Below are positions 1-64,000 of a stretch of DNA of 64,000 bases, in pieces; positions within the stretch are counted from its first letter, which is position 1, and every line of letters begins with the position of its first letter. The notes under the pieces were generated by a model. It did no database searches. It was given only the letters and a program-made list of their open reading frames with translations, and had not been told where the DNA came from. The position numbers and the translations under genes were made by a program. Source of the DNA: a virus (taxonomy: Duplodnaviria > Caudoviricetes); IMG/VR virus record IMGVR_UViG_3300048861_000079, positions 1-64,000 of that record. The stretch is one strand, 5' to 3'.

Positions 1-12
1 ATCCCGCTCGCA

Positions 13-31
13 TAAGTAAGCATTTACTTAC
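13..31. promoter_or_regulatory. Palindromic operator copy (TAAGTAAGCATTTACTTAC)
   Basis: Matches window-wide palindrome GTAAGTAAG-NN-CTTACTTAC. Confidence 0.8.
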
Positions 32-82
32 TTTTCCTGCTTTGATAAGATCCGGATCATTTCTCCAAGAGGATCCGGATCT

Positions 83-355
83 ATGGCCGTTCGCTTCACC
101 ACCACGCTTGCAACCGCCGAGAGCGCCGAATGGTCGCCCTCCGGCGTCACCTTCCTCCAGTTCCACTCTGATGACCGTGAAGCACAGGTGGAAGTCCTTG
201 CGAAGGTCACGAACGATCCCGGCTGCCCATGGGATCGTATCGAAGTCCTCAAGAATGCGAACGGCGTCATTCGCGTGCCGGAAGTGCCAAGCCTTAAGCT
301 TGCGATCATCCGCAATTCTCCGGGTAGCACGCTGACGGTTTGGGGTAACGACTAA
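83..355 (+). CDS. Hypothetical phage protein (90 aa)
   Basis: Phage-like codon use; follows an operator; stop overlaps start of next gene (TAATG). Confidence 0.75.
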   Translation: MAVRFTTTLATAESAEWSPSGVTFLQFHSDDREAQVEVLAKVTNDPGCPWDRIEVLKNANGVIRVPEVPSLKLAIIRNSPGSTLTVWGND

Positions 356-2658
356 TGCAGATTTTCGCTGAACGCCTTCTGCCCGGCCTGATCTCCAGCT
401 CGGCGCTTGTTCAGGCCGGCCCCGTAGTTCCGAAGATCACCCTCTCCAGCAGCTTCGTGCCTGAAAACAGCGCCATTGGCACCTTAATTGGCACCTTGTC
501 GGTGCTCAAGGGTTCCGGATCCTACACCTTTACCAAGATCTCCGATCCTGATGGTATCGCCACCTTGACCGGAAATCAGCTCAAGCTTGCTAAGGTGCCC
601 GATTTTGAGGACTCCACGGGTCACAACGTTACCATTCATGCCGACAACGGCGCCGGCTCGATCGCTGAGCATACCTTCCTGATTTCAATCGGTAACGTTC
701 TTGAGGGCACGCTCGCGCCTTCGACTGCTTCCTTCACTGTGGATTCCGCCCCTGGCACGCCCATCGTAACCATTACCGGCCTCGATATCGGTGCGAACGA
801 GCAGGTTGTCAGCGTTTCGCCCAATGACGGCCGCCTCGCTGTTGCTGGTGGAAATCAGATCGTAGTTGGTTTGTCCGCGTCGAGCGCCGGCACCATCAAT
901 GCATCTGTAACGACTAGCGCCGGTCGAACGCTGAGCCTTACGCTCACGGCTAAGCTCGCCCCGACTTACGTTGCCTTGTGGGCGAACGGTCAGTCCAATA
1001 TGCGCGGCAACACCAATGCTGTGAACGTTGACCCTGTCCTCGATGCGCCGGATCCGCGTATCTTGCAGTGGTCGCTCCATGGCGGCGGCGATGCAACCAA
1101 GTCGCAGGTTCTGCTTCAGGCAACCGAGCCGCTGCTTCACGGCACCGACCAAGACCCCACCTGGGGACCGGGGCTCGAAATGCAGTTCGCCCGCCAGCTG
1201 CTTCCGACCCTTCAGTCGCACCAGAAGATCGTTATTCTGCCCTGCGCTATCAACGGCACGCCGATCAGCACTTGGCTGCCGCCCTCTGGCGCGAACTGGG
1301 TAGACAGCGTTGCCTGCCTGAGCTCCTTCTTTGCTGCTTATCCTGACAGCACGTGTCCCTTCATCCTCAATCTTCAGGGCGAAGCGGATGTTCTGGCCTC
1401 AACCGACCCCGCCACCTACAAGACGCAGCAGGATCAGATGTTCGCGGCGATGCGCGCGGCCGACCCGCGTTGCGCCGATGCGACTATCATCGCCGGCCAG
1501 ATGCTTTTGAGCTTCATCCAGGCACAGGCTAGCGGTCCTGGAATCGATCACGTTCACCGCACCATGCCGTTGCGCATCCGGAATTCCTGGTTCAGTCCGG
1601 AAGTTGACGATGTCGGCAAGCGCGACAGCGTTCACTACGGCGTCGACGTTATTCGTAACCTCGGTGCACATATGGCTACTCATCGCGATCGGGCTCGGTT
1701 CCTTGCCGATAATCTTGCTCCTGTGCCCACCAACGTCGCTCTTGAGGCTCGCACGATCAAGTTCGGCAGTTCCGATGCTCCTGCTTATGTCATCCAGACC
1801 TCACCGATCGGACAGAACAACTGGACGGACACTGAGGTCTACCCCTACAAGTTCAACGTCCTCGGCGACACCCTGCAGTTCGATATTCCTGGCACCGGAG
1901 AGGTTGACGTCCGTGTGAAGTCGCGCTGCTACAAGGGTGACAGCGATCCTACTCAGACCCTTACCTATCGCGTGCCCGTTATCCAGGTTCCGCAGGCTGT
2001 CTGGGATCTGGATTTCGCCAACGCGCCGGTTGATGCCAATGGCTTTGTAACTTCGGTTCCCAGTGTAGGTTCTGACGCGACCGCATGGTCGCCTGTCGGC
2101 AGCATCCCGAGGGCTGCAATCAATGGCAAGAACGCCCTCGATGTTACGACGTCGGGAATGCAGCTGAAGCGGAATGGCGTGTTCCCGAATGGCACCTACA
2201 CCCATCTGTTCGCGTTCTTCTCGCAGTATGAGGCTCCGAATAGCCAGACCATTCTCAGCTTCGGCGACAACACGAACTATGGCCCCACGACGCTGACGCC
2301 TAAGAACATCGCCCACGTCAACGTATCGCAGATCGATATCGCCTACACTGCCACGCTTGCACAGGGTAAGTTCTACTGCTTTGCCTGGCAGTTTGACGGC
2401 AGCGATGCCGCAATCGCAGCCGGGAATAACGGTGCGATCCTGATCAATGCAGTTGAGAAGGTCCGCGGCAAGGTCAAGGCTCAGCAATACACTGCAACGA
2501 ACCAGCGCCTGTTCGGCCGCTTTAGCGATGCGACCACGGGCGGCCTGCGCGGCCGGATGATGGCTTTCAAGAGCTGGAACAGCCTGCTGACGGCCGATCA
2601 GATCGGCGCTGTCATGGGTCAGATCGCAAAGGATTGGGGCGTTCAGACCTGGGGCTAA
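355..2658 (+). CDS. Cadherin-like + SGNH/SASA carbohydrate acetylesterase + FN3-like + LamG-like multidomain protein
   Basis: SGNH-type blocks GQSNM, NGT, QGEAD, DSVH; N-terminal ENSAIGTLIG...PDFE cadherin-like motif; beta-rich C-terminus. Confidence 0.8.
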   Translation: MQIFAERLLPGLISSSALVQAGPVVPKITLSSSFVPENSAIGTLIGTLSVLKGSGSYTFTKISDPDGIATLTGNQLKLAKVPDFEDSTGHNVTIHADNGAGSIAEHTFLISIGNVLEGTLAPSTASFTVDSAPGTPIVTITGLDIGANEQVVSVSPNDGRLAVAGGNQIVVGLSASSAGTINASVTTSAGRTLSLTLTAKLAPTYVALWANGQSNMRGNTNAVNVDPVLDAPDPRILQWSLHGGGDATKSQVLLQATEPLLHGTDQDPTWGPGLEMQFARQLLPTLQSHQKIVILPCAINGTPISTWLPPSGANWVDSVACLSSFFAAYPDSTCPFILNLQGEADVLASTDPATYKTQQDQMFAAMRAADPRCADATIIAGQMLLSFIQAQASGPGIDHVHRTMPLRIRNSWFSPEVDDVGKRDSVHYGVDVIRNLGAHMATHRDRARFLADNLAPVPTNVALEARTIKFGSSDAPAYVIQTSPIGQNNWTDTEVYPYKFNVLGDTLQFDIPGTGEVDVRVKSRCYKGDSDPTQTLTYRVPVIQVPQAVWDLDFANAPVDANGFVTSVPSVGSDATAWSPVGSIPRAAINGKNALDVTTSGMQLKRNGVFPNGTYTHLFAFFSQYEAPNSQTILSFGDNTNYGPTTLTPKNIAHVNVSQIDIAYTATLAQGKFYCFAWQFDGSDAAIAAGNNGAILINAVEKVRGKVKAQQYTATNQRLFGRFSDATTGGLRGRMMAFKSWNSLLTADQIGAVMGQIAKDWGVQTWG

Positions 2659-2675
2659 GAAATAGCTCCTTGTCT

Positions 2676-2897
2676 CTAAGCCCGCCTCACTGGCGGGCTT
2701 TCTTTTGGCGGCCTATTCCGAGGCACTGTCTTCTCCACGGAGCGCGGCGACACGATGGTAGCTGCCTTCCGTCCGCACTTACACCGGAAGGTCTGATTGA
2801 TGGAAGAGCCATCCGGCGGCAACGTCGTCAGATCCAGCTCCTCGAATATTCCGCACGGATCGCAATAAAGGTCATAGCGAAGACCCATGGCGATCAT
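2676..2897 (-). CDS. Small Zn-ribbon-like protein
   Basis: CDPC...CKC motif; GGGAGG SD before ATG at 2897. Confidence 0.65.
   Translation of the reverse strand: MIAMGLRYDLYCDPCGIFEELDLTTLPPDGSSINQTFRCKCGRKAATIVSPRSVEKTVPRNRPPKESPPVRRA
2678..2706 (+). terminator. Rho-independent terminator
   Basis: AAGCCCGCC-tcact-GGCGGGCTT followed by TCTTTT. Confidence 0.8.
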
Positions 2898-2929
2898 GCC
2901 TCCCCAGGTGGCGCTGTTTACCCGTCCCA

Positions 2930-3208
2930 TCAGAAATCTGGCCCATCATCCGGGAGAACGAACATCTCCACCTCATGGGCGGCATCGACGAATGCGGCGC
3001 GCACATCGGCGACCGTATCGTCGCCACTACCCTCCAGAAATGCCAGGCAAGCCATCAGGGCGGTCGTATAGGCCTCTCCCCTGCCCTCCTTCGGGAAATC
3101 ATACATGAGACACAGCGCCAGGTCCGTCACCATGTAGAGGTGCTTATACTGGCCGAGCTTCAATTCCACATTAATATCAGGGACAGGTGCGTTGCGTTCC
3201 ATGGACAA
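2930..3208 (-). CDS. DUF982-family protein
   Basis: Pattern AL..C...L.G....ADVRAAFVDAA.E typical of rhizobial DUF982. Confidence 0.7.
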   Translation of the reverse strand: MSMERNAPVPDINVELKLGQYKHLYMVTDLALCLMYDFPKEGRGEAYTTALMACLAFLEGSGDDTVADVRAAFVDAAHEVEMFVLPDDGPDF

Positions 3209-3257
3209 AACCTCAATTTCCGGCTACGTCATATCGTGAACGGATGAGGAACACCAG

Positions 3258-3491
3258 ATGACCATTCGCTTGCCGCGCCAGATCACACCCTATGCCGACC
3301 GAGACCTCGACTGCCAGGCAGCCCTTGAGGATACCTTCAAGACGATCCTCGGATTGGCAGAACGCGCCGGGTGGACCAAGACGGAAGCCGCGGCCGCCAT
3401 ACAGGAGCTCGCCTTCGCGCACCTCGCGGCGGAGGAAGCCAATACCCTCACCGAGCTCGCCACCCTCCAAGCCGGATTGACCAAGCACTAA
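3258..3491 (+). CDS. Small rhizobial-type hypothetical protein
   Basis: GAGGA SD; DRDLDCQ.ALE...GW..E motif. Confidence 0.7.
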   Translation: MTIRLPRQITPYADRDLDCQAALEDTFKTILGLAERAGWTKTEAAAAIQELAFAHLAAEEANTLTELATLQAGLTKH

Positions 3492-3493
3492 CC

Positions 3494-3637
3494 ATGGACC
3501 ACGCTACCCTCTTCCTGGTGTGGTTCTTCGGGCTCTTCGTCACCACGATCCTCTCCGTCAAGATCGGCGCCTTCTGGGCCGTCTTCGGATTCATCTTCCT
3601 CCTCATCCATGGACTCTGGGCCGGACGCAGGAAATAA
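3494..3637 (+). CDS. Small membrane protein (47 aa)
   Basis: MDHATLFLVW... two hydrophobic segments, basic C-terminus. Confidence 0.6.
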   Translation: MDHATLFLVWFFGLFVTTILSVKIGAFWAVFGFIFLLIHGLWAGRRK

Positions 3638-3649
3638 ACCATAGGTAGG

Positions 3650-4470
3650 TTGTCACCGGTTGACACTCAACCGCCCAAGCGACAACAAAAGGGAAAGCCG
3701 CGCCAGGCCAGACCACCGGAGTGCCAATCTCCGGACAACCAAATGACAATCCCAAGCACCGCTCACCACCCGGCAAACATACCGCTACGTTGACAGAGCT
3801 TTACCTTTGCTTGTCGCTTTGACCCCGAAATCAGGTTTTTCGGCAAAACGTCAACATGAGCACACGCTAATCCTCAAAGAACAAAACGCTCACAGAAGCG
3901 CACTGAGAGCGACCGTCGATCAAAACGCTGAGAGACACGCAAACAATCAAAGGAACGCGTCACAGCTCAACCTCGAGCGAACCTGGAAGCGCTGCACCCC
4001 TAAGCGAAAAACATATTCGGGCGACAGACAGAGAGAGCGCTATAGACAGGTGCGCACGAAGGGAGAGGGTATGCGTAAGCGAGAGCTGCACACGTAGAGG
4101 GGACCAGAAGCGAGCGCAGCGAGCGGATACTGTAGAGAGACGGGCGAATAGCGGGAGATAGTCAGAGAAAGCGAGACATAGTGAGGAAGGAGGATGGTTG
4201 CCGCGCCGTGGTTATCCATGCCTCTCCATAAAGCCCCAAGACCTCCCGCCCTGACCCATGGAGACGATCGCCCTTCCGACGCCTGTTGCTCTCCACACGA
4301 GCCTATGCGACAAGCAAATCAGATTTTGAGCACTGTCACCTGGAGTGCTCACAAGAGGCGCCGAGCAATCGGCTGCCCTCTCTCTAATGTTGCTGAGCCG
4401 GCAATCAGGTGTTAGCCGGACACCTCCTAAAGGGCGCTTGTGCAGGTGACTGCCGGCGCCCTTCTTTTTG
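3650..4470 (+). ncRNA. Candidate structured non-coding region/RNA
   Basis: About 820 bp without a credible ORF; several hairpins, T-poor plus strand over much of it, terminator-like end at about 4430-4470. Confidence 0.3.
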
Positions 4471-4524
4471 GTCTGAGCGTGCCCTTTTCCGCAGCCGGGA
4501 GCATGAGCTTCCCTTTTCATAAAA

Positions 4525-4584
4525 GTCCGTTCGTAGTCTATTTATAGATATTATATAAACCTTACATATAGACGACGGATGGAC
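4525..4584. promoter_or_regulatory. Bipartite inverted-arm site S1 (TCGTAGTCTA...TAGACGAC)
   Basis: Inverted arms around an AT-rich core; related sites at 18202 and 44637. Confidence 0.6.
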
Positions 4585-4791
4585 AATTATGCCGAAGGGA
4601 AGACCTCCGGCTGCGTTCCCATGGGTTTCCAAGGTTATCCATGGGTCCAGCTGCGGGTGGCGGCTCCCTGCCGTGTATTGCCCTGCCTCTCCATGCGATA
4701 TCCCTGCCGACTTTGTGCGTGCCCTGCAGTATTCTCTAATCATCGAAAGCGCAACGACTTTCGAAGAGCAACACACAACGGAGAGAATACT

Positions 4792-5655
4792 ATGACCCGC
4801 AAGAACAAAGCCGCCGCTGCCCCCGTCGTTTCTACGCCTGACCTCAACACATTCATGGGTGATATTGCCGGTGCCGCGGAAAACCTCGAAATGGAGGCTC
4901 TGCTGAAGGCCGAGGAGGAAGCTGCCCTTGAGAATGCCCGCCAGGCCGCCGAGGCCGAGGCTCAGGCCAACCAACCACCGGCCGACGAAGAGCCCGCACC
5001 AACCCATGACGAGCCGCTGATGGTGAACCATGTGCCGGGTGACATCAAGGTGATGATCGACAACGTCACGCCGGAGGCACGCCAGCAGAAGGCAGAAGAG
5101 ATCCGTTCAGAGCTTGCTGCCCGTGTCGCCCATGACACCGCCGGCGATCGCTCGATGGGTCCGGGTAAGCAGAACAGCCTGAAGAAGGCGGAGAAGGAAC
5201 TGGCGACGATGGGTGCAGCAGGCTTCTTCTGCGCCGTCGATATCGACCCCTCCTTCATTAACCGCAACATCGCAGGTGACGGGCGCTTCAACGTCTACGC
5301 CCTCGACAAGATCCGCGACCTGATCAGTGGCATCGGCGGCGGCTTCGTGCAGAACCCCATCAACCGCGCGGTCATCGCCTCCATGCTGAACTTCCGTGAC
5401 GCCGGTCTGCCGTTCACGATGGCGCACATGCAGGCAGCGATCAGCAGTGGCGTAAAGGTCGAGCGCGCGGTCGCAAAGCACCTGGTCCGGCACACCGTCG
5501 CACCGAGCACGGCACCGACGCAATCCTCGCAGATGTCACACGCCTTGCAGGTGATGGGCATTGCGACGGCGAGCACGATCGGGCGCGTGACCACCTTCAC
5601 GCTCACCGACACGCCACAGACCCGGCGCCTCGAGCAGGTGCTCCGGGCAGCCTGA
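4792..5655 (+). CDS. Hypothetical protein (287 aa), paralog of 7190-7777; possible C-terminal winged helix
   Basis: GGAGAG SD before ATG 4792; shares YA..K..[DE]L...I, N[FL][RK]...FT.A...A.IS and T..[AT]Q......AL motifs with the 7190 protein. Confidence 0.8.
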   Translation: MTRKNKAAAAPVVSTPDLNTFMGDIAGAAENLEMEALLKAEEEAALENARQAAEAEAQANQPPADEEPAPTHDEPLMVNHVPGDIKVMIDNVTPEARQQKAEEIRSELAARVAHDTAGDRSMGPGKQNSLKKAEKELATMGAAGFFCAVDIDPSFINRNIAGDGRFNVYALDKIRDLISGIGGGFVQNPINRAVIASMLNFRDAGLPFTMAHMQAAISSGVKVERAVAKHLVRHTVAPSTAPTQSSQMSHALQVMGIATASTIGRVTTFTLTDTPQTRRLEQVLRAA

Positions 5656-5674
5656 AACCAGAAGGGAGTGGGAG

Positions 5675-5698
5675 AGGGCGCCTGGGGCGTCCTTTTTC
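5675..5698 (+). terminator. Terminator hairpin
   Basis: AGGGCGCC-tg-GGGCGTCCT followed by T-run. Confidence 0.55.
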
Positions 5699-5905
5699 AT
5701 AGGTTTCAGACAGGGGTCGGGGCAGGAACGGCACAGGGAACGGGTTCCGCCGCCGGCCAGGCCACAGGCCATCCGACATTCTGCCAGGCCAACCTGAGGC
5801 CACGGGCGCCCATGGGTCTCCATGGGGACTGCTCTCCCATCCAAGTCACCTGCCGCTATCCGTATGAGCGCTTGCTAATCTTCATTATCAGCAATGGAGA
5901 GTGAC

Positions 5906-6061
5906 ATGACCAAGCTCATCAACGCCTACAAGACCTTCCCGGCAGACATCAAGGAGGACATCAAGGGTGCGCTTCACACCTGGCTCTCGGGTGTGACGGC
6001 TCTCGCCTTGATCGCCACCGTCGCCCTCTACGGGAAGGCGATCGCAGAGGCGCTGCACTAA
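5906..6061 (+). CDS. Small membrane protein (51 aa, MTKLINAYKTF...), not in ORF track
   Basis: GGAGAG SD, ATG 5906, TAA 6059-6061, hydrophobic C-terminal half. Confidence 0.65.
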   Translation: MTKLINAYKTFPADIKEDIKGALHTWLSGVTALALIATVALYGKAIAEALH

Positions 6062-6125
6062 CCTGCCGAAAAATCAGTAAATACTGAATAAAGTAATTCA
6101 GTAAGCAACACACAAGGAGAGACAA

Positions 6126-6467
6126 ATGTCTTACGTAACCGAAGTTTTCATGAACAGGCAGATCGCACAGGCTGCAGACGCGCTCGATCTCATCGAGGCA
6201 TGCAAGACGGCGAAGCTCAAGGAAGCGACAGCGGTCAAGCTCAAGCTCGTGGTTGACGAGATGCAGCGGGCAGCGAAGCGCTTCAAGGATCTCGCGGCAG
6301 ATCAGTCGGTTATGAGCGAGGGCGAGTTCTTCGCGAAAGCACTGGCGCGTGCGCAGGTGATCAAGAACGAGCGGGCAATCATTGCACGGATCGCACGCGA
6401 GAAGCGTGAGCGGGAAGCGGCTGAGCGTGAGGCACTGCAGAAGGAGCTCGCCCTCATCGCAGCGTAA
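6126..6467 (+). CDS. Helical/coiled-coil hypothetical protein; gene nearly CC-free
   Basis: AAGGAG SD; no Pro or Trp; downstream terminator. Confidence 0.8.
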   Translation: MSYVTEVFMNRQIAQAADALDLIEACKTAKLKEATAVKLKLVVDEMQRAAKRFKDLAADQSVMSEGEFFAKALARAQVIKNERAIIARIAREKREREAAEREALQKELALIAA

Positions 6468-6477
6468 CGGTTCAGCG

Positions 6478-6503
6478 ATAGGCGTCTCTTCGGAGGCGTC
6501 TAT
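6478..6503 (+). terminator. Terminator hairpin with TTCG loop
   Basis: ATAGGCGTCTC-ttcg-GAGGCGTCTAT then CTTT. Confidence 0.7.
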
Positions 6504-6723
6504 CTTTGCACCGTGGCCGCAGGGGTCGGAAACGGCGCGGGGTTCAGGAACGGCTTAGGATCATGGGATCCCCAGGCGGGCGGAGAGGAAGGGCGCCCGG
6601 CCGGGGACGGGTAGGGTTCCGCCGATTCCTAAAACCTTCGGTATTGGAATCGGCTTAGGTTCCCCTTCCCCTCTTCCGTCCCCTCCCCTCTCCCAGCCGA
6701 AAACCCTGGCCGGGTGATCCAGC

Positions 6724-6763
6724 CAGGGTTTCAGGAATTCAGGATTTATGGATTTCAGGGATT
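6724..6763. repeat. 5 x 8-bp direct repeat (CAGGATTT-like), centromere-like
   Basis: CAGGGTTT CAGGAATT CAGGATTT ATGGATTT CAGGGATT. Confidence 0.7.
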
Positions 6764-6955
6764 TTCCTTCTTGCAGTAGGCGGTAGTGGAGATCGTCAGC
6801 CCTGCCGGCAGCTTGTTGGTCGACGGCGTGAAGGCATCGACATAAGCCTGGCAGTCGGTCTGGGTGAGAAGGTGGTCGGCGATCATTTCGTCCGAGGTCG
6901 CCGGCTTTCCGGACACTGCGGTCCAGGTGGCTATGATCAAGGCGAAGGTCGGCAT
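6755..6955 (-). CDS. Small putatively exported protein with two Cys
   Basis: Hydrophobic N-terminus, C...C pair. Confidence 0.5.
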   Translation of the reverse strand: MPTFALIIATWTAVSGKPATSDEMIADHLLTQTDCQAYVDAFTPSTNKLPAGLTISTTAYCKKENP

Positions 6956-7149
6956 CAGTATGCCCAGCCCCAGGCCTTCCGGCCAGTGGCAAGGATGAAG
7001 CGCTTGGAGATCCAGAGGAAGCCATGACGGCTAAGCTCCATGCGCGGCGGATAGAACGGATTGGATTTGAACACCATGGGAACGGCTCGCATTTCAGGTG
7101 GAGAGTGGCGAGGAGGGCGCCAGGGACGCCCCGTAGGGCTTTCTGATGT

Positions 7150-7174
7150 AGCGAGCGCTTATGCAGCGCTCGCT
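7150..7174. terminator. Perfect hairpin downstream of the GG/CC-free gene
   Basis: AGCGAGCGCT-tatgc-AGCGCTCGCT; no clear U-tract. Confidence 0.5.
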
Positions 7175-7189
7175 TATGTAAGACGCTGC

Positions 7190-7777
7190 TTATGCAGCGT
7201 CTTCGTTCTCGTCTTCGCTCGTCTCGAAAGCACTCATGTCGATTTCGAGTTTCTTAGCGAGCGCGTAAGCGATCTCGTTTAGCTCGATTTCGTATGTGTC
7301 TTTCAGCGTTGCGTGCTCTTTGAGAATGTTGAGCGTCAACAGAGCGTCGATTGACGTCTGATGCTGCGCGTTCACAGTCTTTTCATCAAGAATAGCGCTG
7401 CGAACGAATATGACGTTCTGCTTTTCGTCAGTCGTCTTGTAGTCGCGTGAGATCGATGCTTTAGCATCTGCTTTCGTAAACAGCATGTTCTCACGCTTCA
7501 GATTGATGACAGTGCGCAGCATCGCAACAGTGTTCTTTTCGAGATTTGCGTCTTTGTGATCAAAGATCGCTGCGACGAGTTCAACAGCTTTGAACGTCGC
7601 ATACATAGCGCGCAGCAAGCGCTCTGCGCTGACGTTGCAGCGTTCGAGCATCGTTTCAACTGCTTGCTGCGAGACAATAGCATCGCAGCGCTTCAAGCGT
7701 TGAACGTTAGAAGAAGTCGAGTTCTTTGCAGCTGCAGCAGCGATGCGCGAAGAAAAAGCAGTGTTATAAGCGTTCAT
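7190..7777 (-). CDS. Hypothetical protein (195 aa) with no Gly/Pro/Trp, encoded by GG/CC-free DNA; paralog of 4792-5655
   Basis: Intact ORF; GAGAGA SD-like sequence; aligns by eye with the 4792 protein. Confidence 0.85.
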   Translation of the reverse strand: MNAYNTAFSSRIAAAAAKNSTSSNVQRLKRCDAIVSQQAVETMLERCNVSAERLLRAMYATFKAVELVAAIFDHKDANLEKNTVAMLRTVINLKRENMLFTKADAKASISRDYKTTDEKQNVIFVRSAILDEKTVNAQHQTSIDALLTLNILKEHATLKDTYEIELNEIAYALAKKLEIDMSAFETSEDENEDAA

Positions 7778-8046
7778 GTTCTTATCTCTCTATTTGAGCG
7801 TTGCTTGCTCGTTTCGTTAATCAGTGCGATTTGTTGTTCGTCATCTGATAAATATAGTTATAAGCGATGTCTTAGACGGATTCTATAGCGCTGATGGGGA
7901 TGCCTTCTGTGTCGACCGAGCTCCGGTGAGCCAAACCTCCCATGTCACTTTCCCGGATCTCAGATGCGCGATAGTCGCCTCCCCTATCCCGGCCAGCGCT
8001 ATCCCGAACCCCAATCCTCCCACGCCGATCTGCCCGATCAGTAAGT

Positions 8047-8078
8047 CCTGAAATCCATATTTCCGTAATTCAGGATCT
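8047..8078. repeat. 4 x 8-bp centromere-like repeats
   Basis: CCTGAAAT CCATATTT CCGTAATT CAGGATCT. Confidence 0.55.
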
Positions 8079-8085
8079 CCAGGGC

Positions 8086-8114
8086 TTGACTGTAAGTAAG
8101 TGTTTACTTACACA
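8086..8114 (+). promoter_or_regulatory. Sigma70-like tRNA promoter with operator palindrome (8092-8111) in the spacer
   Basis: TTGACT-17-TACACA; GTAAGTAAGTGTTTACTTAC. Confidence 0.75.
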
Positions 8115-8125
8115 TGGATCTCAGA

Positions 8126-8202
8126 CGCGGGATAGCTCAGCCAGGTAGAGCGGTGGCCTCATAAGCCACAGGTCATGGGATCGAAGCCCATTCCCGCAAC
8201 CA
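8126..8202 (+). tRNA. tRNA with CAT anticodon, initiator (fMet)-like but atypical
   Basis: Cloverleaf CGCGGGA/TCCCGCA, C1:A72 mismatch, loop CTCATAA, encoded CCA; T-loop ATCGAAG. Confidence 0.9.
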
Positions 8203-8206
8203 ACAT

Positions 8207-8282
8207 TGGTTCGTAGCTCAGTTGGGAGAGCGGGTGACTGTTAATCACCGGGTCGCAGGTTCGAGCCCTGCCGAACCAGCCA
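8207..8282 (+). tRNA. tRNA-Asn(GTT)
   Basis: Canonical cloverleaf TGGTTCG/CGAACCA, loop CTGTTAA, TTCGAGC T-loop, CCA. Confidence 0.95.
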
Positions 8283-8297
8283 ACCAAAGGCTAGTCT

Positions 8298-8822
8298 ATG
8301 ATCCCTCCCTACCGTAATGCCGTCTGCCGGGGCTCTCTTGCCCTTGGAACCGCTTGCCGCCGCTGCGAGCGCTGTGATGCCGAACGCGAGCAGATGCGCG
8401 CGCAGCAGGTCTCTGCCGAGAAGTCCGATGCTCATCAGCCGACGATCAACGTCGTCGTCAATGCAACGGAGTTGAAGGCTGCGCCTGATATCGCCCAAAA
8501 GGTCAAGGACGCGCTGGCGGGCTCGATGCGCTTCCACAGTGGCGGTGTCGCTGGTCTGCCTGTCAAGGGCTACAAGAAGGAGCAGCCCGCGCACCTGGTC
8601 GCCCTGGTGAACGAGAACAAGCTTCTCGAGGAACTCGTGCTGCGTCAGATCACCTGCCACGTCAGGACCGACGGCATTGACCAGCGCTTCGTCGCCCTCG
8701 CCCGCACCAAGATCCAGGAAGCCTTCATGGACCTCAACCGGGCCGTCTTCCAGCCGCAGCGCATCGAGGACATGGACGGCACCACGGCGCTGATCGTCAA
8801 GCTTTTGGACCGGAGCAACTGA
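8298..8822 (+). CDS. Acb2/Tad1-like nucleotide sponge domain with Cys-rich N-terminal extension
   Basis: GLPVKGY...VALVNENK..EE...QRFVALARTKIQEAFMDLNRAVFQP resembles the Acb2 pattern; CRRCERC N-terminus. Confidence 0.6.
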   Translation: MIPPYRNAVCRGSLALGTACRRCERCDAEREQMRAQQVSAEKSDAHQPTINVVVNATELKAAPDIAQKVKDALAGSMRFHSGGVAGLPVKGYKKEQPAHLVALVNENKLLEELVLRQITCHVRTDGIDQRFVALARTKIQEAFMDLNRAVFQPQRIEDMDGTTALIVKLLDRSN

Positions 8823-9358
8823 TGTCCGTGATCGTCTACGACGTCAGGAACGGCCTGATGTGCTCTGACACCCGCGCCTATGGCGGCGACAGCCACCCGA
8901 TCGGCAACAAGCGCAAGATCCATCGCCTATCCGACGGCTCGCTGCTGGGCATGTCCTCTTCGCAGCCGGGAGTGCCTGAGGAGTTCAAGGCCTGGATTGA
9001 GCGTGGCGCCAAGCTCGAGGACTACGGCCCCACCTCGCCCGATATCGAAGCGCTCCTGGTCAAGCCCAATGGCGACGTCTTCCTGTTTTCGGACAGTTAC
9101 TACGCCGCTGGTCCTCTGACTGGCGACGTGTTCACCGTTGGGTCCGGCAAGAAGTATGCGCTGGGCGCCCTACGTGCCGGCGCTGACGCGCAGCGGGCCG
9201 TAGAGGTGGCCTGTGAGTGCGATACGATGTGCGGCGGCCCTGTGACCGCTCTCAAGCTGTTCGAAGCCACCCCTGAGCCTCCTGTTCCGGTTTCTGGCGC
9301 CGTGAGCGTTGTAGACGAAGCCATTGACTGGCTCGCTGCTCCTGAAACCCTGAATTAA
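8822..9358 (+). CDS. HslV/proteasome-beta-like Ntn peptidase
   Basis: N-terminal SVIV...SDTR; GSGKKYALGAL; D..CGG. Confidence 0.75.
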   Translation: MSVIVYDVRNGLMCSDTRAYGGDSHPIGNKRKIHRLSDGSLLGMSSSQPGVPEEFKAWIERGAKLEDYGPTSPDIEALLVKPNGDVFLFSDSYYAAGPLTGDVFTVGSGKKYALGALRAGADAQRAVEVACECDTMCGGPVTALKLFEATPEPPVPVSGAVSVVDEAIDWLAAPETLN

Positions 9359-9370
9359 GGATTTCAGGAA
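9341..9370. repeat. 8-bp centromere-like repeats in inverted arrangement
   Basis: CCTGAAAC CCTGAATT AAGGATTT CAGGAA. Confidence 0.65.
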
Positions 9371-9595
9371 ATGCGTAATCCCTTCTCCGATGACGAGGAT
9401 CTCGATGTGGCAGCCGTAAATCTTACGGCCGGCCTCGCTCGCATGTCCGACGGCTCGATGCGGCCGATCACCAACATGTTCGACATCGATGGTGACGACA
9501 CCGATGACCCGGTCGCTGCCATGAGCTGTGTCGTCAAGGATCACGAGGATCGCTGGCTCGCCGTCGACCTCCTCGGTTTCGATGATCCCGACTGA
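9371..9595 (+). CDS. Acidic hypothetical protein
   Basis: CAGGA SD, phage-like codon use. Confidence 0.7.
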   Translation: MRNPFSDDEDLDVAAVNLTAGLARMSDGSMRPITNMFDIDGDDTDDPVAAMSCVVKDHEDRWLAVDLLGFDDPD

Positions 9596-9630
9596 AATCC
9601 TTATTCCCTGAAATCCTGAAAGCTGGAAAC
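9591..9630. repeat. 5 x 8-bp centromere-like repeats
   Basis: ACTGAAAT CCTTATTC CCTGAAAT CCTGAAAG CTGGAAAC. Confidence 0.7.
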
Positions 9631-9634
9631 CCAT

Positions 9635-9844
9635 ATGCAGCGCATCGAGAACCTCATCTTCACCACGATCCACTGGATCGGCTTTATCGGCATCCTGACG
9701 ATCGTCATGGGCTGGGCGGCCGTCTTCTTGCCGGCAACGCTTGCGGCCTTCATTCTGCTTTACGCCTGTCTGTTCGTTCTCGGGTGGGCGGCGAGGATTG
9801 TGGTGCTGGCCGTGCGATGGCTGCGGGCGCATCCGCTGTTCTGA
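9635..9844 (+). CDS. Small membrane protein
   Basis: Two hydrophobic helices. Confidence 0.65.
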   Translation: MQRIENLIFTTIHWIGFIGILTIVMGWAAVFLPATLAAFILLYACLFVLGWAARIVVLAVRWLRAHPLF

Positions 9845-9853
9845 GAAACGACA

Positions 9854-9877
9854 AAGGGCCGGCGATGACCGGCCCTT
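9854..9877. terminator. Bidirectional terminator between convergent genes
   Basis: AAGGGCCGG-cgatga-CCGGCCCTT. Confidence 0.75.
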
Positions 9878-9910
9878 CTTATTTACAGATCTCCTTAATT
9901 ATGGAAATCC

Positions 9911-10180
9911 TTATTTATTACTGTTCTTTTCCTGCCAGGCTTCGAAGCTCTCCATCAACAGGTCGATCATTTTCATGTTACCGGCCGCCGCGGTCATCTT
10001 GAACCGCTTGTGCCAGGAGAGCGGAACAGAGAACGACAGCATGAACTTCTTTTCGTCCTTCATGTTCTTGGCTGCGCCGACGGGCTGATTTGCCTGCTCG
10101 CCGAGGAAACTGGACTGCTGTTTTCGCTTCGGTGCGGCGACCTCAGCTCTGGAAGGGGCCTTTCCTGCTTCTGCTGTCAT
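9911..10180 (-). CDS. ParG-like ribbon-helix-helix centromere-binding protein
   Basis: Overlaps parA stop; flexible N-terminus plus RHH pattern MLSFSV/LSWHKRFK/KMIDLLMESF. Confidence 0.75.
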   Translation of the reverse strand: MTAEAGKAPSRAEVAAPKRKQQSSFLGEQANQPVGAAKNMKDEKKFMLSFSVPLSWHKRFKMTAAAGNMKMIDLLMESFEAWQEKNSNK

Positions 10181-10833
10181 GCTGCTTCTCCAAGACGTGT
10201 GACGTGGGCAACGATCTCTGCCGCGAGTAGGTCGGCCGTCTCTTCCAGACGCGCGGTATTGAGCCCTTGCACCTCCGATAAAGCATAGCCCTGGTTCTGG
10301 GCGCGTTGGTAGCTCGTTTTCGCCGTAATGTGGTTTTCGGCGACCGTGAAATGCGTTGCCTGACGGAGATAGTTGCGCGCCTCGATTACGGCAACCCGGC
10401 TTTCCGTCGTCTTGTTGAGCACGAAGAGAATCCGGTCCTTCTCGATGCCTTTCTCAACAAGCTCATTGGCGAACATTAGCTGGGGCTGAAGATCGTCCAG
10501 GGGCAGGCCCGTCGGCACGATGATCAGATCGGACACGCGGGCGATCTCCATCGAGCTCTGATCCGAGTCCGGGCGACCGTCCGCAACCACCAGATCGAAG
10601 TCCTCTTTACGCAGCTGTGTCGGGCGATTGTATTCTTCGCCGAGGATTGGTGGTTCGATTCCCGCGGCGGCGCGCGTGCCGCACCAGTTTACGGAGGTTT
10701 TCTGCTTGGTGTTGAAGTCGGCGATCTTCACTTGCCAACCGTGGCTCGCATAAGTGCGGGCAACCAGGCGGGCGAGGGTGGATTTGCCGACCCCGCCTTT
10801 CTGGGAGAGACAAGCAATTACCAGTTCAGCCAT
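10177..10833 (-). CDS. parA: Type Ib ParA partition ATPase
   Basis: Deviant Walker A QKGGVGKST; short 218 aa, no N-terminal HTH. Confidence 0.92.
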   Translation of the reverse strand: MAELVIACLSQKGGVGKSTLARLVARTYASHGWQVKIADFNTKQKTSVNWCGTRAAAGIEPPILGEEYNRPTQLRKEDFDLVVADGRPDSDQSSMEIARVSDLIIVPTGLPLDDLQPQLMFANELVEKGIEKDRILFVLNKTTESRVAVIEARNYLRQATHFTVAENHITAKTSYQRAQNQGYALSEVQGLNTARLEETADLLAAEIVAHVTRLGEAA

Positions 10834-10843
10834 GACAGGATTC

Positions 10844-10883
10844 CCTTAAATACTGATTTCAGGGTTTCAGTGAATAAGGGAAA
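10844..10883. repeat. 5 x 8-bp repeats upstream of parA (parS/operator)
   Basis: CCTTAAAT ACTGATTT CAGGGTTT CAGTGAAT AAGGGAAA. Confidence 0.7.
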
Positions 10884-10907
10884 GTTAGGCCGAAATGGTT
10901 AACAAGT

Positions 10908-11366
10908 CTATACCGTGAAGCCGAGACCGGGCATCTCGGTCTTCCTGCGCTCGTAGTCCGGAGCGCCGAAGTCCAGCGGTTCGAACATGTCCAGGTCGAA
11001 GATCTCCTCGACCTGCGCCGGCGTCAGATCAAGCACCTTCCAGCGGTAGATCGTCTCGCATACGGCCATGTTGACAAAGCTCTCCGCGTCTGCCGGAACA
11101 TGATAGCGCTGCAGCAGCTTGTGGATCTCCTGATCACCCATGATCTCGCGCTGATAATCCTCGATGCGGAAGTGCATCTTCTTGATCTCGAACTCCCGGC
11201 GCTGGATGGTAGGGGCGGGGATCAGCATGTCGTCATCGAGTGAGCCCGGCACGAAGTGATTGATCGAGTCCGGATCGAGCCATTCCAGAACGACGCGCGG
11301 GCCGGACGCGTGCTGTGGGCGAACATGCAGCTCGCCCACCAGTTCGTTCTGCGACCAGACCTGCAT
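10908..11366 (-). CDS. Hypothetical protein
   Basis: Coupled to the kinase gene (TGATG overlap). Confidence 0.75.
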   Translation of the reverse strand: MQVWSQNELVGELHVRPQHASGPRVVLEWLDPDSINHFVPGSLDDDMLIPAPTIQRREFEIKKMHFRIEDYQREIMGDQEIHKLLQRYHVPADAESFVNMAVCETIYRWKVLDLTPAQVEEIFDLDMFEPLDFGAPDYERRKTEMPGLGFTV

Positions 11367-11938
11367 CAGATCTCGCCCCTGTAGACCGGCTGACCAATGA
11401 CGGCGATCAGCTTCTCCATCAGGTCGGCGCGGGCGTCATCCGGCGACAGGCCGCGCGCCAGGCCATCGTTGAAGATGACGTGATCGGCATATTCCGGATT
11501 GTAGCGGTCGAACTCGTAAGGGAAGGGGCCTGCAAGCGGGTTCTTGATCTCAAGCACCAGCGCGCCCTGTTCCTTCCAGTAGCGACCCTGTTCGCGCCGG
11601 ACGGATCCAAACGTCGACAAGGCACCCTTCGGACGGGCGTTGTGGCTCATGATCGGGATGATGTCGCCGCCGAACTTCTCTTCGAAGGCATTGCCGATCT
11701 CGCCGAGGATCTCGCGCACGGTCCATTCACGACCGTTAAGCATGACCTTCTCGAGCTTGCCTTCCTGGGTGAAGACCTGGTCATGGGTCAGACCCATGTA
11801 GTTGATGGCGATCATGCGCAGCGGGCGGCCGTCGTCAGCAACATCATGGCCGTAGACTTCATGAATAATTTCGGCAGCGGTGGTCTTGCCGCTAGTGGGG
11901 TTGCCGCAGAGGGCAATAATCTTAGGCAATGCAGACAT
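11366..11938 (-). CDS. Deoxynucleoside monophosphate kinase (T4 gp1-like)
   Basis: IIALCGNPTSGKTT P-loop; REILGEIG; DHVIFNDG. Confidence 0.8.
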   Translation of the reverse strand: MSALPKIIALCGNPTSGKTTAAEIIHEVYGHDVADDGRPLRMIAINYMGLTHDQVFTQEGKLEKVMLNGREWTVREILGEIGNAFEEKFGGDIIPIMSHNARPKGALSTFGSVRREQGRYWKEQGALVLEIKNPLAGPFPYEFDRYNPEYADHVIFNDGLARGLSPDDARADLMEKLIAVIGQPVYRGEI

Positions 11939-11954
11939 GCTTCGCTCCTTGTCA

Positions 11955-11973
11955 TAAGTAAGTGTTTACTTAC
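11955..11973. promoter_or_regulatory. Palindromic operator copy
   Basis: TAAGTAAGTGTTTACTTAC. Confidence 0.8.
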
Positions 11974-12006
11974 TTTATAGCGCAAGGAGTCTCGCGTGCT
12001 GCAGAA

Positions 12007-12038
12007 AGGGAAATCAGGAATTACGAATTTAAGGAAAT
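12007..12038. repeat. 4 x 8-bp centromere-like repeats
   Basis: AGGGAAAT CAGGAATT ACGAATTT AAGGAAAT. Confidence 0.6.
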
Positions 12039-12212
12039 ACTGCTTTCCGTATCGCCGGCCATGGTGCGCAGCCGCATCGCCAGGATCTTGACCTGGCCCT
12101 TCAGCCTTTCGTTATCCGCGCGCAGCTTGGCGTTTTCGGACTCGAGGTGATCCGCGGACAGGATCGACTGTCCGCGGGCGTTGAAGAAGTGGATCGGATC
12201 TACGGGCTTCAT
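12021..12212 (-). CDS. Small coiled-coil hypothetical protein
   Basis: ATGA overlap with the helicase stop. Confidence 0.6.
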   Translation of the reverse strand: MKPVDPIHFFNARGQSILSADHLESENAKLRADNERLKGQVKILAMRLRTMAGDTESSISLNS

Positions 12213-13792
12213 GCGGCCACCTTCTGAGCGTCGAATTCGTGCCAGGGGAAATTGTCGTTGTCGGCGAGAATGCCTTCCACGAATCCCGGCGTCTTTCTGA
12301 TGATGTTATAGCGCTGGCCGGCGTGATCGCGCAGCGTGTTGTTCATGTTGATCGAGTAGTCGGCGATGAAGGTGATGTTCGGCCCACGCTTCTTGGCGCG
12401 CAGACCACGGCCGATGCGCTGGCGAAGCGCGACCTCGGCCTTCATGCCGCCGGCGAGCTGAACCAGGCCGATCGCCGGGCAGTCGACGCCGACGTCGAGG
12501 ATGTTCGTGCCGATCACGTAGTCGAGCTCACCGGCTGCCAGGGCTGCGAGCTTTGCCTTGCGCTCCTCCTGATCGTCCTTGCCACGCAGAAACGCGCCCT
12601 TGAGCCCGTGTGCATTGTAGAGCGCGTCGATATTGTCGCCGGCCGCGGTGCGTGCGACCAGAACGAGGGTAGGGAGGCTGTAGCGCTTTGCCATCAGCGC
12701 GTCGGCAAGCATCGCCTGGTGCAGCGTCGAGCCTTCCTTGACGTAGCCGAGCTCGTAGGCGCGCTCGAACGGCGAGGACTTGTGAAGGCCCTTGGGCGCA
12801 TCGACATTGACCAGCTTGAAGTAGGGCTTTGCCAGAATGCCCCGCTCAATCAGAAGCTTCTCGGAAATGTCGATCAGGACCGGGCCGAAGGCGGCCATCA
12901 GGCGCATGTTGTCGGCCGCCGAGTCACGCATGAACGGTGTTGCGGTCAGCGCCACGCGGATCGAGGCATTCTTGCAGTGACGCAGGATCTCGTAGTAGCT
13001 CGTGCCGCCGGCCTCATGCGCCTCTTCACCGATCACGACCTCGATCAGCGACAGGAAGGTCAGAATGGCTTCCCGGCGCTTGACCTTCTTGTTGTAGCGC
13101 TCGGTCGCCAGCCGGACGATCTCATCTTCGGTGATGTTCGGATTGCCCTTCTTGGTGCCGTGGGCCGCCTTGACGATCGCGCGCCGCTCCGCCGGGAAGC
13201 TCGGCTCCTCGAGCGCCTGCACGAGCGTCTGCACCATGCCGAGGTTGACGCCCTTGACCACCTTCATCTCGCCGTCGCCGATCTGCCCGGTGTTGAGCCC
13301 GATCTCCTTCAGCTGATCATCCATCTGGTAGAGCAGGATTCCGCGGGTGGTCAGAAACAGCGTCATGCGCCGGTAGCGCGCCATGATCAGCTTGGCGATC
13401 TTCGACTTGCCGCCGCCGGTCGCCACGCGGATGATGCCGGCGCCATGCTTTTCGACCTGGCGCAGCGCCTTCATCTGGTAGTCATAGCGCGGATCGTCGT
13501 TGCCGAACTCATCCACGATCGGGGTTTCGGGCCCGAGCGGTGTTGCGATCGGGCGGGTGATGTCGTGGACGTAGTGGCCGATCTTGGTCAGCTCTTCCTT
13601 GACCAGATGGGAGAAGCCGGCAGGAAAGGTATTCAGCGTCGATGAGTAGAAGCTCGACTTGCCGGACCAGGTGCCGATCCCGTTGCTCTCGACTTCGTAG
13701 GAAAGCAGAGAAGAAACGAAGTTTGCGACCTCGCGCGGCGGGCTGACGAGCTTTGCGACGACTGAATTTCGGGCGAGTTGCACAGGAGCCAT
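12209..13792 (-). CDS. SF2 (UvsW-like) DNA helicase
   Basis: ATGGGKS, EEAH, TATP, DVGVD, QRIGRGLR motifs. Confidence 0.9.
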   Translation of the reverse strand: MAPVQLARNSVVAKLVSPPREVANFVSSLLSYEVESNGIGTWSGKSSFYSSTLNTFPAGFSHLVKEELTKIGHYVHDITRPIATPLGPETPIVDEFGNDDPRYDYQMKALRQVEKHGAGIIRVATGGGKSKIAKLIMARYRRMTLFLTTRGILLYQMDDQLKEIGLNTGQIGDGEMKVVKGVNLGMVQTLVQALEEPSFPAERRAIVKAAHGTKKGNPNITEDEIVRLATERYNKKVKRREAILTFLSLIEVVIGEEAHEAGGTSYYEILRHCKNASIRVALTATPFMRDSAADNMRLMAAFGPVLIDISEKLLIERGILAKPYFKLVNVDAPKGLHKSSPFERAYELGYVKEGSTLHQAMLADALMAKRYSLPTLVLVARTAAGDNIDALYNAHGLKGAFLRGKDDQEERKAKLAALAAGELDYVIGTNILDVGVDCPAIGLVQLAGGMKAEVALRQRIGRGLRAKKRGPNITFIADYSINMNNTLRDHAGQRYNIIRKTPGFVEGILADNDNFPWHEFDAQKVAA

Positions 13793-13804
13793 GAATTCGG
13801 GGCC

Positions 13805-13852
13805 TTGCCTATTGTAAATCTTGCTGGATATTGTAAGTAAGTGCTTACTTAC
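13805..13852 (+). promoter_or_regulatory. Promoter TTGCCT-18-TATTGT overlapped by operator 13833-13852
   Basis: GTAAGTAAGTGCTTACTTAC at -10/+1, between divergent genes. Confidence 0.75.
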
Positions 13853-13866
13853 GACACAGGGATATC

Positions 13867-14607
13867 ATGCGCAACATCGAATTTCTTAATGTGCCCGTCG
13901 GGCAGCTCAGAAAGAACCCCTGGAATACCAACAAGGTCACGCCCGGCAACGAGGCGAAGATCCGGGCCTCGCTCGAGCGCAACGGCATGTTCAAGCCGAT
14001 TATCGTTCGCCAGGTCGAAGACGTTCCCGGTTTCGAGATCCTGGGCGGCGAGCACCGCTGGGAACAGGCCATCGCCATCGGTGCCGAGGAGGTGCCGATC
14101 GCCAATCTCGGGTTCATTTCGGACAAGCAGGCCAAGGAAATTGGGGTGATCGACAACAGCCGCTATGGCGCTGACGACACCCTGTCGTTTGCTGAGCTCC
14201 TGAAGGAGCTTGGTGATGTTGATGAATTGCAAGGTTTTCTTCCGTTAGGATCCGCAGATCTCGATGCTATTTTCTCAGCTTCTACTATAGCGCTGGACGC
14301 GCTGGAAATTGACGAAAACTTCGAAAGGGATTTGGAGCAGGAAGAGGAAGTAAAGCCGACCAAGGCGCCGAAGACGCATATTGTCATGCGCTTCAAGCTT
14401 TCTTTGGGTGACGCAGAGCGCCTTACCGCTCTGATCGCCAAGACCCAGAAGTCCGAGGGATATACTTCCGAAGACGATCTTACCAATGCCGGCGATGCGC
14501 TGGTTCACCTCTTGTCCGGATCGATGACCACCAGCCCTGTCGCCTTCACGGGTGACGAGGAGCTCGAGGCGATGATGGACGCTGCCCTCAAGGATGACGC
14601 CGAATGA
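13867..14607 (+). CDS. ParB/Srx N-terminal domain protein
   Basis: NPWNTN...GMFKPIIVR...GGEHRW. Confidence 0.85.
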   Translation: MRNIEFLNVPVGQLRKNPWNTNKVTPGNEAKIRASLERNGMFKPIIVRQVEDVPGFEILGGEHRWEQAIAIGAEEVPIANLGFISDKQAKEIGVIDNSRYGADDTLSFAELLKELGDVDELQGFLPLGSADLDAIFSASTIALDALEIDENFERDLEQEEEVKPTKAPKTHIVMRFKLSLGDAERLTALIAKTQKSEGYTSEDDLTNAGDALVHLLSGSMTTSPVAFTGDEELEAMMDAALKDDAE

Positions 14608-15260
14608 AGCACTTCCCGATCGAACTCTGGGATATCGACCAGCTTGTGCCTTATAAGGCCAATGCCAAGAAGCATCCGCCCGAACAGATCGAGGCGCTGG
14701 CGAATCTGATCAAGAAGTCCGGCTGGACCCAGCCGATCGTGGTCTGGCAGAACGGCGAGATCATCGCTGGTCACGGCCGCCGCCTGGCTGCCATTCATCT
14801 TGGCCTGGCAAAGGTTCCGGTCATCGTCCGATCGGACATCACCAAGGCCGAGGCGGATGCACTGCGCCTGGCCGACAACCGCGTCACGTCCACCGACTAC
14901 GACCAGGCTGCCATCCAGATCGAGCTGCAGCGCCTTTCCGGCGAGCTCGACGGTGAATTGCAGCTGACCGACCTCGGCTTCACTGACAAGGAACTCGACT
15001 TCACGCTCGGCGAGCTGGGCGAGATCAACAGTGACTTCTTCGTGGACGATATCGGCGCTGCTGTCGAAGAGCAGAAGAAGGAAAACGAGAAGAAGGTCGA
15101 GGCGACCGACGACACGGCCGCTCCCGTCGGCGATGCCCTCGGCTTCAAGCGCGTCACGATCGCCGAATCTCGCCAACTGCGCGAGCTGATGGCTCGCATC
15201 GAGGAGCGCTCCGGCAAGAAGGGCGTCGAGGCGCTCATCTACACGCTCCAGAATTCCTGA
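14604..15260 (+). CDS. ParB/Srx N-terminal domain protein (methylase-associated type)
   Basis: PY..NAKKH...GWTQPIVV...IIAGHGRRLAA...RLADNR. Confidence 0.85.
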   Translation: MKHFPIELWDIDQLVPYKANAKKHPPEQIEALANLIKKSGWTQPIVVWQNGEIIAGHGRRLAAIHLGLAKVPVIVRSDITKAEADALRLADNRVTSTDYDQAAIQIELQRLSGELDGELQLTDLGFTDKELDFTLGELGEINSDFFVDDIGAAVEEQKKENEKKVEATDDTAAPVGDALGFKRVTIAESRQLRELMARIEERSGKKGVEALIYTLQNS

Positions 15261-15279
15261 TTTCCTGAATTAAGGTTTT
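15256..15279. repeat. 3 x 8-bp centromere-like repeats
   Basis: CCTGATTT CCTGAATT AAGGTTTT. Confidence 0.55.
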
Positions 15280-15283
15280 ACTA

Positions 15284-15721
15284 ATGTCCGAAGAAGGCGC
15301 CCAGGTCATTTCACTCGCAACCCGCAAGCCCTGGCACGAGGAGCAGGCTGAAAAGCGCAAGCAGCGCCGCTCGGATGCCCAGAAGAAGCGGCACGAGAAG
15401 AACCAGGCGAAGAAGGATCACAAGACCACCCAGCTTCAGATGCTCGATGAGATCCGGGCGCTGGTCGAAGCCGACAAGTTCGAAGGCCTGCTGATTGTCG
15501 GCCGCGATCCTACGACCAAGAACTTCTACAACGACTTCGTCCTCGACGTGACCACCGTCCCGCTCAATGACTATTACGCCTATGCGGGCGTCCTTCAGAC
15601 GCTCGCAGTAGAGCTCCAGCAGTGCGCCACGATGGCGCCGGCGCTGATGGCCGACGGGTCGACGCTTGATCCGTATCTCGAGGAACCGGAAGTTGTCTAC
15701 CTCGAGGGTGACTTCGAATGA
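15284..15721 (+). CDS. Hypothetical protein
   Basis: In operon; basic N-terminus. Confidence 0.75.
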   Translation: MSEEGAQVISLATRKPWHEEQAEKRKQRRSDAQKKRHEKNQAKKDHKTTQLQMLDEIRALVEADKFEGLLIVGRDPTTKNFYNDFVLDVTTVPLNDYYAYAGVLQTLAVELQQCATMAPALMADGSTLDPYLEEPEVVYLEGDFE

Positions 15722-16353
15722 CCGAATATACCATCACCCGCAAGTTCAACACCTCCGTCGAGCGCTCGGCGCGCGTGCTGGAGATTGCCGAGAGCTTCGG
15801 CCTCGGTCTCTCCGATAAGGAATTCGTCGTCTATGACGGCCTGACAATCGACGTGAAGCCGGCCGATGTCGTCTACATCACCGGTCAGTCGGGCTCCGGC
15901 AAGTCGCTGCTGCTGCGTGATCTGTCGTCCCAGATGACCGCCGCCGGCCTCAAGGTCGCCGATCTCAACAAGATCGAGCTCGAGGAGCGGCCTGTTGTGG
16001 AGCTGCTCGGCAAGTCCACCAATGAGGCACTCGATCTCCTGGCAAAGGCCGGCATCTCGGACGCCTGGATCTATATTCGAAAGCCGTCGGAGCTCTCCGA
16101 CGGTCAACGCTACCGTCTGAAGCTGGCAATGCTCATGGACTCGGACGCCGATGTTTGGATCGCTGACGAGTTCGGCGCCGTCCTGGACCGCGTGACGGCC
16201 CGTGTGGTCGCCTTCTCGATGCAGAAGGTGTCTCGCCGCGCCGGCAAGACCTTCATGGTCGCCACCACGCATGATGACATGGTCGCTGAGCTGGCGCCGG
16301 ATCTCACCATCACGAAGCGCTTTCGCGAAAAGGTGGAGGTTGTCTCCGCATGA
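15718..16353 (+). CDS. Soluble ABC-family ATPase
   Basis: GQSGSGKS, LSDGQ signature, IADEF, TTH. Confidence 0.9.
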   Translation: MTEYTITRKFNTSVERSARVLEIAESFGLGLSDKEFVVYDGLTIDVKPADVVYITGQSGSGKSLLLRDLSSQMTAAGLKVADLNKIELEERPVVELLGKSTNEALDLLAKAGISDAWIYIRKPSELSDGQRYRLKLAMLMDSDADVWIADEFGAVLDRVTARVVAFSMQKVSRRAGKTFMVATTHDDMVAELAPDLTITKRFREKVEVVSA

Positions 16354-16643
16354 ATTACGGCGAAGCGCTCGAATTCGTGAAGAGGGGAGGGGCTGCACGT
16401 CGCAAGGACTGGTCCGCGAAGGAGCGAATTTACCTGGAGCAGGGTAGTCGCGACACCACCAGGCTTTTTGGATCCACGCGGCTTGCGGCAGTTCTAAACG
16501 CCGAGCTCTTCCAGAGTGGCGACAAGGGCACGGTGACGCGCCTTCCGAACATCAATCGCAAGACGGCCGGCGGCGAGACCGAGACTGGCTACAACCCCTC
16601 CCAGCTCGATCAGCTGGCCGAGGATTGGGAGATCATCGAATGA
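16350..16643 (+). CDS. DUF2829/Tad2-family protein (Thoeris anti-defence sponge-like)
   Basis: MNYGEAL..K.G...R..W and PSQ.D.LAEDW motifs. Confidence 0.8.
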   Translation: MNYGEALEFVKRGGAARRKDWSAKERIYLEQGSRDTTRLFGSTRLAAVLNAELFQSGDKGTVTRLPNINRKTAGGETETGYNPSQLDQLAEDWEIIE

Positions 16644-16963
16644 GTAACCGCGGCTGGATTGGCGTCGACCTAGACGGCACTCTGTTCACCTATGACACCT
16701 GGCGCGGCATCGACCATGTCGGCGAACCGATCATGCCGATGATCAATCGGGTGAAGCAGTGGCTCGCCGAAGGTAAGGATGTCCGCATCTTCACCGCCCG
16801 CTGCGCCGGCCCGGAAGACTGTCGGCCGGCAATCGAACGCGCCTGCCTCGAGCACATCGGACAAGTCTTGCCGATCACCAACATCAAGGACTTCGGCCTG
16901 ATCGAACTCTGGGACGATCGCGCCGTGCGGGTCGAGTTCAACACGGGTCGGAGGATCCAGTGA
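16640..16963 (+). CDS. HAD-family phosphatase
   Basis: IGVDLDGTL, FTAR, WDDRA. Confidence 0.8.
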   Translation: MSNRGWIGVDLDGTLFTYDTWRGIDHVGEPIMPMINRVKQWLAEGKDVRIFTARCAGPEDCRPAIERACLEHIGQVLPITNIKDFGLIELWDDRAVRVEFNTGRRIQ

Positions 16964-17079
16964 CCGCCATCATTTTGTTCGTTCTCGCTATCGCGTTCGT
17001 CGTTCACTCAGAGATCAAGCATAAGCAGCGTCAGGAAGACGCAGACAAGCGCGAGGGCTCGAGCCGTGAGCATGATTGA
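16960..17079 (+). CDS. Small membrane peptide (39 aa), not in ORF track
   Basis: GTG overlaps the previous stop; hydrophobic N-terminus; TGA at 17077-17079. Confidence 0.45.
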   Translation: MTAIILFVLAIAFVVHSEIKHKQRQEDADKREGSSREHD

Positions 17080-17935
17080 TATCGAGACACTGATCGAGAG
17101 AAACGCGAGCCCTCGCGCTTCTTTCGCGCTCGCGAAGGAGATGTTCGTTGAGCGCGGATCTAAGGACGATTGGGAGCTGCTGCACGATCTGCACTACAAG
17201 GCGGAAGGCCTGCCGATCGGACCTCAGTTCTGGAAGCTGACGCTTCAAGGTCAGACGATCGGCGTGCTGGTCATCGGCCAGCCGAAGGGCATGTTGCGCG
17301 AGCGGCACATCGTCTTTCCGCGCCTGGCGCCCGGCTCCGGCGAGACCAGGCTCACCAACACCAATCGCTACCACTACATCAACGCCAACTTCCGGGTGGT
17401 CTCGCGCTTCGTCATCGACACGATGTATCGCGGCATCGGCGCCGGCTACCGGATGATGAACCTGGTCGCGCGCCTGGATGGACACCAGTTCATCGAAATC
17501 CAGTCTTCGATGTCGAAGTTCAATGCCTTCGGCCAGAAGGCAGGGTTCAAGTTCGTGCGTCCGATGAACGCCAACAAGTTCGAAGCCGGGATGAAGTTCT
17601 TCCGGACCTACTTCAGCGCGAGCCCGCAGGATTTCGAGGCGATCGTCGCCGAGATCGAGGCACATCCGAACAGCGAAGGCCTGATCCAGGCAGCCAAGGA
17701 GTTCTACCAGAAGAATTCGGCGCTGGAGAACACCGGCTCGAGCCGCGACCGGGCAGATGCGCGCGTTGCGGCCATGACGGCACGCGACGTGATCAAGGGC
17801 ATTCAGCAGATGAGCCTGGCGTCTCCGATGTATGGCGTCTGGAAGAACCCGGACCTCGGCCGCACCGATATGCCGGAGCGTCTGCCTCTGACGGCGTTCG
17901 ATCGCCAGGCGCCGACGGCAAGGCTGGTGCTGTAA
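17066..17935 (+). CDS. GNAT (Mom-like) acyltransferase, candidate DNA-modifying enzyme
   Basis: LHY motif; SRFVIDTMYRGIGAG acyl-CoA-binding motif; context with ABC ATPase, ParB and terminase. Confidence 0.7.
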   Translation: MSMIDIETLIERNASPRASFALAKEMFVERGSKDDWELLHDLHYKAEGLPIGPQFWKLTLQGQTIGVLVIGQPKGMLRERHIVFPRLAPGSGETRLTNTNRYHYINANFRVVSRFVIDTMYRGIGAGYRMMNLVARLDGHQFIEIQSSMSKFNAFGQKAGFKFVRPMNANKFEAGMKFFRTYFSASPQDFEAIVAEIEAHPNSEGLIQAAKEFYQKNSALENTGSSRDRADARVAAMTARDVIKGIQQMSLASPMYGVWKNPDLGRTDMPERLPLTAFDRQAPTARLVL

Positions 17936-18198
17936 TGGCAAAGCCACGCCGCACCGAAAAGCAGAAGATCCTGATGGGGCTGATCCTGCGTGCAGCCTCA
18001 GAGGGAAGGTATATGACCCTGAAGGATCTGCACGCGCTTATTCCCTACAAGGCAACCTACGGCGCTGTCCGGATCTCCACCAATTTTCTCGAGAGACAGG
18101 GAATGCTGGTGAAGACCGCGGCCGGACGCTTTGTGCATCTGGTTCCGACCGAGGCAGCCTTTGATTGGTATAGACCTGCACCGGCGCCGGAAGTCTGA
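17935..18198 (+). CDS. Winged-helix DNA-binding protein
   Basis: True start 17935 (MAKPRRTEKQK); TLKDL...YGAVRIS..FLERQGML wHTH pattern. Confidence 0.7.
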   Translation: MAKPRRTEKQKILMGLILRAASEGRYMTLKDLHALIPYKATYGAVRISTNFLERQGMLVKTAAGRFVHLVPTEAAFDWYRPAPAPEV

Positions 18199-18201
18199 AT
18201 T

Positions 18202-18281
18202 CCCGTCCTTTCGTTGTCTTATATTATAATATGTAGTAAGTAAGTGTTTAATTATAAATTATAGACGACATACGGACGGGA
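18202..18281. promoter_or_regulatory. Bipartite inverted-arm site S2 upstream of terS, containing TATAAT and an operator half-site (18236-18250)
   Basis: CCCGTCCTTTCGTTGTCT...AGACGACATACGGACGGG. Confidence 0.6.
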
Positions 18282-18333
18282 ATGCACAAGTCATGAGCGG
18301 ACTCTCCGGCGCCGTCTTAGCACGCCCGGAAAA

Positions 18334-18348
18334 GTAAGCAAATGCTTA
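18334..18348. promoter_or_regulatory. Short operator variant
   Basis: GTAAGCAAATGCTTA. Confidence 0.5.
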
Positions 18349-18361
18349 TCATTGGTGAGAG

Positions 18362-19027
18362 ATGAGTGAAGAAGTAGGCGAAGACAAGACGATGACGGAG
18401 GCTTCCGGAAGCGGGAAGCGCATGTCCGACGCAGACTTCGCTGAAGCACGGGAACTCTACGAGCTCGGAAAGGCCGGGCTTGCGGATCTCGCCGAAACCT
18501 ACAAGATCTCCCGCCAGGCGCTTTCAAAGCGGTTCAAGGACGCCGGCGCCGTTCGTGGCTCGCGTGCTCATGAGGCTGCCGCGGCTGTCAAGGCAGCCGT
18601 CGGATCCGGACCCAGCCCGACGGCTGCTGCCGCGATCGAGCGTTTTGCTGACAAGCGCGCCGACTGGATCGAAGAGACCCGGCTTACCGGCATCAAGCAG
18701 CTCAAGCTCGCCCGTCAGCTCGCTCAGAAGGTCATCCAGGATGCGATCGCGGCCGGCCGCACCGTGTCTGCCGTCGATGATGATCTGAAGGCCGTCCAGC
18801 GCTTCAACAAGATCCTCTGCGACAACCTGCAGAACACGCTCGACATCCTGCGCGCCAATGAACACGTCGATGAGGACGATCTGCCGACGCTGACGCTTGA
18901 AGATCTGACCAACGAAGAGATCCTCCAGCACCACAAGAACACCGGCGCCCTGCCGGAAGACGCTACCCTTGAGGACATGCTCGCCGAGAGCGCACCCGAT
19001 CTCGACATCGAGGAGCTTGATGGCTGA
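18362..19027 (+). CDS. terS: Terminase small subunit
   Basis: N-terminal HTH (LADLAETYKISRQALSKRF); immediately upstream of terL. Confidence 0.75.
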   Translation: MSEEVGEDKTMTEASGSGKRMSDADFAEARELYELGKAGLADLAETYKISRQALSKRFKDAGAVRGSRAHEAAAAVKAAVGSGPSPTAAAAIERFADKRADWIEETRLTGIKQLKLARQLAQKVIQDAIAAGRTVSAVDDDLKAVQRFNKILCDNLQNTLDILRANEHVDEDDLPTLTLEDLTNEEILQHHKNTGALPEDATLEDMLAESAPDLDIEELDG

Positions 19028-20297
19028 GCCCGGCAAGAACCATTCCCTGAAGCTGCACCGCCTGCAGAAGGTGGTCATGGTCGATCCGCACCGCTTTCGA
19101 GTGGTTGTGGCCGGCCGGCGCTGGGGAAAGACCCAGGTATCGAAGATCTCGCTGATCAAGGCGGCCGCGGTAAAGCGCTCGCAGCTGGTTTGGTATGTCG
19201 CGCCGACCTATCAGATGGCGCGTGACATCATGTGGGACGATCTGAAGCTCTCGCTGCCGAAGGCGTGGGTGCGCAAGATCAACGACACCCGCATGACGAT
19301 CTACCTGGTCAACGGCTCCAGGATCCACCTGAAGGGCGCCGACAAGCCGGACTCCCTTCGCGGTGTCGGTCTGCACTTCGTCGTCATCGATGAGGCCCAG
19401 GACATCAAGGAGGAGACCTGGGAAGAAGTCCTTATGCCGACGCTCGCCACGACGAACGGTAAGGCGATCTTTATCGGCACGCCGAAGTCCTACAATTGGC
19501 TCTACCACCGCTACATGCTCGGTCAGCGCGGCAATAAGGTGAAGGATCACCGCGGCCGCCTGGTCGACAACGAGTGGATGAGCTGGCAGTTTCCGACCAT
19601 CTCCTCGCCGTTCATTCCGCGCAAGGAAATCGAAGCGCGCCGGCGCGACATGGATCCTCGTTCCTTCCGCCAGGAGTTCGAGGCCTCTTTCGAGACCATG
19701 TCCGGCCGCGTCTACTATCCGTTCGACCGCAATGAGCACGTCGGCGATTATCCGTTCGACCCGAAGCTGCCGATCTACATCGGCATGGACTTCAACATCG
19801 ATCCGATGAGCTGCATCATCATCCAGGAGCGCCCGAATGGCGAGATCTGGGTGGTCGATGAGGCCGTGCTCTATGGCTCCAATACCCAGGAGGCGGCCGA
19901 CGAGCTCTCCAGGCGCTATTGGCGCTATTTCAACCAGATCGCGGTCTATCCGGACCCGGCCGGCGACAACCGCAACAACGGCCGCGGCGAAACGAACCTC
20001 GAGATCATGCGCGAAAGTGGCTTCAAGCGGATCTATTTCAAGCGCAAGCATCCGGCCGTCCAGGACCGCGTCAACGCCGTCAACCGCCTTCTACGCACCG
20101 CCGAGGGTGAGATCCGCCTGAAGGTCGATCGCAAGTGCCGCAAGTTCATCGATAGCCTCGAGCAGACCATCTACAAGGAGGGCTCGCGCGAGGTCGACAA
20201 GAAGATGGGCGTCGAGCACGCGACGGACGCCTTCGGCTATTACGCAGATTTCCGACACCCGATGAAGAAGGTCAATCTTCTGGGCGTCTCGATTTAG
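19020..20297 (+). CDS. terL: Terminase large subunit
   Basis: AGRRWGKT, VIDEA, GTP, GMDFN, DAFGY motifs; likely start ATG 19020. Confidence 0.95.
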   Translation: MAEPGKNHSLKLHRLQKVVMVDPHRFRVVVAGRRWGKTQVSKISLIKAAAVKRSQLVWYVAPTYQMARDIMWDDLKLSLPKAWVRKINDTRMTIYLVNGSRIHLKGADKPDSLRGVGLHFVVIDEAQDIKEETWEEVLMPTLATTNGKAIFIGTPKSYNWLYHRYMLGQRGNKVKDHRGRLVDNEWMSWQFPTISSPFIPRKEIEARRRDMDPRSFRQEFEASFETMSGRVYYPFDRNEHVGDYPFDPKLPIYIGMDFNIDPMSCIIIQERPNGEIWVVDEAVLYGSNTQEAADELSRRYWRYFNQIAVYPDPAGDNRNNGRGETNLEIMRESGFKRIYFKRKHPAVQDRVNAVNRLLRTAEGEIRLKVDRKCRKFIDSLEQTIYKEGSREVDKKMGVEHATDAFGYYADFRHPMKKVNLLGVSI

Positions 20298-20299
20298 GC

Positions 20300-20328
20300 T
20301 TGATTGTAAGTAAGCACTTACTTACAAT
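20300..20328 (+). promoter_or_regulatory. Promoter TTGATT-17-TACAAT with operator filling the spacer
   Basis: ATTGTAAGTAAG-CA-CTTACTTACAAT, perfect 12-bp arms. Confidence 0.85.
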
Positions 20329-20352
20329 GCGGCCTCTTGCAAGGAACAATAC

Positions 20353-22023
20353 ATGCCCGTGATTTCGGAAAACGACGAACTGAGGAGCTTCTACGATCGG
20401 CGACACCCGGCGTATGCGGAGCTTATCTCTCATTGGCGTTTCCTGGATGCCGCCTACCGCGGCGGCCGCAGCTGGTTCGACACGAACATCTTCCGCTATT
20501 TCAAGGAAGGCGAGAACGAATTCAGGGAGCGCCTTGAGCGCGCCTACCGCTTCAACCACACGCGCGAAGTGATCGAGCTTGTCCAGAAGTATCTGTTCAA
20601 GGGCGAGATCACCCGAAATACCGACGACGCCTCCGATATCGTCAAGAAGTTCTGGAAGAAGACGATGCGTGGCGGCGCCAATATCGATGCGCTGATGCGC
20701 ATGGTGTCGGTGAGCAACTCGACCGGCGGTCGCGTGGCGCTCGTGGTCGACAACAACTTCCAGGCCACTGTCGAAGTGTCTGCAGGTGACGGCGCGACCA
20801 AGCCGCGCCCGGTCTCGATCGCGGAGGCCAAGGCACAGAATTACCAGATCTACGCCTACACCGTGCCGGTCAAGGATATCCTCGACTATGCCTTTGACGA
20901 GGATGGCGACGGCGAGCTCCTGTGGATCAAGCTGCGTGAGATCGTTCGTGACGACGCTGACCCGATCACGTCGACCGGCGAGCTGCGCGAGCGCGTGCGT
21001 CTTTGGACCCGCAACGATTGGTCCCTGTTCGAAGAGGTCAATGTCGACGGCTACTGGATCCGCGACGGCCGCCGCGTGCCCAAGACCAAGATCGTTCTGC
21101 AGGACTCCGGCACGCACGATCTCGGCTTTGTCCCGGTTTACCTCGCCGACCACACCATTTCCGAGGATCCGTATCGGCCGACCGGCCTGATCGATGATAT
21201 CGCCTATCTCGACCGCGCGATCGCCAACTATCTCTCGAACCTGGACGCCATCATCCAGGACCAGACCTTCTCGCAGCTGGCGATCCCGAGCCAAAACCTG
21301 CAGGAAGGCGATGACGCGTTCAACAAGGTGCTCGAGATGGGCACCAAGCGGATCTTTACCTACGACGCGGGGCAGGGGTCTTCGGCAAAGCCGGAATACC
21401 TGTCTCCCGATCCGAAGCAGGCCGGCGTGATCCTGTCGGTGATCAACAAGATCATCAATGAGATCTACAACACCGTCGGCCTGGCGGGTGAGCGCACCAA
21501 GGAAGACAATGCCGTCGGCATCGACAATTCCTCGGGTGTCGCCAAGGCATACGATTTCGAGCGGGTGAACTCGCTGCTCCTGGCAAAGGCGCAGTCCTGT
21601 CAGAACGCCGAAAACTGGATGGTCAAGACTGTCCTTGCATGGGCCGGCGAAGCCGAGCCTGCCGACGACCTGGTTACCTATCCGTCCACGTTCGACATCA
21701 TGGGTCTGAACGATGAGCTTGTTACCGCCGAGGCACTGGCGAAGCTCACCGCTCCGATCGAGGTGCGCCGTGAGCAGATGCGCAACACGGTCGACAAGAT
21801 CTTCCCGCAGCTGAAGAGCGAACTGCGCAAGAAGCTGATGGACGATATCGACAAGTGGCTGGAGGGCACTGATCAGCTTCTCCTGCCGACCACCTTCGGA
21901 GGCGCGGGCAAGCCCGCCGGCGCCACCTCGAGCGCCAAGCCCGCAGCCGCACCCAATCGGCAGGGTGAAGTGACCGCCAAGACGCCCTCTAAGCCTGCAA
22001 CCACCAAGGCAGCAGCCAAGTAA
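20353..22023 (+). CDS. Portal protein
   Basis: Position after terL; 556 aa; SGVAK motif. Confidence 0.85.
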   Translation: MPVISENDELRSFYDRRHPAYAELISHWRFLDAAYRGGRSWFDTNIFRYFKEGENEFRERLERAYRFNHTREVIELVQKYLFKGEITRNTDDASDIVKKFWKKTMRGGANIDALMRMVSVSNSTGGRVALVVDNNFQATVEVSAGDGATKPRPVSIAEAKAQNYQIYAYTVPVKDILDYAFDEDGDGELLWIKLREIVRDDADPITSTGELRERVRLWTRNDWSLFEEVNVDGYWIRDGRRVPKTKIVLQDSGTHDLGFVPVYLADHTISEDPYRPTGLIDDIAYLDRAIANYLSNLDAIIQDQTFSQLAIPSQNLQEGDDAFNKVLEMGTKRIFTYDAGQGSSAKPEYLSPDPKQAGVILSVINKIINEIYNTVGLAGERTKEDNAVGIDNSSGVAKAYDFERVNSLLLAKAQSCQNAENWMVKTVLAWAGEAEPADDLVTYPSTFDIMGLNDELVTAEALAKLTAPIEVRREQMRNTVDKIFPQLKSELRKKLMDDIDKWLEGTDQLLLPTTFGGAGKPAGATSSAKPAAAPNRQGEVTAKTPSKPATTKAAAK

Positions 22024-22117
22024 CCGGCCGCGCCTGACACTGATCGGCTCGAGATACTGAGCCACCCAGACTACGCCTACCCGCAACGCCCGAGAAAATG
22101 GGCAAAGGAGAGACTGA

Positions 22118-23071
22118 ATGAAGACCGCAATCGCAACCGCTGGCGCAATTCGTGCATCCTCGATGATGTATCCGGGCGCCCCGCAGATCATGTTCGCACC
22201 GGAAGACGGCAGTGGCACCGGAGCAGGTGACGCCGACGCAACCGCTGCCGCAGCTGCTCAGGCCGCCGTGGACAAGCACGCGCAGGAATCTGCCGCTGCT
22301 GAAGCCGCAGCCGTCGCTGCTGCCAAGGAACTGCAGGACGCTGAAGATGCCGCTGCCGCGGCCGCTGAAGCCGGCAAGGATCCGAAGACGCTCGCTGACG
22401 AGAAGGTCAAGCTTCTGCGCGAGGTCATGGACAAGAAGAACAAGCTGAAGGAAGCCCAGGCCCTGGCGACGACCGCCCAGGAGGCCCTGAAGGCATTCGA
22501 CGGCATCGACGTTGCCAAGTATCACGAGCTGGTCAAGAAGGAAAAGGACGCCGAGACGGCGGCCGCCGAGGCCCGTGGTGATTTCGAGTCCGTCAAGAAG
22601 GCGATGGCCGAAGAGCACGGCAAGGAGAAGAAGACCCTCGAGGAGCGCATCGCCGAGCTGGAAGGCAAGATCTCAGACAAGGACAAGACGATCGACACGC
22701 TGACGATCGGCAACGACTTCGGCTCCTCGACCTTCATCAAGGACTCGCTCACGCTGACGCCGGCCAAGGCCCGCCAGCTCTACGGCGATCACTTCGAAGT
22801 CAAGGATGGCAAGACCGTGGCTTACGACAAGCCGAAGTCCGCAGCCAGCCGACAGCCGATGGTCGACGCTTCCGGAAATCCGCTCGTGTTCGATGAAGCC
22901 TTCAAGCGCATCATCGAGGCCGATCCGGACAAGGAGACGATGCTCAAGGCCAAGGTCTCTCCGGGTGCTCAGTCGAAGACGACGCCTGCCGCGGCCGCCG
23001 AGCGCAAGCCCGCAACGCAGGGTCTCTCCGGCGTAGATCGCATCCGGGCCTCCTTCGAAAAGAGCGCATAA
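22118..23071 (+). CDS. Capsid scaffolding protein
   Basis: Ala/Glu/Lys coiled coil upstream of the capsid gene. Confidence 0.75.
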   Translation: MKTAIATAGAIRASSMMYPGAPQIMFAPEDGSGTGAGDADATAAAAAQAAVDKHAQESAAAEAAAVAAAKELQDAEDAAAAAAEAGKDPKTLADEKVKLLREVMDKKNKLKEAQALATTAQEALKAFDGIDVAKYHELVKKEKDAETAAAEARGDFESVKKAMAEEHGKEKKTLEERIAELEGKISDKDKTIDTLTIGNDFGSSTFIKDSLTLTPAKARQLYGDHFEVKDGKTVAYDKPKSAASRQPMVDASGNPLVFDEAFKRIIEADPDKETMLKAKVSPGAQSKTTPAAAAERKPATQGLSGVDRIRASFEKSA

Positions 23072-23091
23072 GAAACCCTTATAGCAAAAAT

Positions 23092-23163
23092 GTAAGCGGA
23101 TGCTTACTTTTTTACTTGCAAATTCGCCTGCCGTTGGACTATTGTAAGTAAGTGCTTACTTAC
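23092..23163 (+). promoter_or_regulatory. Capsid promoter TTGCAA-18-TATTGT with short operator (23092-23107) and full operator (23144-23163)
   Basis: GTAAGCGGATGCTTAC and GTAAGTAAGTGCTTACTTAC. Confidence 0.8.
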
Positions 23164-23212
23164 GTGGTCCATGGCGGGCTACGTGCATTTCTAAACCAAG
23201 GAGACTACACGT

Positions 23213-24112
23213 ATGCCGCTTCTGATGACCGAAGCCGCAAAGCTGGCTGAAGACGATCGCCAGCGCGGCATTATCGAGGAGCTCCTCGACAAGGACGAAT
23301 TTTTCGCCCTCGTGCCTTTCGTAAAGGCCAAGGACGACACGTTCAGCTACACCCGCGAGCTCACCCTGCCGTCTGCTGGCTGGATCGATCCTTACGATGA
23401 TATCGAAGAATCGACTGGCGAGGTCGAGAACGTCTCGACCAAGATCAAGATCATGGCTGGTCAGTTCGATATCGCCAACTTCATCTCCGAAGTTAAGTCG
23501 GACATGTATGATCAGATCGCCGTCCAGGCGAAGTTCAAGATCAAGGCTGTCGGCCGCGACTTCAAGAACGTCCTGATCAACGGTGACGCTGACGCCAACC
23601 CGAAGACTTTCGACGGCCTGCGCAAGCTTGTTGTTGCTGAACGGACCCTGTCCGCTGGCGCAAACGGCGCTGCTCTGTCCTACTCCATGCTCGATGAGCT
23701 CAAGGATGCTGTTCCGCTCGGCGCAGACTTCCTGATGATGCGTTCCGAGACCTGGCGCGTTATCCGCGAACTGAACCGTCTCCATGGCGGCAACACCGCG
23801 GAAATGATGATGGTTGAGAACTTCGGCGCCCCGATGCGTTTCTACGACGGCACGCCGGTTATCATCAACGACTACATCGAAAAGACCGAAACCCAGGGCA
23901 CGAACGTCGAGACGACCTCGATCTACGCTGTTCGCGCCAACGAAGTCGACGGCTTCCACGGCCTCTGGGCTGGCGATGCTGCCGGTGTCCGTCTGGAAGA
24001 AGTCGGCCTGAACTACAACAAGGACTCCAAGCGCTGGCGCGTCAAGTGGTATACGGGCGCTGCCCTTCGTGCCACCCATGCCGTTGCCCGCCTCAAGGGT
24101 ATTCAGATCTAA
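23213..24112 (+). CDS. Major capsid protein (HK97 fold)
   Basis: Position; LINGD...FDGL and G.PV..ND motifs; strongly optimised codons. Confidence 0.9.
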   Translation: MPLLMTEAAKLAEDDRQRGIIEELLDKDEFFALVPFVKAKDDTFSYTRELTLPSAGWIDPYDDIEESTGEVENVSTKIKIMAGQFDIANFISEVKSDMYDQIAVQAKFKIKAVGRDFKNVLINGDADANPKTFDGLRKLVVAERTLSAGANGAALSYSMLDELKDAVPLGADFLMMRSETWRVIRELNRLHGGNTAEMMMVENFGAPMRFYDGTPVIINDYIEKTETQGTNVETTSIYAVRANEVDGFHGLWAGDAAGVRLEEVGLNYNKDSKRWRVKWYTGAALRATHAVARLKGIQI

Positions 24113-24116
24113 TCTT

Positions 24117-24136
24117 GTAAGTAAACACTTACTTAC
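24117..24136. promoter_or_regulatory. Operator within promoter TTGTAA-17-TATAGT
   Basis: GTAAGTAAACACTTACTTAC. Confidence 0.8.
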
Positions 24137-24142
24137 GTATAG

Positions 24143-24168
24143 TGGGCGGGAGCAATCCCGCCCATTTT
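24143..24168 (+). terminator. Terminator after the capsid gene
   Basis: TGGGCGGGA-gcaa-TCCCGCCCA-TTTT. Confidence 0.8.
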
Positions 24169-24185
24169 GCATTTCGGAGCTATCG

Positions 24186-24434
24186 ATGACCAATCTCAAG
24201 CTTACCAAGTCCTCCCTCGTAGGGTTTACCGGCCGTCTTCTCGACGCGGAATTTGTCGATGGCGTCAGCCAGGGCATTTCCCAGGCGAACGCCGACACGA
24301 TCGCGGCCGCCGTCGGTGGTGTGCTGGTTGACGACGAAGGCAAGGAGATCGGCCCTGCCGGCATCTTCTACCGCCGCCCGGACAAGTCTGAGCCTGCCCC
24401 TGCTGTAACGGAAGAAACCCCTGCCGCCGAGTAA
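24186..24434 (+). CDS. Putative virion/head protein, related to the next ORF's N-terminus
   Basis: LK......GFTG......F.DGVS motif; GGAG SD before ATG 24186. Confidence 0.7.
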   Translation: MTNLKLTKSSLVGFTGRLLDAEFVDGVSQGISQANADTIAAAVGGVLVDDEGKEIGPAGIFYRRPDKSEPAPAVTEETPAAE

Positions 24435-24446
24435 GGAGCAGTCCAT

Positions 24447-25166
24447 ATGGAACTCATGTATCTGAAGGTCGCGACGTCGCGGATGGCCGGCTACACCGGC
24501 GTCCTCGGCCCCGTTCGCTTCAAGGATGGTGTCTCGGAAGAGATGCTGCCTCGCCATATCCGCGACCGTATGGCCGCCTCGATGGAATTCCTCGAGATCG
24601 ATGAGGATGGCAACGAACAGCATGCCGGCGCCCAGCACCGCCTGATCCGCGAATACAAGGAGCGCGCCCCGAAGGTCGCCTCCCTCGCGCGCCAGACCGA
24701 CACCGAGAAGGCAGCTGAAATCGCATCCAACGTGGTCATCTCCGCCAAGGATCCTGTCCTTGTTACCCGCGACGGTCTCGAAAAGATCGCCGAGGAGAAG
24801 GGCATCAAGGGTCTGCGCGAGGTCGGCAACAAGTGGGGCGTCAAGCACAGGGCGATCCCCACGCTGATCGAGATGATCCTCGATGCGCAGGAAAAGTCTG
24901 TCGCAGCCCGCGACAAGAAGCGCACCGAGAAGGCCCAGGCGGAGGCAGACAAGCTCAGCCGCAAGTCTCCGGCCGCAACGATCCAGCTGGAAGGCGATGT
25001 CGATCCGGAAGACGAGCCGAAGATCGTCCGGGCTGTCGTCAAGCAGGTGGAGCCGGAAGACGTGGCGGTCTCCGAAAAGACCTCGACCGCGGCTGCCGCC
25101 CTCAATGCCAAGCTCAAGGCCGCGGCCGCCACCGGCAACCTCGCAGCCGCGATCACCCAGGAGTAA
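24447..25166 (+). CDS. Putative virion/head protein
   Basis: LK......GYTG......F.DGVS motif; head gene cluster. Confidence 0.75.
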   Translation: MELMYLKVATSRMAGYTGVLGPVRFKDGVSEEMLPRHIRDRMAASMEFLEIDEDGNEQHAGAQHRLIREYKERAPKVASLARQTDTEKAAEIASNVVISAKDPVLVTRDGLEKIAEEKGIKGLREVGNKWGVKHRAIPTLIEMILDAQEKSVAARDKKRTEKAQAEADKLSRKSPAATIQLEGDVDPEDEPKIVRAVVKQVEPEDVAVSEKTSTAAAALNAKLKAAAATGNLAAAITQE

Positions 25167-25169
25167 TCC

Positions 25170-25988
25170 ATGAACTTCTATCCCGAGGGCTATACCGTCG
25201 AGCTCGTCGTCGCCTTTACCGATCTGAATGGAGCGGCCGTCACCCCGACGGTTGTCAACGCCACTCTGACCGATGGCGAAGACGCCGTGCTTGCCAATTT
25301 CGACAACATCGTGATCGAAGACGGCGCAGCGTCGGCGACGGTCACTGTGCCCTCGGGATATAATCTGCTGGACGATGGCGAGCTGCGCGCCGCGAGGATC
25401 CTGCATGTCGAGCTGGTCACGGCCGCCGGCTCCATCAAGCGCTCGCTGTCCTATGTGGTCGAGTCCGAGCAGCGCCTCGAGATCATGACCAACACCTTTC
25501 AGACCTACGAGGCCGCCGAGATCCAGGCGCTCGATATTCCGAACATCTCCGGCTGGAGCAGCGCATCCGAGGATCAGCGCAAGGCTGCTCTGGTCGAGGC
25601 CTACCGCCGGCTGACCAATATTCCGATGAAGTTTCCGACCTATGGCGCCCAGAGGAATTGGGACGGTTTCAACAAGCTGATCGACCGCGACCTCGAATGC
25701 GAAACCATCATCACGCGCGAAGGCTGGAATGAGGTGACGCCGGACCTCTATTCCTCCTTCCCGAGCGGCTTCAAGAAGGCGCTGCGCCGGGCTCAGTTTC
25801 TCGAGGCAAACGAACTGCTGCAGGGCGATAGCGTCGGCGCCAAGCACCGCGCCGGCATCGTCACGGAAACGATCGGCGAAAGCTCGGTTACCCTGCGCGC
25901 CGGTCGCATCGACTTTGGTGTCGCCTCGCAGACCCTCCAGGCGCTCACCGGCTACATCTATTTCAACATGAGGATCAAGCGCGCGTGA
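25170..25988 (+). CDS. Putative head-tail adaptor
   Basis: Synteny; C-terminal ETIGESSVT motif. Confidence 0.65.
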   Translation: MNFYPEGYTVELVVAFTDLNGAAVTPTVVNATLTDGEDAVLANFDNIVIEDGAASATVTVPSGYNLLDDGELRAARILHVELVTAAGSIKRSLSYVVESEQRLEIMTNTFQTYEAAEIQALDIPNISGWSSASEDQRKAALVEAYRRLTNIPMKFPTYGAQRNWDGFNKLIDRDLECETIITREGWNEVTPDLYSSFPSGFKKALRRAQFLEANELLQGDSVGAKHRAGIVTETIGESSVTLRAGRIDFGVASQTLQALTGYIYFNMRIKRA

Positions 25989-26734
25989 TTCCTCGCAATC
26001 TCGACATTAAGGCGCAGGGCGGGGCTCTGCGCTATTCGCTTCTGACCGATAGCTGGCAGGCTCTCTTCGGCCGCGCCCTGTCGTCTCCGGACTTCGGTCA
26101 CGGCAGCCAGGCGTCCAACGTCATCCGCGAGGCCTATGAGACGGCCCAGATGTATCTCGACCGCGAGACGGATCTGATTGCCGAACTAACGCATCAAGTC
26201 GCTATAGAAGCTCAAGGGCTCGCGTCTCGCAAGATCGCGAACATCGACGCAGATTTGCTCGCGGTCGAAGCCCAGACGCACCTGAGCGAGACACAGCAGT
26301 ATCTTCGCGATGAGATCGTCGCGCAAATTCATCGCGACATCGCAAACGTGCGTCAGTCGCTTCAGCGGGCGGTGCTGGACGTGTCCATGATCGCGCGCAC
26401 CCGAAAGCTGAAGGATCGGGCGGCCGTCGTCGCATGGCGCCTGTCGAACGACGAGACGCTCTCCTTCAACTTCACCGATCGCCGCGCGCACCGCACGCCC
26501 TCTGCCAAGTTCGTTCGTGGGCTCTGGCGCCAGACGATGCTGTCGATCCACAACGAGACCACTCTCTTTACGATCGCCGATCACGGCCTCACCTCGGCCG
26601 GCGTCTTCAAGACGATCGAAGGTGTTGAGGAGCAGGTCGCAACGATCCATCTCGACGGCGACGGCCCGACCTATGGCGAGATTCGCTCGACGCTTTTCCA
26701 CCCGAACTCCAACGCCTATCTGGGAGCCATCTGA
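25985..26734 (+). CDS. Hypothetical virion morphogenesis protein
   Basis: Coupled ORF ending FHPNS. Confidence 0.7.
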   Translation: MIPRNLDIKAQGGALRYSLLTDSWQALFGRALSSPDFGHGSQASNVIREAYETAQMYLDRETDLIAELTHQVAIEAQGLASRKIANIDADLLAVEAQTHLSETQQYLRDEIVAQIHRDIANVRQSLQRAVLDVSMIARTRKLKDRAAVVAWRLSNDETLSFNFTDRRAHRTPSAKFVRGLWRQTMLSIHNETTLFTIADHGLTSAGVFKTIEGVEEQVATIHLDGDGPTYGEIRSTLFHPNSNAYLGAI

Positions 26735-27081
26735 TGTTTCAGCCCAATCTGGTCGGCACGCTGAAGCGACTCACCGGCCGCGACGTCCATTCCCGCGAAA
26801 CCTGGTCGGATCCGATCGACTGCCCGTTTGGTCCGGTCAACCTTGACGTCGGCTCGCAGAAGACGTCCGTGCGTTCTGACAGCTCCGCCTCGCGCGGCGC
26901 CGCCGATGAGATCGCGACAATGAATGCCAAGATCCTGATCGCGCCGTTCGTTCAGGTCGCGATCGGCGACCGGTTCGAATTCGATGGCATGATCTTCAAG
27001 ATCACCACCAAGCACACGCGCCGCTCCGTCACTGGCGTCGTAGACCATTTCGAGTGCGCGATGGAGATCGTGCCGGCATGA
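26734..27081 (+). CDS. Putative head closure protein
   Basis: Size, synteny, IGDRFEFDG motif. Confidence 0.65.
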   Translation: MFQPNLVGTLKRLTGRDVHSRETWSDPIDCPFGPVNLDVGSQKTSVRSDSSASRGAADEIATMNAKILIAPFVQVAIGDRFEFDGMIFKITTKHTRRSVTGVVDHFECAMEIVPA

Positions 27082-27554
27082 GGGGCTCGCTGCGCATCCA
27101 GGGCATGGACAGGGTCCGGATCTCGCTTCGCAACATCGCGGAGAAGGTGCCTGATGGTGCGCGTAAGGTCATGCACAGGGCAGCCGACGACATCGTCAAG
27201 ACCGCCAAGATCATGACGCCGGTCGACCTCGGCAACCTGGAGAACTCGATCAAGATCCTGAAGAGCTACGGCTACCGCGGCCGCCTGCAGATCGACATCG
27301 GCGTCGAACCCTCCGGAGGCGAGGTCAACTACAACGGCAAGCCGATCAACGTGAACGACTATGCCGCGATCATCCATGAGAACTACGAGCAGTATAAGCC
27401 CGGCAAGCGCACACTCGCCAAGCGCGCTCAGTATCCCGGCTACTACATCGGCTCCGGCTTCATGACCCGCGCCGCCGCGCGCGAGGAGCCGCTGCTTAAC
27501 AAGCAGATGATCGACACCATCGAACGCATAATCCTGGAGGAAGACGTCAAGTGA
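27078..27554 (+). CDS. HK97 gp10-like neck/tail completion protein
   Basis: TPVDLGNLENSI and YA..IHE motifs; start ATG 27078. Confidence 0.75.
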   Translation: MRGSLRIQGMDRVRISLRNIAEKVPDGARKVMHRAADDIVKTAKIMTPVDLGNLENSIKILKSYGYRGRLQIDIGVEPSGGEVNYNGKPINVNDYAAIIHENYEQYKPGKRTLAKRAQYPGYYIGSGFMTRAAAREEPLLNKQMIDTIERIILEEDVK

Positions 27555-27967
27555 TCTTCGACATTCTCACCGACAAGCTTGTGACGGCAGGCCTGGTCGT
27601 GGCCGGCCAGTCCCTCTTCTACGAAACCATGCCCGCAGACTGCCAGGTCGGTGTCATGTTCCGCACGCCGCTGACGGGCATCGCGGTCGACCCTTTCATC
27701 GAAGGCTGGCACAAGGTCGATCTTCAGGTCATCACCCGTCACACCGATCCCGTCGAGGGCGAGGCGCTGGCGAACCTGGTCTGCAAGACGCTCCTGGTCG
27801 AAGGCCCGGAATACTACGACGCCACCGCCGAGCGTGGCCCGATCCATATCAACGTCTTCTACCCGCAGACCTATCCGATCCGCTTCCCGCGCCTAGAGGG
27901 CAACGGACTCGAATTCTCGCAGCACTTCAAGGCAGCCTTCGGCATCGTGCCGCCGTGGAAGCAGTAA
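27551..27967 (+). CDS. Putative tail terminator
   Basis: Synteny before tail tube; LQVITRH. Confidence 0.65.
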   Translation: MIFDILTDKLVTAGLVVAGQSLFYETMPADCQVGVMFRTPLTGIAVDPFIEGWHKVDLQVITRHTDPVEGEALANLVCKTLLVEGPEYYDATAERGPIHINVFYPQTYPIRFPRLEGNGLEFSQHFKAAFGIVPPWKQ

Positions 27968-27969
27968 AT

Positions 27970-28063
27970 CCTGAATTCCTGAAATCCGTGTTGTAAGCAT
28001 CTGCTTACTTTTTGGTTGTCAAGGGGATTCCTTTTGCGGTATTGTAAGTAAGTGCTTACTTAC
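27970..28063 (+). promoter_or_regulatory. Tail promoter TTGTCA-18-TATTGT with 8-bp repeats (27970-27985), short operator (27993-28008) and full operator (28044-28063)
   Basis: Direct motif matches. Confidence 0.8.
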
Positions 28064-28107
28064 TTCGTCCGTGGTGGACGAAGATGCCATGAAGGAGAAA
28101 TTCAGGA

Positions 28108-28935
28108 ATGTCGTCCACCGAGAACGTCAAGCTCGGCGTGTGCAGCGTCCTTTTCGACGGCGTAGACCTTGGCTTCACCAAGGGCGGCGTCAGCGTTGAG
28201 GTTGCCACGTCCACAAAGGAAATTACCGTCGACCAGCTGGGTGAAACCCCGATCGGCGAAATCGTCATGGGCCGCACGGTCCAGGCAACGGTTCCGCTCG
28301 CCGAAACCACGCTCGACAACCTGGTCGCCATCATGCCGGGCTCTGAGCTGATCTCCGACGGCGCCAAGGCTACCGGTTCTGTCACGTTCTCGAGCGCTGC
28401 TCCGGTTGACGGTGACAGCATTACGATCGCTGGCACCAAGTTCACGTTCAAGGCTGCTCCTGTCAGCGCAAACGACATCGCTGTCCCGGCAACGATCGCT
28501 GCTGCTGCCACGGCGCTTGCCGCTGCCATCAACGCCTCTTCGATCGGCTTCGTCGCCTCCGCTGCTGGTGCTGTCACCAACATCACCGCCAAGAGCCGTG
28601 GCACCGCCGGCAACGTCGCGATCGCCAAGACGGCCGCGACTGCTGCCAACGTCACCACGACCAACATGACGGGCGGCGTCGATGTTACCAAGGCCAAGGT
28701 CGCTGTCTCGACCGGCGTCAACATCAACCTGCTGTCGCTCGCAAAGACCCTGGTCCTGCGTCCGAAGGGCACGAACGGCGAAGACGACTTCACGATCCTC
28801 CAGGCCATGTGCCCCGGTGCTCTGAACTTCGCCTACCAGTTCGACAACGAGCGCGTCTTCCAGTCGGTCTTCAAGGGCTACGCCCGCGCCGACGGTCAGC
28901 TCTTTGCGGTCGGCGACGTAACCGCAACCGCCTAA
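28108..28935 (+). CDS. Major tail (tube) protein with inserted Ala/Thr-rich domain
   Basis: LGFTKGGV..E...S.KEITVDQLG; position before the chaperones. Confidence 0.85.
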   Translation: MSSTENVKLGVCSVLFDGVDLGFTKGGVSVEVATSTKEITVDQLGETPIGEIVMGRTVQATVPLAETTLDNLVAIMPGSELISDGAKATGSVTFSSAAPVDGDSITIAGTKFTFKAAPVSANDIAVPATIAAAATALAAAINASSIGFVASAAGAVTNITAKSRGTAGNVAIAKTAATAANVTTTNMTGGVDVTKAKVAVSTGVNINLLSLAKTLVLRPKGTNGEDDFTILQAMCPGALNFAYQFDNERVFQSVFKGYARADGQLFAVGDVTATA

Positions 28936-28960
28936 TCGGCGGTCAAAGTTCCCTCCAGCT

Positions 28961-29000
28961 GGCCGGCGTCCCTCCCTCGGGCGTCGGTCTTCTTTTTTTC
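28961..29000 (+). terminator. Terminator after the tail tube gene
   Basis: GC-rich stem GGCCGGCGTCC/GGGCGTCGGTC followed by T-run. Confidence 0.7.
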
Positions 29001-29030
29001 CTCACAACTCTCTGACACGAAAGAGAACCC

Positions 29031-29372
29031 ATGACGAAGATCATCAATTTCGACAGCCTGAAGAAGGAACCGGTCGTCACCATCATCATCGACGGCGAGA
29101 AGCATCCGATGGTCGAGGCAACGGTGGAAACCTTCCTCGAAAACATGAAGGCGATCGAAGATCTCGGGATCAATGCCAGCCCGCGCGCCGAAATCGAAGT
29201 CGGCATCGGCATTATCACCCGCGCCTTCCCTTCGCTGAAGGAAGAGCAGATCCGCCAGTGGACGCTGTCGCAGATCCAGCAGCTCTCGGAAATCGCCCGC
29301 GGCGCCAACGGCGAAGTCGTCACGACCGATGAGAAGGAAGCAGCCTCGGGAAACGCCCCGGCGGCGAGCTAG
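29031..29372 (+). CDS. Tail assembly chaperone (gpG-like)
   Basis: Between tube and TMP; slippery G GGA AAC near the end. Confidence 0.8.
   Translation: MTKIINFDSLKKEPVVTIIIDGEKHPMVEATVETFLENMKAIEDLGINASPRAEIEVGIGIITRAFPSLKEEQIRQWTLSQIQQLSEIARGANGEVVTTDEKEAASGNAPAAS
29348..29354 (+). other. -1 programmed frameshift site G GGA AAC
   Basis: In-frame XXXYYYZ heptamer; -1 frame open into ORF 29405-29716. Confidence 0.8.
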
Positions 29373-29716
29373 TCGAACTCGATTTCGGGTTCCTGTTCGC
29401 CAAGGTGATGCAGACCTACGGCCTCTCCTTTGAGGAGCTCTACGGTCTGACCATCAAGCGTTTCTGGTTCCTCGTGAACCAGGTCGACAGGATCGAGGCG
29501 AATGATCGCCTCAATCAGCTTGAAGTGCTCGCTTCGGCGACTTCCGGTGAGACCTACAAGGCCGCCAGGGAGCGCTACACGCAAACGGTCGGGCAGGTCT
29601 ACGTCTGGAAGCCTGTGGCTCCCGCAGAGATCACGTTCGATCCCAACACCATCGACCCTGAATTCGACAGGGCGGGTCTCCGGGCGCTCAAGGCAAAGTT
29701 GTCCGGCGGCCTCTGA
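29348..29716 (+). CDS. Tail chaperone frameshift extension (gpT-like)
   Basis: -1 frame GKRPGGELVELDFGFLFAKVMQTYG... continuous to stop. Confidence 0.75.
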   Translation, partial: GKRPGGELVELDFGFLFAKVMQTYGLSFEELYGLTIKRFWFLVNQVDRIEANDRLNQLEVLASATSGETYKAARERYTQTVGQVYVWKPVAPAEITFDPNTIDPEFDRAGLRALKAKLSGGL

Positions 29717-29717
29717 C

Positions 29718-29737
29718 GTAAGTAAGTGCTTATTTAG
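29718..29737. promoter_or_regulatory. Operator copy
   Basis: GTAAGTAAGTGCTTATTTAG. Confidence 0.7.
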
Positions 29738-29748
29738 GAAAAGGACGT

Positions 29749-32700
29749 ATGAGCAATATCAGGGTTGAACTTCAGCTTGCCGACGGCTCCTTCACGAGCG
29801 GTATGCTTCGTGCTGGGCAGTCGCTCAACGAGTTCAACCAGCAGCTCATCCGCACCAATCCGCGCCTGGCTGCCCTGGCGGCAGGCTCGGGTTCCATTGT
29901 CACCTCGATCAACCGTGCCGATGGGGCTACCAAGGGCTTCCTCGGCACGCTTCGCGATGTCTCCATCGTCACCGGCCTGGTGTCGATGGGCCTCTCGACC
30001 ATGTCGGGTGTCGCAAACGGCTTCGTCGGCGAGATCGTCAAGGTCAACGCCGAAATGGAACGCCTGCGCTTCATGATGCAGGCGATGAGCACGGCGAAGG
30101 ATCCTTTTGCCGATGCGAACCGCTCTGTCGCGTATCTGCGCGATCAGGCCAAGAACATGCCCTTTGCGATGGGCACGATCACCAATGCATTCGTCAAGCT
30201 GAAGACGACGGGCATGGATCCGATGAACGGATCGCTCACGGCGCTCGCTGACGGTATCTCCGCTTTCGGTGGCGACGATCAGGCTTTCAACCGCGTCACG
30301 GTCGCAATCACTCAGATGGCGGGTAAGTCCGTCATTCAGATGGAAGAACTGCGCCAGCAGCTCGGCGAGCAGATGCCGGCGGCCTTTCAGGTCATGGCGC
30401 GTTCGGCCGGTGTCTCCGTCGCAGAACTGACCAAGGCGATCTCCACCGGCCGCGTCGAGGCAAAGCCGGCGCTGGAAGGCTTCTTCCAGGAGCTTGAGCG
30501 CTCCTATGGCGGCGAAGCCCAGCGCATGATGCAGACCTTCTCCGGCCAGGTCTCGCAGCTTGCCACGAACCTGCAGAACCTTGCGACCAACGAAGGCGGC
30601 CGCGGCTTCTTCGACCAGGTGAAGGCGCAGCTGGTCGACATCAACCAGTTCCTTTCCAGCAATGCCGCCCAGATGTTTGCGACCAGGCTCGGCCAGGGTC
30701 TTTCCCAGGCTGTCGGCTGGATCCGCACGGCGGCTGAGAATGTCTTTGAATTTCGCAACGAGATCCTGAATGTCGGCTCGGCGATCGCGGCTGCATTTGG
30801 CGGTCTGGCGATCATCCGCGGCATTGGATCTTTCGTCAGCGCAGTCGGCTCGCTGCGTGCAGCCCTTGTCGGTGTTGGCGCTCAGTTCCAGGTCGCCGGC
30901 AACGCGCAGGCCTACTACAACCTCGTCACCAATTCGGGCGCACCGGCGCTCGTGCGACTGCGCGCTGCGATGCTGGTCACGACCGAGGCCGCGGCCGGTC
31001 TGACGATGACCCTGACGGCTGTCGCGCCCTGGGTCGCCGCGGTCGGTATCGCCGTCTACACGGCCGGCAACTATTTCGGTTGGTTCACCGACAAGGTCAA
31101 GGAGAACTACGAGACCCTCGAGCAGTATGGCGCACAGACGCGCAAGCAGGCTGCAGACACCATTGCCGCGCGCAAGGCAGAGCTCGAGGCCAATCTTGAA
31201 GTCTTCGAAGCTCAGAAGAAGCAGCAGGAAGACCTTGCCAAGTGGGGCGTCACGACCGCTGACAGCACCGACGTCGAGGAAAACATCAAGAAGGCCAAGG
31301 CTGCCCTCGATGACCTGAACAAGAAGCAGGAAGACATTCTGAACCAGGCTGCGTCCAATGAGGACCAGTCCGAGCTCGCCAAGCTTGATCGCCGGTTGCA
31401 GACCGAAATCGGCATGATCGAGAACAACTACCGCCAGCAGCAGGAAAAGGCGGAGGTTCACTACAACGAGCTCGCCAAGCAGGATGCTGACGCCGGCAAG
31501 GTTGCCGTCAAGACGGAGCAGGATCGCAAGGCGGCCATTCTCGCCATCCAGCAGGAACGCTCCAAGGCGATCCTCGACATCTACCAGAAGGAAGAGGATG
31601 AGCTGAAGAAGCGCCAGCAGACGGCGCTCGGCGACGAACTCACGCGGATCAACACGCTGCTTGGAAACGTGCGGGCGCGCTGGCTGCAGGAAAACGACAA
31701 CCTCAAGAACCTGAAGATGCCGGCCGGCATCCAGTTCGCCAACAAGCCGATCAACGACGCTCAGAACATCAAGCAGGGTCAGACGACCCTCAAGAGCCTC
31801 ACCGACGACATCGCCAAGGTCCAGGCGCAGCTTGGCGGCGCCTCGGGCGCTGCTGCCGAGATGTGGCAGAAGATCAAGAACGGCGATTACGGTCAGATCG
31901 AGGGCGCGACCGAAGAGACCAAGAAGCTCCACGAAGAGCTGATGGCCGCGACGACGCAGAAGGAAGCGCTAGACAAGCTGATGGCCGGCCAGAAGAAGGC
32001 CGAGCAGGATCTCGCCAGCGTCAAGGAAAAGGTTCTCGCCAAGGAATTCGAACTTCGCAAGAAGATGTCCGGCGGCGACAACATGACCGACAGCGAGGAG
32101 TTCCTCCTCAAGCTGCAGGACGGCTTCTACCAGGGCCTCGGCCCGATCGACAACATCCGCGAAGCAATCAGCGGTGTGACGTCCGCGCTCGACCTGACGG
32201 GCACGACGCTGAACACGATCGGCAACGTCACCCGCAACAACACCTTCGGTGATCAGACCGCTCAGAAGATCCAGACGGTCACCGACAAGCTGCGCGAAAT
32301 GTCTGGCGTTCTTGCCGATATCTCTCGCGGCGTCTCGGGCATCGACATGTCGAACATTGGCAAGGGCCTGCCCACCTCGACCGCAGGCTTCTCCGGCGGC
32401 GCCCTGATGGGCATGGCAGGCTTCTCGGGCGTGCCGACCTCCGGCGCCAACCTGATGTCGAAGCACATGGATATCTTCGGGGATCCGCGCACGCCTGGCT
32501 GGGCTGCGCAGAACCTCACCGACGTCGGCATCGACAACGGCATGAAGGTCCAGGTCAACAAGCTCGCCGCGGACGCCTTCAAGGGCTTCCTGAACGAGCT
32601 CCTCGGCCAGGGCTACAACATCAAGTCCCTCGGCGGCTACGCGCTGCGCGACAAGGTCTCGGGCAACGGGATCTCCGAGCATGCCTTTGGCAACGCCATC

Positions 32701-34443
32701 GACATCAATCCGGACCAGAACCCTTACGGCAAGGGCTTCAAGACCGACCTGCCGGCGAACATTCGCGAGCTGGCAGCAAAGTATGGCCTGTCCTGGGGCG
32801 GCGACTGGAAGTCCGTCAAGGACACGATGCACTTCGAATGGCGCGGCGGCAACGCTCCGCAGGGCAGGGTGCCGGCCGCCGACTCCGCGCCTGGCGCCGG
32901 CCAGATGCCGCAGGTTCCCGAGATCCCGCAGTATGACAGCACGGCGACCCAGGAGCGACAGAACCAGCTGCTTCAGGATCGCGTGGCGATGACCGAGAAG
33001 CTGCAGGAGGAGGGCAAGAAGCTCGCCGAGCGCGAAGCCGCGGCTGATGAGGGCATGGATGAGGTCAAGCGCAAGGAAGCGCTCGATACGATCCTGAAGA
33101 AGACCCAGGAGCTCACGACCCAGACCGACAAGCTCGGCAAGACCGAGGAGCGCTACGTCAACGCCATCACGCATGGCGAGCTCGGCCGCTCCAAGGATCC
33201 GAAGGCGAAGGAATACCAGGACATCCTGGCGGCCGCGCGCGAGCAGGACAAGATCGAAGGCCAGCTTAACGACAAGGCCAAGGCTGGCACCGAAGCCGCG
33301 CGCGACCGCAAGAAGCTCGATGAGCAGCGCGCCGAGCTGGTCAAGGAAATCGCCGAGCAGGAGAAGCTTGCCAAGAACCCGGACTACAAGCCGGAAAGCT
33401 CGCAGCTCGCCAACACCCGCAAGCAGCTCGATGACTACGTCCAGTCGATCAAGGATTCGGAAGGCGAGGCAAGCCAGGCCTACAAGGATGCTGTCGACTA
33501 TCGCTCGGCCTATCTCGCACAGACCCAGCAGCGCGATCTCCTGACGCAGCGCGCAGCGATGAACAGCAACACGCGCGACCTGCAGACGAACCTGCTTTCG
33601 CAGTCGCAGATCCGTGCTGTGTCGATGCAGCGCGAACTGGATGAGCTGAACCGCCGCGAAGCGCAGGAACTCGCCGTCACCGGCCAGACCGAAGCGCAGA
33701 AGGCCCAGATCACCGAGGACTACGAGAAGGCCAAGGCTGCGATCCGCGCCAAGTATAACGCCGAAGCCTCGCCGCTGCAGAAGCAGATGACCGAATGGCG
33801 CGATGTTCAGACGGAGCTTGCCCAGGCCTCCACGAAGTGGATGGACTCGCTTGCCGGCGGCATCACCGACCTCATCACCGGCACCGGCGACCTGCGTTCG
33901 GCCATTCAGGGGATCCTGAAGGACATCGTGAACATGGGCGTCAAGTATATGATGGGCTCGTTGATGCAGGGCAAGCAGGGCGGTGCAGGCCGTGCCGGCG
34001 CCAAGGCATCGAAGGGTGGTCAGTCCAAGATTGCAGCCAGCGGCAAGTCGGCCGGCCTCTATCACACCGGCGGCATCGTCGGCATGGGCACTGGCGCGTC
34101 CAAGATCGCCTCGGCCGCTGCCTGGATGAACGCTCCGAAGTTCCACACCGGCGGCATCGTCGGCTCGAGCCTGCTTCCGAACGAAGTGCCGATCATCGCC
34201 AAGAAGGGCGAGGGCGTCTTCACCGAAGACCAGATGAGCGCGATGGGCGGCTTCAGCCAGCAGCAGAACGTCCAGATCAATGCGCCTGTCACGGTCAACG
34301 CCTCCGGCGGCACGCCCGAGCAGAACAACGATCTCGCCCAGAAGATGAGCAAGCAGATGGAAACGACCATGCGCTCTGTCGTCGCCGATGAGCTGCGCAA
34401 GCAGACCCGTCCGGGCAACTACCTGAACCAGAGGAGCCGCTAA
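29749..34443 (+). CDS. Tape measure protein with internal M15-family peptidase domain (about 32540-32845)
   Basis: 1564 aa helical; QMEELRQQLGE tape-measure motif; SEHAFGNAIDIN...WGGDW...DTMHFE. Confidence 0.92.
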   Translation: MSNIRVELQLADGSFTSGMLRAGQSLNEFNQQLIRTNPRLAALAAGSGSIVTSINRADGATKGFLGTLRDVSIVTGLVSMGLSTMSGVANGFVGEIVKVNAEMERLRFMMQAMSTAKDPFADANRSVAYLRDQAKNMPFAMGTITNAFVKLKTTGMDPMNGSLTALADGISAFGGDDQAFNRVTVAITQMAGKSVIQMEELRQQLGEQMPAAFQVMARSAGVSVAELTKAISTGRVEAKPALEGFFQELERSYGGEAQRMMQTFSGQVSQLATNLQNLATNEGGRGFFDQVKAQLVDINQFLSSNAAQMFATRLGQGLSQAVGWIRTAAENVFEFRNEILNVGSAIAAAFGGLAIIRGIGSFVSAVGSLRAALVGVGAQFQVAGNAQAYYNLVTNSGAPALVRLRAAMLVTTEAAAGLTMTLTAVAPWVAAVGIAVYTAGNYFGWFTDKVKENYETLEQYGAQTRKQAADTIAARKAELEANLEVFEAQKKQQEDLAKWGVTTADSTDVEENIKKAKAALDDLNKKQEDILNQAASNEDQSELAKLDRRLQTEIGMIENNYRQQQEKAEVHYNELAKQDADAGKVAVKTEQDRKAAILAIQQERSKAILDIYQKEEDELKKRQQTALGDELTRINTLLGNVRARWLQENDNLKNLKMPAGIQFANKPINDAQNIKQGQTTLKSLTDDIAKVQAQLGGASGAAAEMWQKIKNGDYGQIEGATEETKKLHEELMAATTQKEALDKLMAGQKKAEQDLASVKEKVLAKEFELRKKMSGGDNMTDSEEFLLKLQDGFYQGLGPIDNIREAISGVTSALDLTGTTLNTIGNVTRNNTFGDQTAQKIQTVTDKLREMSGVLADISRGVSGIDMSNIGKGLPTSTAGFSGGALMGMAGFSGVPTSGANLMSKHMDIFGDPRTPGWAAQNLTDVGIDNGMKVQVNKLAADAFKGFLNELLGQGYNIKSLGGYALRDKVSGNGISEHAFGNAIDINPDQNPYGKGFKTDLPANIRELAAKYGLSWGGDWKSVKDTMHFEWRGGNAPQGRVPAADSAPGAGQMPQVPEIPQYDSTATQERQNQLLQDRVAMTEKLQEEGKKLAEREAAADEGMDEVKRKEALDTILKKTQELTTQTDKLGKTEERYVNAITHGELGRSKDPKAKEYQDILAAAREQDKIEGQLNDKAKAGTEAARDRKKLDEQRAELVKEIAEQEKLAKNPDYKPESSQLANTRKQLDDYVQSIKDSEGEASQAYKDAVDYRSAYLAQTQQRDLLTQRAAMNSNTRDLQTNLLSQSQIRAVSMQRELDELNRREAQELAVTGQTEAQKAQITEDYEKAKAAIRAKYNAEASPLQKQMTEWRDVQTELAQASTKWMDSLAGGITDLITGTGDLRSAIQGILKDIVNMGVKYMMGSLMQGKQGGAGRAGAKASKGGQSKIAASGKSAGLYHTGGIVGMGTGASKIASAAAWMNAPKFHTGGIVGSSLLPNEVPIIAKKGEGVFTEDQMSAMGGFSQQQNVQINAPVTVNASGGTPEQNNDLAQKMSKQMETTMRSVVADELRKQTRPGNYLNQRSR

Positions 34444-34796
34444 TGTCCGTCCCGACTTTCGAGCCGCCGGTCGGTCCCTCTCCCGGCACCGCGCACAAGC
34501 CGACCATCAGCCTGAACGAGACCGAGTTCGGCGACGGCTATTCGCAGATCTCGCCGAAGGGGCTGAACCACATCAAGAAGTCCACCACGCTGAAGTGGGA
34601 AGTGCTGACGCTCGACCAGATGCACGAGATCATGGATTTCTTCGAAGAGATGGGCGGCTATCTGCCCTTCTACTATCGACCGTTCGGCGAGCGCCTGGCG
34701 ATCAAGTGGACCTGCAAGGACTTCTCGGCAGATACCCAGGGCGGCATCTGGAGCGTGAGCGCGACCTTCATCCAGTCGTTCTCGAATGCAGAGTAA
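34443..34796 (+). CDS. Distal tail protein (lambda gpM-like)
   Basis: FGDGYSQ..P.GLN motif. Confidence 0.85.
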   Translation: MSVPTFEPPVGPSPGTAHKPTISLNETEFGDGYSQISPKGLNHIKKSTTLKWEVLTLDQMHEIMDFFEEMGGYLPFYYRPFGERLAIKWTCKDFSADTQGGIWSVSATFIQSFSNAE

Positions 34797-34846
34797 GCAT
34801 TTACTTACTTTTTCCTCTTGCTGATAAGTAAGCACTTACTTACAAT
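34793..34846 (+). promoter_or_regulatory. Tandem operators (34793-34808, 34825-34843) with promoter TTGCTG-17-TACAAT
   Basis: Direct motif matches. Confidence 0.8.
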
Positions 34847-34870
34847 GCGGACTCCAACCAAGGGGTCTCG

Positions 34871-35581
34871 ATGTCCAATTTGCAAGCTGAAGGCCAGAGC
34901 CTCTCTCCTTCAGGAATCGTTTCGCTGTTCACCCTCGACGCGACGTCGATGGGTGGGCCGCTGATGCATTTCGTCCAGGGCACGGAGCTTGACCAGGCGG
35001 TCAGCTTCGCAGGGGTCGTCTACAACGCAATCGACGTCCAGTTCGACGGGCTCGAGACCACGGGCACCGGCGCGCTGCCGACGCCGCAGATCCGCATCTC
35101 CAATACTGACGGCCTGGCCCAGGCGCTTATTTCGACCTACGGCGAGCTGCTTGGCTGCACGCTCTTTCGCGTGCGCACCTACACGCGCTTCCTCGACGGC
35201 CAGCCGGACGCGGATCCGGAAGCCTTCTATGGCCCGGACATCTTCCGCTTTGAGCGCAAGACCTCCGAGAACGACGTCTACATCGAGTGGGAGCTCTCCG
35301 CTTCGATCGACCAGGAAGGCAAGCAGCTTCCCGGCCGCACCGTCATCCGCAACACCTGCCTGTGGCGCTACCGCTACTACAACGGCTCCACCGGCCACTA
35401 CGACTATTCCAAGGCGCAGTGCCCTTACACGGGCGCGCAGGCCTACGACATCAACGACCTTCCTGTCTCTGACCCGGCCAAGGACGTGCCCTCGCGCCGC
35501 CTGTCGTGCTGCCGCACGCGCTTTGGCCGCGCCAATCCGCTGCCCTTCGGCGGCTTTCCCGGCGTCCAAAGGATTTCCTGA
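34871..35581 (+). CDS. Tail tip protein L-like
   Basis: LPTPQIRISN; C.WRYR...C.Y.G; C..RFG...LPFGGFPG. Confidence 0.9.
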   Translation: MSNLQAEGQSLSPSGIVSLFTLDATSMGGPLMHFVQGTELDQAVSFAGVVYNAIDVQFDGLETTGTGALPTPQIRISNTDGLAQALISTYGELLGCTLFRVRTYTRFLDGQPDADPEAFYGPDIFRFERKTSENDVYIEWELSASIDQEGKQLPGRTVIRNTCLWRYRYYNGSTGHYDYSKAQCPYTGAQAYDINDLPVSDPAKDVPSRRLSCCRTRFGRANPLPFGGFPGVQRIS

Positions 35582-36378
35582 TGACCTATCCGTTCTTTGA
35601 GGCGTTCGAAGACGCCAAGGCACACGCGCGCAGGCAGTTCCCGGAAGAGAGTTGCGGCGTCATCGTCAAGGGCAAGTATATCGCCTGCGACAACGTCGCC
35701 GACGATCCGGCCAACCACATCGATCATGCGGACTGCGACTGCCGGCTTTGCGCCTTCGCTATCGGTTCGAAGGAATACGACAAGCACGCGATCGCCGGCA
35801 TCGACATGGTGATCCATAGCCATCCGAACGGCCCGTTCTATCCCTCGCTCGCCGACATGGAATACCAGGCGCGCACCGGCCGCCCGTGGGCAATCATCGT
35901 CCTGGACGAAGAGCGCATCTCCACCAAGCCCACCATCTGGGGCGCTGAGACCGAGATCCCGGCGATCCTCGGCCGCGAATTCATGCACGGCGTGACCGAC
36001 TGCTACCAGCTCATCAAGGACGTCTACGCGCTCGGCCGCGAGAAGCTCGAGGCGCAGGGCATCGTCGGGTGGCCGTTTGAGCCGATCACGCTGATGCACA
36101 AGCCGCGCGAGGATGCCTGGTGGGAAGGCGATGCCGATCTCTACGAGGAGAACTTCGCGGCTGCCGGCTTTGTCGAGGTCACCGACGCACCGAAGCCCGG
36201 CGACGTCTTCCTGATGAAGATCCGCTCTTCGAAGAACAATCACGGCGGCGTCCTTCTCGACAACGCACTCATCCTTCATCACCTGCCGCAGCGCCTCTCC
36301 AGGCGTGAGCCGGCCGGCATCTGGGGCCGCCAGGCGACGAAGTGGCTTCGCTACGTAGGCGAGGGCACCCATGCGTAA
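35581..36378 (+). CDS. Tail tip protein K-like (JAB + NlpC/P60)
   Basis: PEESCG, HSHP...PS..D, DCY, H.G motifs; start 35581. Confidence 0.9.
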   Translation: MTYPFFEAFEDAKAHARRQFPEESCGVIVKGKYIACDNVADDPANHIDHADCDCRLCAFAIGSKEYDKHAIAGIDMVIHSHPNGPFYPSLADMEYQARTGRPWAIIVLDEERISTKPTIWGAETEIPAILGREFMHGVTDCYQLIKDVYALGREKLEAQGIVGWPFEPITLMHKPREDAWWEGDADLYEENFAAAGFVEVTDAPKPGDVFLMKIRSSKNNHGGVLLDNALILHHLPQRLSRREPAGIWGRQATKWLRYVGEGTHA

Positions 36379-37030
36379 GATCTTTCTCCACGGCTCTCTG
36401 GGCGACCGCTACGGCCACGAATTCGAACTGGAAGTGTCGACGGCCGGCGAGGCCTTTCGCGCGCTGGCTGCCAACTTCTCGGGCTTCATGAAGCAGGTCC
36501 GCGAGGGCGCCTGGCATATCGTGCGCGCTCATAAGGGCGACATCGACGGCGGCATTTCCCTCGATGAGACCCAGATCAAGGGCTTCCATCTAGGCCGTAA
36601 GGGCGACCTTCACATCCTGCCTTACGTCGCCGGCTCCAAGCGCGGCGGCCTGCTTAAGGTCGTTCTCGGCGTCGTCCTTGTCGGAGCAGCCTTTGCTTTG
36701 ACTGGCGGCGCGCTTGCATCGCCGATCCTCGGCGCCGGTGGCCTGCTCGGCGGCGTAACGGGCAGCCATGTTGCGCTCATTGGTGCGGCTGTCGCACTGG
36801 CCGGCGTCTCTTCGATGCTGACGCCCGAGCAGAAGGCCTCCGACGAAGACGGCTCGAGCTCCTTCACCATGTCCGGCCCCGGCAACACCAGCAACCAGGG
36901 CGGCCCTGTGCCTCTCGCTTACGGCGAGATCATCACCGGCGGCACGCTGATCTCCGGCGGCGTCGACATCGAGCAGATCGCGGTTACCGGCGACGGTGGC
37001 GGGTCGGTTGGATCGGGAGGCAAGAAGTGA
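36371..37030 (+). CDS. Tail assembly protein I-like
   Basis: L.G.LG.RYG; QGGPVPLAYGE. Confidence 0.9.
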   Translation: MRKIFLHGSLGDRYGHEFELEVSTAGEAFRALAANFSGFMKQVREGAWHIVRAHKGDIDGGISLDETQIKGFHLGRKGDLHILPYVAGSKRGGLLKVVLGVVLVGAAFALTGGALASPILGAGGLLGGVTGSHVALIGAAVALAGVSSMLTPEQKASDEDGSSSFTMSGPGNTSNQGGPVPLAYGEIITGGTLISGGVDIEQIAVTGDGGGSVGSGGKK

Positions 37031-40000
37031 TCACGATCGAACGGCACACCCTGACGTCGTCTACGACGATGGGCCTTCCTCCTGTCCGCGGACGGCGCGT
37101 CTTTGGTCGCGGTGGCGGTGGCGGCAAGAGCGGAGGCAGCGCCTCCAACGACAAGAACACCATGCGCTCGCGCGCGGACTTCCGCCTGATCGACGCCATC
37201 TCCGAAGGCGAGATCGAGGGCCTGGTCAATGGCGCGCAGTCGATCTTCTTCGACCAGACCCCGCTGCAGAACGCCGACGGCACCTTCAATTTCAAGGACG
37301 TCGCCTGGTCGGCGCACCGCGGCCTGGCTGACGAAGGCTACTTCAACGGCCATGACGCCGTCGAGACACCTGTCGAGGTCGAGACCCAGGTCAAGAACGC
37401 TCTTGGCCCGACCACCCGCACCATCGTTGACGAGAACGTCGATGCAGTCCGCGTCATCATGCGCATTCCGGCGCTGGTCAAGCAGGACAGCAAGGGCGGC
37501 CTGAAGAAGACTTCGGTCTCCTACACGATCTCCTACCGCGCCAACAACGGCTCCTGGGTCGACGCGATCCAGAACGACATCAGCAATCAGAAGGCGCTTT
37601 CGCCTTTCCAGATCGCTCATGTCGTCAATCTCCCGGCCGGCGGCTCGCCCTGGGATATCCGCGTCACCCGCAACACCGCCGACAGTGACGACGACAAGCT
37701 CCAGAACGACACCTATTGGGAAGGTTACGTCGAGCTCGTCTACGGCAAGTTCATCTACCCGCACACCGCGGGCGTGGCGCTCTCCGGCAATGCCGAGGAG
37801 ATGGGCAGCTCCGTTCCGCCGCGCAGCTACCACATCAAGGGCATGAAGATCGCGGTTCCGTCGAACTACGATCCGATCGCGCGCACCTATTCCGGGATCT
37901 GGAACGGATCCTTCAAGATCGCCTGGACCAACAATCCGGCCTGGATCTTTTACGACCTCATCACCAACGACCGCTACGGCCTGGGCGAATTCGTCAGCCC
38001 CGAGATCGTTGACAAGTGGTCGCTCTACACCATCGCGCAGTATTGCGATCAGCAGGTGAAGTCCGGCTTCAAGAACGGCGACACGGGTGCGGATCTCTAC
38101 GAGCCGCGCTTTACCTTCAATGGCGTCATCAACACCAAGGATGAAGCCTACAACGTCCTGCAGAACATCACCCAGGCCTGGCGCGGCATGGCCTATTGGG
38201 CGATGGGCCAGGTCTTTGCGACCGCCGACATGCCGGCAGACCCGGTCAAGCTGGTCTCGCCCGCCAACGTCGTCGGTGGCGACTTCGACTATGCCGGCAC
38301 TGCGATCAAGGCCCGGCACTCCGTCGTCATGGTCAAGTGGAACAATCCGGACGACTTCTATCGTGCCGACACCGAAGTCGTCATCGATAGCGACCTTCTG
38401 CACAAGTATGGATGGCGCGACAAGACGGTGCAGCTGAACGGCTGCACGTCGCGCGGCCTGGCGCATCGCTACGGCAAGTGGATCATCGACACCGAACAGC
38501 ACGAGACCGACACGCTGACCTACTCGGCGTCCTGGGACCATGCCGAAGTGCGCCCTGGTGAAATCGTCGCCGTCTCGCATCCGCGCAAGGCGCAGATCCG
38601 CGCGTCCGGCCGTGTCGTCAAGCATGACGAACTGACCATCACCCTCGATGATGATTTCGACTGGAACGAAGGCCAGACCTATCAGCTGATGCTGACCATG
38701 CCGTCGGGCCAGCTCGAGACGAAGCCGATCCTCGCCTTCCTCGACAATCATACGGTTCGCGTTTCCTCTGCCTATTCGGCCGAGGCGCTCGCTGACGCCA
38801 TGTGGACGATCACGGGCTCCGACATCACGCCGCGGCTCTTCCGCGTCATCAATGTCGAGGAGTCGGAGCCGAACATCTTCAAGGTCACGGCGCTGTTCCA
38901 TGACCCGCAGAAGTATGCCCGCGTCGAGCAGGATATCTATTTCGACCCGCTTCCCTACGAGCGCCCGCCGACCGGCTCCGTGCCGCCGACGAACCTGCTG
39001 GTAAAGGAAAGCGGCTACGTCTCCAACAATGTCCAGACGCTCCAGCTGACCGTCTCCTGGACGCCGCCGACCAATGTCCTTGCCCGCGGCTTCCTGGTCT
39101 CGGTCGACACGCCGGATGACGGCCACATCGTTCTCGGCTCGACCGATAACGCCTACATGGACATGTATAACACCACGTCGGGCGAATACACGTTCTACGT
39201 CCAGACGATCTCCATGACGGGTATCGCCTCGGCGCCTGCGCAGATCACCTTTGATGCCGCAGGTCCGGAAGGCTTCATGCGGCCGACGGTCTCCGACCTG
39301 GTGCTGGTCCAGAACCCCGGTTCGACGCAGTTCACCGGCAGGGATCTGATCGTCACCTGGAAGAACAACTTCGCGCTCTCGGCTGACCCGTCCTCGCCCT
39401 ATTACGAGCCGAGCGACGTCCAGAGCCCGCACTACGCCTTCAACACCGTCAAGATCTACAACGGCAACACGGGCGAGCTGCTGCGCCAGTCGATCGTCGG
39501 CACGAACAATTTCGACTACGATTTCCTGACCAACCAGGCCGACAACGCCGCTAAGGGTCATCCGGCCTGCCGCGTGCTGCGCGTGGCTGTCACTGTCACG
39601 GATATCTACGGCCGCGAGTCGGCTGAAGCCACGGTGGTCTTCTCCAATCCGCCTATTCCCGAGATGGCGATCCAGACCTCGGTCAACGGCCATACGATCT
39701 ATATCTCCTACGACTTGCCCGCCCAACCTGACTTCCAGGGCGTCGATCTCTGGATCGAGGAGGCATCGGGCTACAATCCGCTGACGACGGCGCCTTTTTA
39801 CGAGGGCGGCAACAACCAGATCACGTTCTCGGGCAAGGACGCGACCGACTATTTCATCCGGGTCGGCGGCTTCGACGTCTTCGGCAAGGATGGAATGCTG
39901 ATCGCGCCTGAGGTTCAGGTCCACACCCTGCGCCTGCTCGACATCGATCCGCCCGCGGTGCCGGCGAACCTCCAGATTACGACCGGTATCGACATTGCGC

Positions 40001-41850
40001 CCGATGGCACGGTGCGTGCGCTGCTGCATGCAACGGTCGATGCCAACACGGAAGCAGACTTCGCGCGCTACGAGTTCGAGATCAAGGAAGGCAACGGCAA
40101 TTGGGTCTCCTACTCGACCGGCTCGCCTAACTTTGACTGGACTGTCACGCCTGGCCGGACCTACACGGTTCGTGTCCGTGGTCTCGACAGCCTGAGCAAT
40201 GCGTCCGCTTTCGGCGCCGAGGTCCAGATCGTTGCCGCCAAGGACAGCGTTGCGCCGGCTATCCCGCAGAACGTCCATGCGACCGGGCTCTTCCGCTCCA
40301 TCTGGGTCGACTGCGACAAGGTCGCCGACGCGGATCTCGCCTATTATGAGGTCGAGGCATCCAAGAACGGCCTGGCGACGATCTACCAGGTCACGGCTCC
40401 GCCCTTCATCCATTCCAACCTTGTCGTCGGTGACCAGTGGAGCTTCCGTATCCGTGCGGTCGACACCTCTGAAAACCGCTCTGGCTGGTCTGGCGTGGCA
40501 ACCGCGACCGTCGGCGCCATCAATCCCGGCGACCTGCCGCCCGACGCGCTGATCTCGACCTTCGCACTGATCGACACCGCTTTCATCGAAAGCGCCCAAA
40601 TTATCGAGATCGATGCTAGCAAGATCAAGGCTGGCTCGGTCCTGGCAGGCACGGTCAAGGTCTCGACCTTGGCCGGCAATGTCAATCTCGGCGACGGCGG
40701 CGCGCTCGTCAACAACGGTTCGACGCAGATCGATCCCGGCAAGATCGTCATTTCCGGCGGCACGACGCTCGCTGACTGGCGCTCGGGTGGCGACAACACG
40801 CTGATCGACGGTGGCGCGCTCTCGGCCAACTCCGTTGCAGCCGAATCCCTGACGATCGGTCAGCGCGGTATCACGGTCGAGGGCATCGAGTTCAGCTCCA
40901 ACAGCCCGGCGGTCAACAGCGCCTCCTGGTCTGCCGGCACGATCCGCTACACCGGCGACGACGGCAACATTGCTTCGCGCAATATCGTCGCCGGCAATGC
41001 CGCGTGGACGACTGGTGTCACCTACCTCTACTGGACGAAGGGCGGCACGACGATCCAGGCGACCACGAATGCCGTCACGGCCTTTGGTCCGAACACCGTT
41101 GTTCTGGCTGCCTATCGCGGCGCGACTGACCTGGTTGTCGACTATGGCCGCACGATCATCGACGGTTCGAAGATCAAGACCGGCACGATCCAGGCCGATC
41201 AGCTCTCGGCGAACTCTGTCGGTGCAAGCCAGATCCAGGCACTCGCGATCCAGACGACGCACCTGGCTGCAAGCATCATCACGGCCGACAAGATTGGCGC
41301 TCGCCAGATCACGGCTGACAAGATCGCGGTCGGCGCGCTCGACGCAACGACGATCAAGGCGCATTCGATTTCGACCGACCAGCTCGTCGTCGGTGGCGTC
41401 GACTTCAGCGCGCTTGCAGTTGGTGCCTGCACGGCCGCTGGCGCTGCCCGCTCTTCGGATGGACTGAACGCCGGTCTTGGCACGACGCAGTTACAGGCTG
41501 TGGGTGTCAACGCCGTCGCCGGCTCCTTCTGCGTGATTGAAGGCTCGGCAGCTATCTCGCAGACCGGCGTAAATAACGGAACGACGGTTGGTATTGCGAT
41601 CTATCTCTATCGCAACGGCAATCTGATCTACTCGGTTCAGGATTGGGCGCCGAACGTGAACTTCACGACGACCACCGACCGAAATGGTCAGGTGGTCATC
41701 AACGGCACGGTGGGCGGCATGATCAGTTTCGCGTTCATGGACACCGGCGTGAATGCAGGCGGGAACACCTACCAGTTTCTTGTCAACTGCACCGGCACGC
41801 CCTTGACCTTTACCGAACGCAACCTAATCGCAACGGTCTACAAGAGGTAA
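37027..41850 (+). CDS. Central tail fibre / host specificity protein J-like
   Basis: ISEGEIEGL, WTNNPAWI, EPRFTFNG, FN3 repeats, ITADKI repeats. Confidence 0.92.
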   Translation: MITIERHTLTSSTTMGLPPVRGRRVFGRGGGGGKSGGSASNDKNTMRSRADFRLIDAISEGEIEGLVNGAQSIFFDQTPLQNADGTFNFKDVAWSAHRGLADEGYFNGHDAVETPVEVETQVKNALGPTTRTIVDENVDAVRVIMRIPALVKQDSKGGLKKTSVSYTISYRANNGSWVDAIQNDISNQKALSPFQIAHVVNLPAGGSPWDIRVTRNTADSDDDKLQNDTYWEGYVELVYGKFIYPHTAGVALSGNAEEMGSSVPPRSYHIKGMKIAVPSNYDPIARTYSGIWNGSFKIAWTNNPAWIFYDLITNDRYGLGEFVSPEIVDKWSLYTIAQYCDQQVKSGFKNGDTGADLYEPRFTFNGVINTKDEAYNVLQNITQAWRGMAYWAMGQVFATADMPADPVKLVSPANVVGGDFDYAGTAIKARHSVVMVKWNNPDDFYRADTEVVIDSDLLHKYGWRDKTVQLNGCTSRGLAHRYGKWIIDTEQHETDTLTYSASWDHAEVRPGEIVAVSHPRKAQIRASGRVVKHDELTITLDDDFDWNEGQTYQLMLTMPSGQLETKPILAFLDNHTVRVSSAYSAEALADAMWTITGSDITPRLFRVINVEESEPNIFKVTALFHDPQKYARVEQDIYFDPLPYERPPTGSVPPTNLLVKESGYVSNNVQTLQLTVSWTPPTNVLARGFLVSVDTPDDGHIVLGSTDNAYMDMYNTTSGEYTFYVQTISMTGIASAPAQITFDAAGPEGFMRPTVSDLVLVQNPGSTQFTGRDLIVTWKNNFALSADPSSPYYEPSDVQSPHYAFNTVKIYNGNTGELLRQSIVGTNNFDYDFLTNQADNAAKGHPACRVLRVAVTVTDIYGRESAEATVVFSNPPIPEMAIQTSVNGHTIYISYDLPAQPDFQGVDLWIEEASGYNPLTTAPFYEGGNNQITFSGKDATDYFIRVGGFDVFGKDGMLIAPEVQVHTLRLLDIDPPAVPANLQITTGIDIAPDGTVRALLHATVDANTEADFARYEFEIKEGNGNWVSYSTGSPNFDWTVTPGRTYTVRVRGLDSLSNASAFGAEVQIVAAKDSVAPAIPQNVHATGLFRSIWVDCDKVADADLAYYEVEASKNGLATIYQVTAPPFIHSNLVVGDQWSFRIRAVDTSENRSGWSGVATATVGAINPGDLPPDALISTFALIDTAFIESAQIIEIDASKIKAGSVLAGTVKVSTLAGNVNLGDGGALVNNGSTQIDPGKIVISGGTTLADWRSGGDNTLIDGGALSANSVAAESLTIGQRGITVEGIEFSSNSPAVNSASWSAGTIRYTGDDGNIASRNIVAGNAAWTTGVTYLYWTKGGTTIQATTNAVTAFGPNTVVLAAYRGATDLVVDYGRTIIDGSKIKTGTIQADQLSANSVGASQIQALAIQTTHLAASIITADKIGARQITADKIAVGALDATTIKAHSISTDQLVVGGVDFSALAVGACTAAGAARSSDGLNAGLGTTQLQAVGVNAVAGSFCVIEGSAAISQTGVNNGTTVGIAIYLYRNGNLIYSVQDWAPNVNFTTTTDRNGQVVINGTVGGMISFAFMDTGVNAGGNTYQFLVNCTGTPLTFTERNLIATVYKR

Positions 41851-41852
41851 CG

Positions 41853-42302
41853 ATGACGGACGAAACGGAAACGACGGGAGAGAGCGCTCTCCCGTTTGAC
41901 GACGGCAGGGCCTATTTCGTGGTCCACGATACGGCCGGCAAGATCCTGCGCCATGGCATCTGCACCGTTGACAGCCTGACGCTGCAGGGCGCGGGTGACA
42001 CTGTGCTCGTGATCAACCAGGCTGATGCAACGAACGACCTCGACAGCACCCACTATGTAGATGGCGAGCAGCTCATCGCGCGCGCGCCGCTCGAATGTGA
42101 GGACAGCTATACGGTTGCTGCCGATGGCGTTGCAACGGTTAGCTTTGCCCTTCCGGCCGGCACAAAGATCGATTTCCAGGGTGTGACCCATGATGGCGAC
42201 ACCACTTTCGAATTCCTCACCGATACGCCCGGCGACTACGAATTCTTCTTCTGGGCGCCGGTGACCTATCGCAACAGGAAGGTGACGATCCATGCAGTTT
42301 AA
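41853..42302 (+). CDS. Tail-associated hypothetical protein
   Basis: GAGG SD, ATG 41853 after J. Confidence 0.7.
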   Translation: MTDETETTGESALPFDDGRAYFVVHDTAGKILRHGICTVDSLTLQGAGDTVLVINQADATNDLDSTHYVDGEQLIARAPLECEDSYTVAADGVATVSFALPAGTKIDFQGVTHDGDTTFEFLTDTPGDYEFFFWAPVTYRNRKVTIHAV

Positions 42303-42705
42303 GATCGAGATCGGACTCGACGCCATAAAGGCAAACCTTTCCGCCCAGGTCGACGCCGAGGCGGGCTTCGTGCGCCAGCGCTTCATCTCCGTCGGCGCCG
42401 GCCAGGAGATGGTCTACCAGGCGAAGTTCGAGGAGGCGCAGCTTATCGTCGCCGACCCGCAGCAGGGCGCGAGCGTTCCGGAATCGGAGACGCCGCACCT
42501 GAGCAAGGAGGCCGCGACGAATGGCGTGAGCCGCTACGACATGGCTGTCGTGGTGCTCACGATCCGTCAGCAGTGGGCGACTGTCTCGCCTCTGATCGAG
42601 GACCGCCGGCTGACCACCAAGGCAGCGATCGACGCTGCGACGACTGTAGCGGCCGCGCGATTGGCAAAGAACATCGACTGGAGCGACATCGAGGCGCTGG
42701 TCTGA
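42292..42705 (+). CDS. Tail fibre assembly-like protein
   Basis: VDAEAG..R.RF.....GQ...YQAK..EA motif. Confidence 0.7.
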   Translation: MQFKIEIGLDAIKANLSAQVDAEAGFVRQRFISVGAGQEMVYQAKFEEAQLIVADPQQGASVPESETPHLSKEAATNGVSRYDMAVVVLTIRQQWATVSPLIEDRRLTTKAAIDAATTVAAARLAKNIDWSDIEALV

Positions 42706-42736
42706 CGGTTTTTCTTGCTTGATCTCTCCATATGTA

Positions 42737-42756
42737 GTAAGTAAACACTTACTTAC
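42737..42756. promoter_or_regulatory. Operator copy upstream of lysis genes
   Basis: GTAAGTAAACACTTACTTAC. Confidence 0.8.
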
Positions 42757-42776
42757 ATACAACTTCGGAGAGACCT

Positions 42777-43178
42777 ATGGCCTCGCTTCCTGAAATCAAG
42801 CTGAATAAGGAGACCATCGGTTTCCTGACTGGCGCGATCGGCCTGTGTGTCACGATCTTTACTGGTTATAACTACTACCAGTCTGGCCGCGCCGAGAACT
42901 CGCCCGTCGTTCAGCAGATCGCCAGCTCCATCGCTGAGGTCAGTCGTAACCAGGCGCTCAAGAACCAGGAGCAGGATTCGCGTCTCGATCGCAACGACCG
43001 GGACCGCGAGCGCTTCAACACCAATATCAAGGAGCTGACCGACAAGACGGGTGATCTGACGATCGCCGTCGTCAAGCTCACGACGATCCTGGAAAACTCG
43101 CCGACCCGCAAGGCCGATCTGGTTACCCCGATCCCGCTGCCCTCGATGCCGCTCGTATCGGTCGAGGCCAAGCGATGA
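42777..43178 (+). CDS. Membrane-anchored coiled-coil protein (holin/antiholin-like)
   Basis: N-terminal TM helix plus coiled coil; first gene of the lysis cassette. Confidence 0.6.
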   Translation: MASLPEIKLNKETIGFLTGAIGLCVTIFTGYNYYQSGRAENSPVVQQIASSIAEVSRNQALKNQEQDSRLDRNDRDRERFNTNIKELTDKTGDLTIAVVKLTTILENSPTRKADLVTPIPLPSMPLVSVEAKR

Positions 43179-43414
43179 TCCGCAACGTTCACCCCGACTG
43201 GAAGAAGATCCTGACCCATTCCTACGTGGTCTGGGCCGGCTACGGTCTCTTCGTTCTCAACGCGCTCGACGCATCCTACTGGTTCTTCCTCGGCTATGCG
43301 CCGATCCCGCAGTGGGCCATGGGCCTCGCGTCCGGCCTGATCGGTCTCGCGATCCCTTACCTGCGCGTGAAGCTCCAGAAGTCCATCTCAGGAGACACGC
43401 ATGCCGGTGAATAA
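43175..43414 (+). CDS. Putative holin
   Basis: Two TM helices, directly upstream of the endolysin. Confidence 0.7.
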   Translation: MIRNVHPDWKKILTHSYVVWAGYGLFVLNALDASYWFFLGYAPIPQWAMGLASGLIGLAIPYLRVKLQKSISGDTHAGE

Positions 43415-44039
43415 GATCGTCGCAACCAGGCGCGGCAAGGCAGTGGTCGTTGCTGGCCTTCTGGCCGCGGCCGCATCCGGTTGGCAGGGCTGGATTCAGT
43501 CCCACACCGTCACTCCGCAGTCCATTCACCAGGCAATCGACAAGGGCATCACGCCTCCTGCCGTCGAGATCGCCATTGCTCTTGCCAGCAAGTGGGAAGG
43601 CGTGCGCCTGACCGCCTATCTCGACCCGATCGGCAAGCCGACGGTCTGCAAGGGCGAGACCATGGTCAATGGCAAGCCCGTAAAGCTCGGCATGCACTTC
43701 ACGCTCGATGAGTGCAACGCCATGCTCAAGAAGCGGCTGATCCACGATTACTACCTGCCGCTGGTCGACAACGTGAAGGACTTCGTCACGGCGCCGGACA
43801 GTGTCCAGGGTGCCGCTCTCGACGTCGCCTACAACGTCGGCACGGGTGTCATCACCAGCAAGACCTCGACCGCAGGCAAGGCCATTTCCGCTCACGATTA
43901 CCAGAAGGCATGCGCCGGCCTCACGCTCTTCAACCGCGCGGGCGGCAAGGTTCTCCCTGGCCTCGATAACCGCCGGAAGATGGGCGACAAGACCCGCGAG
44001 GGCGAAGCCGAGGTCTGCCTCAATACGGAGGTCAAGTGA
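43401..44039 (+). CDS. GH24 lysozyme endolysin (possible SAR type)
   Basis: WEG.RLTAYLD..GKPTVC.GET; YNVG; LDNRR; hydrophobic N-terminus. Confidence 0.9.
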   Translation: MPVNKIVATRRGKAVVVAGLLAAAASGWQGWIQSHTVTPQSIHQAIDKGITPPAVEIAIALASKWEGVRLTAYLDPIGKPTVCKGETMVNGKPVKLGMHFTLDECNAMLKKRLIHDYYLPLVDNVKDFVTAPDSVQGAALDVAYNVGTGVITSKTSTAGKAISAHDYQKACAGLTLFNRAGGKVLPGLDNRRKMGDKTREGEAEVCLNTEVK

Positions 44040-44383
44040 TGCTCAACTTCTTCCCGCCAGGCGTGAAGCTCGCCTTTGCCGTTGGCGCCCTGATCCTGAT
44101 CGGTCTGGCACTCAACTGGACCTACGACCGGATCTACGACCACGGCTACCAGGCCGCGGCCGTCGTCTACGAACAGAAGGCCATCGACCAGAAGGCCGCA
44201 AACGATCGGGCTATCACTGCTGCAGACAAGGGTCTGCGCGAAGACATGGCCGCACTTGCCCTCGACAAGGAGAAGCTCGAAAATGACGTCGCTCGCCTCA
44301 ACGCTGAAGCCGCTAAGGATCCTGACGCTGCTTCTGGCGGTGTCAAGCGTAGCAGCGTGCAGCGCCTTAACGCCGTCCGCTAG
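44036..44383 (+). CDS. i-spanin (Rz-like)
   Basis: N-terminal TM plus coiled coil after the endolysin. Confidence 0.8.
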   Translation: MMLNFFPPGVKLAFAVGALILIGLALNWTYDRIYDHGYQAAAVVYEQKAIDQKAANDRAITAADKGLREDMAALALDKEKLENDVARLNAEAAKDPDAASGGVKRSSVQRLNAVR

Positions 44384-44636
44384 GGCGCCGATTGAGCTGC
44401 CGGCTCTTCCGGTAGAGCTGACCTGCAAGGCTGACGGTAAGGACGTCAACGGCAAGCCGTGCGATCCGCCGTGCCCCTATGGCGTGCTGATCCCGGAACG
44501 TGACCTTAACCAGGCCGAGACCGAGACCTACTGGCTCCGCGACCGCGCAAGCCTGCGCAAGTGCCGGAACGCCCAGACCGCAACCGTGAACTTCTACAAG
44601 GCGCTCAGCGACAATCTCCGTTCCCCGGAGAAGTAA
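44283..44636 (+). CDS. o-spanin (Rz1-like lipoprotein), overlapping the i-spanin
   Basis: Lipobox VAAC after a hydrophobic signal; Pro-rich. Confidence 0.8.
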   Translation: MTSLASTLKPLRILTLLLAVSSVAACSALTPSARAPIELPALPVELTCKADGKDVNGKPCDPPCPYGVLIPERDLNQAETETYWLRDRASLRKCRNAQTATVNFYKALSDNLRSPEK

Positions 44637-44699
44637 AGTCCGTCTGTCGTCTAATATAATACAGATATAAGTCTATAATATAGACTACGAAAGGCAGGG
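44637..44699. promoter_or_regulatory. Bipartite inverted-arm site S3
   Basis: GTCCGTCTGTCGTCTA...TAGACTACGAAAGGCAG; reverse complement aligns to S1 and S2. Confidence 0.6.
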
Positions 44700-44704
44700 A
44701 ATAC

Positions 44705-46543
44705 GTGCAGGTAAACGTCGAAGAAAGCCGCTTTGTCGAAGCTTATAACGACCGGGAAACGTATCCCAACCTCACCGATGTCGCCGTCGCACTCGGTCTT
44801 TCATATCAGACCGTCCGGAACAGGAGCTCGGTGCTTCGCGCCAGGCTTCGTGCCGGCGAAGATGTTCCGGTCCTGATCTCTCGCGTAGTCGAGGCAAAGG
44901 CCAAGGATCCGGAAGCGCCGAAGAACCACGCTAACGCGCGCGCCGACATGCTGCGCTATGAGATCGACAAGCTGCTCACCTCGAGCCGCTACCCGGTAAC
45001 GAACCCGGAAGCCGTCGTCATCGATGCGACCGTTACCTCCAAGTATGACCGGCTGTCCGGCACCAAGAAGAACGTCGAGGGCACGCCGCGCACCTGGCTT
45101 ACCGATACGCTGATGGCTGAAGCTGTCGAGGATCCGCGCGGCCGCGTCTTCATCCTTTCCGGCGCCCAGAACGACGCCGAGGTTCACGAAGGCTTCTGGG
45201 AGAACCTGAAGGCTTACGCGCACTTCCGCGATGCGGACATCATCATCGGGCCCGGCACCTATGAAACGCAGTGGTGGTCGGAAAACAATTCAGTTGTTCG
45301 CAAGTATGCCGAGGAGATCGAGGAATATCTCTGCTTCGGTCAGATGAAGATCGGTGAGAACTTTGTCTTCTGCGCCGAGATGAACATGCTGCCGACCGCT
45401 AACCGGCCGATCTCGGATCTGACCACCTATACGCAGGGCCGCTGGGGCGTCTTTCCGCATTCCAAGATTCAGCTGAAGTCCGTGCCGTCGACCGATCCCG
45501 CTCGCCAGGCGCACCAGGTCATGACGACTGGCCTCGTTACCAAGCCGAAGATCATTCCGCGCAAGGCTGGAATCAAGTCGATCTTCCATCATCAGCTCGC
45601 AGCTGTGATCCTGGAATTTGACCATGATGGCGATCTTTTCTGTCGCCACCTGGTCGCCGACAAGGACGGTTCCTTCTGTGATCTGGAATTCTTCGTTAAG
45701 GATGGGGAGGTCGAGATCGATGATGAGCAGGTCGAGCTCCTGGTTATGGCTGACTTCCACACCGACAAGGAAAGCGCCTCGAGCTTCAATGCCACGTTCC
45801 GGGCGCCGAACTCGATTACCCGCTCGCTGAAGATCCGTCGGGCGATCGCGCACGACATCTTTGACAACTACCGCCGCAATCATCACCACGTCCACGACAA
45901 CTCCTATTCCTACGAGGTTGCCTATCGCGGCCGCGAAAGCGTGCTCGAGGAGGTGAGGGGAGTGGCCCGCATTCTTCAGGAGCTCCAGGAGACGGTCGCT
46001 ATCACGGTGGTCGAGTCCAATCACGATATCGCCCTGGAGCGCTATATCCGCGAGGGTCGCTATCGCAACGACGGCATCAACATTCGGCTCGGCCTGCAGC
46101 TCGAGGATGCCTATCTCGAATACCGCGAGCGCGCTGCTGATGCGATTGACGCCGGCCGCCCGAGCGAAAGCTTCTCGCTGCTCGAATACGCGGTCAACAT
46201 GGTCGCGGACAAGGACGGCATCAACGTCAGCGACGTGGAATGGGTGCATGACGGCTATAGCTACGTCGTGAACGGCGTGGAATGCGGCAACCACGGCTTC
46301 CGTGGCGCAAATGGTGCTCGGGGCACGGTCGCTGGCTTCGCGCAGCTGGGGCGCAAGATGAACATCGGCGACAAGCACTCGCCCGAGATCTGCGATGGCG
46401 TCTATGTGTCCGGCGTCATGAACCTCCGCCAGGGCTACAACAAGGGTCCGAGCGGCTGGGCTGTGACGCACACGATCCAGTATAACAACGGCAAGCGCAC
46501 CTTGGTTACGATGCAGAACGGAAAGTGGCGTGCATTTATTTAG
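44705..46543 (+). CDS. Calcineurin-like metallophosphoesterase with N-terminal HTH
   Basis: DFH, HDIFD, ESNHD, NHG, GDKHS motifs. Confidence 0.75.
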   Translation: MQVNVEESRFVEAYNDRETYPNLTDVAVALGLSYQTVRNRSSVLRARLRAGEDVPVLISRVVEAKAKDPEAPKNHANARADMLRYEIDKLLTSSRYPVTNPEAVVIDATVTSKYDRLSGTKKNVEGTPRTWLTDTLMAEAVEDPRGRVFILSGAQNDAEVHEGFWENLKAYAHFRDADIIIGPGTYETQWWSENNSVVRKYAEEIEEYLCFGQMKIGENFVFCAEMNMLPTANRPISDLTTYTQGRWGVFPHSKIQLKSVPSTDPARQAHQVMTTGLVTKPKIIPRKAGIKSIFHHQLAAVILEFDHDGDLFCRHLVADKDGSFCDLEFFVKDGEVEIDDEQVELLVMADFHTDKESASSFNATFRAPNSITRSLKIRRAIAHDIFDNYRRNHHHVHDNSYSYEVAYRGRESVLEEVRGVARILQELQETVAITVVESNHDIALERYIREGRYRNDGINIRLGLQLEDAYLEYRERAADAIDAGRPSESFSLLEYAVNMVADKDGINVSDVEWVHDGYSYVVNGVECGNHGFRGANGARGTVAGFAQLGRKMNIGDKHSPEICDGVYVSGVMNLRQGYNKGPSGWAVTHTIQYNNGKRTLVTMQNGKWRAFI

Positions 46544-46552
46544 CGGTTGTGA

Positions 46553-46570
46553 TAAGTAAACACTTACTTA
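46553..46570. promoter_or_regulatory. Operator copy
   Basis: TAAGTAAACACTTACTTA. Confidence 0.8.
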
Positions 46571-46588
46571 TGTTTTCTGAGGATCGTT

Positions 46589-46948
46589 ATGGCTCCCTAC
46601 ACTTCGTATCTTCGCGGCCGGGCTATCCAGACCGGCGCCGACTGGCGCGTCCGCATCAAGGTTGTTTCGCCTGATCTCGAGGCATTCCCGGAGAGCGCCC
46701 GCTTCCTGGCGCAAATGCGCGAGACGAATGCCGATGGTCCGGTCAAGATCGAGATGACGACTGAAAACACCCGCATCACTCGCGTTGACGGACAGACCCT
46801 CGATCTGTCGTTGAAGGGCGTGGACTCGGTGGATTGGCAGGAAGGCGTAGTCGTTCTCGATGTGCTGCGCGTCGACCTGACGAGCCCTGTCCATCTCGGC
46901 TTCGACATGAAGATCCCGGTCAAGCGCTCGATCACGAGGGTCGCATAA
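46589..46948 (+). CDS. Tail fibre-associated (adaptor-like) protein
   Basis: Beta-rich 119 aa directly upstream of the fibre. Confidence 0.65.
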   Translation: MAPYTSYLRGRAIQTGADWRVRIKVVSPDLEAFPESARFLAQMRETNADGPVKIEMTTENTRITRVDGQTLDLSLKGVDSVDWQEGVVVLDVLRVDLTSPVHLGFDMKIPVKRSITRVA

Positions 46949-49197
46949 TGGCCGCCGCTGATATCGTCGTCAACACCTCCACCCTGGATGAGGTCGAGCT
47001 GAACTACTCGAATGATTTCGAGGTCACGGTGCGAAACAACACTGGCGTCGAAGTTTCGCTTTCTTCACAGGGTCCAGCTGGTCCGCAGGGTGAGATCGGC
47101 GACGTCACGCCGGCAGCCCTGCAGGCGCTTGCCGATGCACAGGCTGCGGAGGCCGCCGCCAAGACGGCGCAGACCGCCGCAGAGACCGCTGAGACTGGCG
47201 CTGCCGGTTCTGCTTCTGCCGCGGCGACCTCAGAATCGAACGCGGCGGGCTCGGCGACCACTGCGGGCAACAAGGCGGCGAATGCACTGGCAAGCCAGAA
47301 TGCTGCCAAGACCTCCGAAACCAATGCAAAGACGTCCGAGACGAACGCCAAGACCTCCGAGACGAATGCGGCAAACTCCGCATCTGCTGCAGCTACGTCA
47401 AAGACCGGCGCTGACACGGCTAAGTCGGGCGCCGACGCGGCAAAGGCCGCGGCTGAAACCGCGCGTGACGCCGCGCAGACCGCGCAGACCGACGCAGAAG
47501 CCGCTCGCGACGACGCCGAAGGATCCGCGAACGCAGCGTCCACCTCAGAAACGAATGCCAGGGCATCCGAGTCCAACGCCGCAACCTCTGAAGACAACGC
47601 AAAGACCTCAGAAACGAATGCGGGGACGGCCAAGACCGCGGCTGAAACTGCTCGCGATGTGGCTCTCCAGGCAAAGATTGGCGCCCTGGCAGCACAGACG
47701 GACGCTGAGACGGCGCGAGACGATGCGGTCACGCAGAAGACCGCGGCCACGGACGCGGCGACCGAGGCTGGTAGCGCGCGGGATGCCGCCCAGGCAGCTC
47801 AGAGCGCCGCTGAGAGCGCGCAGACGGCTGCTGAGACTGCACAGGGCCTTGCTGAGCAGTCCGCCACGAATGCAGCGGCTTCCGAGGCGGCCGCAGCCGC
47901 GAGTGCTGAAGCCGCCGCGTCGATCGGCCCGGAGAACTATATCCGGCGCGAAAACAACGGCTCTGATTTCACCGACGCGAATGCGACCCGTCAGAACCTT
48001 GGCGCAGCACCGCTTGAGCACACCCATCCGGTGACCGACATCGTTGGTCTGGAAGGCGCGCTGGAGAATATGTTTGCGTCTCCGACGTTCACTGGCACGC
48101 CGACCGCACCGACAGCAGCTCCGGGCACCAACGATACGCAGATCGCGACGACGGGTTTCGTGCGTGGCGAGCTAAATAGCCTTGTCAACGGCGCTCCTGC
48201 TGCGCTCGACACGCTGAAGGAAATCTCCGACAAGCTGGCAAACGATGAGAGCGCGGTTACCGCCCTCACGTCTGTCGTCTCCGGCAAGCAGGCAAACCTC
48301 GGCTTCACGCCCGTTCAGCAGGGCACTGGTCCGAGCCAGACGACGAACACGATCGCGATCGGCTACTCCACGGCTCATACGCTGCGGGTAGCCGTTGGGG
48401 CGACCGACTTTGCCGATGTCTGGCCGATCAACATCAACGGCAATGCGGCAACTGCCACGGCGGCTACCGACTCGAATTCGGTTGGTGGCAAGACGCTCGC
48501 GGATATTCAGGCGATGATTGCCGCCGCTACGCCGACGAACGTAATGCCGAAGTCGGGCGGCCAGTTCTCGGGCGGTATTAGCTTCGTCAATAATGTCGCG
48601 TCCTCGCCCACTGACCTGACCAAGCATATTGCGTTGTGGGGAACGAACTTCGGCTTCAGCATCACGTCGGGCACACTGAATTACGTTTCCAATAGCAATC
48701 ACGACTTCTACTCCGGCTCAACGAAGGTCGTGAGTGTCACGGCCACCGGCATGGCGATCGCCGGCACCCTTGCCACCTCTGGCAATATCCAAATCACTGG
48801 CACCTCGCCACAGGTTTTGCTCACGAACAGCAATAACAGCAAGACCCGCTACCTCTATCACGACGGAACGAATATCGGCTTTCTCGGTAGCACGGGAAGT
48901 TGGCTTTTCCGAACGGATGATACCGGCGCTCTTTGGTGTTCCCAGCTCGGTGACATTAATGGTCGCATCGAGAACCGCGCTATTGCCTGGGCGAACGACC
49001 GCGTCTCCCAGATCTCTTTCCGGCGCACTGGTCTAAGCAGCACGGGCGGGACGACGGATACTTCTCTCAGTGGACCCTATGTCGTGTGCGGATATTCACG
49101 CGAGAGTGGTAACGCTGGTCAGGTTGCCAGCCTCTATTACACGATCCTGCAGGGCTACGACCCTGTTCGCGGCTGGTGGAACATCGGAGTATCATAA
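46948..49197 (+). CDS. Side tail fibre (Stf-like)
   Basis: Ala/Ser/Thr repeats; SPTFTGTPTAPTA, IATTGFV, APAALDTLKEI..L.ND motifs; start 46948. Confidence 0.9.
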   Translation: MAAADIVVNTSTLDEVELNYSNDFEVTVRNNTGVEVSLSSQGPAGPQGEIGDVTPAALQALADAQAAEAAAKTAQTAAETAETGAAGSASAAATSESNAAGSATTAGNKAANALASQNAAKTSETNAKTSETNAKTSETNAANSASAAATSKTGADTAKSGADAAKAAAETARDAAQTAQTDAEAARDDAEGSANAASTSETNARASESNAATSEDNAKTSETNAGTAKTAAETARDVALQAKIGALAAQTDAETARDDAVTQKTAATDAATEAGSARDAAQAAQSAAESAQTAAETAQGLAEQSATNAAASEAAAAASAEAAASIGPENYIRRENNGSDFTDANATRQNLGAAPLEHTHPVTDIVGLEGALENMFASPTFTGTPTAPTAAPGTNDTQIATTGFVRGELNSLVNGAPAALDTLKEISDKLANDESAVTALTSVVSGKQANLGFTPVQQGTGPSQTTNTIAIGYSTAHTLRVAVGATDFADVWPININGNAATATAATDSNSVGGKTLADIQAMIAAATPTNVMPKSGGQFSGGISFVNNVASSPTDLTKHIALWGTNFGFSITSGTLNYVSNSNHDFYSGSTKVVSVTATGMAIAGTLATSGNIQITGTSPQVLLTNSNNSKTRYLYHDGTNIGFLGSTGSWLFRTDDTGALWCSQLGDINGRIENRAIAWANDRVSQISFRRTGLSSTGGTTDTSLSGPYVVCGYSRESGNAGQVASLYYTILQGYDPVRGWWNIGVS
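47305..47367 (+). repeat. 3 x 21-bp tandem repeat encoding AKTSETN
   Basis: GCCAAGACCTCCGAAACCAAT-like units. Confidence 0.85.
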
Positions 49198-49823
49198 TGG
49201 AAAATGTGACGATTGTTGATTTCGGCTACTTCACCGGCGAGACCGTCGGTGGAGTCTGCTACATGAAGGACGAATCCGGCAATGACTGGTATGAAATGCT
49301 CAAGGCGTTAACGACCTGGGACATTCCGACCGGTGCCTACATCAATGCCGTCTACGGCACGTTCATGACTTACAATAAGGACACCGGCGAGATAGCCCAG
49401 ATCGAGTTCGACCCGACGCGCATCGTGCCGTGGTTCCTGGGTCTGATCGCTGTAGACGCCGCATACACCGACTATCCGAAGGATAAGCGCTGGTGCTACC
49501 AGAATGGCGTAATCGCTGAATATGTGCCGCCCGTGGTCATTCCGGTGAAGATCTCCGATCGGCAGTTCTTCCAGCAGCTCGCAAAGATGGCGCTGATTAC
49601 CCAGCAGGAAGCACTCTCCGCGGTGAAGACTGGCGACGTGCCGGCAGCCATGATGACCTTTATCAACGCCTTGCCGGCTGATGAACAGTGGGATGCCCAA
49701 ATGGTTCTCTGTGGCGCGACAGAGTTCGAACGCGCCCACCCTCTTGTCGCTGCTTTCGCCGCTGCGCAGGGCATGACCAGTGATCAGACCGACCAGTTGT
49801 GGATCAATGCCTCAAAGCTGTAG
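49197..49823 (+). CDS. Tail fibre assembly/chaperone protein
   Basis: Y.KDESG.DWYE; IS.RQFFQQL...; FER.HPLV...D.LW..A. Confidence 0.8.
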   Translation: MENVTIVDFGYFTGETVGGVCYMKDESGNDWYEMLKALTTWDIPTGAYINAVYGTFMTYNKDTGEIAQIEFDPTRIVPWFLGLIAVDAAYTDYPKDKRWCYQNGVIAEYVPPVVIPVKISDRQFFQQLAKMALITQQEALSAVKTGDVPAAMMTFINALPADEQWDAQMVLCGATEFERAHPLVAAFAAAQGMTSDQTDQLWINASKL

Positions 49824-49831
49824 CTTATTTT

Positions 49832-49851
49832 GTAAGTAACCACTTACTTAC
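49832..49851. promoter_or_regulatory. Operator copy
   Basis: GTAAGTAACCACTTACTTAC. Confidence 0.8.
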
Positions 49852-49912
49852 ATTGATGCTTTCAGCTAAAGTGCAGGGGTAAATCGATACCCCTTCACTG
49901 GAGTTCCCCGAA

Positions 49913-50668
49913 ATGCCCAAGCCCAAGAGGTCCGTCGCTCGTGAAACTCGCCGCGACGGCCGTTCGCGTGCGCGCAACGATGCCAAGCTCATTGCTTCCG
50001 TCGATCGCTCCCTTCCTGCCGCGCCGCAGCTCGCCCGCCGCGAGCCTGTCAAGCCGCTCACTCCCGGTCAGAAGCGCTATGACGCCGGCTTCAAGTCGTC
50101 TGCGATCATCTTCGGCCTTGGACCGGCCGGCACGGGTAAGACCTGGTTTGCCATTCAGCGTGCCGTCGAGGCCTACAAGGCTGGCGAGATCAAGAAGATC
50201 TACGTCACGCGGCCGGCGATCGAGGTAGGCGAGGGCATGGGCTTCCTGCCGGGCGAGCTCGAGGAGAAGTTTGCGCCCTACCTGATTCCGCTCAAGGAAG
50301 CCTTTGTCGAGGCGATGGGCTCTGGATCCTACGAATATGCGCTGAAGGCTGAGATCATCGAACCTGTGCCGCTCGCCTTCATCCGTGGCCGCACGCTGAA
50401 GGATGCCTGGGTCATCGCCGACGAAATGCAGAACGCTACCAAGGCCGAGTTCAAGGCGTTCCTGACCCGTATCGGCGAGAACGCCAAGTTCGTCGTCAAC
50501 GGCGACACCTCGCAGATCGATGAGAAGATCGGAGCAAAGTCCGGCCTGGAGGATGCGGTCAAGCGCATTGGCAACCACAGCCAGGTCTCGGTTGTCCGCT
50601 TCACGCGCGCCGAGGTCGTTCGTTCCGGGCTCTGCCAGGACATGGTCGAGGCATACGAGGGCGCTTAG
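49913..50668 (+). CDS. phoH: PhoH-family ATPase
   Basis: GPAGTGKT, GFLPG, RGRT, ADEMQN, GD..QID. Confidence 0.93.
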   Translation: MPKPKRSVARETRRDGRSRARNDAKLIASVDRSLPAAPQLARREPVKPLTPGQKRYDAGFKSSAIIFGLGPAGTGKTWFAIQRAVEAYKAGEIKKIYVTRPAIEVGEGMGFLPGELEEKFAPYLIPLKEAFVEAMGSGSYEYALKAEIIEPVPLAFIRGRTLKDAWVIADEMQNATKAEFKAFLTRIGENAKFVVNGDTSQIDEKIGAKSGLEDAVKRIGNHSQVSVVRFTRAEVVRSGLCQDMVEAYEGA

Positions 50669-50679
50669 GCGCCCTTTTT
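50658..50679 (+). terminator. Terminator
   Basis: AGGGCGC-ttag-GCGCCCT-TTTT. Confidence 0.7.
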
Positions 50680-50738
50680 AACCCAATCCTGAAATGCGCT
50701 TTGCCATGCACGCTGACGCTATAACGCAAGTAACAGCA

Positions 50739-51485
50739 ATGAATGAAGATCAGGACATGCACATTAACGCCGCCTTTTCGACCGAGCTAGACGCTCCGCG
50801 CGTGGACACGCTGGAGAACGACTTCTACGCTTCGTCGGTCATCCCGAAGAAGTATGCCGATTGGGATCTGGAGCTCTTCCAGACCAAGTGGTTCGACTAC
50901 CGGATGATGACTCCGCTGCAGGCGACAAAGGCTTACATCGATGCGTATGTCGGCGTCTATCGCCGGATCTTTGCCCGCGAGTTCGATCATGAGCGGGCGC
51001 AATATATCACCCCGCTCAACTTCGACAGCCTGCGCGCCGGCATCCTGCAGGGCAGAACCAGGGACAAGACCAAGTTCGTCGGCGCCTGGCACGGCCGCCA
51101 GATCGCTGATGCGCTTGGAATGCCCTATGCCGAATATATCGACGCGGTCATGACCCAGCGGATGCGCCGTTGGAAGCAGAATTATATGCCGCAGCCGCAG
51201 CACCTCTATCACGAATACGATGTCGAGAAGGCGCAGGAGAAGTGGGAGGAGATGAAGCTCGGCCGGCTCTATGTGGCCGAGCATCACGCCTACCTGGTCC
51301 AGAACTACGAGGGCGCAGCTCACCAGGACCAGTATCACGAATACCTATTCATGATGGCGGAGAAGCGCAACAACCCGGCGATGGTGCTTGCGCAGTGCAT
51401 CGACAACGACCAGCTCCCGCCGGAAAAGGTCTTCCATCGGGTCGGCTCCGAGCAATACGAGCGCGTCGAGCGTCACCTGAGCTAA
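50739..51485 (+). CDS. Conserved-looking hypothetical protein upstream of the helicase (start 50739 or 50757)
   Basis: KWFDYR.MTP..AT motif; -10 box CTATAAC upstream argues against the longer start. Confidence 0.75.
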   Translation: MNEDQDMHINAAFSTELDAPRVDTLENDFYASSVIPKKYADWDLELFQTKWFDYRMMTPLQATKAYIDAYVGVYRRIFAREFDHERAQYITPLNFDSLRAGILQGRTRDKTKFVGAWHGRQIADALGMPYAEYIDAVMTQRMRRWKQNYMPQPQHLYHEYDVEKAQEKWEEMKLGRLYVAEHHAYLVQNYEGAAHQDQYHEYLFMMAEKRNNPAMVLAQCIDNDQLPPEKVFHRVGSEQYERVERHLS

Positions 51486-51542
51486 TCCAAGTCGCTTCGC
51501 GCTATAACGACAAACGAGAGCGCAAATTATTTGCACAAACTT

Positions 51543-51562
51543 GTAAGTAAATGCTTACTTAC
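51543..51562. promoter_or_regulatory. Operator copy
   Basis: GTAAGTAAATGCTTACTTAC. Confidence 0.8.
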
Positions 51563-51584
51563 CTTTGAGTGAGAAGGAGCTACT

Positions 51585-52949
51585 GTGTCCGTAGCCGTCG
51601 CAGCACCCGAGACCTATGAGGAAGCCGAGTTCGAGCCCGGCAAGTATGAATTTGACGACGACATGCAGCGCAAGATCGCCAGCATGTTCATGCGCGACAC
51701 CACGTTCGCGATGCAGACCAAGGATCTGATCAAGCCGGAATATTTCACCGACACGTCGGTCGGCGCGTTGATCCGGATCGTCCAGGAGCATGTGAAGGTC
51801 TACCGATCGGTTCCGGACATGAAGATCCTGCCGACGATCCTGAAGGATGAGATCGCCGCCAAGCGCATCCGTCCCGACATGATCGACGGCGTGAAGGATA
51901 TGGTTCGTGACGCCCTGACGGCGGATCTTTCCAATCCCGAGTTTGTGACCAGCCGCGTAGCCTCTTTCGCCAAGCACCAGGCGATCGAGCAGGCAATCAT
52001 GAAGTCGGTCGATCTTCTGGAGAAGGGGAAGTTTGACGAGATCGCCCAGCTTATGAAGGAGGCGAGTTCCGTCGGAGCCGTCTCCGATGGCGGCGACTAT
52101 AACTATTTCGAAGAGATCGCGAACCGCACCCAGCAGCGCCACGATATCCTCGCCGGTAAGATCGTCCGCGACGGCATCACGACGGGATATCCCGGAATGG
52201 ATGCGTTGCTATACCACTATGGCTGGGGCCGGCGCGAGCTGTCGTGTCTCCTCGGCGCTGCCAAGGCCGGTAAGTCGATGGCGCTTGGCGACTTCGGCAA
52301 GAATGCTTCGCTCGCCGGCTACAACGTCTTTTACGACAGTCTGGAAGTCCACAAGGAGATCATCGCCGCCCGTCTCGACGCGGCACTCGCCGACACCCTG
52401 ATCAGGGATCTGCACAAGGATCCCGACAAGGTCCAGGCCGAGATCCTCAAGATGCAGGCGAAGGCCGGGCAGTTCCGGATGCGCGACCATCCTTCCGGCA
52501 CGCTCAAGCCGTCACAGCTTCACCGTCTCCTCGAGCAGTATCGCGGCGATGGGCTGATCTTCGATCTCGTGATTGTCGACTATGCCGACATCATGGCTTC
52601 CGAATATCGTTCTGACAGCCTGATCGAAAACCTGCGCACCATTTATATCGACCTGCGCGCGCTCGCCCACGAGATGAACTGCGCCGTGCTCACTGCAACG
52701 CAGACGAACCGTGACGGTGCCAAGGCTCACACTGCCAAGGCAACCGACGTCGGCGACGACTGGAATAAGGCGCGAACCGTCGACATTCTGATCGGTATCA
52801 ATGCCACCGACGCCGAGAAGGCTGCCGGCGAGGCGCGTCTGACCTGGCTGCTTTCGCGTAACACGGCCGACGGGTTCAGCCTGCGCATCAAGCAGGATCG
52901 CGAGAAGATGCAGTTCCTCACCAAGATCATCGCCAAGGAAGGTCTGTAA
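51585..52949 (+). CDS. Replicative DnaB-like helicase
   Basis: GAAKAGKS, IVDY, TATQ.NR. Confidence 0.88.
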   Translation: MSVAVAAPETYEEAEFEPGKYEFDDDMQRKIASMFMRDTTFAMQTKDLIKPEYFTDTSVGALIRIVQEHVKVYRSVPDMKILPTILKDEIAAKRIRPDMIDGVKDMVRDALTADLSNPEFVTSRVASFAKHQAIEQAIMKSVDLLEKGKFDEIAQLMKEASSVGAVSDGGDYNYFEEIANRTQQRHDILAGKIVRDGITTGYPGMDALLYHYGWGRRELSCLLGAAKAGKSMALGDFGKNASLAGYNVFYDSLEVHKEIIAARLDAALADTLIRDLHKDPDKVQAEILKMQAKAGQFRMRDHPSGTLKPSQLHRLLEQYRGDGLIFDLVIVDYADIMASEYRSDSLIENLRTIYIDLRALAHEMNCAVLTATQTNRDGAKAHTAKATDVGDDWNKARTVDILIGINATDAEKAAGEARLTWLLSRNTADGFSLRIKQDREKMQFLTKIIAKEGL

Positions 52950-54118
52950 TGAGCCGCTTGTCGATCGCCGATATCAACGCCGAGCTGGATATCGAATATT
53001 TCCTCCAGCGTGAGAGCCTGGCCTACCGTGAGACGCGCGGCGTCTCCGGCACCCAGCTCAACATCAAGTCGTGTCCGAATCCTGTCTGTCGTGACGGCCG
53101 CTGGCGCACGTATTTCGGGATCGAGACGGGCAGGGGAAACTGCTTCGTCTGCTCCAAGAGCTACAACGCCGTCGGCTTTATCCATGACTACTTCGATCAC
53201 GGCGACAACGATTGGGGTCAGACCTTCCGCGAATGCGAGGAGATCATGCGTGAGCAGGGCTGGCGGCCCAAGCGCCAGGCGGTCGCGGCGGTAGACCACG
53301 GCGACGTCAAGCTCCCTGTATCCGAACCCTTGCCGCTCGAGACGGGCGAGAATCTCGCCTATCTGGAGACCCGCGGCTTCGGACCCGACATCTGCAAATA
53401 CTTTAACCTGCGCTGGTGCGAATACGGCTGGTGGATGTTCAAGACGCCCGAGGGCGAGACAAAGATGCAGAACTTCGGCGACCGCATCATCATCCCGGTT
53501 TTCGACCTCGACGGATCCCTAAAGACCTTTCAGGGACGCGACCTGTTGCCTGGCCTGAGCGAAGAGCAGAAGGCGCTCGGAATGCAGGAGCGCCAGAAGT
53601 ATCTGTTCCCGATGGAGCTGCCCGGCACGGGCCGATACCTGCTGAACGGCCAGAACGTGCTGGCGACCGATCATGTGGTCATGGGCGAAGGTGTCTTCGA
53701 CGTCGCGGCGACCAAGCTCGCCTATGACGAGGATCCGGCGCTACGTCACATCGTGCCGATCGGATCCTTCGGCAAGCACCTATCCTACGGCAATGCTCAG
53801 GGCGATGACCAGCTCGGCCGCTTCATCATCCTGAGGACGCGCGGCGTGAAGATCATCACCATCATGTGGGATGGCGGCGAGAAGGAGCTGATTGCGGCCC
53901 TGAATGCCGCCAAGATGTTGACCGGGATCGGCTTCACGGTGCGGATCGCGCTTCTGCCGTTTGAGAAGGATCCGAACGAAGTCACGGGTGACGTTGTTCG
54001 CAAGGCTCATTACGAGGCGAAGGTCTGGACGCCAAAGCTCGACATCATGTGGCGCATGAAGAATCCCTACACGCCGGCGCGAAAGGCCAAGGAAGCTGCG
54101 CTCGCCGCGGCTGCGTAG
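52949..54118 (+). CDS. DNA primase (Zn finger + Toprim)
   Basis: CPNPVC...CFVC; RIIIPV; GEGVFD; WDG. Confidence 0.85.
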   Translation: MSRLSIADINAELDIEYFLQRESLAYRETRGVSGTQLNIKSCPNPVCRDGRWRTYFGIETGRGNCFVCSKSYNAVGFIHDYFDHGDNDWGQTFRECEEIMREQGWRPKRQAVAAVDHGDVKLPVSEPLPLETGENLAYLETRGFGPDICKYFNLRWCEYGWWMFKTPEGETKMQNFGDRIIIPVFDLDGSLKTFQGRDLLPGLSEEQKALGMQERQKYLFPMELPGTGRYLLNGQNVLATDHVVMGEGVFDVAATKLAYDEDPALRHIVPIGSFGKHLSYGNAQGDDQLGRFIILRTRGVKIITIMWDGGEKELIAALNAAKMLTGIGFTVRIALLPFEKDPNEVTGDVVRKAHYEAKVWTPKLDIMWRMKNPYTPARKAKEAALAAAA

Positions 54119-54222
54119 GTTTCAGTAAACGCTGACTTATCACCTGCGCGTTTCCATCGATGATCACGCTATAACGTAATCAACAGCAATCGAGACGTGA
54201 AAGCGCTTCGAAGGAGAATTCA

Positions 54223-54747
54223 ATGTCATACCCGATCAAGGTGACGCAGCAGTCCTACGACCATAAGGGCGGCACCAAGTCCTACCATTTCACGATGATC
54301 GAAGCTGCCGATGGCCGCTGCGTTGTCGTGTTTCGCTATGGCAAGAAGGGTCAGTTCGGTCAGCTCATCACTGCGACGTTTGAGACCGCCAAGGCTGCCT
54401 GGAAGCATTACGAGGCGAAAGAAAACGAGAAGCAGAAGGGCGGCTATACGCCCATCGGAACCCAGAGCACGAAGGTCGCAGGGAATCCGACTGAATTGCC
54501 CACGACCGTCGGGATCGCGCTTTTCAACAAGATCGGCGGCAAGGCCGTCAATCACATCGATACCGGCTACGACACTTCAAAGATGCGCCAGGAAGTCGAC
54601 GTGCCGACGCTTGATGAGGAAGGCCGCAAGGTCGGCGACACCAGTCGCAAGGCCGACATCAAGGATCTGCTTGCACAGCAGAAGGCTGCCGAGGAAGAAC
54701 TCGCCGCCCGCGCTTATGACGACAACGAAGAATATGGAATCTTCTGA
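54223..54747 (+). CDS. WGR-domain-like protein
   Basis: KSYHFTM...VFRYGK.G..G...K..EK.K.GY. Confidence 0.6.
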   Translation: MSYPIKVTQQSYDHKGGTKSYHFTMIEAADGRCVVVFRYGKKGQFGQLITATFETAKAAWKHYEAKENEKQKGGYTPIGTQSTKVAGNPTELPTTVGIALFNKIGGKAVNHIDTGYDTSKMRQEVDVPTLDEEGRKVGDTSRKADIKDLLAQQKAAEEELAARAYDDNEEYGIF

Positions 54748-55268
54748 TGCCCAACCATATGCTGACCCTCGATGACAAGGCGAACCAGTTCGAGTTCGTC
54801 TGCCCGATCTTCAATGTCCAGACCAAGATGCGGCTCTGTATGACGCTGCGCGAATTGTTCTGGATGGGCAAGAAGCCTGACGTTCGCAAAGGCTGCCAGG
54901 CGTGCATGCGATCCAGCAAGTGCCCGGCCGCGGCGATCGTGAACAAGATCAGCTATTCCAGCCAGCGCCCGGCGCCCGACGAATACGGCTCAACTCAGCC
55001 TGTCGTCGGCAAGCTGCGCAAGGATATCCTCGAGCGCATCCTTCTCCCGATCGTGCTCGAGCGAACGATGGATGAATTCGGCGTGCCCGAGCCCGAACGC
55101 CAGATGATCCGCACCTCTTCCGACCGCATCGCAAAGATGGTCGGCGCAGCGCCCATCGACGGCGAAGATCGTCCGGCCACTCGTGCGGCGCCTGCAAAGA
55201 AGACCAAGTCCACCGTCAATCGCGCAGCTGCCGCTTCCGGCGACCTGGCTGCAGCTGTCAACGCCTAA
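54747..55268 (+). CDS. Cys-containing hypothetical protein
   Basis: CP...C...CQAC...KCP. Confidence 0.75.
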   Translation: MPNHMLTLDDKANQFEFVCPIFNVQTKMRLCMTLRELFWMGKKPDVRKGCQACMRSSKCPAAAIVNKISYSSQRPAPDEYGSTQPVVGKLRKDILERILLPIVLERTMDEFGVPEPERQMIRTSSDRIAKMVGAAPIDGEDRPATRAAPAKKTKSTVNRAAAASGDLAAAVNA

Positions 55269-55279
55269 AGGAGCGAACT

Positions 55280-56797
55280 ATGAACGCATACGATGTCGCG
55301 CGCCTCATCGAGGATATCGCCGACACCTCATCCCGAACGGAGAAGGAGCGCCTGGTCGGACACTTGGCAGCATCCGATCTCGGTCTCTTCGTCATCAAGT
55401 GGGCCTATGATCCGTTCATCACCTATGGCGTGACGGCAGCCCCGACCGAAAGCGCTGAAGGCCGCTTCGAATTCCGTGCCTCGCTTGTCGAGCCGCTGCT
55501 CAGGAAGCTGGCGTCCCGCGAACTGACCGGCATGGCGGCTGAGCGCGAGATCGGCGAAGTCATGCAGGTGCTCAACAAGGACGGCGCCCGTCTGCTCTTC
55601 CTGATCCTGTCGAAGGATCTGAAGTGCGGCATTGCCGAGTCCACGATCAACTCTGCAGCACCCGGCACGATCCCGACCTTTGCTGTCCAGCGCGCCATCC
55701 CCTATGAGCCGAAGCGCCTCAAGTCCGGCAAGACCTACAAGGCAGAGTTCAAGCTCGATGGCAATCGCAACACCTTCCTGGCGAAGGATGGCAATGGTGG
55801 TTTCTTCACTCGCTCGGGCAAGCGTGTGCCGGCGCTCGACTTTCTGGTGCCGTCAGTCATCAAGGCTGCAGCCTACGCAGCCCAGGCGGGCTCAGATGCG
55901 CTGAAGAAGGTGCTGATCGGCGATCGCCCCGGTAGTATCTCGAGCCTCAACTTCATGCTCGACGGCGAAGCGATGATGGGTCTGTTCGAAGATACCGGCG
56001 CTCTGCGCCGCAAGGATACCGACGCGATCGGCGCCGAGCTCCATCTCTACGACTTCATGGACTTTCACGATTTCGACGCTCCCGGCGCTGTCGGCGATCC
56101 GCTCGCAGCGCGGCGACTTCTGCTCTCCGAGTTCGTTCAGCTCGCCAAGAAGGCTCTCGCGGACACGCCGTCTCCGAACACGATCCAGATCGTTCCGCAG
56201 TTCTTCGTCAACAATGACGACGAGGTCCAGCAGCTCTTCCAGCGCGCCCGCAGCATGACGCTTGCTGCCTACCTGGCCCGCGGTGACGCCGAAAAGGAAG
56301 CGGCCCTGCTCAAGACCACGATCGACAAGGCGACCGGCAAGCCGAAGGTGCTGGAAGGCATCGTCATCAAGGACATGGACGCGCTTTACGAAAAGCGCAA
56401 GTCTGCCGCCTGGATGAAGCTGAAGAACGAGGAGACCAAGGATCTGCGCGTCACTGGCGCCTATCCGGGCGAGCCCCACACCAAGTATGAAAATGCGATG
56501 GGTGGCGCGAACGTCGACCATGAAGGCGTGACCGTCAACGTCGGCGGTGGCTGGTCGGACGCGGAGCGCGAGGCACTCTGGGCGATGTATCAGCGCGATC
56601 TCGCCCGCGTTGCCGGCTACGATAGCGTGGACCTCACGCCGAGCGATTACAAGAGCCTGGGCTGTGAGCTTCTCGGCCGGCTGATCGAGGTCGAATACAT
56701 GGAAGTCACGCCCGACGGCTCGCTCCGCCACCCGCGCTTCGTTCGCTTCCGCGACGACAAGGACGGCGAAGTCGACAACATGGGTCTCGCAGCATGA
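55280..56797 (+). CDS. ATP-dependent DNA ligase
   Basis: EFKLDGNR, LDGE, EGIVIK, WMKLK, LRHPRF. Confidence 0.93.
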   Translation: MNAYDVARLIEDIADTSSRTEKERLVGHLAASDLGLFVIKWAYDPFITYGVTAAPTESAEGRFEFRASLVEPLLRKLASRELTGMAAEREIGEVMQVLNKDGARLLFLILSKDLKCGIAESTINSAAPGTIPTFAVQRAIPYEPKRLKSGKTYKAEFKLDGNRNTFLAKDGNGGFFTRSGKRVPALDFLVPSVIKAAAYAAQAGSDALKKVLIGDRPGSISSLNFMLDGEAMMGLFEDTGALRRKDTDAIGAELHLYDFMDFHDFDAPGAVGDPLAARRLLLSEFVQLAKKALADTPSPNTIQIVPQFFVNNDDEVQQLFQRARSMTLAAYLARGDAEKEAALLKTTIDKATGKPKVLEGIVIKDMDALYEKRKSAAWMKLKNEETKDLRVTGAYPGEPHTKYENAMGGANVDHEGVTVNVGGGWSDAEREALWAMYQRDLARVAGYDSVDLTPSDYKSLGCELLGRLIEVEYMEVTPDGSLRHPRFVRFRDDKDGEVDNMGLAA

Positions 56798-57357
56798 AGT
56801 TCTATATCCCCGAAATTGGAGACCAGATCCGTCTGGTCTCTGACTGGAGTTTTCAGCTCTACAGCGAATACCGCAATCGCAAGCTCTGGGATATGGCGAA
56901 GGCCGACAAGCATCCCGACATTGCGCAGTGGGAAAAGGAGCGCGACTTTCAGCACTCCGAGTTGGAGCGGCTTAAGAGTTACCAGGTCATCAAGCATGTT
57001 CAGGAGCGCAATTGGCGTCATGGCTATGGCTACATGCGCGACTCTGCGAACCCCGAGTTCGTCACTGTCGAGCGCAAGGTTTGGAAGAATCCTGATCACG
57101 AGAAGGAATACGAGGAGATCCGCTCCAATCTTTGGAAGAACAACACCCCGCGCGTGCCGTTCTCCCTGCCCGCAGGCTCGCTCATGTCGGTCGACCGGAT
57201 TTATATCCGCAAGGGCGTCAGCGAATATTCCTCGATCACCTTTTACCTGAAGGAATCGACCTGGAAGCCGTTCGCGGCCAAGAAGAAGGGCGCAATGCGG
57301 TTCTGGGCGAAGCTCGCCGATGTCAACACCATCGAGTTCGAGCATGTCGCGCGCTGA
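56794..57357 (+). CDS. Hypothetical protein
   Basis: Coupled ORF; DRIYIRKG motif. Confidence 0.75.
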   Translation: MKFYIPEIGDQIRLVSDWSFQLYSEYRNRKLWDMAKADKHPDIAQWEKERDFQHSELERLKSYQVIKHVQERNWRHGYGYMRDSANPEFVTVERKVWKNPDHEKEYEEIRSNLWKNNTPRVPFSLPAGSLMSVDRIYIRKGVSEYSSITFYLKESTWKPFAAKKKGAMRFWAKLADVNTIEFEHVAR

Positions 57358-57580
57358 ACTGACCGATGAGGCCGTGGTGAGGGTCAAGAAGGCCCTCATC
57401 GACGCGCAGTCCGACAATCCCCGAGTGCGTCAGGCCGCCATGCTCGAGGTCAAGAAGCTGACCGTTCTCTACGGATCTGACGCGCTTTCCGGAGTGGAAG
57501 ACGTTCTTGCCGAGGAAGCTTACGAGCGCGGACAAGAAGAAGCCTGGGCGATGGGCGGCCCTGGTGTCGTCTGGGACTAG
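57344..57580 (+). CDS. Small hypothetical protein
   Basis: ATG 57344 overlapping the previous gene. Confidence 0.6.
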   Translation: MSRAELTDEAVVRVKKALIDAQSDNPRVRQAAMLEVKKLTVLYGSDALSGVEDVLAEEAYERGQEEAWAMGGPGVVWD

Positions 57581-58674
57581 CGCCGCATTCGTTGGATCTC
57601 CCCGTCGAGCGTCACACGGCCCTCCTTGATTAAGCGGCACATGACGCGATAGTATCCGCCGAAGTTCTTGATACTTTCAGATCCACTTGGCGTCCCGGCC
57701 TGCATCTGAAGGACAAGAACGAGGGTCGCTGCCGCTGGTAGCGGCCCAATTTCACGTCTGGCCTCCTCCCAGGCCGACGACGAAACCCCGAGCTGACCGC
57801 GCCACCGCGCTGCCACGCTGATCAGCTCCATATCCGAGCGAATTTCACCCAGGAATTCCATCGCATCAGGGCAGGCGGCAATCAGGTCGCGCAGATTGGC
57901 CCTCGGCTTCGCCTCCTCAACATTCTCATTGCCGTTGTTACAAGGATTCTCAGGGGCATATTTGTTGTTGTCTTTGTGACGGTCGTTATTGCCGCCAGAG
58001 GCGGAATAATATCTTGCCTCAGCCTCGATCCTGAGCTGCTCCCAGGCGTTCAGCGGGCCGTCCGTCGATCCCTTTGACGACCGGCGCGGCGTGACTCTCA
58101 CGAGCTCGACAGCGCGGGCTACGAGATCGCGGGTGTCTACTTCCGGAAACTGCTCTGCAAGCGTCCTGAGCGCTTCCTGGGCCGATCTGCGCGCGATCGT
58201 CATTGCATCGTGGGCAGCCAGGCGCAACCGCTCCTGTTCTTTCTGCTCGGTGACGATATCCGTAAACTCAGACAGCCGGTTGAGGAGAGGGGAGAGATCG
58301 AAGCCATAAGCCTCGACGACCACGCCCGCGGCATTCTGGCGGGAATACCTTTTGCCATTCGGACTGTCGTGGGCCGCAATGACGCCGAGCTCGAGGAGCC
58401 GCGCCAGTGCAAACCGGATCGTCCGCTCCGATATTTGGGTGCGCTCCTCGAGGAAACGGTTGGACGGCCAGACCATCATTCGGCCGGCGATCAGCTTGCC
58501 GCCATAGACGCCGACCAGGTGCTCCAGCACATAGCGGCAGGCGGTGGGAAGGCGTAACGCTCGCATGGCGAGCCTGGACGCCTCGAACAGGTCATTCTTG
58601 TCGCTGGTATACGGCTCAGCCGCCCGTGGAATCACAGGCTTGAGCGCGCGCCAGCCGGACGACTGCGCAGACAT
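57577..58674 (-). CDS. repC: RepC-type plasmid replication initiator
   Basis: VWPSN..L, DSPNGKRY, AYGFDLSPLL motifs; start 58674 (or 58713). Confidence 0.9.
   Translation of the reverse strand: MSAQSSGWRALKPVIPRAAEPYTSDKNDLFEASRLAMRALRLPTACRYVLEHLVGVYGGKLIAGRMMVWPSNRFLEERTQISERTIRFALARLLELGVIAAHDSPNGKRYSRQNAAGVVVEAYGFDLSPLLNRLSEFTDIVTEQKEQERLRLAAHDAMTIARRSAQEALRTLAEQFPEVDTRDLVARAVELVRVTPRRSSKGSTDGPLNAWEQLRIEAEARYYSASGGNNDRHKDNNKYAPENPCNNGNENVEEAKPRANLRDLIAACPDAMEFLGEIRSDMELISVAARWRGQLGVSSSAWEEARREIGPLPAAATLVLVLQMQAGTPSGSESIKNFGGYYRVMCRLIKEGRVTLDGEIQRMRR
57935..58020. other. Candidate oriV within repC
   Basis: AT-richer mid-gene segment with a GANTC site; repC-type origins are known to lie inside repC. 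Confidence 0.4.
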
Positions 58675-58726
58675 GGTATCCCTCTTGTCCGAGGGCAAAG
58701 CTTCGCCATTCACCTCAAGAGAAGTG

Positions 58727-58755
58727 TTGACAAATCAGCGCTGATTCGGGATAAC
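58727..58755 (+). promoter_or_regulatory. ctRNA promoter TTGACA-17-GATAAC with GANTC site
   Basis: Antisense to the repC leader. Confidence 0.75.
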
Positions 58756-58761
58756 CATCTT

Positions 58762-58830
58762 GCAACGAGGCGATCCGAAGTCGCTGAGATTTACAAAGGC
58801 TCCTGATTTGGCGATCAGGGGCCTTTTGCT
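58762..58830 (+). ncRNA. Counter-transcribed replication-control RNA (ctRNA)
   Basis: Follows the promoter; ends in hairpin AAAGGCTCCTGAT/ATCAGGGGCCTTT plus T-run; position matches repABC ctRNAs. Confidence 0.75.
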
Positions 58831-58839
58831 TTGCCGCGT

Positions 58840-59037
58840 TTAGTTTCCTTCAAATACTGCGACCGCGTGCGCGATCAGATCCGAACGGTTCTTGTATTTC
58901 CCGGTTGAAACCAGGGCATCGAGCTTTTCTTGCAATATCCGGTCGAGCCAAACCGTCACCTGGCTCTCACCGGCGGCCTCGCGCTTCTTCCGATAGGTAG
59001 CTGCGCGACGTGCATTTCCGTTTTCTTCAACATTCAT
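58840..59037 (-). CDS. CopG-like ribbon-helix-helix protein upstream of repC
   Basis: QVTVWL...LDALV..GKY.NRSDLI..A. Confidence 0.7.
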   Translation of the reverse strand: MNVEENGNARRAATYRKKREAAGESQVTVWLDRILQEKLDALVSTGKYKNRSDLIAHAVAVFEGN

Positions 59038-59423
59038 GGGCTAGAGACTCACTCCGAACCAAATCACGTTACCAGTGATGGCACGATTCGGCTTACGGTT
59101 AAACCCTCACTCAAATCTTAACGCTAAAGTTACACTGGTTAACAAATTCCCGCAGAAGTCGCATAAGCTCGATTATGGAACAATCGGAGTCTAATGTAGC
59201 CATTACGGATGATAGCGTGTAGCCCTTTAGGAGCACGCGTTTCAATCTGAGGCACTCCTGAAAATAATAATATATACAAACTGTTGCGTTCGCAAAAATA
59301 AGTATGTGTTGACTTATTTTTTAAGCGGGGTTACGAGTCGCCTCGCTCAATCCCAAGAAAGACGCGCTATAAAGCAAACAACTGCTTAAAACAAAATATG
59401 CGAGCTAATCGAAGGGGCGTAAC

Positions 59424-59885
59424 ATGCATATGGAAACAAACGAAGACAGAAGGTTCACAGTGGCACCTGCAGACACCAAATCCAAGAAACTTGGTCGCAA
59501 GAATGTGACTGAACTGTCGCGGCTGGCTATCCTGCTGGAGAAGCACACTGCAAGCAGCGGGAAAACACAGCGTCAGATAGCCGACGCAGTCGGTTTCAAT
59601 AACCAGAACATGATCACCATGATCAAACAAGGTGATGCGAAGTTGCCGCTCGATCGCGTTCCGGCTATGGCCCACGTGCTCGGCGTTGATCCGCTGATGC
59701 TGTTCAACATGGCAATTGAGCAGTTCTACACACCAGACGCGGTTAAAGCTCTTCAGGACATTATTCCACCAGCACTGTCGGTCGCCGAGCGGGCGCTGAT
59801 AGACGTGGTGCGTGAAGCCGGCAAGAAGGGCAAGCAACTGACTGCCGAACGTATCGACAAAATCCGCGAGCTCCTCGAGGGCTAG
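59424..59885 (+). CDS. XRE-family HTH regulator (candidate repressor)
   Basis: TQRQIADAVGF.NQNMITMIKQG..KLP..RVP. Confidence 0.85.
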   Translation: MHMETNEDRRFTVAPADTKSKKLGRKNVTELSRLAILLEKHTASSGKTQRQIADAVGFNNQNMITMIKQGDAKLPLDRVPAMAHVLGVDPLMLFNMAIEQFYTPDAVKALQDIIPPALSVAERALIDVVREAGKKGKQLTAERIDKIRELLEG

Positions 59886-59921
59886 GAGCTCGCTCACGAA
59901 TTACGCCTCGGCGTTTTGGAT

Positions 59922-59952
59922 CCCGCTATATGACGTGGCGGGGTTTATTTTT
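59922..59952 (+). terminator. Terminator-like hairpin
   Basis: CCCGCTA...TGGCGGG then GTTTATTTTT. Confidence 0.5.
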
Positions 59953-59998
59953 GTCCAGCGACTTAAATAAGCGCTTACTCAACAGGGAAAGAAATACA

Positions 59999-60211
59999 AT
60001 GACCGGCAGCAACAATTCTCTCCGCAATATCATGGTATCGTTTGAAGCAGCCTACGAGGCAGCGGCTCTCCTTGAAGACAAGCAGGTTCTCGAGCTGGAA
60101 GGCGTGACTGTCTATTCTGGCAAGCACCCGGAACACGGCAATGTCCACATTACGATCCCGGCGATCGGCGACGGGTTGTTGCTTCTCCCTTTTGCTCTCC
60201 ACGCATTTTAA
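59999..60211 (+). CDS. Small hypothetical protein
   Basis: ATG 59999, AGGGA SD. Confidence 0.65.
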   Translation: MTGSNNSLRNIMVSFEAAYEAAALLEDKQVLELEGVTVYSGKHPEHGNVHITIPAIGDGLLLLPFALHAF

Positions 60212-60254
60212 GCTTAAAAATAAATAAATAGATACTTATGTCAGGAGAGAGTGA

Positions 60255-62582
60255 ATGAACCGCGACATTATCGAGCTGCGTGAAGTCGTCCAGAAGCTCG
60301 TGCCGCTCCTTGCCGGCAAGGGCTTGGTCGTAACGCAGCGCGGCAGCCAGGCTTATGTCTCCACCAATCCGAAGACGCGCAAGCCGGAGCGGGTCAACAT
60401 TCCGAACATCTCCGACAACGCCACTCAGGAGTTCATCGAGGCAATCCAGGGCTTTATCGACCATGAGGTCGGTCACGTCCTGCACACCGATTGGGACTAT
60501 TACGGTCGCGCACCAAGCGCGGCCGAACTGCGCAAGACCTCGGTCCAGCAGTTTCTCAACACCCACAACATTGTGGAAGACGTGATGATTGAGCGGGAAA
60601 TGGGCAAGACGTTCCCCGGCTCCAAGAAGAACATCTCGCGGACGCGCAAATACTTCCTCGCCAAGATCACCGATCCGGCTGTCAAGGCGGCTGCGGATGA
60701 GCGTGAAGCCTTCATCTACCTCTGCGTTCCGACCATGCGCGCGCTCGGCGGGCATGAAGAGATGCAGGAATACATGGACGCAGGCGGCTACTGGTCGAAC
60801 AAGTATGTCAAGGAAGTGGTCGACAAGCTGAAGCCCGAGACCATCGAGCTTCTCAAGACCTGCTCGCACACCAAGGAAACCTTGGCGATCGCTGAAGAGC
60901 TGCACCTGATCCTCTATCCGCCTCCGCCGCCCGCGCCGATGCCGATGACGCCGCCACCGACGCATGTGCCTGATGAGGACGAAGAGGAAGATACGCCTCC
61001 GCCGTCGAAGTCGTCCAGCTCGACGCCGTCCAAGCCCAAGGATCCTGAACCCGAAGAGGATGAAGACGATGAGCCGACTACGGCGGGTAGCGACCCGAGC
61101 GCAGGTGACGGAGAAGAGAACGAAGACGAAGATGTTCCTGGCGCGCCTTCCACCATCGAGCCGGAGGCAGATGCAGACGGCGACGATGATGAGGAGATTC
61201 CCGATACCGCCGGCGAGGACGATGGTGACGACACTGATGCCGATGATGGCGGTGCCGACGGCGCTGGTGATGATGACGATGAACCTGCAGGTGCAGGCGA
61301 GGAAGACGAAGATATTCCGGACGATGACGGTGGTTTTGAAAGCACCGCTTCCTCAGGCATCGTTTCGCATGGTCTGGATGACGACCGTGAGGACGAAGAT
61401 GATGACGCCGCTGGTAGTGGTGGCGACGGAGCCGATGAGTCTGGCGACGATGACGATGGAGAGGAAGGACCGACGGGTAAGTCGGGTTTCCGCACCGAAG
61501 GTGCTGAAGGTGGTGGCGTAGGCTCGGTCGATACCGAGCGCAACGAGAACCCTGGCGGTGGCGGCGGTGGTGTTGGCAACGAAGCCGGAAAGCCGATCTT
61601 CGATTTCGAGGAGGATGCATTCGACAAGGCCGACATGTCGAGCCAGATCGGCATTCTGATCTCGGACGAAGCCGTCATGGCGATGGATCCGGGCCAGTAT
61701 CTCGTCTTCAGCCGCGAGATGGACCGCATCGAGCCGATCGAGCCGCCGGAGCGCATGAATGAGCAGTGGGTGCCGGAAATGGAGAACCGGGTCCGTCAGA
61801 TGACGGCGAAGATGCGCAAGGACATCGAGCGTATCATGGCGTCGGATAGCTATGTGATCCGCACGCCTGGTCACAAGCGCGGCAAGCTGCACTCCCCTTC
61901 CCTGTTCCGCGTTCTCCAGGGCGATCCGCGTGTCTTCTCGGTTCGCGAGGAGCACAAGTCCAAGGACACGGCCGTCATGCTGCTCGCCGACAACTCCGGC
62001 TCCATGCATGGTGAAAAGTGCGAGCTTGCCATGATCGCGAGTTACGCGCTCGCAGCCACCTTGGAAGCGGTCAAGATCCCGTATGAAGTGCTCGGCTTCA
62101 CCTCCGGCGACTTCTACGATCTGCCGATCTCCATGCGCGAAGCGATCGAGAAGGATATCGCCGCATCCGAGATCCAGTATGATCGTGTCGAGCCGATCAT
62201 GATTCCGATCTATAAGTCGTTCGCCGAGCGGCTGGATGCGACGGTCAAGAAGCGGTTTGCCTATGTGATGAACGCCCAGAACGGTCTGCAGGGCAACATC
62301 GACGGCGAATCCCTCGAGTATGCGGCAGAGCGCCTGCTGAAGCGTCAGGAAAAGCGCAAGGTGATGATGGTGCTGTCCGATGGGCAGCCGGCCGGCTCGC
62401 ACAAGAGCGGCCCTCACCTGTCCTACGTGACGCGCCAGCTCGAAAAGATGGGCATCGAATGCATTGGTATCGGCATCCTCGATAGCTCGGTGAAGAAGTA
62501 TTATCCGAAGTGGACGGTCCTCAAGGACGTCAACGACCTGCCGAACCAGGTCATGAAGGAGATCCAGGCGATCCTGCGTTGA
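60255..62582 (+). CDS. CobT-like VWA protein with long acidic linker
   Basis: HEVGH metallopeptidase-like motif; DNSGSM MIDAS; GNIDGE; LSDGQP. Confidence 0.88.
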   Translation: MNRDIIELREVVQKLVPLLAGKGLVVTQRGSQAYVSTNPKTRKPERVNIPNISDNATQEFIEAIQGFIDHEVGHVLHTDWDYYGRAPSAAELRKTSVQQFLNTHNIVEDVMIEREMGKTFPGSKKNISRTRKYFLAKITDPAVKAAADEREAFIYLCVPTMRALGGHEEMQEYMDAGGYWSNKYVKEVVDKLKPETIELLKTCSHTKETLAIAEELHLILYPPPPPAPMPMTPPPTHVPDEDEEEDTPPPSKSSSSTPSKPKDPEPEEDEDDEPTTAGSDPSAGDGEENEDEDVPGAPSTIEPEADADGDDDEEIPDTAGEDDGDDTDADDGGADGAGDDDDEPAGAGEEDEDIPDDDGGFESTASSGIVSHGLDDDREDEDDDAAGSGGDGADESGDDDDGEEGPTGKSGFRTEGAEGGGVGSVDTERNENPGGGGGGVGNEAGKPIFDFEEDAFDKADMSSQIGILISDEAVMAMDPGQYLVFSREMDRIEPIEPPERMNEQWVPEMENRVRQMTAKMRKDIERIMASDSYVIRTPGHKRGKLHSPSLFRVLQGDPRVFSVREEHKSKDTAVMLLADNSGSMHGEKCELAMIASYALAATLEAVKIPYEVLGFTSGDFYDLPISMREAIEKDIAASEIQYDRVEPIMIPIYKSFAERLDATVKKRFAYVMNAQNGLQGNIDGESLEYAAERLLKRQEKRKVMMVLSDGQPAGSHKSGPHLSYVTRQLEKMGIECIGIGILDSSVKKYYPKWTVLKDVNDLPNQVMKEIQAILR

Positions 62583-62602
62583 ATCGCCTGATTTTATCCC
62601 CG

Positions 62603-62671
62603 AAAATAAGTAAACACCTACTTATTTTCCATCTTGCGTCCCAAGTGAGAAGTAAGTAAACACGTATTTAT
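62603..62671. promoter_or_regulatory. Two operator variants (62603-62628, 62652-62671)
   Basis: AAAATAAGTAAACACCTACTTATTTT; GTAAGTAAACACGTATTTAT. Confidence 0.65.
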
Positions 62672-62710
62672 AGCGCAACGCGAAAGCGCTTAAAGATCAG
62701 AGGGAATTCA

Positions 62711-63970
62711 ATGAGCGAAGCAGCTGAAATGGCCGTCGCATCCGCGACGGACAACAGGATCGTCTGTCAGATCGACAATGTTCGCGTCCACTTCATCCAG
62801 ACGCACATCACCAAAAACCATCCCGACTGGACCATCGAGCGCTATCAGGCAGAGTTTCCTGGCGCGCCGCTGATGTCCGAGCACGGCAAGTTCCTCTACG
62901 AGCGCGAGAAGGCAAGGAAAGCGGCTGCCGCAAAGACGGCCGAGGCTTCCACGCCCGCGCTTCCGGTTACGACCGCAGCAGCGTCGGCTCCGGCTGTCAC
63001 CGCAGGCTATATCGGCGGCACGAAGTTCACGACCCGCAAGGTTCCGATGTTCGAGCTGTTCGAGCTCGGCGTCACGCCGCCGCCTGCAGCGCTCAACAAG
63101 AAGGGCGCACCGATCGCAGTCGACGTGTTCTCCGGTCACGACGCCGAAAGCCTCAACTACGTGCCCGAGATCGATGACCGCTATGTGTGGAATATCGACC
63201 TTCTGAAGAAGGTCATCACCGGCCTGGCGCTCAACAAGAACGTCCTGCTCTGGGGCTATCACGGCACCGGCAAGACGTCGGTCATCAAGCAGATTTGCGC
63301 ACGCACCAAGCGTCCGTTCATCCGCAAGCAGCACACCATCAACATGCAGGAGTCCGATGTCCTGGGACAGTGGACGGTCAAGGATGGCAACACTGTCTTT
63401 CAGCTTGGTCCGCTGGCGATGGCGATGATCCACGGCTGGGTCTATTGCGCCGACGAATACGACTTCGCAATGCCGTCGGTGCTGGCAGTCTATCAGCCGG
63501 TCATGGAAGGCGAGTCGCTGATGATCGCCGACGCGCCGCCCGAGTTCCGCAAGATCACGCCGCATCCGGACTTCCGCTTCGTCGCAACCGGCAACACCAA
63601 CGGCACCGGCGATGAAAGCGGTCTTTACCAGGGCACGATGATCCAGAACTCGGCCAACTATTCGCGCTTCGGCATCACCGTCGAGGTCGAATATATGGAC
63701 GCTGCGATCGAGGAGCAGATCCTCATCAGCCAGACGAAGGTCGACAAGATCTCCGCCGGCAAGATCGTCAAGCTCGCCAACAAGATCCGCGACATGTTCA
63801 AGGAAGGCAAGATCTCCACGACGATCTCGCCGCGTGAAATGATCACGGCCTGCCAGCTCGGCATCGCTTACGGCGCCGAATGGAAGCTCGGCATGGAGCT
63901 CGCTTTCTCGAACCGTCTGTCGCGCGTCGATAAGAAGGTGTTGGAAGAATACATGGGACGGGCATTCTGA
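62711..63970 (+). CDS. CobS-like MoxR AAA+ ATPase with N-terminal Zn-finger-like segment
   Basis: GYHGTGKT, ADEYD, ATGNT.G.GD..G.YQGT. Confidence 0.9.
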   Translation: MSEAAEMAVASATDNRIVCQIDNVRVHFIQTHITKNHPDWTIERYQAEFPGAPLMSEHGKFLYEREKARKAAAAKTAEASTPALPVTTAAASAPAVTAGYIGGTKFTTRKVPMFELFELGVTPPPAALNKKGAPIAVDVFSGHDAESLNYVPEIDDRYVWNIDLLKKVITGLALNKNVLLWGYHGTGKTSVIKQICARTKRPFIRKQHTINMQESDVLGQWTVKDGNTVFQLGPLAMAMIHGWVYCADEYDFAMPSVLAVYQPVMEGESLMIADAPPEFRKITPHPDFRFVATGNTNGTGDESGLYQGTMIQNSANYSRFGITVEVEYMDAAIEEQILISQTKVDKISAGKIVKLANKIRDMFKEGKISTTISPREMITACQLGIAYGAEWKLGMELAFSNRLSRVDKKVLEEYMGRAF

Positions 63971-64000
63971 TGCAGCAGATCCAGTATCGCAACTACCAGG
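63970..64000 (+). CDS. Start of the next ORF (truncated by window)
   Basis: TGATG overlap; MQQIQYRNYQ. Confidence 0.5.
   Translation, partial: MQQIQYRNYQ

Follow-up and report, generated by a model that had tools for sequence, protein, structure and literature searches.

A GG/CC-free gene and its ordinary paralogue form a conserved pair of predicted winged-helix proteins in phage-plasmids

Profile comparisons identify the products of two nearby phage-plasmid genes, P0001 and P0002, as distant but certain homologues that are encoded in opposite styles: P0002 by a gene of ordinary composition, P0001 by a gene lying in an island devoid of GG and CC. Both are predicted to belong to an uncharacterised winged-helix DNA-binding family of RHEph10/pLM21S1/B1VFA-type phage-plasmids, which matches no known family. 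We analysed them in the window, that is, the whole stretch of 64,000 nt taken from IMG/VR record IMGVR_UViG_3300048861_000079. The record behind it is 86.9 kb long and 74% complete; a search for a terminal repeat found none in it, so its ends are uninformative. The coordinates and reading frames originally given for P0001 (195 aa) and P0002 (287 aa) were correct (Table 1).

Table 1. Features of the paralogue pair and its surroundings (window coordinates)
Feature	Position	Strand	Description
Array of three CCNNGG (CCATGG, CCAAGG, CCATGG)	4619..4644		Exact 10-bp spacing; ~150 nt upstream of P0002 start
P0002, ordinary paralogue	4792..5655	+	Acidic coiled-coil N-terminal extension (1-90), helical core, C-terminal winged helix (predicted); Ala-Ala end
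Array of three CCNNGG (CCACGG, CCATGG, CCATGG)	5800..5825		10-bp spacing; ~145 nt past P0002 stop, ~70 nt before next ORF
Two small ORFs between the paralogues (5894-6061, 55 aa; 6126-6467, 113 aa)	5894..6467	+	Syntenic with B1VFA_059 and B1VFA_060
Single CCATGG	7074..7079		59 nt outside the island's 3' edge
GG/CC-free island, 741 nt	7138..7878		From just past the -35 box of the putative P0001 promoter to just beyond the hairpin behind the stop
Perfect stem of 10 bp, loop of 5 nt	7150..7174	-	16 nt past P0001 stop; G+C-rich without GG or CC; read from the sequence
P0001, GG/CC-free paralogue	7190..7777	-	Core and winged helix only (predicted); no Gly, Pro or Trp; short acidic tail, Ala-Ala end
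Putative P0001 promoter	7857..7885	-	-35-like box 7885-7880, 17-nt spacer, -10 TATAAC 7862-7857; from the upstream alignment of relatives (10) and the sequence

As originally described, the two genes are convergent in the window. They are not adjacent but 1.5 kb apart, separated by two small plus-strand ORFs and ~0.7 kb of further sequence. A Pfam search with the 55-aa and 113-aa products returned nothing above the cut-off. The coding strand of the 113-aa ORF contains a CC-free run of 312 nt in the window, which we considered as a clue and dropped, as it is absent in B1VFA, RHEph10 and X66. Near the P0001 gene, an Acb2/Tad1 hairpin-domain protein is encoded at 8298-8822, and an Rfam scan of 3000-9000 detected two tRNAs and nothing else. 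The compositional contrast that had been noted between the two copies was fully apparent: P0002 contains 34 Gly, Pro or Trp among its 287 residues, its residues 1-90 carry a net charge of -12 and the GG+CC density of its gene is 0.164, the usual level for this genome. P0001 lacks all of these features, with no Gly, Pro or Trp, 0 GG/CC and only the predicted core and winged helix.

A direct BLASTP comparison of P0001 with P0002 was not significant (E = 0.43), so the match seen by eye could have been due to chance, and profiles were needed. With hhalign, 12 versus 67 sequences gave 94.6% (E = 6.9e-8), and 60 versus 67 sequences gave 99.6% (E = 4.5e-24) over 173 columns. The proposed paralogy thus failed in pairwise alignment but held at the profile level, and all three motif pairs judged collinear by eye were aligned in the register originally drawn. 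Moreover, the profile of either family found the other family in every locus, with E-values of 1e-13 to 1e-28 for profile A3 on the ordinary ORFs and down to 1e-39 for profile A2 on the GG/CC-free ORFs. In a library of 1.84 billion proteins, the profile of the free family reached proteins of ordinary composition. The ESM Atlas contained only unnamed clusters, with P0001 and P0002 together in one 207-aa cluster of 747 members. Residue exchanges between the families were as follows: G256, present in 67 of 67 ordinary sequences, is Asn in 46 of 60 free ones, P153 and P275 are replaced by Ala, Trp by Tyr or Phe, and conserved Gly by Asn or Asp. Among the best-conserved stretches of both families is the motif T-x-x-(T/A)-Q-x-(S/Q) at the start of the predicted recognition helix, a helix that is nearly identical between the two copies in CCATGG lineages. 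Searches of Pfam, PHROGs, NCBIfam and PADLOC yielded no family for P0001 or P0002, the sole match being a weak one to AriAB (E = 0.018). Likewise, neither protein matched a curated winged helix-turn-helix sequence family (MarR, PadR, ArsR etc.) in Pfam, NCBIfam or PHROG, and profile searches of PDB sequences returned only noise for both, e.g. cytochrome b562 fusions. This is in line with the initial impression of a two-gene system from no recognised family.

The AF2 models of the two proteins (pLDDT 90 and 92) predict a common helical core followed by a C-terminal winged helix, in which a three-helix bundle precedes a beta-hairpin wing; they are consistent with the single fold and possible C-terminal winged helix of the original prediction. 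Helices and strands follow the same order in both models (P0001: H81-95, H102-109, H132-148, E152-154, E161-164; P0002: H189-203, H210-217, H238-254, E258-263, E266-271), and the first matches of both were the same two viral BFVD entries (E = 9e-10 and 1e-8; TM 0.83 and 0.80). In a VIA structure search, the best 50 matches per model were all winged-helix domains, with Z-scores up to 8.1 and 8.5; matches of this type had Z-scores of 7-8.5 and rmsd values of 2.1-2.9 Å over 75-86 residues. They included ORC/Cdc6 domains (Z ~7) as well as kleisin domains (Scc1, MukF and JetA; Z 7.4-8.1), which did not score above MarR or ArsR; the sole SMC_N-like ORF of the record is ~70 kb away and below the cut-off. 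Using the P0002 model as query, Foldseek detected no PDB structure at E ≤ 0.001.

Since the GG/CC-free island spans everything from the promoter spacer through the 3' hairpin, it probably represents one self-contained transcription unit. The next-longest GG/CC-free run in the whole 86.9-kb record measures 86 nt, and elsewhere in the record GG and CC make up 14% of dinucleotides; the depletion is thus not genome-wide. Encoding the same protein with the codon usage of the genome would be expected to give 54±5 GG/CC, as opposed to the 0 observed, with synonymous and junction sites purged on both strands. The last CC (7879-7878) directly abuts the -35-like box of the putative promoter, which reads TAGAAT in the window and TTGCTC, TTGTTC or TTGAAC in relatives. 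A scan for promoter and terminator consensus sequences performed no better than on shuffled sequences. In a soil metatranscriptome, three contigs identical to the window fell inside the island (7208-7436, 7508-7658 and 7690-7840). In one RNA run (X2), the contigs covered nothing else in 4500-8300, an observation that we did not use as evidence because contigs cannot show silence. Distant members of the free family, which were found on contigs of 1-3 kb, were GG/CC-free in every case. We found no description of GG/CC-free gene islands in the literature searched.

Co-occurrence across phage-plasmids, proposed originally as a check, was nearly complete: the pair was present in 10 of 10 Rhizobium phage records and in 30 of 31 IMG/VR contigs examined. 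When loci were collected by means of the ordinary copy, 29 of 30 contained both; when the free copy was used, 10 of 10 did. The pair is old and arose by one duplication followed by joint inheritance: in the tree, a single branch (SH-aLRT 100) parts the ordinary from the GG/CC-free copies, and the subclades on either side mirror each other. The arrangement of the genes is less constant, with the free copy convergent in about two-thirds of the loci and co-directional in 9 of 37 examined, at distances of 1-6 kb. The elements carry their own replisome, a RepC replicon elsewhere and ParA; B1VFA also encodes NAD salvage and RtcB, and its genome ends are fixed and bear a terminal repeat of 3,605 bp (PMC12509600). 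The comparison further corrects the annotation of RHEph10, in which the gene call over the GG/CC-free gene sits on the opposite strand.

The island is linked to a second unexplained feature, arrays of phased CC-N2-GG units, in which the letters that carry information are those excluded from the island. These arrays are almost confined to the surroundings of the pair and are new here. Across loci, CCNNGG spacing peaked at 10 (201), 20 (100) and 30 (43), with 201 phased pairs within the pair regions versus 5 outside, and after two phased sites a third unit showed C (.55/.59) and G (.57/.60) in the expected positions. In the genome of the window, 12 of 22 copies of CCATGG lie within the first 7.1 kb, while the B1VFA group uses CCTAGG, with 9 of 11 copies in gaps of the pair region. 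The arrays occupy promoter and leader sequence of the ordinary copy and of the next genes, and directly precede the island where P0001 is co-directional. Residues of the predicted recognition helix co-vary with the two bases at the centre of the array units; this is one lineage contrast only, and it does not reveal which of the two paralogues would bind.

Two old copies of one protein, one of them without GG/CC, suggest that something reads this dinucleotide step and that the phage needs the protein when this happens. We tentatively favour a reading in which the same DNA is the target of two winged-helix regulators, one being produced from a unit beyond the reach of any GG/CC reader and the other being controlled by arrays. 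The DNA read by both would most likely be the CC-N2-GG arrays. P0002, with its acidic extension, its Ala-Ala end and its gene behind an array, would be the regulated version, whereas the transcription unit of P0001 would offer nothing to a CC/GG reader. Such a reader might be the protein family itself, extending outwards from the arrays, or some other factor. As the GG/CC-free unit would be unreadable, P0001 would still be made when array- or GG/CC-bearing genes are shut, and together the two proteins would serve the plasmid-prophage as a switch or as a maintenance pair. Three observations count against this reading. First, a total ban on GG/CC far exceeds what is needed to avoid a 6-bp site. 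Second, island strictness and the presence of arrays do not track cleanly: arrays accompany relaxed islands in L010 and L016 (30 and 66 GG/CC), both features are gone from L023, L034 combines a strict island with no array, and in L029 and L031 the islands are near-strict and CCATGG occurs at loose spacing only. Third, the joint change of recognition helix and array centre amounts to one lineage contrast.

A ban that extends to synonymous and junction sites and spans both strands of the entire transcription unit also fits an external reader, i.e. a host defence or phage takeover activity directed at any GG/CC. Candidates would be nucleases, PAM-dependent systems (CC or GG PAMs), base-modifying enzymes and silencing proteins. 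P0001 would then be the early or emergency version and P0002 the one for normal conditions, much as in the original prediction, and the arrays would be ordinary operators of another protein. Counter-defence genes nearby (the Acb2/Tad1 hairpin-domain protein; NAD salvage and RtcB in B1VFA) are compatible with such a reader, as are the three lineages that have relaxed the ban, which is expected if the reader is lost. We nevertheless consider this explanation somewhat unlikely. This analysis found no candidate reader, including no N4/N6 or C5 methyltransferase in the 87-kb record (74% complete), the remainder of the element has normal GG/CC density and would thus be exposed to a nuclease, and the match between the invariant letters of the arrays, exactly CC and GG, and the banned steps would be mere coincidence.

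In an unlikely but specific form of the favoured two-regulator reading, the winged-helix family itself would be the GG/CC reader, nucleating on the phased arrays, spreading over CC/GG steps and shutting down the neighbourhood. Because repression would spread, one gene copy would be kept stripped of CC/GG from promoter spacer to terminator, and this free copy would be repressed neither by itself nor by its paralogue. If true, immunity to an element's own product family would be encoded in dinucleotide content, constituting a new kind of genetic switch.

The location of the arrays on both sides of the P0002 gene, the first immediately downstream of a palindromic segment rich in AT (4518-4591), raises the question of a replication pair. 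P0002 could be an initiator acting on iteron-like arrays that flank its own gene, comparable to P1 RepA with incC/incA, and P0001, being the core alone without the N-terminal extension, could compete as an inhibitor and keep the origin silent in the plasmid state. The ORC/Cdc6 matches and the replisome of the elements, for which no lytic initiator is assigned, agree with this idea. It is improbable, however, given that the 10-bp repeat is shorter than usual iterons, that arrays are found ahead of unrelated small genes and of the island as well, a more operator-like placement, that a RepC replicon is present elsewhere and that the ORC winged helix matches no better than those of MarR, ArsR or kleisin. 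Least probable is a lack of any interplay, with diverged duplicates having separate jobs or one being dispensable and the neighbourhood reflecting inherited synteny: the predicted fold is silent on partners, and the free copy varies in orientation and distance, but nearly all elements have retained the two copies despite deep divergence (30-50% identity), and the copies share the same recognition-helix motif.

Whichever reader is involved, these elements provide a natural control, since the same protein is encoded twice per element, with and without the ban, in dozens of diverged phage-plasmids. Some of the carriers are cultured (B1VFA, V1VFA-S, RHEph10 and RHph_X66), so that the paired coding styles make the question of what reads GG/CC directly testable. 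The free family also illustrates how a predicted fold may survive the loss of three residue types, with Asn in place of Gly, Ala in place of Pro, and Tyr or Phe in place of Trp.

Several known systems share parts of this arrangement. Lambda CI and Cro are two DNA-binding proteins of related fold that use shared sites in the choice between prophage and lytic growth; their genes are divergently transcribed with overlapping operators, and their domains are plain HTH domains. Unlike CI and Cro, the two proteins described here are predicted to be of the winged-helix type, their genes are 1-6 kb apart and convergent or co-directional, and their shared sites are putative; the CI/Cro layout, in which divergently transcribed genes enclose overlapping promoters and common operators, is not seen for this pair in the window. 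Short words are purged in phage restriction-site avoidance, CRISPR PAM depletion and ACA-less (MazF-site-free) mRNAs. In the GG/CC-free island, too, codons and amino acids are chosen so as to keep a short word out, which would leave a reader with nothing to find. In contrast to motif avoidance, what is purged here is a dinucleotide step, its removal is total on both strands and limited to one transcription unit in an otherwise normal genome, and the protected gene has an unprotected paralogue nearby. The first-step-transfer (pre-early) region of T5 is a small self-contained gene set thought to act before the rest of the genome is safe. B1VFA resembles T5 in that its ends are fixed and carry a terminal repeat of 3.6 kb (PMC12509600). 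Unlike in T5, transcription of about two-thirds of the free copies runs opposite to that of the adjoining genes, and the elements are plasmids (RepC, ParA).

For the arrays, the comparison is with StbA of the IncW plasmid R388, described in a preprint as a small winged HTH protein (PadR-II-like) that binds the short direct-repeat arrays stbDR, represses several operons and organises the plasmid (bioRxiv 10.1101/2022.04.29.490116). P0001 and P0002 differ from StbA in having no sequence family in common with it (no Pfam match), in that array binding is putative here, and in comprising two paralogues with a CC-N2-GG site and one copy without GG/CC. As with StbA and stbDR, the arrays are phased at one helical turn and located in promoter regions, and a PadR structure is among the fold matches of the models (Z 6.5-6.6). 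Short repeats phased on the helical turn beside the gene and promoters, as known for regulators of the StbA, TubR and omega type, are thus also found around this pair.

The product of the GG/CC-free ('free') gene, P0001, had been proposed from motifs paired by eye to be a paralogue of P0002, the product of the ordinarily encoded gene facing it. Pairwise BLASTP between the two was not significant (E 0.43), but profile comparison was. We gathered 12 close homologues for P0001 and >100 for P0002, and hhalign of the first two family alignments gave 94.6% (E 6.9e-8). Searched against 1.84 billion representatives, the P0001-family profile returned 73 proteins, ∼60 of them without Gly, Pro or Trp; its weakest matches were ordinary-composition proteins of 278–401 aa, aligned over their C-terminal halves. 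With 60 diverse G/P/W-free and 67 ordinary sequences, hhalign reached 99.6% (E 4.5e-24, 173 columns), in a register identical to the by-eye pairing (YATFKAVELVA/YALDKIRDLIS, LFTKADAKASIS/PFTMAHMQAAIS and VRSAILDEKTVNAQHQTSIDALLTLNI/VRHTVAPSTAPTQSSQMSHALQVMGI). Across 37 loci, the HMM of either family detected the other family's ORF (free-family profile A3 on ordinary copies, 1e-13 to 1e-28; ordinary-family profile A2 on free copies, down to 1e-39). As judged by these sequence profiles, the homology of P0001 and P0002 is established. No family was found for either protein in Pfam, PHROGs, NCBIfam or PADLOC, in line with the original prediction.

AF2 models of P0002 (pLDDT 92, 67-row alignment) and P0001 (pLDDT 90, 12 rows) have an identical order of helices and strands from residue 94 and residue 3 onward, respectively. 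The P0002 model additionally contains a long acidic helix (18–59) plus a linker, and across the ordinary family the median net charge of residues 1–90 is −12.5, bearing out the acidic N-terminal extension noted earlier. In a BFVD structure search, A0A7S5RLS2 (E 9e-10 and 1e-8, TM by target 0.83 and 0.80) and A0A6J7WLV9 were the first matches of both models, with nothing significant for either model beyond these two. Against 48,161 PDB representatives, the last ∼100 residues of both proteins are modelled as a winged helix (Z 7–8.5, rmsd 2.1–2.9 Å over 75–86 residues), with matches including MarR, ArsR, PadR, TubR, ORC and kleisin domains; for these models, such Z-scores identify the fold only and no family. 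The models thus agree with the proposal of one fold with a C-terminal winged helix.

In the window (G+C ∼60%; source record 86,931 nt, viral, estimated completeness 74%), two small plus-strand ORFs (55 and 113 aa) and ∼0.7 kb separate the convergent genes. Neither GG nor CC occurs anywhere in 7138–7878; the second-longest GG/CC-free run in the whole record is 86 nt, and for the other complementary dinucleotide pairs the longest free run is ≤136 nt. Because the −10 box, leader, ORF and hairpin all lie inside this island and the −35-like box at its edge, the island corresponds to one transcription unit. Back-translating P0001 with genome codon usage gave 54 ± 5 GG/CC (minimum 36 in 5000 trials; observed 0), and GCC, ACC, TCC, CGG and AGG are absent from the gene. 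Since silent sites are purged as well, the constraint acts on nucleic acid, not protein. Residues have been exchanged accordingly in the free family: G256 (67/67 ordinary sequences) is Asn in 46/60 free sequences, G205 is Asn or Asp, P153 and P275 are Ala (P275 also Glu), and Trp columns are Tyr or Phe.

Features of the pair region and related loci (window coordinates unless a locus or record is named)
Feature	Position	Strand	Remarks
92-aa ORF	2930–3208	−	DUF982 domain (E 2.6e-7, above cut-off)
Array 1	4619/4629/4639		CCNNGG at 10 bp; immediately after AT-rich stretch
P0002 gene	4792–5655	+	ORF, 287 aa
Ala-Ala codons, P0002	5647–5652
Array 2	5800/5810/5820		CCNNGG at 10 bp
P0001 gene	7190–7777	−	ORF, 195 aa
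Ala-Ala codons, P0001	7193–7198
Perfect 10-bp hairpin	3′ of P0001 stop codon, inside island	−	sequence
P0001 leader, ∼70 nt	inside island	−	sequence
−10 box TATAAC	7862–7857	−	inside island
−35-like box of P0001	directly before island start	−	sequence and relatives; kept in relatives
tRNA-Met(CAT)	8126–8202	+	between island and next operon
tRNA-Asn(GTT)	8207–8282	+	between island and next operon
174-aa ORF	8298–8822	+	Acb2/Tad1 hairpin domain (PF24729, E 4e-11, above cut-off)
Extra small G/P/W-free ORFs	L035 10484–11116; L025 10777–11095; L004 1425–1772		relatives' loci; islands of 1.4–1.5 kb
710-aa open frame	G000:C1:76334–78133	+	window's own record, outside window and far from pair; weak SMC_N matches below cut-off

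Several further elements were seen around the pair. Immediately beyond the island's 5′ edge, a conserved non-coding block (7890–7960, −; GAGGAGGWTAGG, ∼30 nt, then GAAGGCATCCCCATCA) is found at the same place in the relatives' loci L001, L008, L009, L013, L028 and L041, retained among elements with proteins only 40–50% identical; it could represent a regulator site or a small RNA. Similar G-rich elements (CAGGGGTCGG...GGAACGG...) at 5705–5760 and 6515–6570 (+) come after the stop codons of P0002 and the 113-aa ORF and may be common terminators or REP-like elements. The 113-aa ORF has a CC-free coding strand over 312 nt (6140–6451, +), the second-longest CC-free run of the record, with GG abundant there; this run was rejected as a clue, as it is not retained in B1VFA, RHEph10 or X66. 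The tRNA pair is syntenic in B1VFA and RHph_X66, with an added pseudo or Trp(CCA) tRNA. Directly after it and divergent from P0001 lies the Acb2/Tad1 ORF, likely, from its domain, a sponge for CBASS or Thoeris signals, which would place counter-defence genes at the island's flank. The distant 710-aa frame is probably an SbcC/Rad50-like ATPase, judging from its matches.

The element was assigned to the RHEph10/pLM21S1/B1VFA phage-plasmids, 115–122 kb siphophages with RepC and ParA (PMC5537653, PMC12509600). B1VFA is described with fixed ends and a 3.6-kb repeat, whose coordinates the paper does not give (PMC12509600); the B1VFA and V1VFA-S records begin at different points. The co-occurrence expected across phage-plasmids was found: all ten Rhizobium phage records holding one copy hold the second ∼2 kb off, 29 of 30 IMG/VR loci found by the ordinary family have a free-family ORF 1–6 kb downstream, and 10/10 loci found by the free family have an ordinary copy. 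Convergence, seen in the window, holds in about two-thirds of loci, the others being co-directional. At G+C of 53–67%, the free gene has a GG+CC count of 0 in 24 of 37 loci, 1–3 in six, 6–10 in four and 30–66 in three (L010, L023 and L016), as against 71–191 in ordinary copies. Islands span 400–1531 nt across relatives, and the long ones contain one or two additional ORFs, likewise without G/P/W; as only some relatives carry these, P0001 is the invariable member of a GG/CC-free cassette whose other contents differ. A maximum-likelihood tree built from 67 cores has a single branch (SH-aLRT 100) dividing all ordinary from all free copies, with corresponding subclades and longer branches in the free copies. 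Together with the co-occurrence, this shows that a single ancient duplication, or a single recoding, was followed by joint inheritance. In the RHEph10 record, the P0001 homologue is unannotated, and a CDS is annotated over it on the opposite strand (gp148; L002 4884–5564, JX483881 99105–99785).

CCATGG clusters at the pair, with 12 of 22 record copies within the first 7.1 kb and, in relatives, 27/28, 21/25, 19/22, 15/15 and 10/10 (RHEph10) inside the pair region. The sites form arrays in a 10-bp register with degenerate members (CCGTGG, CCACGG, CCAAGG). Over 32 loci, CCNNGG spacings inside pair regions peaked at 10 (201), 20 (100) and 30–31 (43, 39) against a baseline of 10–30, and only five phased pairs lay outside compared with the 201 inside. 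The base composition of the third unit, a check that presupposes no motif, showed C at.55/.59 (+10/+11) and G at.57/.60 (+14/+15) after two phased sites, with centre and spacer close to background. The ordinary gene has arrays both upstream and directly after it, before the next ORF; at co-directional P0001 loci, arrays also immediately precede the island. The B1VFA group has CCTAGG and CCGCGG in place of CCATGG, with 9/11 CCTAGG within these gaps. The letters carrying information in the arrays, CC and GG, are exactly the dinucleotides banned from the island.

Three soil metatranscriptome contigs identical to the window (7208–7436, 7508–7658 and 7690–7840, the last ending close to the inferred P0001 start site) all fall within the island. 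This is no more than a hint that the P0001 unit is transcribed, since neither level nor strand, nor silence of other regions, can be read from contigs, and DNA may be present in RNA libraries. Nearly all genes of these elements lie on one strand; those on the reverse are RepC, ParA and a helicase, joined in most lineages by P0001, which would fit P0001 being a plasmid-state gene. An Ala-Ala C-terminus, a ClpXP signal in alphaproteobacteria, ends 57/67 ordinary copies, 10/12 close free copies and 15/60 of the wider free family, and could be a ClpXP-type degron in P0002 and P0001.

The same motif opens the recognition helix in both paralogues: T240/T243/Q244/S246 do not vary within the ordinary family. 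T134/A137/Q138/Q140 are invariant in the 12-member free-family sub-alignment, Q138 alone staying nearly invariant across all 60 free sequences. In CCATGG lineages the recognition helices of both copies are near-identical. As a hypothesis for the mechanism, we tentatively propose, at somewhat less than an even chance, that both winged-helix paralogues bind the same DNA, probably the phased arrays. The ordinary copy, bearing the acidic extension and mostly an Ala-Ala end, would be under array control, and the free copy would be insulated from whatever reads CC/GG. However, the ban is far stricter than needed to avoid a 6-bp site, and the arrays and the strictness of the island do not correspond cleanly. 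Alternatively, an external factor could act on GG or CC steps, with P0001 the version working under it; the adjoining Acb2/Tad1-like gene favours this rather unlikely explanation. Within the proposal of two paralogues on shared arrays, it is, overall, doubtful that the protein family is itself the factor reading GG/CC. That P0002 and P0001 work on iteron-like arrays as initiator and inhibitor is improbable, and two copies without interplay slightly more so.

The observation itself is solid, and cultured phages make the mechanism directly testable. Our literature search found no paper on GG/CC-free islands or on this pair. Phage motif avoidance, the T5 pre-early region, CI/Cro and array-binding winged-HTH plasmid regulators such as StbA are the nearest working analogues. 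The pair matched no sequence family that defines them, and none is known to couple a dinucleotide-free transcription unit with an ordinary paralogue. The new element is the paralogy and joint inheritance of both copies.

Follow-up and report, generated by a model that had tools for sequence, protein, structure and literature searches.

A small self-contained gene of a rhizobial phage-plasmid is written almost without the dinucleotide CC on its coding strand only, and its relatives either keep this ban or, in a sister lineage, carry the mirror-image ban on GG, so that something unidentified appears to read one nucleic-acid strand of this gene unit. The window analysed here is the first 64,000 nucleotides of an 86,931-bp single-contig virus record (IMGVR_UViG_3300048861_000079), which has no terminal overlap. 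It carries terminase, portal and major head genes, an Acb2/Tad1-type anti-defence gene (8298-8822) followed by an HslV-like peptidase gene, tRNA-Met and tRNA-Asn (8126-8282; the only Rfam matches), ParA, two ParB-N proteins and a soluble ABC ATPase. Although no DNA similarity was found in phage and plasmid collections, protein-level relatives are the Rhizobium phages RHph_X66, B1VFA, V1VFA-S and RHEph10, together with the plasmids pLM21S1 (Sinorhizobium), pRlX6 and a Pararhizobium plasmid, that is, the RepC-bearing phage-plasmid group (PMC5537653; PMC12509600). Related loci are labelled L001 to L028 below; a scan of metagenomes for further loci returned none, while a scan of genome contigs gave one.

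A strand-specific depletion of CC

The depletion, which had been pointed out in an initial annotation made from the sequence alone, is real. In 6068-6510 CC occurs only at 6139, 6451 and 6452, against 29 GG. The 312-bp CC-free run (6139-6451) is the second longest in the whole genome after the 772-bp island of the neighbouring gene, the next longest being 134 bp, and about 3e-7 such runs are expected by chance. In 300-bp sliding windows these two units are the only CC/GG outliers in 87 kb, GG and CC each being present at about 6-8 per 100 nt on both strands everywhere else. The stretch holds a single ORF (6126-6467, plus strand) encoding a 113-aa protein, hereafter g113, whose N-terminus MSYVTEVFMNRQI and C-terminal Ala-Ala are conserved in 27 homologues.

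Amino-acid composition, which had been named beforehand as the explanation that would undo the observation, does not account for it, even though the protein is helical and Ala-rich with little need for Pro or Gly. When the protein is kept and codons are drawn from 19 reference genes, 19.0±3.9 CC are expected (minimum 7 in 3000 draws) against 3 observed, whereas GG is normal (24 against 20.5±3.2). GCC is 1 of 25 Ala codons, against 484 of 1243 (39%) in the reference genes, and the protein has no Pro. Permuting synonymous codons within the gene still gives more CC than observed (5.4±1.0, p 0.02), so codon junctions are also controlled. Pooled over six genomes of this lineage, 36% of codons end in C, but only 2% (3/173) do so when the next codon starts with C (p 3e-23), while ordinary genes show 49% against 32%. 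Other by-product explanations fare no better and are very unlikely. C-to-T mutation pressure is rejected as unlikely since GCC is replaced mainly by GCG and GCA rather than GCT, T is the rarest base in the gene, and CG and GC, not TC or CT, are the strongly enriched steps in the neighbouring island. Selection for unstructured mRNA is likewise rejected, because predicted folding energies equal those of recoded controls (z 0.6 for g113 and -0.3 for the neighbouring gene). The residual GG or CC showed no common context that would point to a longer banned word.

The CC-poor zone (6064-6509, 446 bp) runs from the probable promoter to the inferred terminator of g113. It begins directly after the stop codon of the upstream small gene (...TAACCTGCCGA) and covers a 62-nt leader and probable promoter/operator (6064-6125), which holds four tandem 8-bp repeats (6073-6104) and the motif AGCAACACACAAGGAGAGA. 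It ends at a strong predicted hairpin (6477-6504; -24.4 kcal/mol, z -6.4) with a 12-bp stem and a UUCG loop, in which two G·U wobbles, harmless in RNA, sit exactly where Watson-Crick partners would create CC; the orthologous hairpin in L002 is fully Watson-Crick and holds one CC. Promoter, terminator and hence transcript ends are inferred from sequence, and since g113 follows the upstream gene after about 65 nt, co-transcription with CC-rich genes is not excluded. In relatives, the zone is 432-489 bp with no CC.

The protein itself is predicted to be all-helical (three helices, pLDDT 90.6), with a basic REKRERE segment, but has no informative Pfam, PHROG or PDB match and only generic helical fold hits. 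Its gene shares the leader AGCAAC(A/G)C ... (G)GAGAGA ... ATG with those starting at 4792 and, on the minus strand, at 7777 (window 4767-4794, 6104-6128 and 7805-7775, respectively), which suggests related, co-regulated cassettes, although only two of the three carry a dinucleotide ban and protein homology between the 7777 and 4792 genes is not supported (BLASTP E 0.44). Operator-like repeats occur further along: TTCAGGA repeats at 6729-6760 have an inverted copy at 8047-8071 (within repeats at 8037-8076), so that the two bracket a small 66-aa gene and the neighbouring island. The shared leader and operator-like repeats of g113 suggest co-regulation with the neighbouring gene at 7190-7777.

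One part of the initial annotation does not hold. The tract at 4011-4200, said to show the same bias, does contain a single CC, but it is a polypurine tract on the plus strand (72% A+G, C 16%, T 12%; AG 34, GA 31) in which all dipyrimidines are rare (TC 2, CT 3, TT 2) and for which composition alone predicts about 5 CC. It lies in the non-coding region upstream of the 4792 gene, and relatives show low-GG or low-CC stretches at roughly the corresponding place.

Mirror-image bans in related genomes

The neighbouring convergent unit (7131-7903, minus strand) is free of both GG and CC, against 35 and 20 expected within its 588-nt gene alone (g195, 7190-7777), and also includes the leader and terminators of that gene. 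The 195-aa protein has no Gly, Pro or Trp and is predicted to fold as an N-terminal helical part plus a winged helix (pLDDT 90), with only generic winged-helix matches (Z 7-8). The island is kept in nearly every related locus examined, down to 28% identity, and spans 760-1360 bp where it was measured, the longest being in pLM21S1 (L007, 5805-7189). Its 5' edge coincides in all lineages, including those with a 230-nt leader, with a conserved non-coding block unique in the genome (7865-7907, minus strand; GAAGGCATCCCCATCA, then TCTAAGAC(A/T)TCG), which could be a special promoter or conceivably a terminal-repeat boundary, while the sequence 20-40 nt further upstream is conserved and rich in GG/CC. 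On the other side, a terminator-like hairpin on the plus strand (7127-7146; GCCCCGTAGGGC followed by TTTCT) abuts the island and would stop antisense transcription from entering it. Both g113 and g195 end in Ala-Ala across most of their families (6465-6467 and 7190-7195 in the window), possibly a protease tag.

The convergent arrangement of the two genes is syntenic in all loci long enough to show it. In the lineage of the window, coding-strand CC in g113 is 0-4 with GG 11-24 (window, 3; L001-L004, 0; L019, 2; L022, 4; L028, 0), and the codon null, run on four of them, gives z -4.1 to -6.2. In L002, L003 and L019 one CC sits in the 3' arm of the terminator, and thus inside the RNA. In the sister lineage (RHph_X66, pLM21S1 and others) the same gene in the same orientation shows the opposite: CC is normal (21-40), but GG is 2 in pLM21S1 (L007), L012, L013 and L021, and 8-11 in RHph_X66, B1VFA and pRlX6, with z -3.9 to -4.9 for L007, L012 and L013 and -2.3 to -2.9 for the X66 group. 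In the GG-free clade G-ending codons fall from 47% to 2% (4/177) before G-starting codons (p 3.5e-29), against 38% to 27% in ordinary genes, and the ribosome-binding region also loses GG (GAAAGAG-type). The sister lineage has four nnnAGCTA repeats where the window has its 8-bp repeats. L009 and L020 are partly depleted of both dinucleotides, whereas the more distant L023, L024 and L026 show no ban on this gene and L025 (14 CC, 13 GG) no clear one. On the protein tree, g113 of L001 groups with the GG-depleted clade (support 81/88, long branch), yet it sits in a window-type backbone and is CC-free, which suggests that polarity follows genome context rather than gene descent.

In g195, coding-strand GG is 0-2 in all but one homologue counted, and both dinucleotides are kept out in 16 of 18 homologues tabulated; where the ban relaxes, it is coding-strand CC that returns (L011, 10; L014, 28, with three Pro codons). 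Only in L026 (1656-2204) have both partly returned (7 CC, 14 GG), although the protein still lacks Gly, Pro and Trp, so that it looks like a decaying ban. Elsewhere, L021 has a second small GG/CC-free gene (3492-3758; 88 aa with no Gly, Pro or Trp) and L025 a GG/CC-poor stretch over a 99-aa gene (about 2250-2600). In L008, a Chelativorans composti contig, three copies of a canonical parS-like palindrome (GTTTCACGTGAAAC) lie inside the GG/CC-free leader of the g195 homologue, which hints at a link between this gene unit and partition. In the GenBank record of RHEph10 (L006, JX483881; 5884-6564), the CDS over the g195 homologue (gp148) is annotated on the opposite strand to the conserved reading frame.

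Candidate readers of a single strand

The initial annotation proposed that the relevant rule may be the absence of GG on the transcribed template strand, obeyed by both genes, and that this fits a polymerase-blocking lesion on G within GG better than double-strand restriction-site avoidance. This interpretation is only partly supported. The depletion is strand-specific and kept in homologues, the rule holds for both genes in this genome and for g113 in eight genomes of this lineage, the zone is bounded by the inferred transcription unit, and a conserved ParB-N/ParB-N/ABC ATPase/GNAT-like operon next to the terminase genes is a candidate DNA-modifying system. However, the rule is not the family invariant, since the sister lineage tolerates template GG in g113 and, in L011 and L014, in g195, and is instead depleted of sense GG. 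A different modification chemistry is an unlikely cause of the flip, because the GNAT-like protein is 80-83% identical in both lineages (L014, L011, L012, L010 and X66), which also leaves a link between relaxed bans and loss of this gene unsupported. Moreover, the conserved element directly upstream of the island is full of GG/CC, and the replication and structural genes, which would also have to be transcribed, are full of GG on both strands. A lesion or phage-made modification on template GG is therefore an unlikely, although second-ranked, explanation.

We favour, tentatively (probability of about 0.4), selection at the nucleotide level against a still unidentified reader of the mRNA itself, possibly an RNA-cleaving or RNA-modifying activity with dinucleotide specificity, host- or phage-encoded and differing between lineages. 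In this view, g113, a real and conserved unit in the small-gene, anti-defence arm of a Rhizobiaceae phage-plasmid of the pLM21S1/RHEph10/RHph_X66 group, carries the one-strand counterpart of the ban on its neighbour, and two short-lived-looking proteins could still be made while that activity is present. As the ban is confined to the transcription unit, is strand-specific and exists in two mirror-image forms in different lineages, the factor being evaded most likely reads a single strand inside the transcribed unit, the mRNA being the simplest candidate. What the analysis establishes is the nucleotide-level selection, the boundaries of the unit, the strand specificity, the conservation and the polarity flip; that the reader sees one strand inside the transcribed unit, that it acts on RNA rather than on one DNA strand in the transcription bubble, and that it belongs to defence or host takeover, are inferences. 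The rule is coherent in transcript terms, since in the X66-type lineage both convergent genes are GG-poor on their sense strands, and in this lineage both lack CC there (the three residual CC of g113 aside), whereas a rule fixed to one DNA strand would predict the opposite for convergent genes. Yet no nuclease or modifier with GG or CC specificity was identified in the phage or its hosts, Pfam and PHROG scans of neighbouring genes giving Acb2/Tad1, an HslV-like peptidase, ParA, ParB-N and an ABC ATPase, and no host genome being part of the comparison. The model also needs two specificities, CC here and GG in the sister lineage, and, like the template model and the one that follows, it does not explain why g195 avoids both dinucleotides while g113 avoids one. 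The terminator CC of L002, L003 and L019, the possible co-transcription of g113 with CC-rich genes and the lack of a ban on this gene in distant family members also count against it.

A third and more doubtful possibility is an enzyme attacking the exposed non-template DNA strand of transcribed units, that is, an ssDNA base modifier in the style of DarT ADP-ribosyltransferases, or an ssDNA deaminase, with GG or CC context, the ban keeping the displaced strand free of targets. This would be strand-specific and bounded by the transcription unit, as observed, and DarT enzymes modify bases in ssDNA at short motifs and act against phages (PMC11543638). However, E. coli DarT1 showed no consensus motif (PMC11543638), no such gene was found here, two specificities are again required, and the base composition described above carries no deamination footprint.

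The boldest reading, possible but unlikely on present evidence, is that rhizobial phage-host systems contain two distinct single-strand readers, one for GG and one for CC, acting on mRNA or on the transcription bubble, and that a class of small early or anti-defence genes is written in a reduced dinucleotide alphabet so that it stays expressible. In that case, g113, which obeys only one ban and switches ban between lineages, is the natural handle for separating and identifying the two readers. Motif avoidance is normally read as the footprint of double-strand DNA readers such as restriction enzymes and CRISPR. A ban that is confined to one transcription unit, holds on one strand and flips polarity between sister lineages while gene orientation stays the same largely rules out those readers and points to an unknown activity with dinucleotide specificity acting on RNA or on one DNA strand during transcription. 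If found, this activity would explain fully GG/CC-free cassettes and would give a simple sequence rule for spotting genes that a phage must express under attack.

Comparison with other forms of motif avoidance

Searches of the literature found no paper describing a dinucleotide ban of this kind or a GG/CC-free gene class; what is added here is the strand-specific, polarity-switching form, which narrows the class of possible readers. The closest known phenomena each share one feature with it and fail others. As in classical restriction-site avoidance, a short DNA word is removed by synonymous codon choice and kept out over evolutionary time, and this genome also shows the classical form: GTAC is 0 against 128 expected, TGGCCA 0 against 14 and CCCGGG 0 against 9, and GTAC is also 0 in all 26 related loci checked (L001-L026; about 250 kb, roughly 300 expected), a family-wide ban typical of restriction avoidance or of a phage-borne GTAC-specific nuclease. 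In g113, by contrast, the word is a dinucleotide rather than a palindrome, avoided in one small unit instead of genome-wide and on one strand only, which supports the argument of the initial annotation against double-strand restriction-site avoidance. Depletion of CRISPR PAMs (CC for type I-F, NGG for Cas9-type systems), which is reported in Pseudomonas phages (PMC12174588), is very unlikely for similar reasons, as a DNA-targeting system can use protospacers on either strand, so that a one-strand ban leaves half of them, the rest of the genome is unprotected and the ban is confined to one or two small units.

A parallel in logic is the orientation bias of EcoP15I sites in phage T7, which escapes a type III enzyme needing inversely oriented sites by having all copies of an asymmetric word on one strand, either orientation serving equally well. 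If a double-strand reader needed GG and CC on the same strand, as palindromic sites or two inverted half-sites do, removing either would suffice, abolishing every palindrome that holds GG/CC and predicting mirror-image solutions. This is nevertheless very unlikely, because cleavage anywhere in the genome is lethal and such avoidance should be genome-wide, as GTAC is. The T7 bias is genome-wide and concerns a 6-bp site, whereas here the flanks are very rich in both dinucleotides and the rest of the genome carries GG on both strands, so that paired-site cleavage would not be prevented. CCGG is over-represented and GGCC only mildly low, and the double ban on g195 would be unnecessary.

Transcripts that lack the cleavage word of an mRNA endoribonuclease (ACA-less mRNAs and MazF, or T4 RegB, which cuts GGAG in early mRNAs) offer the mechanism that we think most likely: a word is absent from the sense strand of a whole transcript, so that one message survives a sequence-specific RNase. 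In g113, CC is missing from leader, coding sequence and hairpin alike, except at 6139 and 6451-6453, with transcript ends inferred. No RNase with CC or GG specificity has, to our knowledge, been described or was found here, and the banned word is shorter than any interferase site known to us. Pre-early (first-step-transfer) genes in the terminal repeat of phage T5 are also small self-contained early-type cassettes with unusual sequence hygiene, and the relative B1VFA has fixed ends with a 3,605-bp direct terminal repeat (PMC12509600), given without its position and not marked as a repeat feature in the records inspected, but the T5 region avoids particular restriction sites, not a dinucleotide on one strand. 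Finally, the fully GG/CC-free neighbouring unit belongs to the same locus family and shares with g113 the dinucleotide pair, the leader and the unit-bound anatomy, that is, a self-contained unit with its own leader and inferred terminator whose ban is conserved in diverged relatives. However, g113, with 24 GG and one Gly, lacks only CC and Pro, and thus bans only one member of the pair, which one depending on the lineage.

Follow-up and report, generated by a model that had tools for sequence, protein, structure and literature searches.

Why would a virus keep one small gene, and the untranslated DNA on either side of it, free of every GG and every CC, and what might read these two words? The question is raised by the window, a stretch of 64,000 nucleotides of DNA from a virus of the Caudoviricetes (IMG/VR record IMGVR_UViG_3300048861_000079), and by the 86,931-bp contig to which it belongs. 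Positions 1-25000 share 75-79% nucleotide identity, over up to 51%, with Rhizobium phages B1VFA, V1VFA-S, RHph_X66 and RHEph10 and with plasmids pLM21S1 and pRlX6. Relatives sit on contigs of 104-122 kb. With gene order and sequence similarity shared in the region of the packaging, helicase and ParB genes, the element is placed among the Rhizobiales phage-plasmids of the RHEph10/pLM21S1/B1VFA (SSU5-like) family, elements of ~115-122 kb. A ParA-type ATPase is encoded at 10177-10833; in relatives, repC is reported (PMC12509600, PMC5537653).

An island without GG or CC

A dinucleotide scan of both strands finds no GG and no CC in the 741 bp from 7138 to 7878, exactly the stretch that an earlier note on this DNA had marked out; what that note described of the sequence holds throughout. 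The last preceding GG starts at 7137, and the next lies at 7878. From the island's own base composition (GC 0.478 vs 0.597 in the window) ~85 GG+CC would be expected, which agrees with the 80-90 estimated before. Along the contig, for which the earlier note had proposed a sliding GG+CC count, this gap stands alone: the runner-up measures 86 bp in the window and the whole contig, and a contig-wide comparison finds a comparable gap in no other dinucleotide pair. The other 115 kb carries GG/CC at 0.79 of expectation. Is any other word banned? A k-mer depletion search over the pooled islands found none beyond GG/CC, and GCGC, AGCT, TCGA and GATC are abundant within the island.

The features of the locus are the following:

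7138..7878, no strand: GG/CC-free island, found by GG/CC scan; a whole expression unit, from promoter spacer and -10 through leader and gene to the 3' hairpins
6468..7137, no strand: non-coding spacer with the contig's densest GG/CC tract (at 6514-6714, 66 in 200 nt against a median of 28)
7190..7777, minus strand: gene A; its 195-aa translation contains no Gly, Pro or Trp
7778..7885, minus strand: 5' control region of gene A, read by eye and from an alignment of seven lineages
7880-7885, minus strand: -35-like TAGAAT, placed by eye
7865-7876, minus strand: TCTAAGACATCG, invariant word in the 17-nt spacer (alignment of seven lineages)
7857-7862, minus strand: -10-like TATAAC, placed by eye
7892..7907, minus strand: GAAGGCATCCCCATCA, invariant upstream word just beyond the island, shared by clades whose proteins are about 35% identical
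7150..7203, minus strand: two tandem 3' hairpins (7180-7203 and 7150-7174), -46.1 kcal/mol, z = -8.07
7123..7130, minus strand: GGCGTCCC, which recurs upstream in direct orientation as GGCATCCC (7897-7904); together they bracket the island

The flanks had been called rich in GG/CC, and indeed the tract at 6514-6714 is the densest of the contig, with a second peak at 5643-5843; read as gene A's sense strand, the flank before the island is rich in G and the one after it rich in C. Runs of 50-86 nt free of GG/CC also lie 5' of other genes, and their reading as "purged promoters" was rejected, as AT-rich promoters yield such runs by chance.

Can the coding sequence account for the gap? Synonymous resampling of gene A with the codon usage of the genome gives a mean of 54 GG/CC; when only codons without an internal GG/CC are allowed, 30 still arise at codon junctions; and shuffling the gene's own codons leaves a mean of 22 (minimum 11 in 5000). 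The observed number is 0. The codons GCC, ACC and TCC are also shunned, though their amino acids occur. Each untranslated flank (101 nt on the 5' side and 52 nt on the 3' side, close to the ~100 and ~50 bp given before) would be expected to hold ~7 GG/CC, and none is present.

A sigma-70/terminator scan did not call the promoter of gene A; the promoter, transcription start and transcript ends proposed here were read by eye and are putative. The purge begins 2-3 nt past the -35-like hexamer and so includes the spacer and the -10, about 28 nt before the putative start, in all clades. Within the control region TCTAAGAC-TCG is invariant in the seven-lineage alignment and single-copy in the window, and GAAGGCATCCCCATCA has its sole exact copy there, next to two weaker matches with 2-3 mismatches. 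The leader is A-rich and about 70 nt long, and its ribosome-binding region, AGAGAGA, lacks GG, in keeping with the earlier description of an SD-like GAGAGA rather than GGAG.

At the other end, what had been described as a hairpin of alternating GC proves to be two strong ones, both built from GC/CG steps alone. The stop codon of gene A sits in the loop of the first (GCUGCAUAAGCAGC), a U-tract is absent after them, and phage B1VFA has an equivalent stop-in-loop hairpin. The island ends 12 nt beyond the second hairpin, and therefore almost equals the putative transcript in the window; in B1VFA the purge continues 100-190 nt past a canonical hairpin-plus-T-run terminator. The bracket around the island recurs in lineages L001-L004, and its copy after the island also in L010 (about 45 nt downstream) and L008 (200 nt further on); this GGCRTCCC element partly overlaps short GC hairpins and was not built on. 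Rfam reports two tRNAs as its only matches in the window, and nothing in the island flanks.

Gene A is a recoded paralog

What does this unit encode? Being written without GG and CC, it yields a protein without glycine, proline and tryptophan, as the earlier note had read from the translation. These three make up 13.4% of the residues in the contig's long ORFs, and the probability of finding none in 195 is ~7e-13. The homologs (12 close and 73 representative clusters) are nearly all free of them as well. In the protein an N-terminal helical domain is followed by a winged-helix domain in the C-terminal part, and an acidic tail closes with Ala-Ala. Its AlphaFold2 model (pLDDT 95.7) shows in residues 79-180 a three-helix bundle (helices 81-95, 102-109 and 132-148) followed by a beta-hairpin wing (strands 152-154 and 161-164), which matches winged-helix domains with VIA-align Z of 8.1-6.5: 8.1 for Scc1-C, 8.0 for JetA and 7.4 for MukF, with histone H1/H5 and MarR-type domains also among the matches. 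Because a Z of about 8 is middling, the model supports the winged-helix fold class and no specific family. Pfam, PHROG, NCBIfam and PDB sequence profiles gave no match, a Foldseek search of the PDB returned weak tandem winged-helix rows alone, and a structure search of BFVD returned uncharacterised viral proteins alone, probably members of the same family.

A related protein is encoded close by, among the neighbouring genes:

4792..5655, plus strand: long paralog, 287 aa, ordinarily encoded with normal Gly/Pro content, convergent with gene A (hhalign)
6126..6467, plus strand: gene B, 113 aa, helical; sense strand without CC for 312 nt (6139-6451), with 24 GG

The C-terminal ~190 residues of the long paralog are homologous to gene A (hhalign 99.4%, E 2.6e-21, 185 columns), and the synteny of the two is retained across the family. 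Gene A is thus a recoded paralog, free of Gly, Pro and Trp, of the winged-helix-containing C-terminal part of a core protein encoded 1.5 kb away. The long paralog falls into 102 clusters, all unnamed and mostly on contigs of 104-122 kb; neither it nor gene B matches a family in Pfam, PHROGs, NCBIfam or PDB sequence profiles. Around the unit lies an anti-defence neighbourhood with Acb2/Tad1-hairpin and Tad2-like proteins, and one relative carries the RNA ligase RtcB. Genes for tRNAs adjoin it: X66 encodes a tRNA-Trp at this place, and in B1VFA a pseudo-tRNA whose anticodon is CCA stands there. In the B1VFA record, the unit sits about 42 kb from the start.

Selection and the strand rule

Is the island an accident of one genome? 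Equivalent islands of 450-1531 bp surround the gene A ortholog in about 35 related loci and persist where protein identity has fallen to about 25%. They come from cultured phages and plasmids that were sequenced independently and from many metagenomes, and the longer ones are operons read in one direction. A random substitution in the island would make a GG/CC in 27.6% of cases, and relatives that differ from it at 138-379 positions contain none. Since they diverge this far and ~35 loci keep the purge, selection rather than chance or artefact is at work, and the absence of GG/CC is kept by purifying selection on the dinucleotide itself. This is also the outcome of the homolog comparison that the earlier note had suggested. 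Its further claim, that the constraint bears on the nucleic acid and not solely on the protein, is borne out likewise, because the purge takes in every reading frame as well as the untranslated flanks under such selection, and is held across deep divergence.

The close gene A family had no relatives among GTDB genomes and IMG/VR, and tblastn with a distant member (P0036) returned the same Rhizobium phages only, the family not being seen in enterobacterial SSU5-like elements. One relative's contig ends at 7137, for which the simplest reading is that the island diverges below the 90% threshold.

Homologs with ordinary GG/CC had been named as the finding that would speak against a constraint. A minority are indeed relaxed (L027 and L020, and L016 for CC only), and the constraint is therefore conditional, not absent. 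The way in which it relaxes is instructive. In L016, L017, L021 and L033 the sense CC is back (28, 10, 5 and 6), mostly in synonymous NCC codons, with sense GG at 0-2; L027 has relaxed both words, and L018 and L032 are strict sister lineages. Small genes in the neighbourhood lie on either DNA strand, and each lacks GG in its own sense. The ban thus follows the direction of transcription: sense GG (template CC) is the strictest rule, and sense CC a second, weaker one. Gene B adds a complication. In the clade of B1VFA, X66, pLM21S1 and L012 its sense strand carries 2-9 GG (expected 23-28) with CC near normal; in the window's clade it has 0-3 CC (expected 22-25) and tolerates 11-24 GG; and in L011 both words are near zero. 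A polarity by sense strand shows in several genes; gene A itself is purged on both strands and in the DNA that is putatively not transcribed.

What might read GG and CC

According to the earlier note, the unit has to function at a time when GG/CC sites are modified or attacked, a proposal that is supported by a purge extending over all frames and the flanks. In which molecule, then, are the words read? The reading that we place first, tentatively and at less than an even chance, is that a mark or lesion at GG:CC on the DNA stalls RNA polymerase, and that the purged unit is immune to it. A chemical mark or lesion would be set on the DNA at the GG:CC step, either by a factor of the host or by the phage's own operon of ParB, ParB, ABC ATPase and GNAT proteins. 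Host RNA polymerase would stall chiefly at marks on the template strand. Lacking GG:CC, the unit would remain transcribable on marked or unmarked DNA, from the virion or as a plasmid, and could supply a DNA-binding regulator, as stand-in or partner of the long paralog, while ordinary genes are blocked.

Several observations favour such a mark. A single reader of double-stranded DNA explains a purge of both strands with one word. The purge reaches the putative promoter spacer and -10 and, in B1VFA, extends beyond the terminator. A block on the template strand predicts both the strictness of sense GG and a ban oriented with the gene. The densest GG/CC tracts flank these genes, as conditional barriers would.

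The candidate for writing the mark lies beside the terminase:

13867..17935, plus strand: candidate DNA-marking operon (Pfam, PHROG, JGI name, Foldseek)
13867-14607, plus strand: ParB_N protein of the operon
14604-15260, plus strand: second ParB_N protein of the operon
15718-16353, plus strand: ABC ATPase (Pfam ABC_tran E 7e-13; phrog_293, phrog_886)
16350-16643, plus strand: Tad2-like protein of the operon
17066-17935, plus strand: 289-aa GNAT-fold protein (AlphaFold2 and Foldseek)

The order is ParB_N, ParB_N, a 145-aa protein, ABC ATPase, Tad2-like, a 112-aa protein and the GNAT-fold protein, and this operon is the most conserved of the family. Homologs bear the JGI name "ABC-type ATPase with predicted acetyltransferase domain". 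The Pfam GNAT match of the 289-aa protein is below threshold (E 0.095). Its AlphaFold2 model (pLDDT 81.5) matches many GNATs in Foldseek with probability 0.97-1.0, among them NAT10 (9j3c, E 2.3e-4), TmcA (2zpa) and Mu Mom (8bv8, E 8.7e-4), and RGIGAG, taken as the acyl-CoA binding motif, is invariant in its alignment. On this modelled structure it is a true GNAT fold, Mom- and NAT10-like.

Related cases come from other phages. T4 Alc halts RNA polymerase on unmodified cytosine DNA. Mu Mom is a GNAT enzyme of phage DNA base modification (PMC7261163), and ParB-like phage proteins activate post-replicative DNA base modifiers with dinucleotide-level specificity, the thymine dioxygenases being both ParB-activated and dinucleotide-specific (PMC13229309). 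The likeness to Mom-type modification lies in the terminase-adjoining operon and in a fold that matches Mom and NAT10/TmcA, known here from genes and models. The difference is that this operon does not co-vary with the purge, and that neither Mom nor T4 is known to have a gene freed of the target word.

The same point weighs against the operon as author. The earlier note had proposed this Mom-like cluster as the source of the mark; the cluster is real, it has a GNAT fold and the strand pattern fits, but a tie to GG/CC did not emerge, and a connection between operon and island is hypothetical. Strict and relaxed lineages alike (the relaxed ones being L027, for both words, and L016, for CC alone) preserve its ABC ATPase and its GNAT protein with 66-83% identity; were the operon the writer, the relaxation would have to come about in some other way. 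Gene B of the window's clade, with its reverse polarity, would in turn need an unproven antisense transcript, and we know of no phage DNA mark that blocks host RNA polymerase on the template strand only.

The close rival places the reader at the RNA. The transcript would have to lack GG (and, for gene A, CC) so as to evade a dinucleotide-reading endoribonuclease, RNA-modifying enzyme or translational repressor at work in infected or carrier cells, an idea close to the GG/CC-specific RNase or DNA-damaging toxin of the earlier note. Gene A would be a first responder or backup, its mRNA intact and translatable while others are inactivated. This is possible, though we would sooner doubt it than believe it. 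In its favour, the ban tracks the sense strand of each gene on either DNA strand, GG and CC behave as two separable rules, the ribosome-binding region lacks GG in an A-rich leader, the window's island nearly equals the putative transcript, and the genes of longer islands form operons with a common direction. The anti-defence neighbours (Acb2/Tad1-hairpin, Tad2-like) and the RtcB of one relative fit as well, and relaxation without loss of the GNAT operon is what a host-encoded, host-variable reader would produce. Of the DNA compared with a soil metatranscriptome, the island alone is matched by RNA-library contigs, three identical ones, and the other 3 kb by none, although strand, ends and expression level are not readable from them and such libraries can contain DNA. 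Dinucleotide-specific RNA readers occur in defence, such as CmdT at GA and Sulfolobus Csx1 at C-C, and site-free mRNAs escape endoribonucleases, as ACA-less messages do under MazF; T4 RegB cuts GGAG in early messages. Like these cases, the island offers one message usable while others are inactivated, with a ban on the sense strand and an SD-like element that shuns GGAG. Unlike them, it bans two words, which requires two readers or one that reads both GG and CC, and the purge spans about 28 nt of putative promoter DNA in all clades and 100-190 nt past the B1VFA terminator. In the window's clade, moreover, gene B of the same phage tolerates 24 GG and gene A none. These hosts are not known to have a GG-specific RNase or repressor, and this analysis found no candidate for either, nor a cognate RNase.

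Could the words be held out of the reach of host immunity to DNA, as CRISPR PAMs (type I-F/I-A/I-B CC, Cas9 NGG) or as parts of GG/CC restriction sites? Both words commonly serve as PAMs, gene A lacks them on either strand, and avoidance of motifs such as restriction sites and PAMs is well documented in phages and plasmids, where a short word is likewise held out because it is read. Here, unlike there, the word is a bare dinucleotide, its removal is total, is limited to one expression unit, is tied to the direction of transcription and costs three amino acids. A PAM-free stretch of 741 bp shields nothing when the other 115 kb holds 0.79 of the expected GG/CC; PAM or restriction reading ignores the direction of transcription, whereas the ban turns with the gene and each of the two words relaxes on its own; and palindromes such as GCGC, AGCT, TCGA and GATC are plentiful, with no other k-mer depleted. 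This candidate, also raised in the earlier note, is now improbable.

Less probable still is an escape at the level of codons, in which Gly, Pro and Trp codons (and CGG and AGG) would be avoided so that translation could go on once a defence system had cleaved or depleted their tRNAs. The nearly G/P/W-free gene A family suits it, as do the adjoining tRNA genes with the tRNA-Trp of X66 and the CCA pseudo-tRNA of B1VFA, but it is contradicted by the out-of-frame and non-coding purge: 22-30 junction GG/CC are expected and 0 seen, ~150 nt of untranslated flanks are purged too, and GCC, ACC and TCC are avoided though their amino acids are used. Finally, a functionless assembly or synthetic artefact, or a footprint of local hypermutation without selection, has nothing but the oddity of the island in its favour and is refuted, to the point of near certainty, by the same island in independently sequenced phages, plasmids and metagenomes, by a conserved protein with a model at pLDDT 95.7, and by substitutions that never create GG/CC.

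A further comparison is with the phage DNA that enters and is expressed first, the first-step-transfer region of T5 and the leading end of T7 with gene 0.3. Like these, the island would be a small early unit near anti-defence genes, at work ahead of the remaining genome or without it; unlike them, its product is a winged-helix protein and not a DNA mimic, and the RNA-library contigs suggest expression outside synchronized infection.

The searchable literature yielded no description of GG- or CC-free genes or islands. New in this analysis are the paralogy of gene A, the strand-aware ban, the GNAT fold in the operon and the RNA-library contigs confined to the island. The total removal of a dinucleotide, with three amino acids lost and held across deep divergence, is an unusually strong signature of selection, and the gene A family is a natural case of a well-folded domain made from 17 amino acids. 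The strand rule, the recoded pair of paralogs and the naturally relaxed lineages provide experimental handles, together with the culturable relatives B1VFA (on R. leguminosarum VF39SM), RHph_X66 and RHEph10.

What does this mean for the family? The purge implies that some factor reads the two-letter GG/CC step during gene expression. We consider it an even call whether these phages are confronted with, or themselves produce, a so far undescribed reader of the bare GG:CC step, and keep a core DNA-binding protein recoded in 17 amino acids as a backup for all conditions. If this is true, the purged unit is a genomic footprint by which a new class of dinucleotide-specific factors that mark or cut DNA or RNA may be found. 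To identify the reader might bring to light a new kind of phage DNA modification by which transcription is gated, or a defence of a new type with dinucleotide specificity.

Composition and anatomy of the purged unit

Between positions 7138 and 7878 of the window neither strand carries a single GG or CC, exactly as the earlier note had claimed. The gap is 741 bp long; in the window, as in the whole 86,931-bp contig, no other GG/CC gap exceeds 86 bp, and a contig-wide gap scan revealed no comparable gap for any other dinucleotide pair. The GC content of this island is 47.8%, against 59.7% for the window, and its own composition predicts ∼85 GG and CC, within the 80-90 that the note had expected by chance. 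Gene A (7190-7777, minus strand) encodes a 195-aa protein whose translation is indeed free of Gly, Pro and Trp; these amount to 13.4% of the residues in the long ORFs of the contig, so that their absence by chance has P ∼7e-13. Synonymous resampling of gene A with the genome codon usage gives 54 GG/CC, resampling restricted to codons without internal GG/CC gives 30, at codon junctions, and a reshuffle of its own codons over synonymous positions still leaves 22 (minimum 11 in 5000 shuffles); the observed number is 0. Both flanks of the gene, 101 nt on the 5' side and 52 nt on the 3' side, are purged as well, with ∼7 GG/CC expected in each. It is the nucleic acid that is constrained, whatever the frame, and the proposal that the constraint acts on DNA or RNA, not only on the protein, holds.

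When the islands of eleven loci are pooled, GG and CC occur at 0.02 of expectation and CG and GC at 1.7-1.8, with all other 3- and 4-mers represented. Flanking the genes are the densest GG/CC tracts that the 87-kb contig has (66 per 200 nt at 6514-6714 and 58 at 5643-5843; median 28), and gene A's strand is rich in G upstream and in C downstream. These two non-coding spacers include TCCCCTTCCCC-type repeats.

The alignment of seven lineages, read on gene A's strand, gives this 5' anatomy:

7892-7907, gene A's strand: invariant word GAAGGCATCCCCATCA, just beyond the island edge
7880-7885, gene A's strand: -35-like hexamer TAGAAT (TTGAAC or TCGACA in relatives)
7865-7876, gene A's strand: invariant word TCTAAGAC(A/T)TCG, filling the 17-nt spacer and unique in the window
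7857-7862, gene A's strand: -10-like TATAAC
Leader, gene A's strand: A-rich, ∼70 nt, with AGAGAGA instead of a GGAG-type Shine-Dalgarno element

The promoter is a by-eye reading, and a consensus scan gave no call there; the spacer word looks like an operator. In all lineages the purge begins 2-3 nt past the -35 hexamer. At the 3' end of gene A come two strong hairpins (z = -8.07), and the island of the window ends 12 nt past the second one; the GG-free Shine-Dalgarno-like element and a hairpin inside the island had both been spotted earlier. The first hairpin, GCUGCAUAAGCAGC (7190-7203), holds the gene A stop codon in its four-base loop and at the same time specifies the Ala-Ala of the C-terminus. 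Phage B1VFA (locus L006, 6519-6534) has this stop-in-loop motif too, at ∼38% protein identity; there, a hairpin with a T-run is followed by purged DNA for 100 nt (CC) to 190 nt (GG) more. In longer islands, gene A is followed in the same direction by one or two additional small ORFs of 48-126 aa, likewise free of Gly, Pro and Trp; they are seen in plasmid pLM21S1 (locus L008, 6605-6910) and in the related loci L029, L024, L030, L035 and L038, and these ORFs have no known family. As a direct repeat, the 8-mer GGCRTCCC frames the island in the window and several relatives; its overlap with small GC hairpins is the reason why it was set aside as a functional element.

Selection and paralogy in a phage-plasmid family

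Sequence comparison places the source of the window among Rhizobiales phage-plasmids of the RHEph10/pLM21S1/B1VFA group, with 75-79% nucleotide identity over the helicase, ParB, terminase, portal and capsid region to the Rhizobium phages B1VFA, V1VFA-S, RHph_X66 and RHEph10 and the plasmids pLM21S1 and pRlX6; the similarity of the portal reaches enterobacterial SSU5-like plasmids. Elements of this type have been described as phage-plasmids (PMC12509600, PMC5537653, PMC7969092). The neighbourhood of the island includes:

8126-8282: tRNA-Met and tRNA-Asn
8298-8822: Acb2/Tad1-hairpin protein
10177-10833: ParA
11366-11938: dNMP-kinase-like protein, 190 aa, matching phrog_139 (phage deoxynucleoside monophosphate kinase) with E 1e-17
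12209-13792: helicase
13867-17935, plus strand: operon of two ParB_N proteins, an ABC ATPase, a Tad2-like protein and a 289-aa protein, directly before the terminase

Deoxynucleoside monophosphate kinases are a usual feature of phages with salvage of host DNA or with modified nucleotides. The Acb2/Tad1-hairpin protein (8298-8822) and the Tad2-like one (16350-16643) are predicted sponges of defence-signal nucleotides, and neither gene is purged of GG/CC. Plasmid pRlX6 (locus L009, 31950-33392 and 34814-37305) carries an RtcB RNA ligase and a NUDIX and nicotinate phosphoribosyltransferase pair, which suggests RNA repair and NAD-regeneration counter-defence in the family. A tRNA-Trp (CCA) in RHph_X66 (locus L005, 4327-4400) lies ∼1.5 kb upstream of the Trp-free gene A homolog, as does a pseudo-tRNA with anticodon CCA in B1VFA (L006, 4543-4613); at the equivalent place the window has tRNA-Met and tRNA-Asn only. 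The 767-aa product of 355-2658, in which a SASA (sialate O-acetylesterase-like) domain was recognised, is probably a tail fibre or receptor-modifying enzyme.

The gene A protein has 12 close homologs at 56-90% identity, and a profile search of 1.8 billion representatives returned 73 clusters, most of ∼180-200 aa and nearly all without G, P and W. Among the related loci, the island is found around every close homolog examined (757 bp in L002, 758 bp in L003 and L004, with three exceptions in L001), in cultured phages and plasmids at 30-39% protein identity (851 bp in B1VFA, 1334 bp in pLM21S1, one exception each in X66 and RHEph10), and in very distant members (968 bp in L012, >1 kb in L010, two exceptions in L011). 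Anchoring on the neighbouring long paralog (4792-5655, plus strand, 287 aa) gathered 26 IMG/VR loci, of which 24 have the short gene within 2-3 kb, mostly in islands of 450-1531 bp. GG or CC would arise from 27.6% of all possible single substitutions in the window island; despite 138 aligned differences in L003, 193 in L002 and 310-379 in L014, L015, L019 and L032, not one was created (P 5e-20 or lower). Selection targets the dinucleotide itself. Because substitutions among relatives never create GG/CC, an artefact, to which we give next to no credence, and neutral hypermutation are excluded. Strong selection, still at work, keeps this complete expression unit free of GG:CC throughout a deep phage-plasmid family.

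In the RHEph10 GenBank record the gene-A region (locus L007, 5884-6564, gp148) is annotated on the opposite strand, and the long-paralog ORF (L007, 8609-9499, gp142) shows 13% identity only and looks like a wrong frame; the gene caller was probably misled by the odd composition.

The AlphaFold2 model of the gene A protein (pLDDT 95.7, pTM 0.90) comprises a five-helix N-terminal domain followed, at residues 79-180, by a C-terminal winged helix; the latter aligns with kleisin, linker-histone, ORC and MarR-type winged helices (VIA-align Z 8.1-6.5), which supports the fold class and no particular family; sequence searches of Pfam, PHROG, NCBIfam and PDB gave no matches. Pairwise BLASTP with the 287-aa protein is insignificant (E 0.8); when the profile of the short family (72 sequences) is set against that of the long paralog's family, the probability is 99.4% and E 2.6e-21 over 185 columns. 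Conserved motifs are recoded from the long paralog to gene A, STAPTQ to T..AQ.Q and TLGI to LNI. Homology and recoding together mark gene A as a reduced-alphabet copy of the C-terminal part of the longer protein, winged-helix domain included. The latter has ordinary Gly/Pro content, an additional N-terminal region of ∼95 residues and a family of 102 clusters, mostly on 104-122 kb contigs, and it is encoded by a core gene of the phage-plasmids. The two genes are neighbours, convergent and both retained throughout the family: a recoded paralog pair, with the purged unit juxtaposed to the densest GG/CC tracts of the contig. Ala-Ala C-termini are present in gene A, gene B (6126-6467, plus strand, 113 aa), the long paralog and most members of both protein families.

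Strand polarity of the ban

The sense strand of gene B lacks CC for 312 nt and has 24 GG; throughout the window's clade sense CC numbers 0-3 vs 22-25 expected. In the B1VFA/X66/pLM21S1 clade and L012, sense GG falls to 2-9 vs 23-28 expected, with sense CC at 21-31 vs 36-43 (roughly 60-75%), and gene B of L011 is without both. As for gene A, sense CC has returned with GG still purged in L016 (CC 28, GG 2), L017 (10, 0), L021 (5, 1) and L033 (6, 0), mostly as synonymous NCC codons, the signature of a relaxed constraint on the CC word alone. Both words are relaxed in L027 (CC 14, GG 18) and L020 (CC 58, GG 17), and no lineage shows GG returned with CC purged. Other small genes of the region have a GG-free sense strand on either DNA strand: two of them occur in L012, one per strand, and in L021 they form a 4-kb run on the plus strand. 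The ban bears more strictly on GG in the sense strand and goes with the orientation of the gene, not with a fixed genome strand; therefore, the reader acts on the transcript, or on DNA during transcription. The reversed polarity of gene B in the window's clade is explained by no model without an additional antisense transcript.

In a soil metatranscriptome (X2), three contigs identical to the window (7208-7436, 7508-7658 and 7690-7840) all fall inside the island, and none elsewhere in 5600-9400; given one contig there by construction, the chance for the other two is ∼0.04. Such contigs show neither strand nor level, and RNA libraries can contain DNA, so they are only a hint that the unit is transcribed while its neighbours are not.

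What reads GG and CC

The reading we tentatively place first, at clearly less than even chances, is that DNA carries a mark or lesion at its GG:CC steps. Its author might be the family's ParB-ABC-GNAT operon or a host factor; RNA polymerase would be stalled, mainly when the mark is on the template strand, and the GG:CC-free unit would be immune, expressible in every DNA state. One double-strand word would explain the two-strand purge, the strand hierarchy, and the purged promoter spacer, -10 and post-terminator DNA.

The 289-aa protein of the operon (17066-17935) is the most conserved among the proteins examined (521 clusters, the best 120 at at least 66% identity), and several homologs bear the JGI name "ABC-type ATPase with predicted acetyltransferase domain". 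Its model (pLDDT 81.5) has a GNAT fold, and its alignment an invariant RGIGAG. Among the Foldseek matches are the ATP-dependent cytidine N4-acetyltransferases NAT10 and TmcA as well as Mu Mom (E 2.3e-4 to 1.3e-3); ordinary GNATs reach similar scores, which leaves these hits unspecific. The operon's ABC ATPase partner and its two ParB-like proteins are confirmed. A dinucleotide-specific mark made by it is plausible by analogy, because phage ParB-like proteins activate post-replicative DNA base modifiers with dinucleotide-level preferences, e.g., NTC and NTG (PMC13229309). The ABC ATPase and GNAT protein persist at 66-83% identity in contigs that kept the purge (L018, L032) and in those where GG and/or CC returned (L027, L016, L021), with no co-variation between operon and ban. 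The Mom-like cluster put forward earlier as a possible GG/CC marker has a GNAT fold, an ATPase and ParB-like partners in its favour, and the missing co-variation against it.

A close rival of the DNA mark, possible though doubtful, is escape at the RNA level from a nuclease, modifier or repressor that reads dinucleotides. In its favour are a rule tied to the sense strand, bans on GG and CC that are separable, an anti-defence neighbourhood, relaxation without operon loss and the metatranscriptome hint, but two readers would be needed, and the purge outside the inferred transcript is left unexplained. Some mechanism other than those considered is a lesser, though appreciable, prospect. Avoidance of PAMs or restriction sites, a candidate of the earlier note, is improbable: GG and CC relax separately, and a polarity that follows gene direction argues against it, as it does against replication- or packaging-linked explanations. 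Codon- or tRNA-level escape is disfavoured and very improbable, since GG and CC are missing from codon junctions and untranslated flanks too.

The searchable literature yielded no description of dinucleotide-free gene units. New here are the confirmed paralogy, the strand hierarchy with its naturally relaxed lineages, the GNAT operon that does not co-vary, the folds of both proteins and the RNA hint. Compared with motif avoidance, the GG/CC-free unit is an extreme, gene-scale and strand-aware variant; should its reader turn out to be a new system specific for dinucleotides, the unit would count as categorically new.
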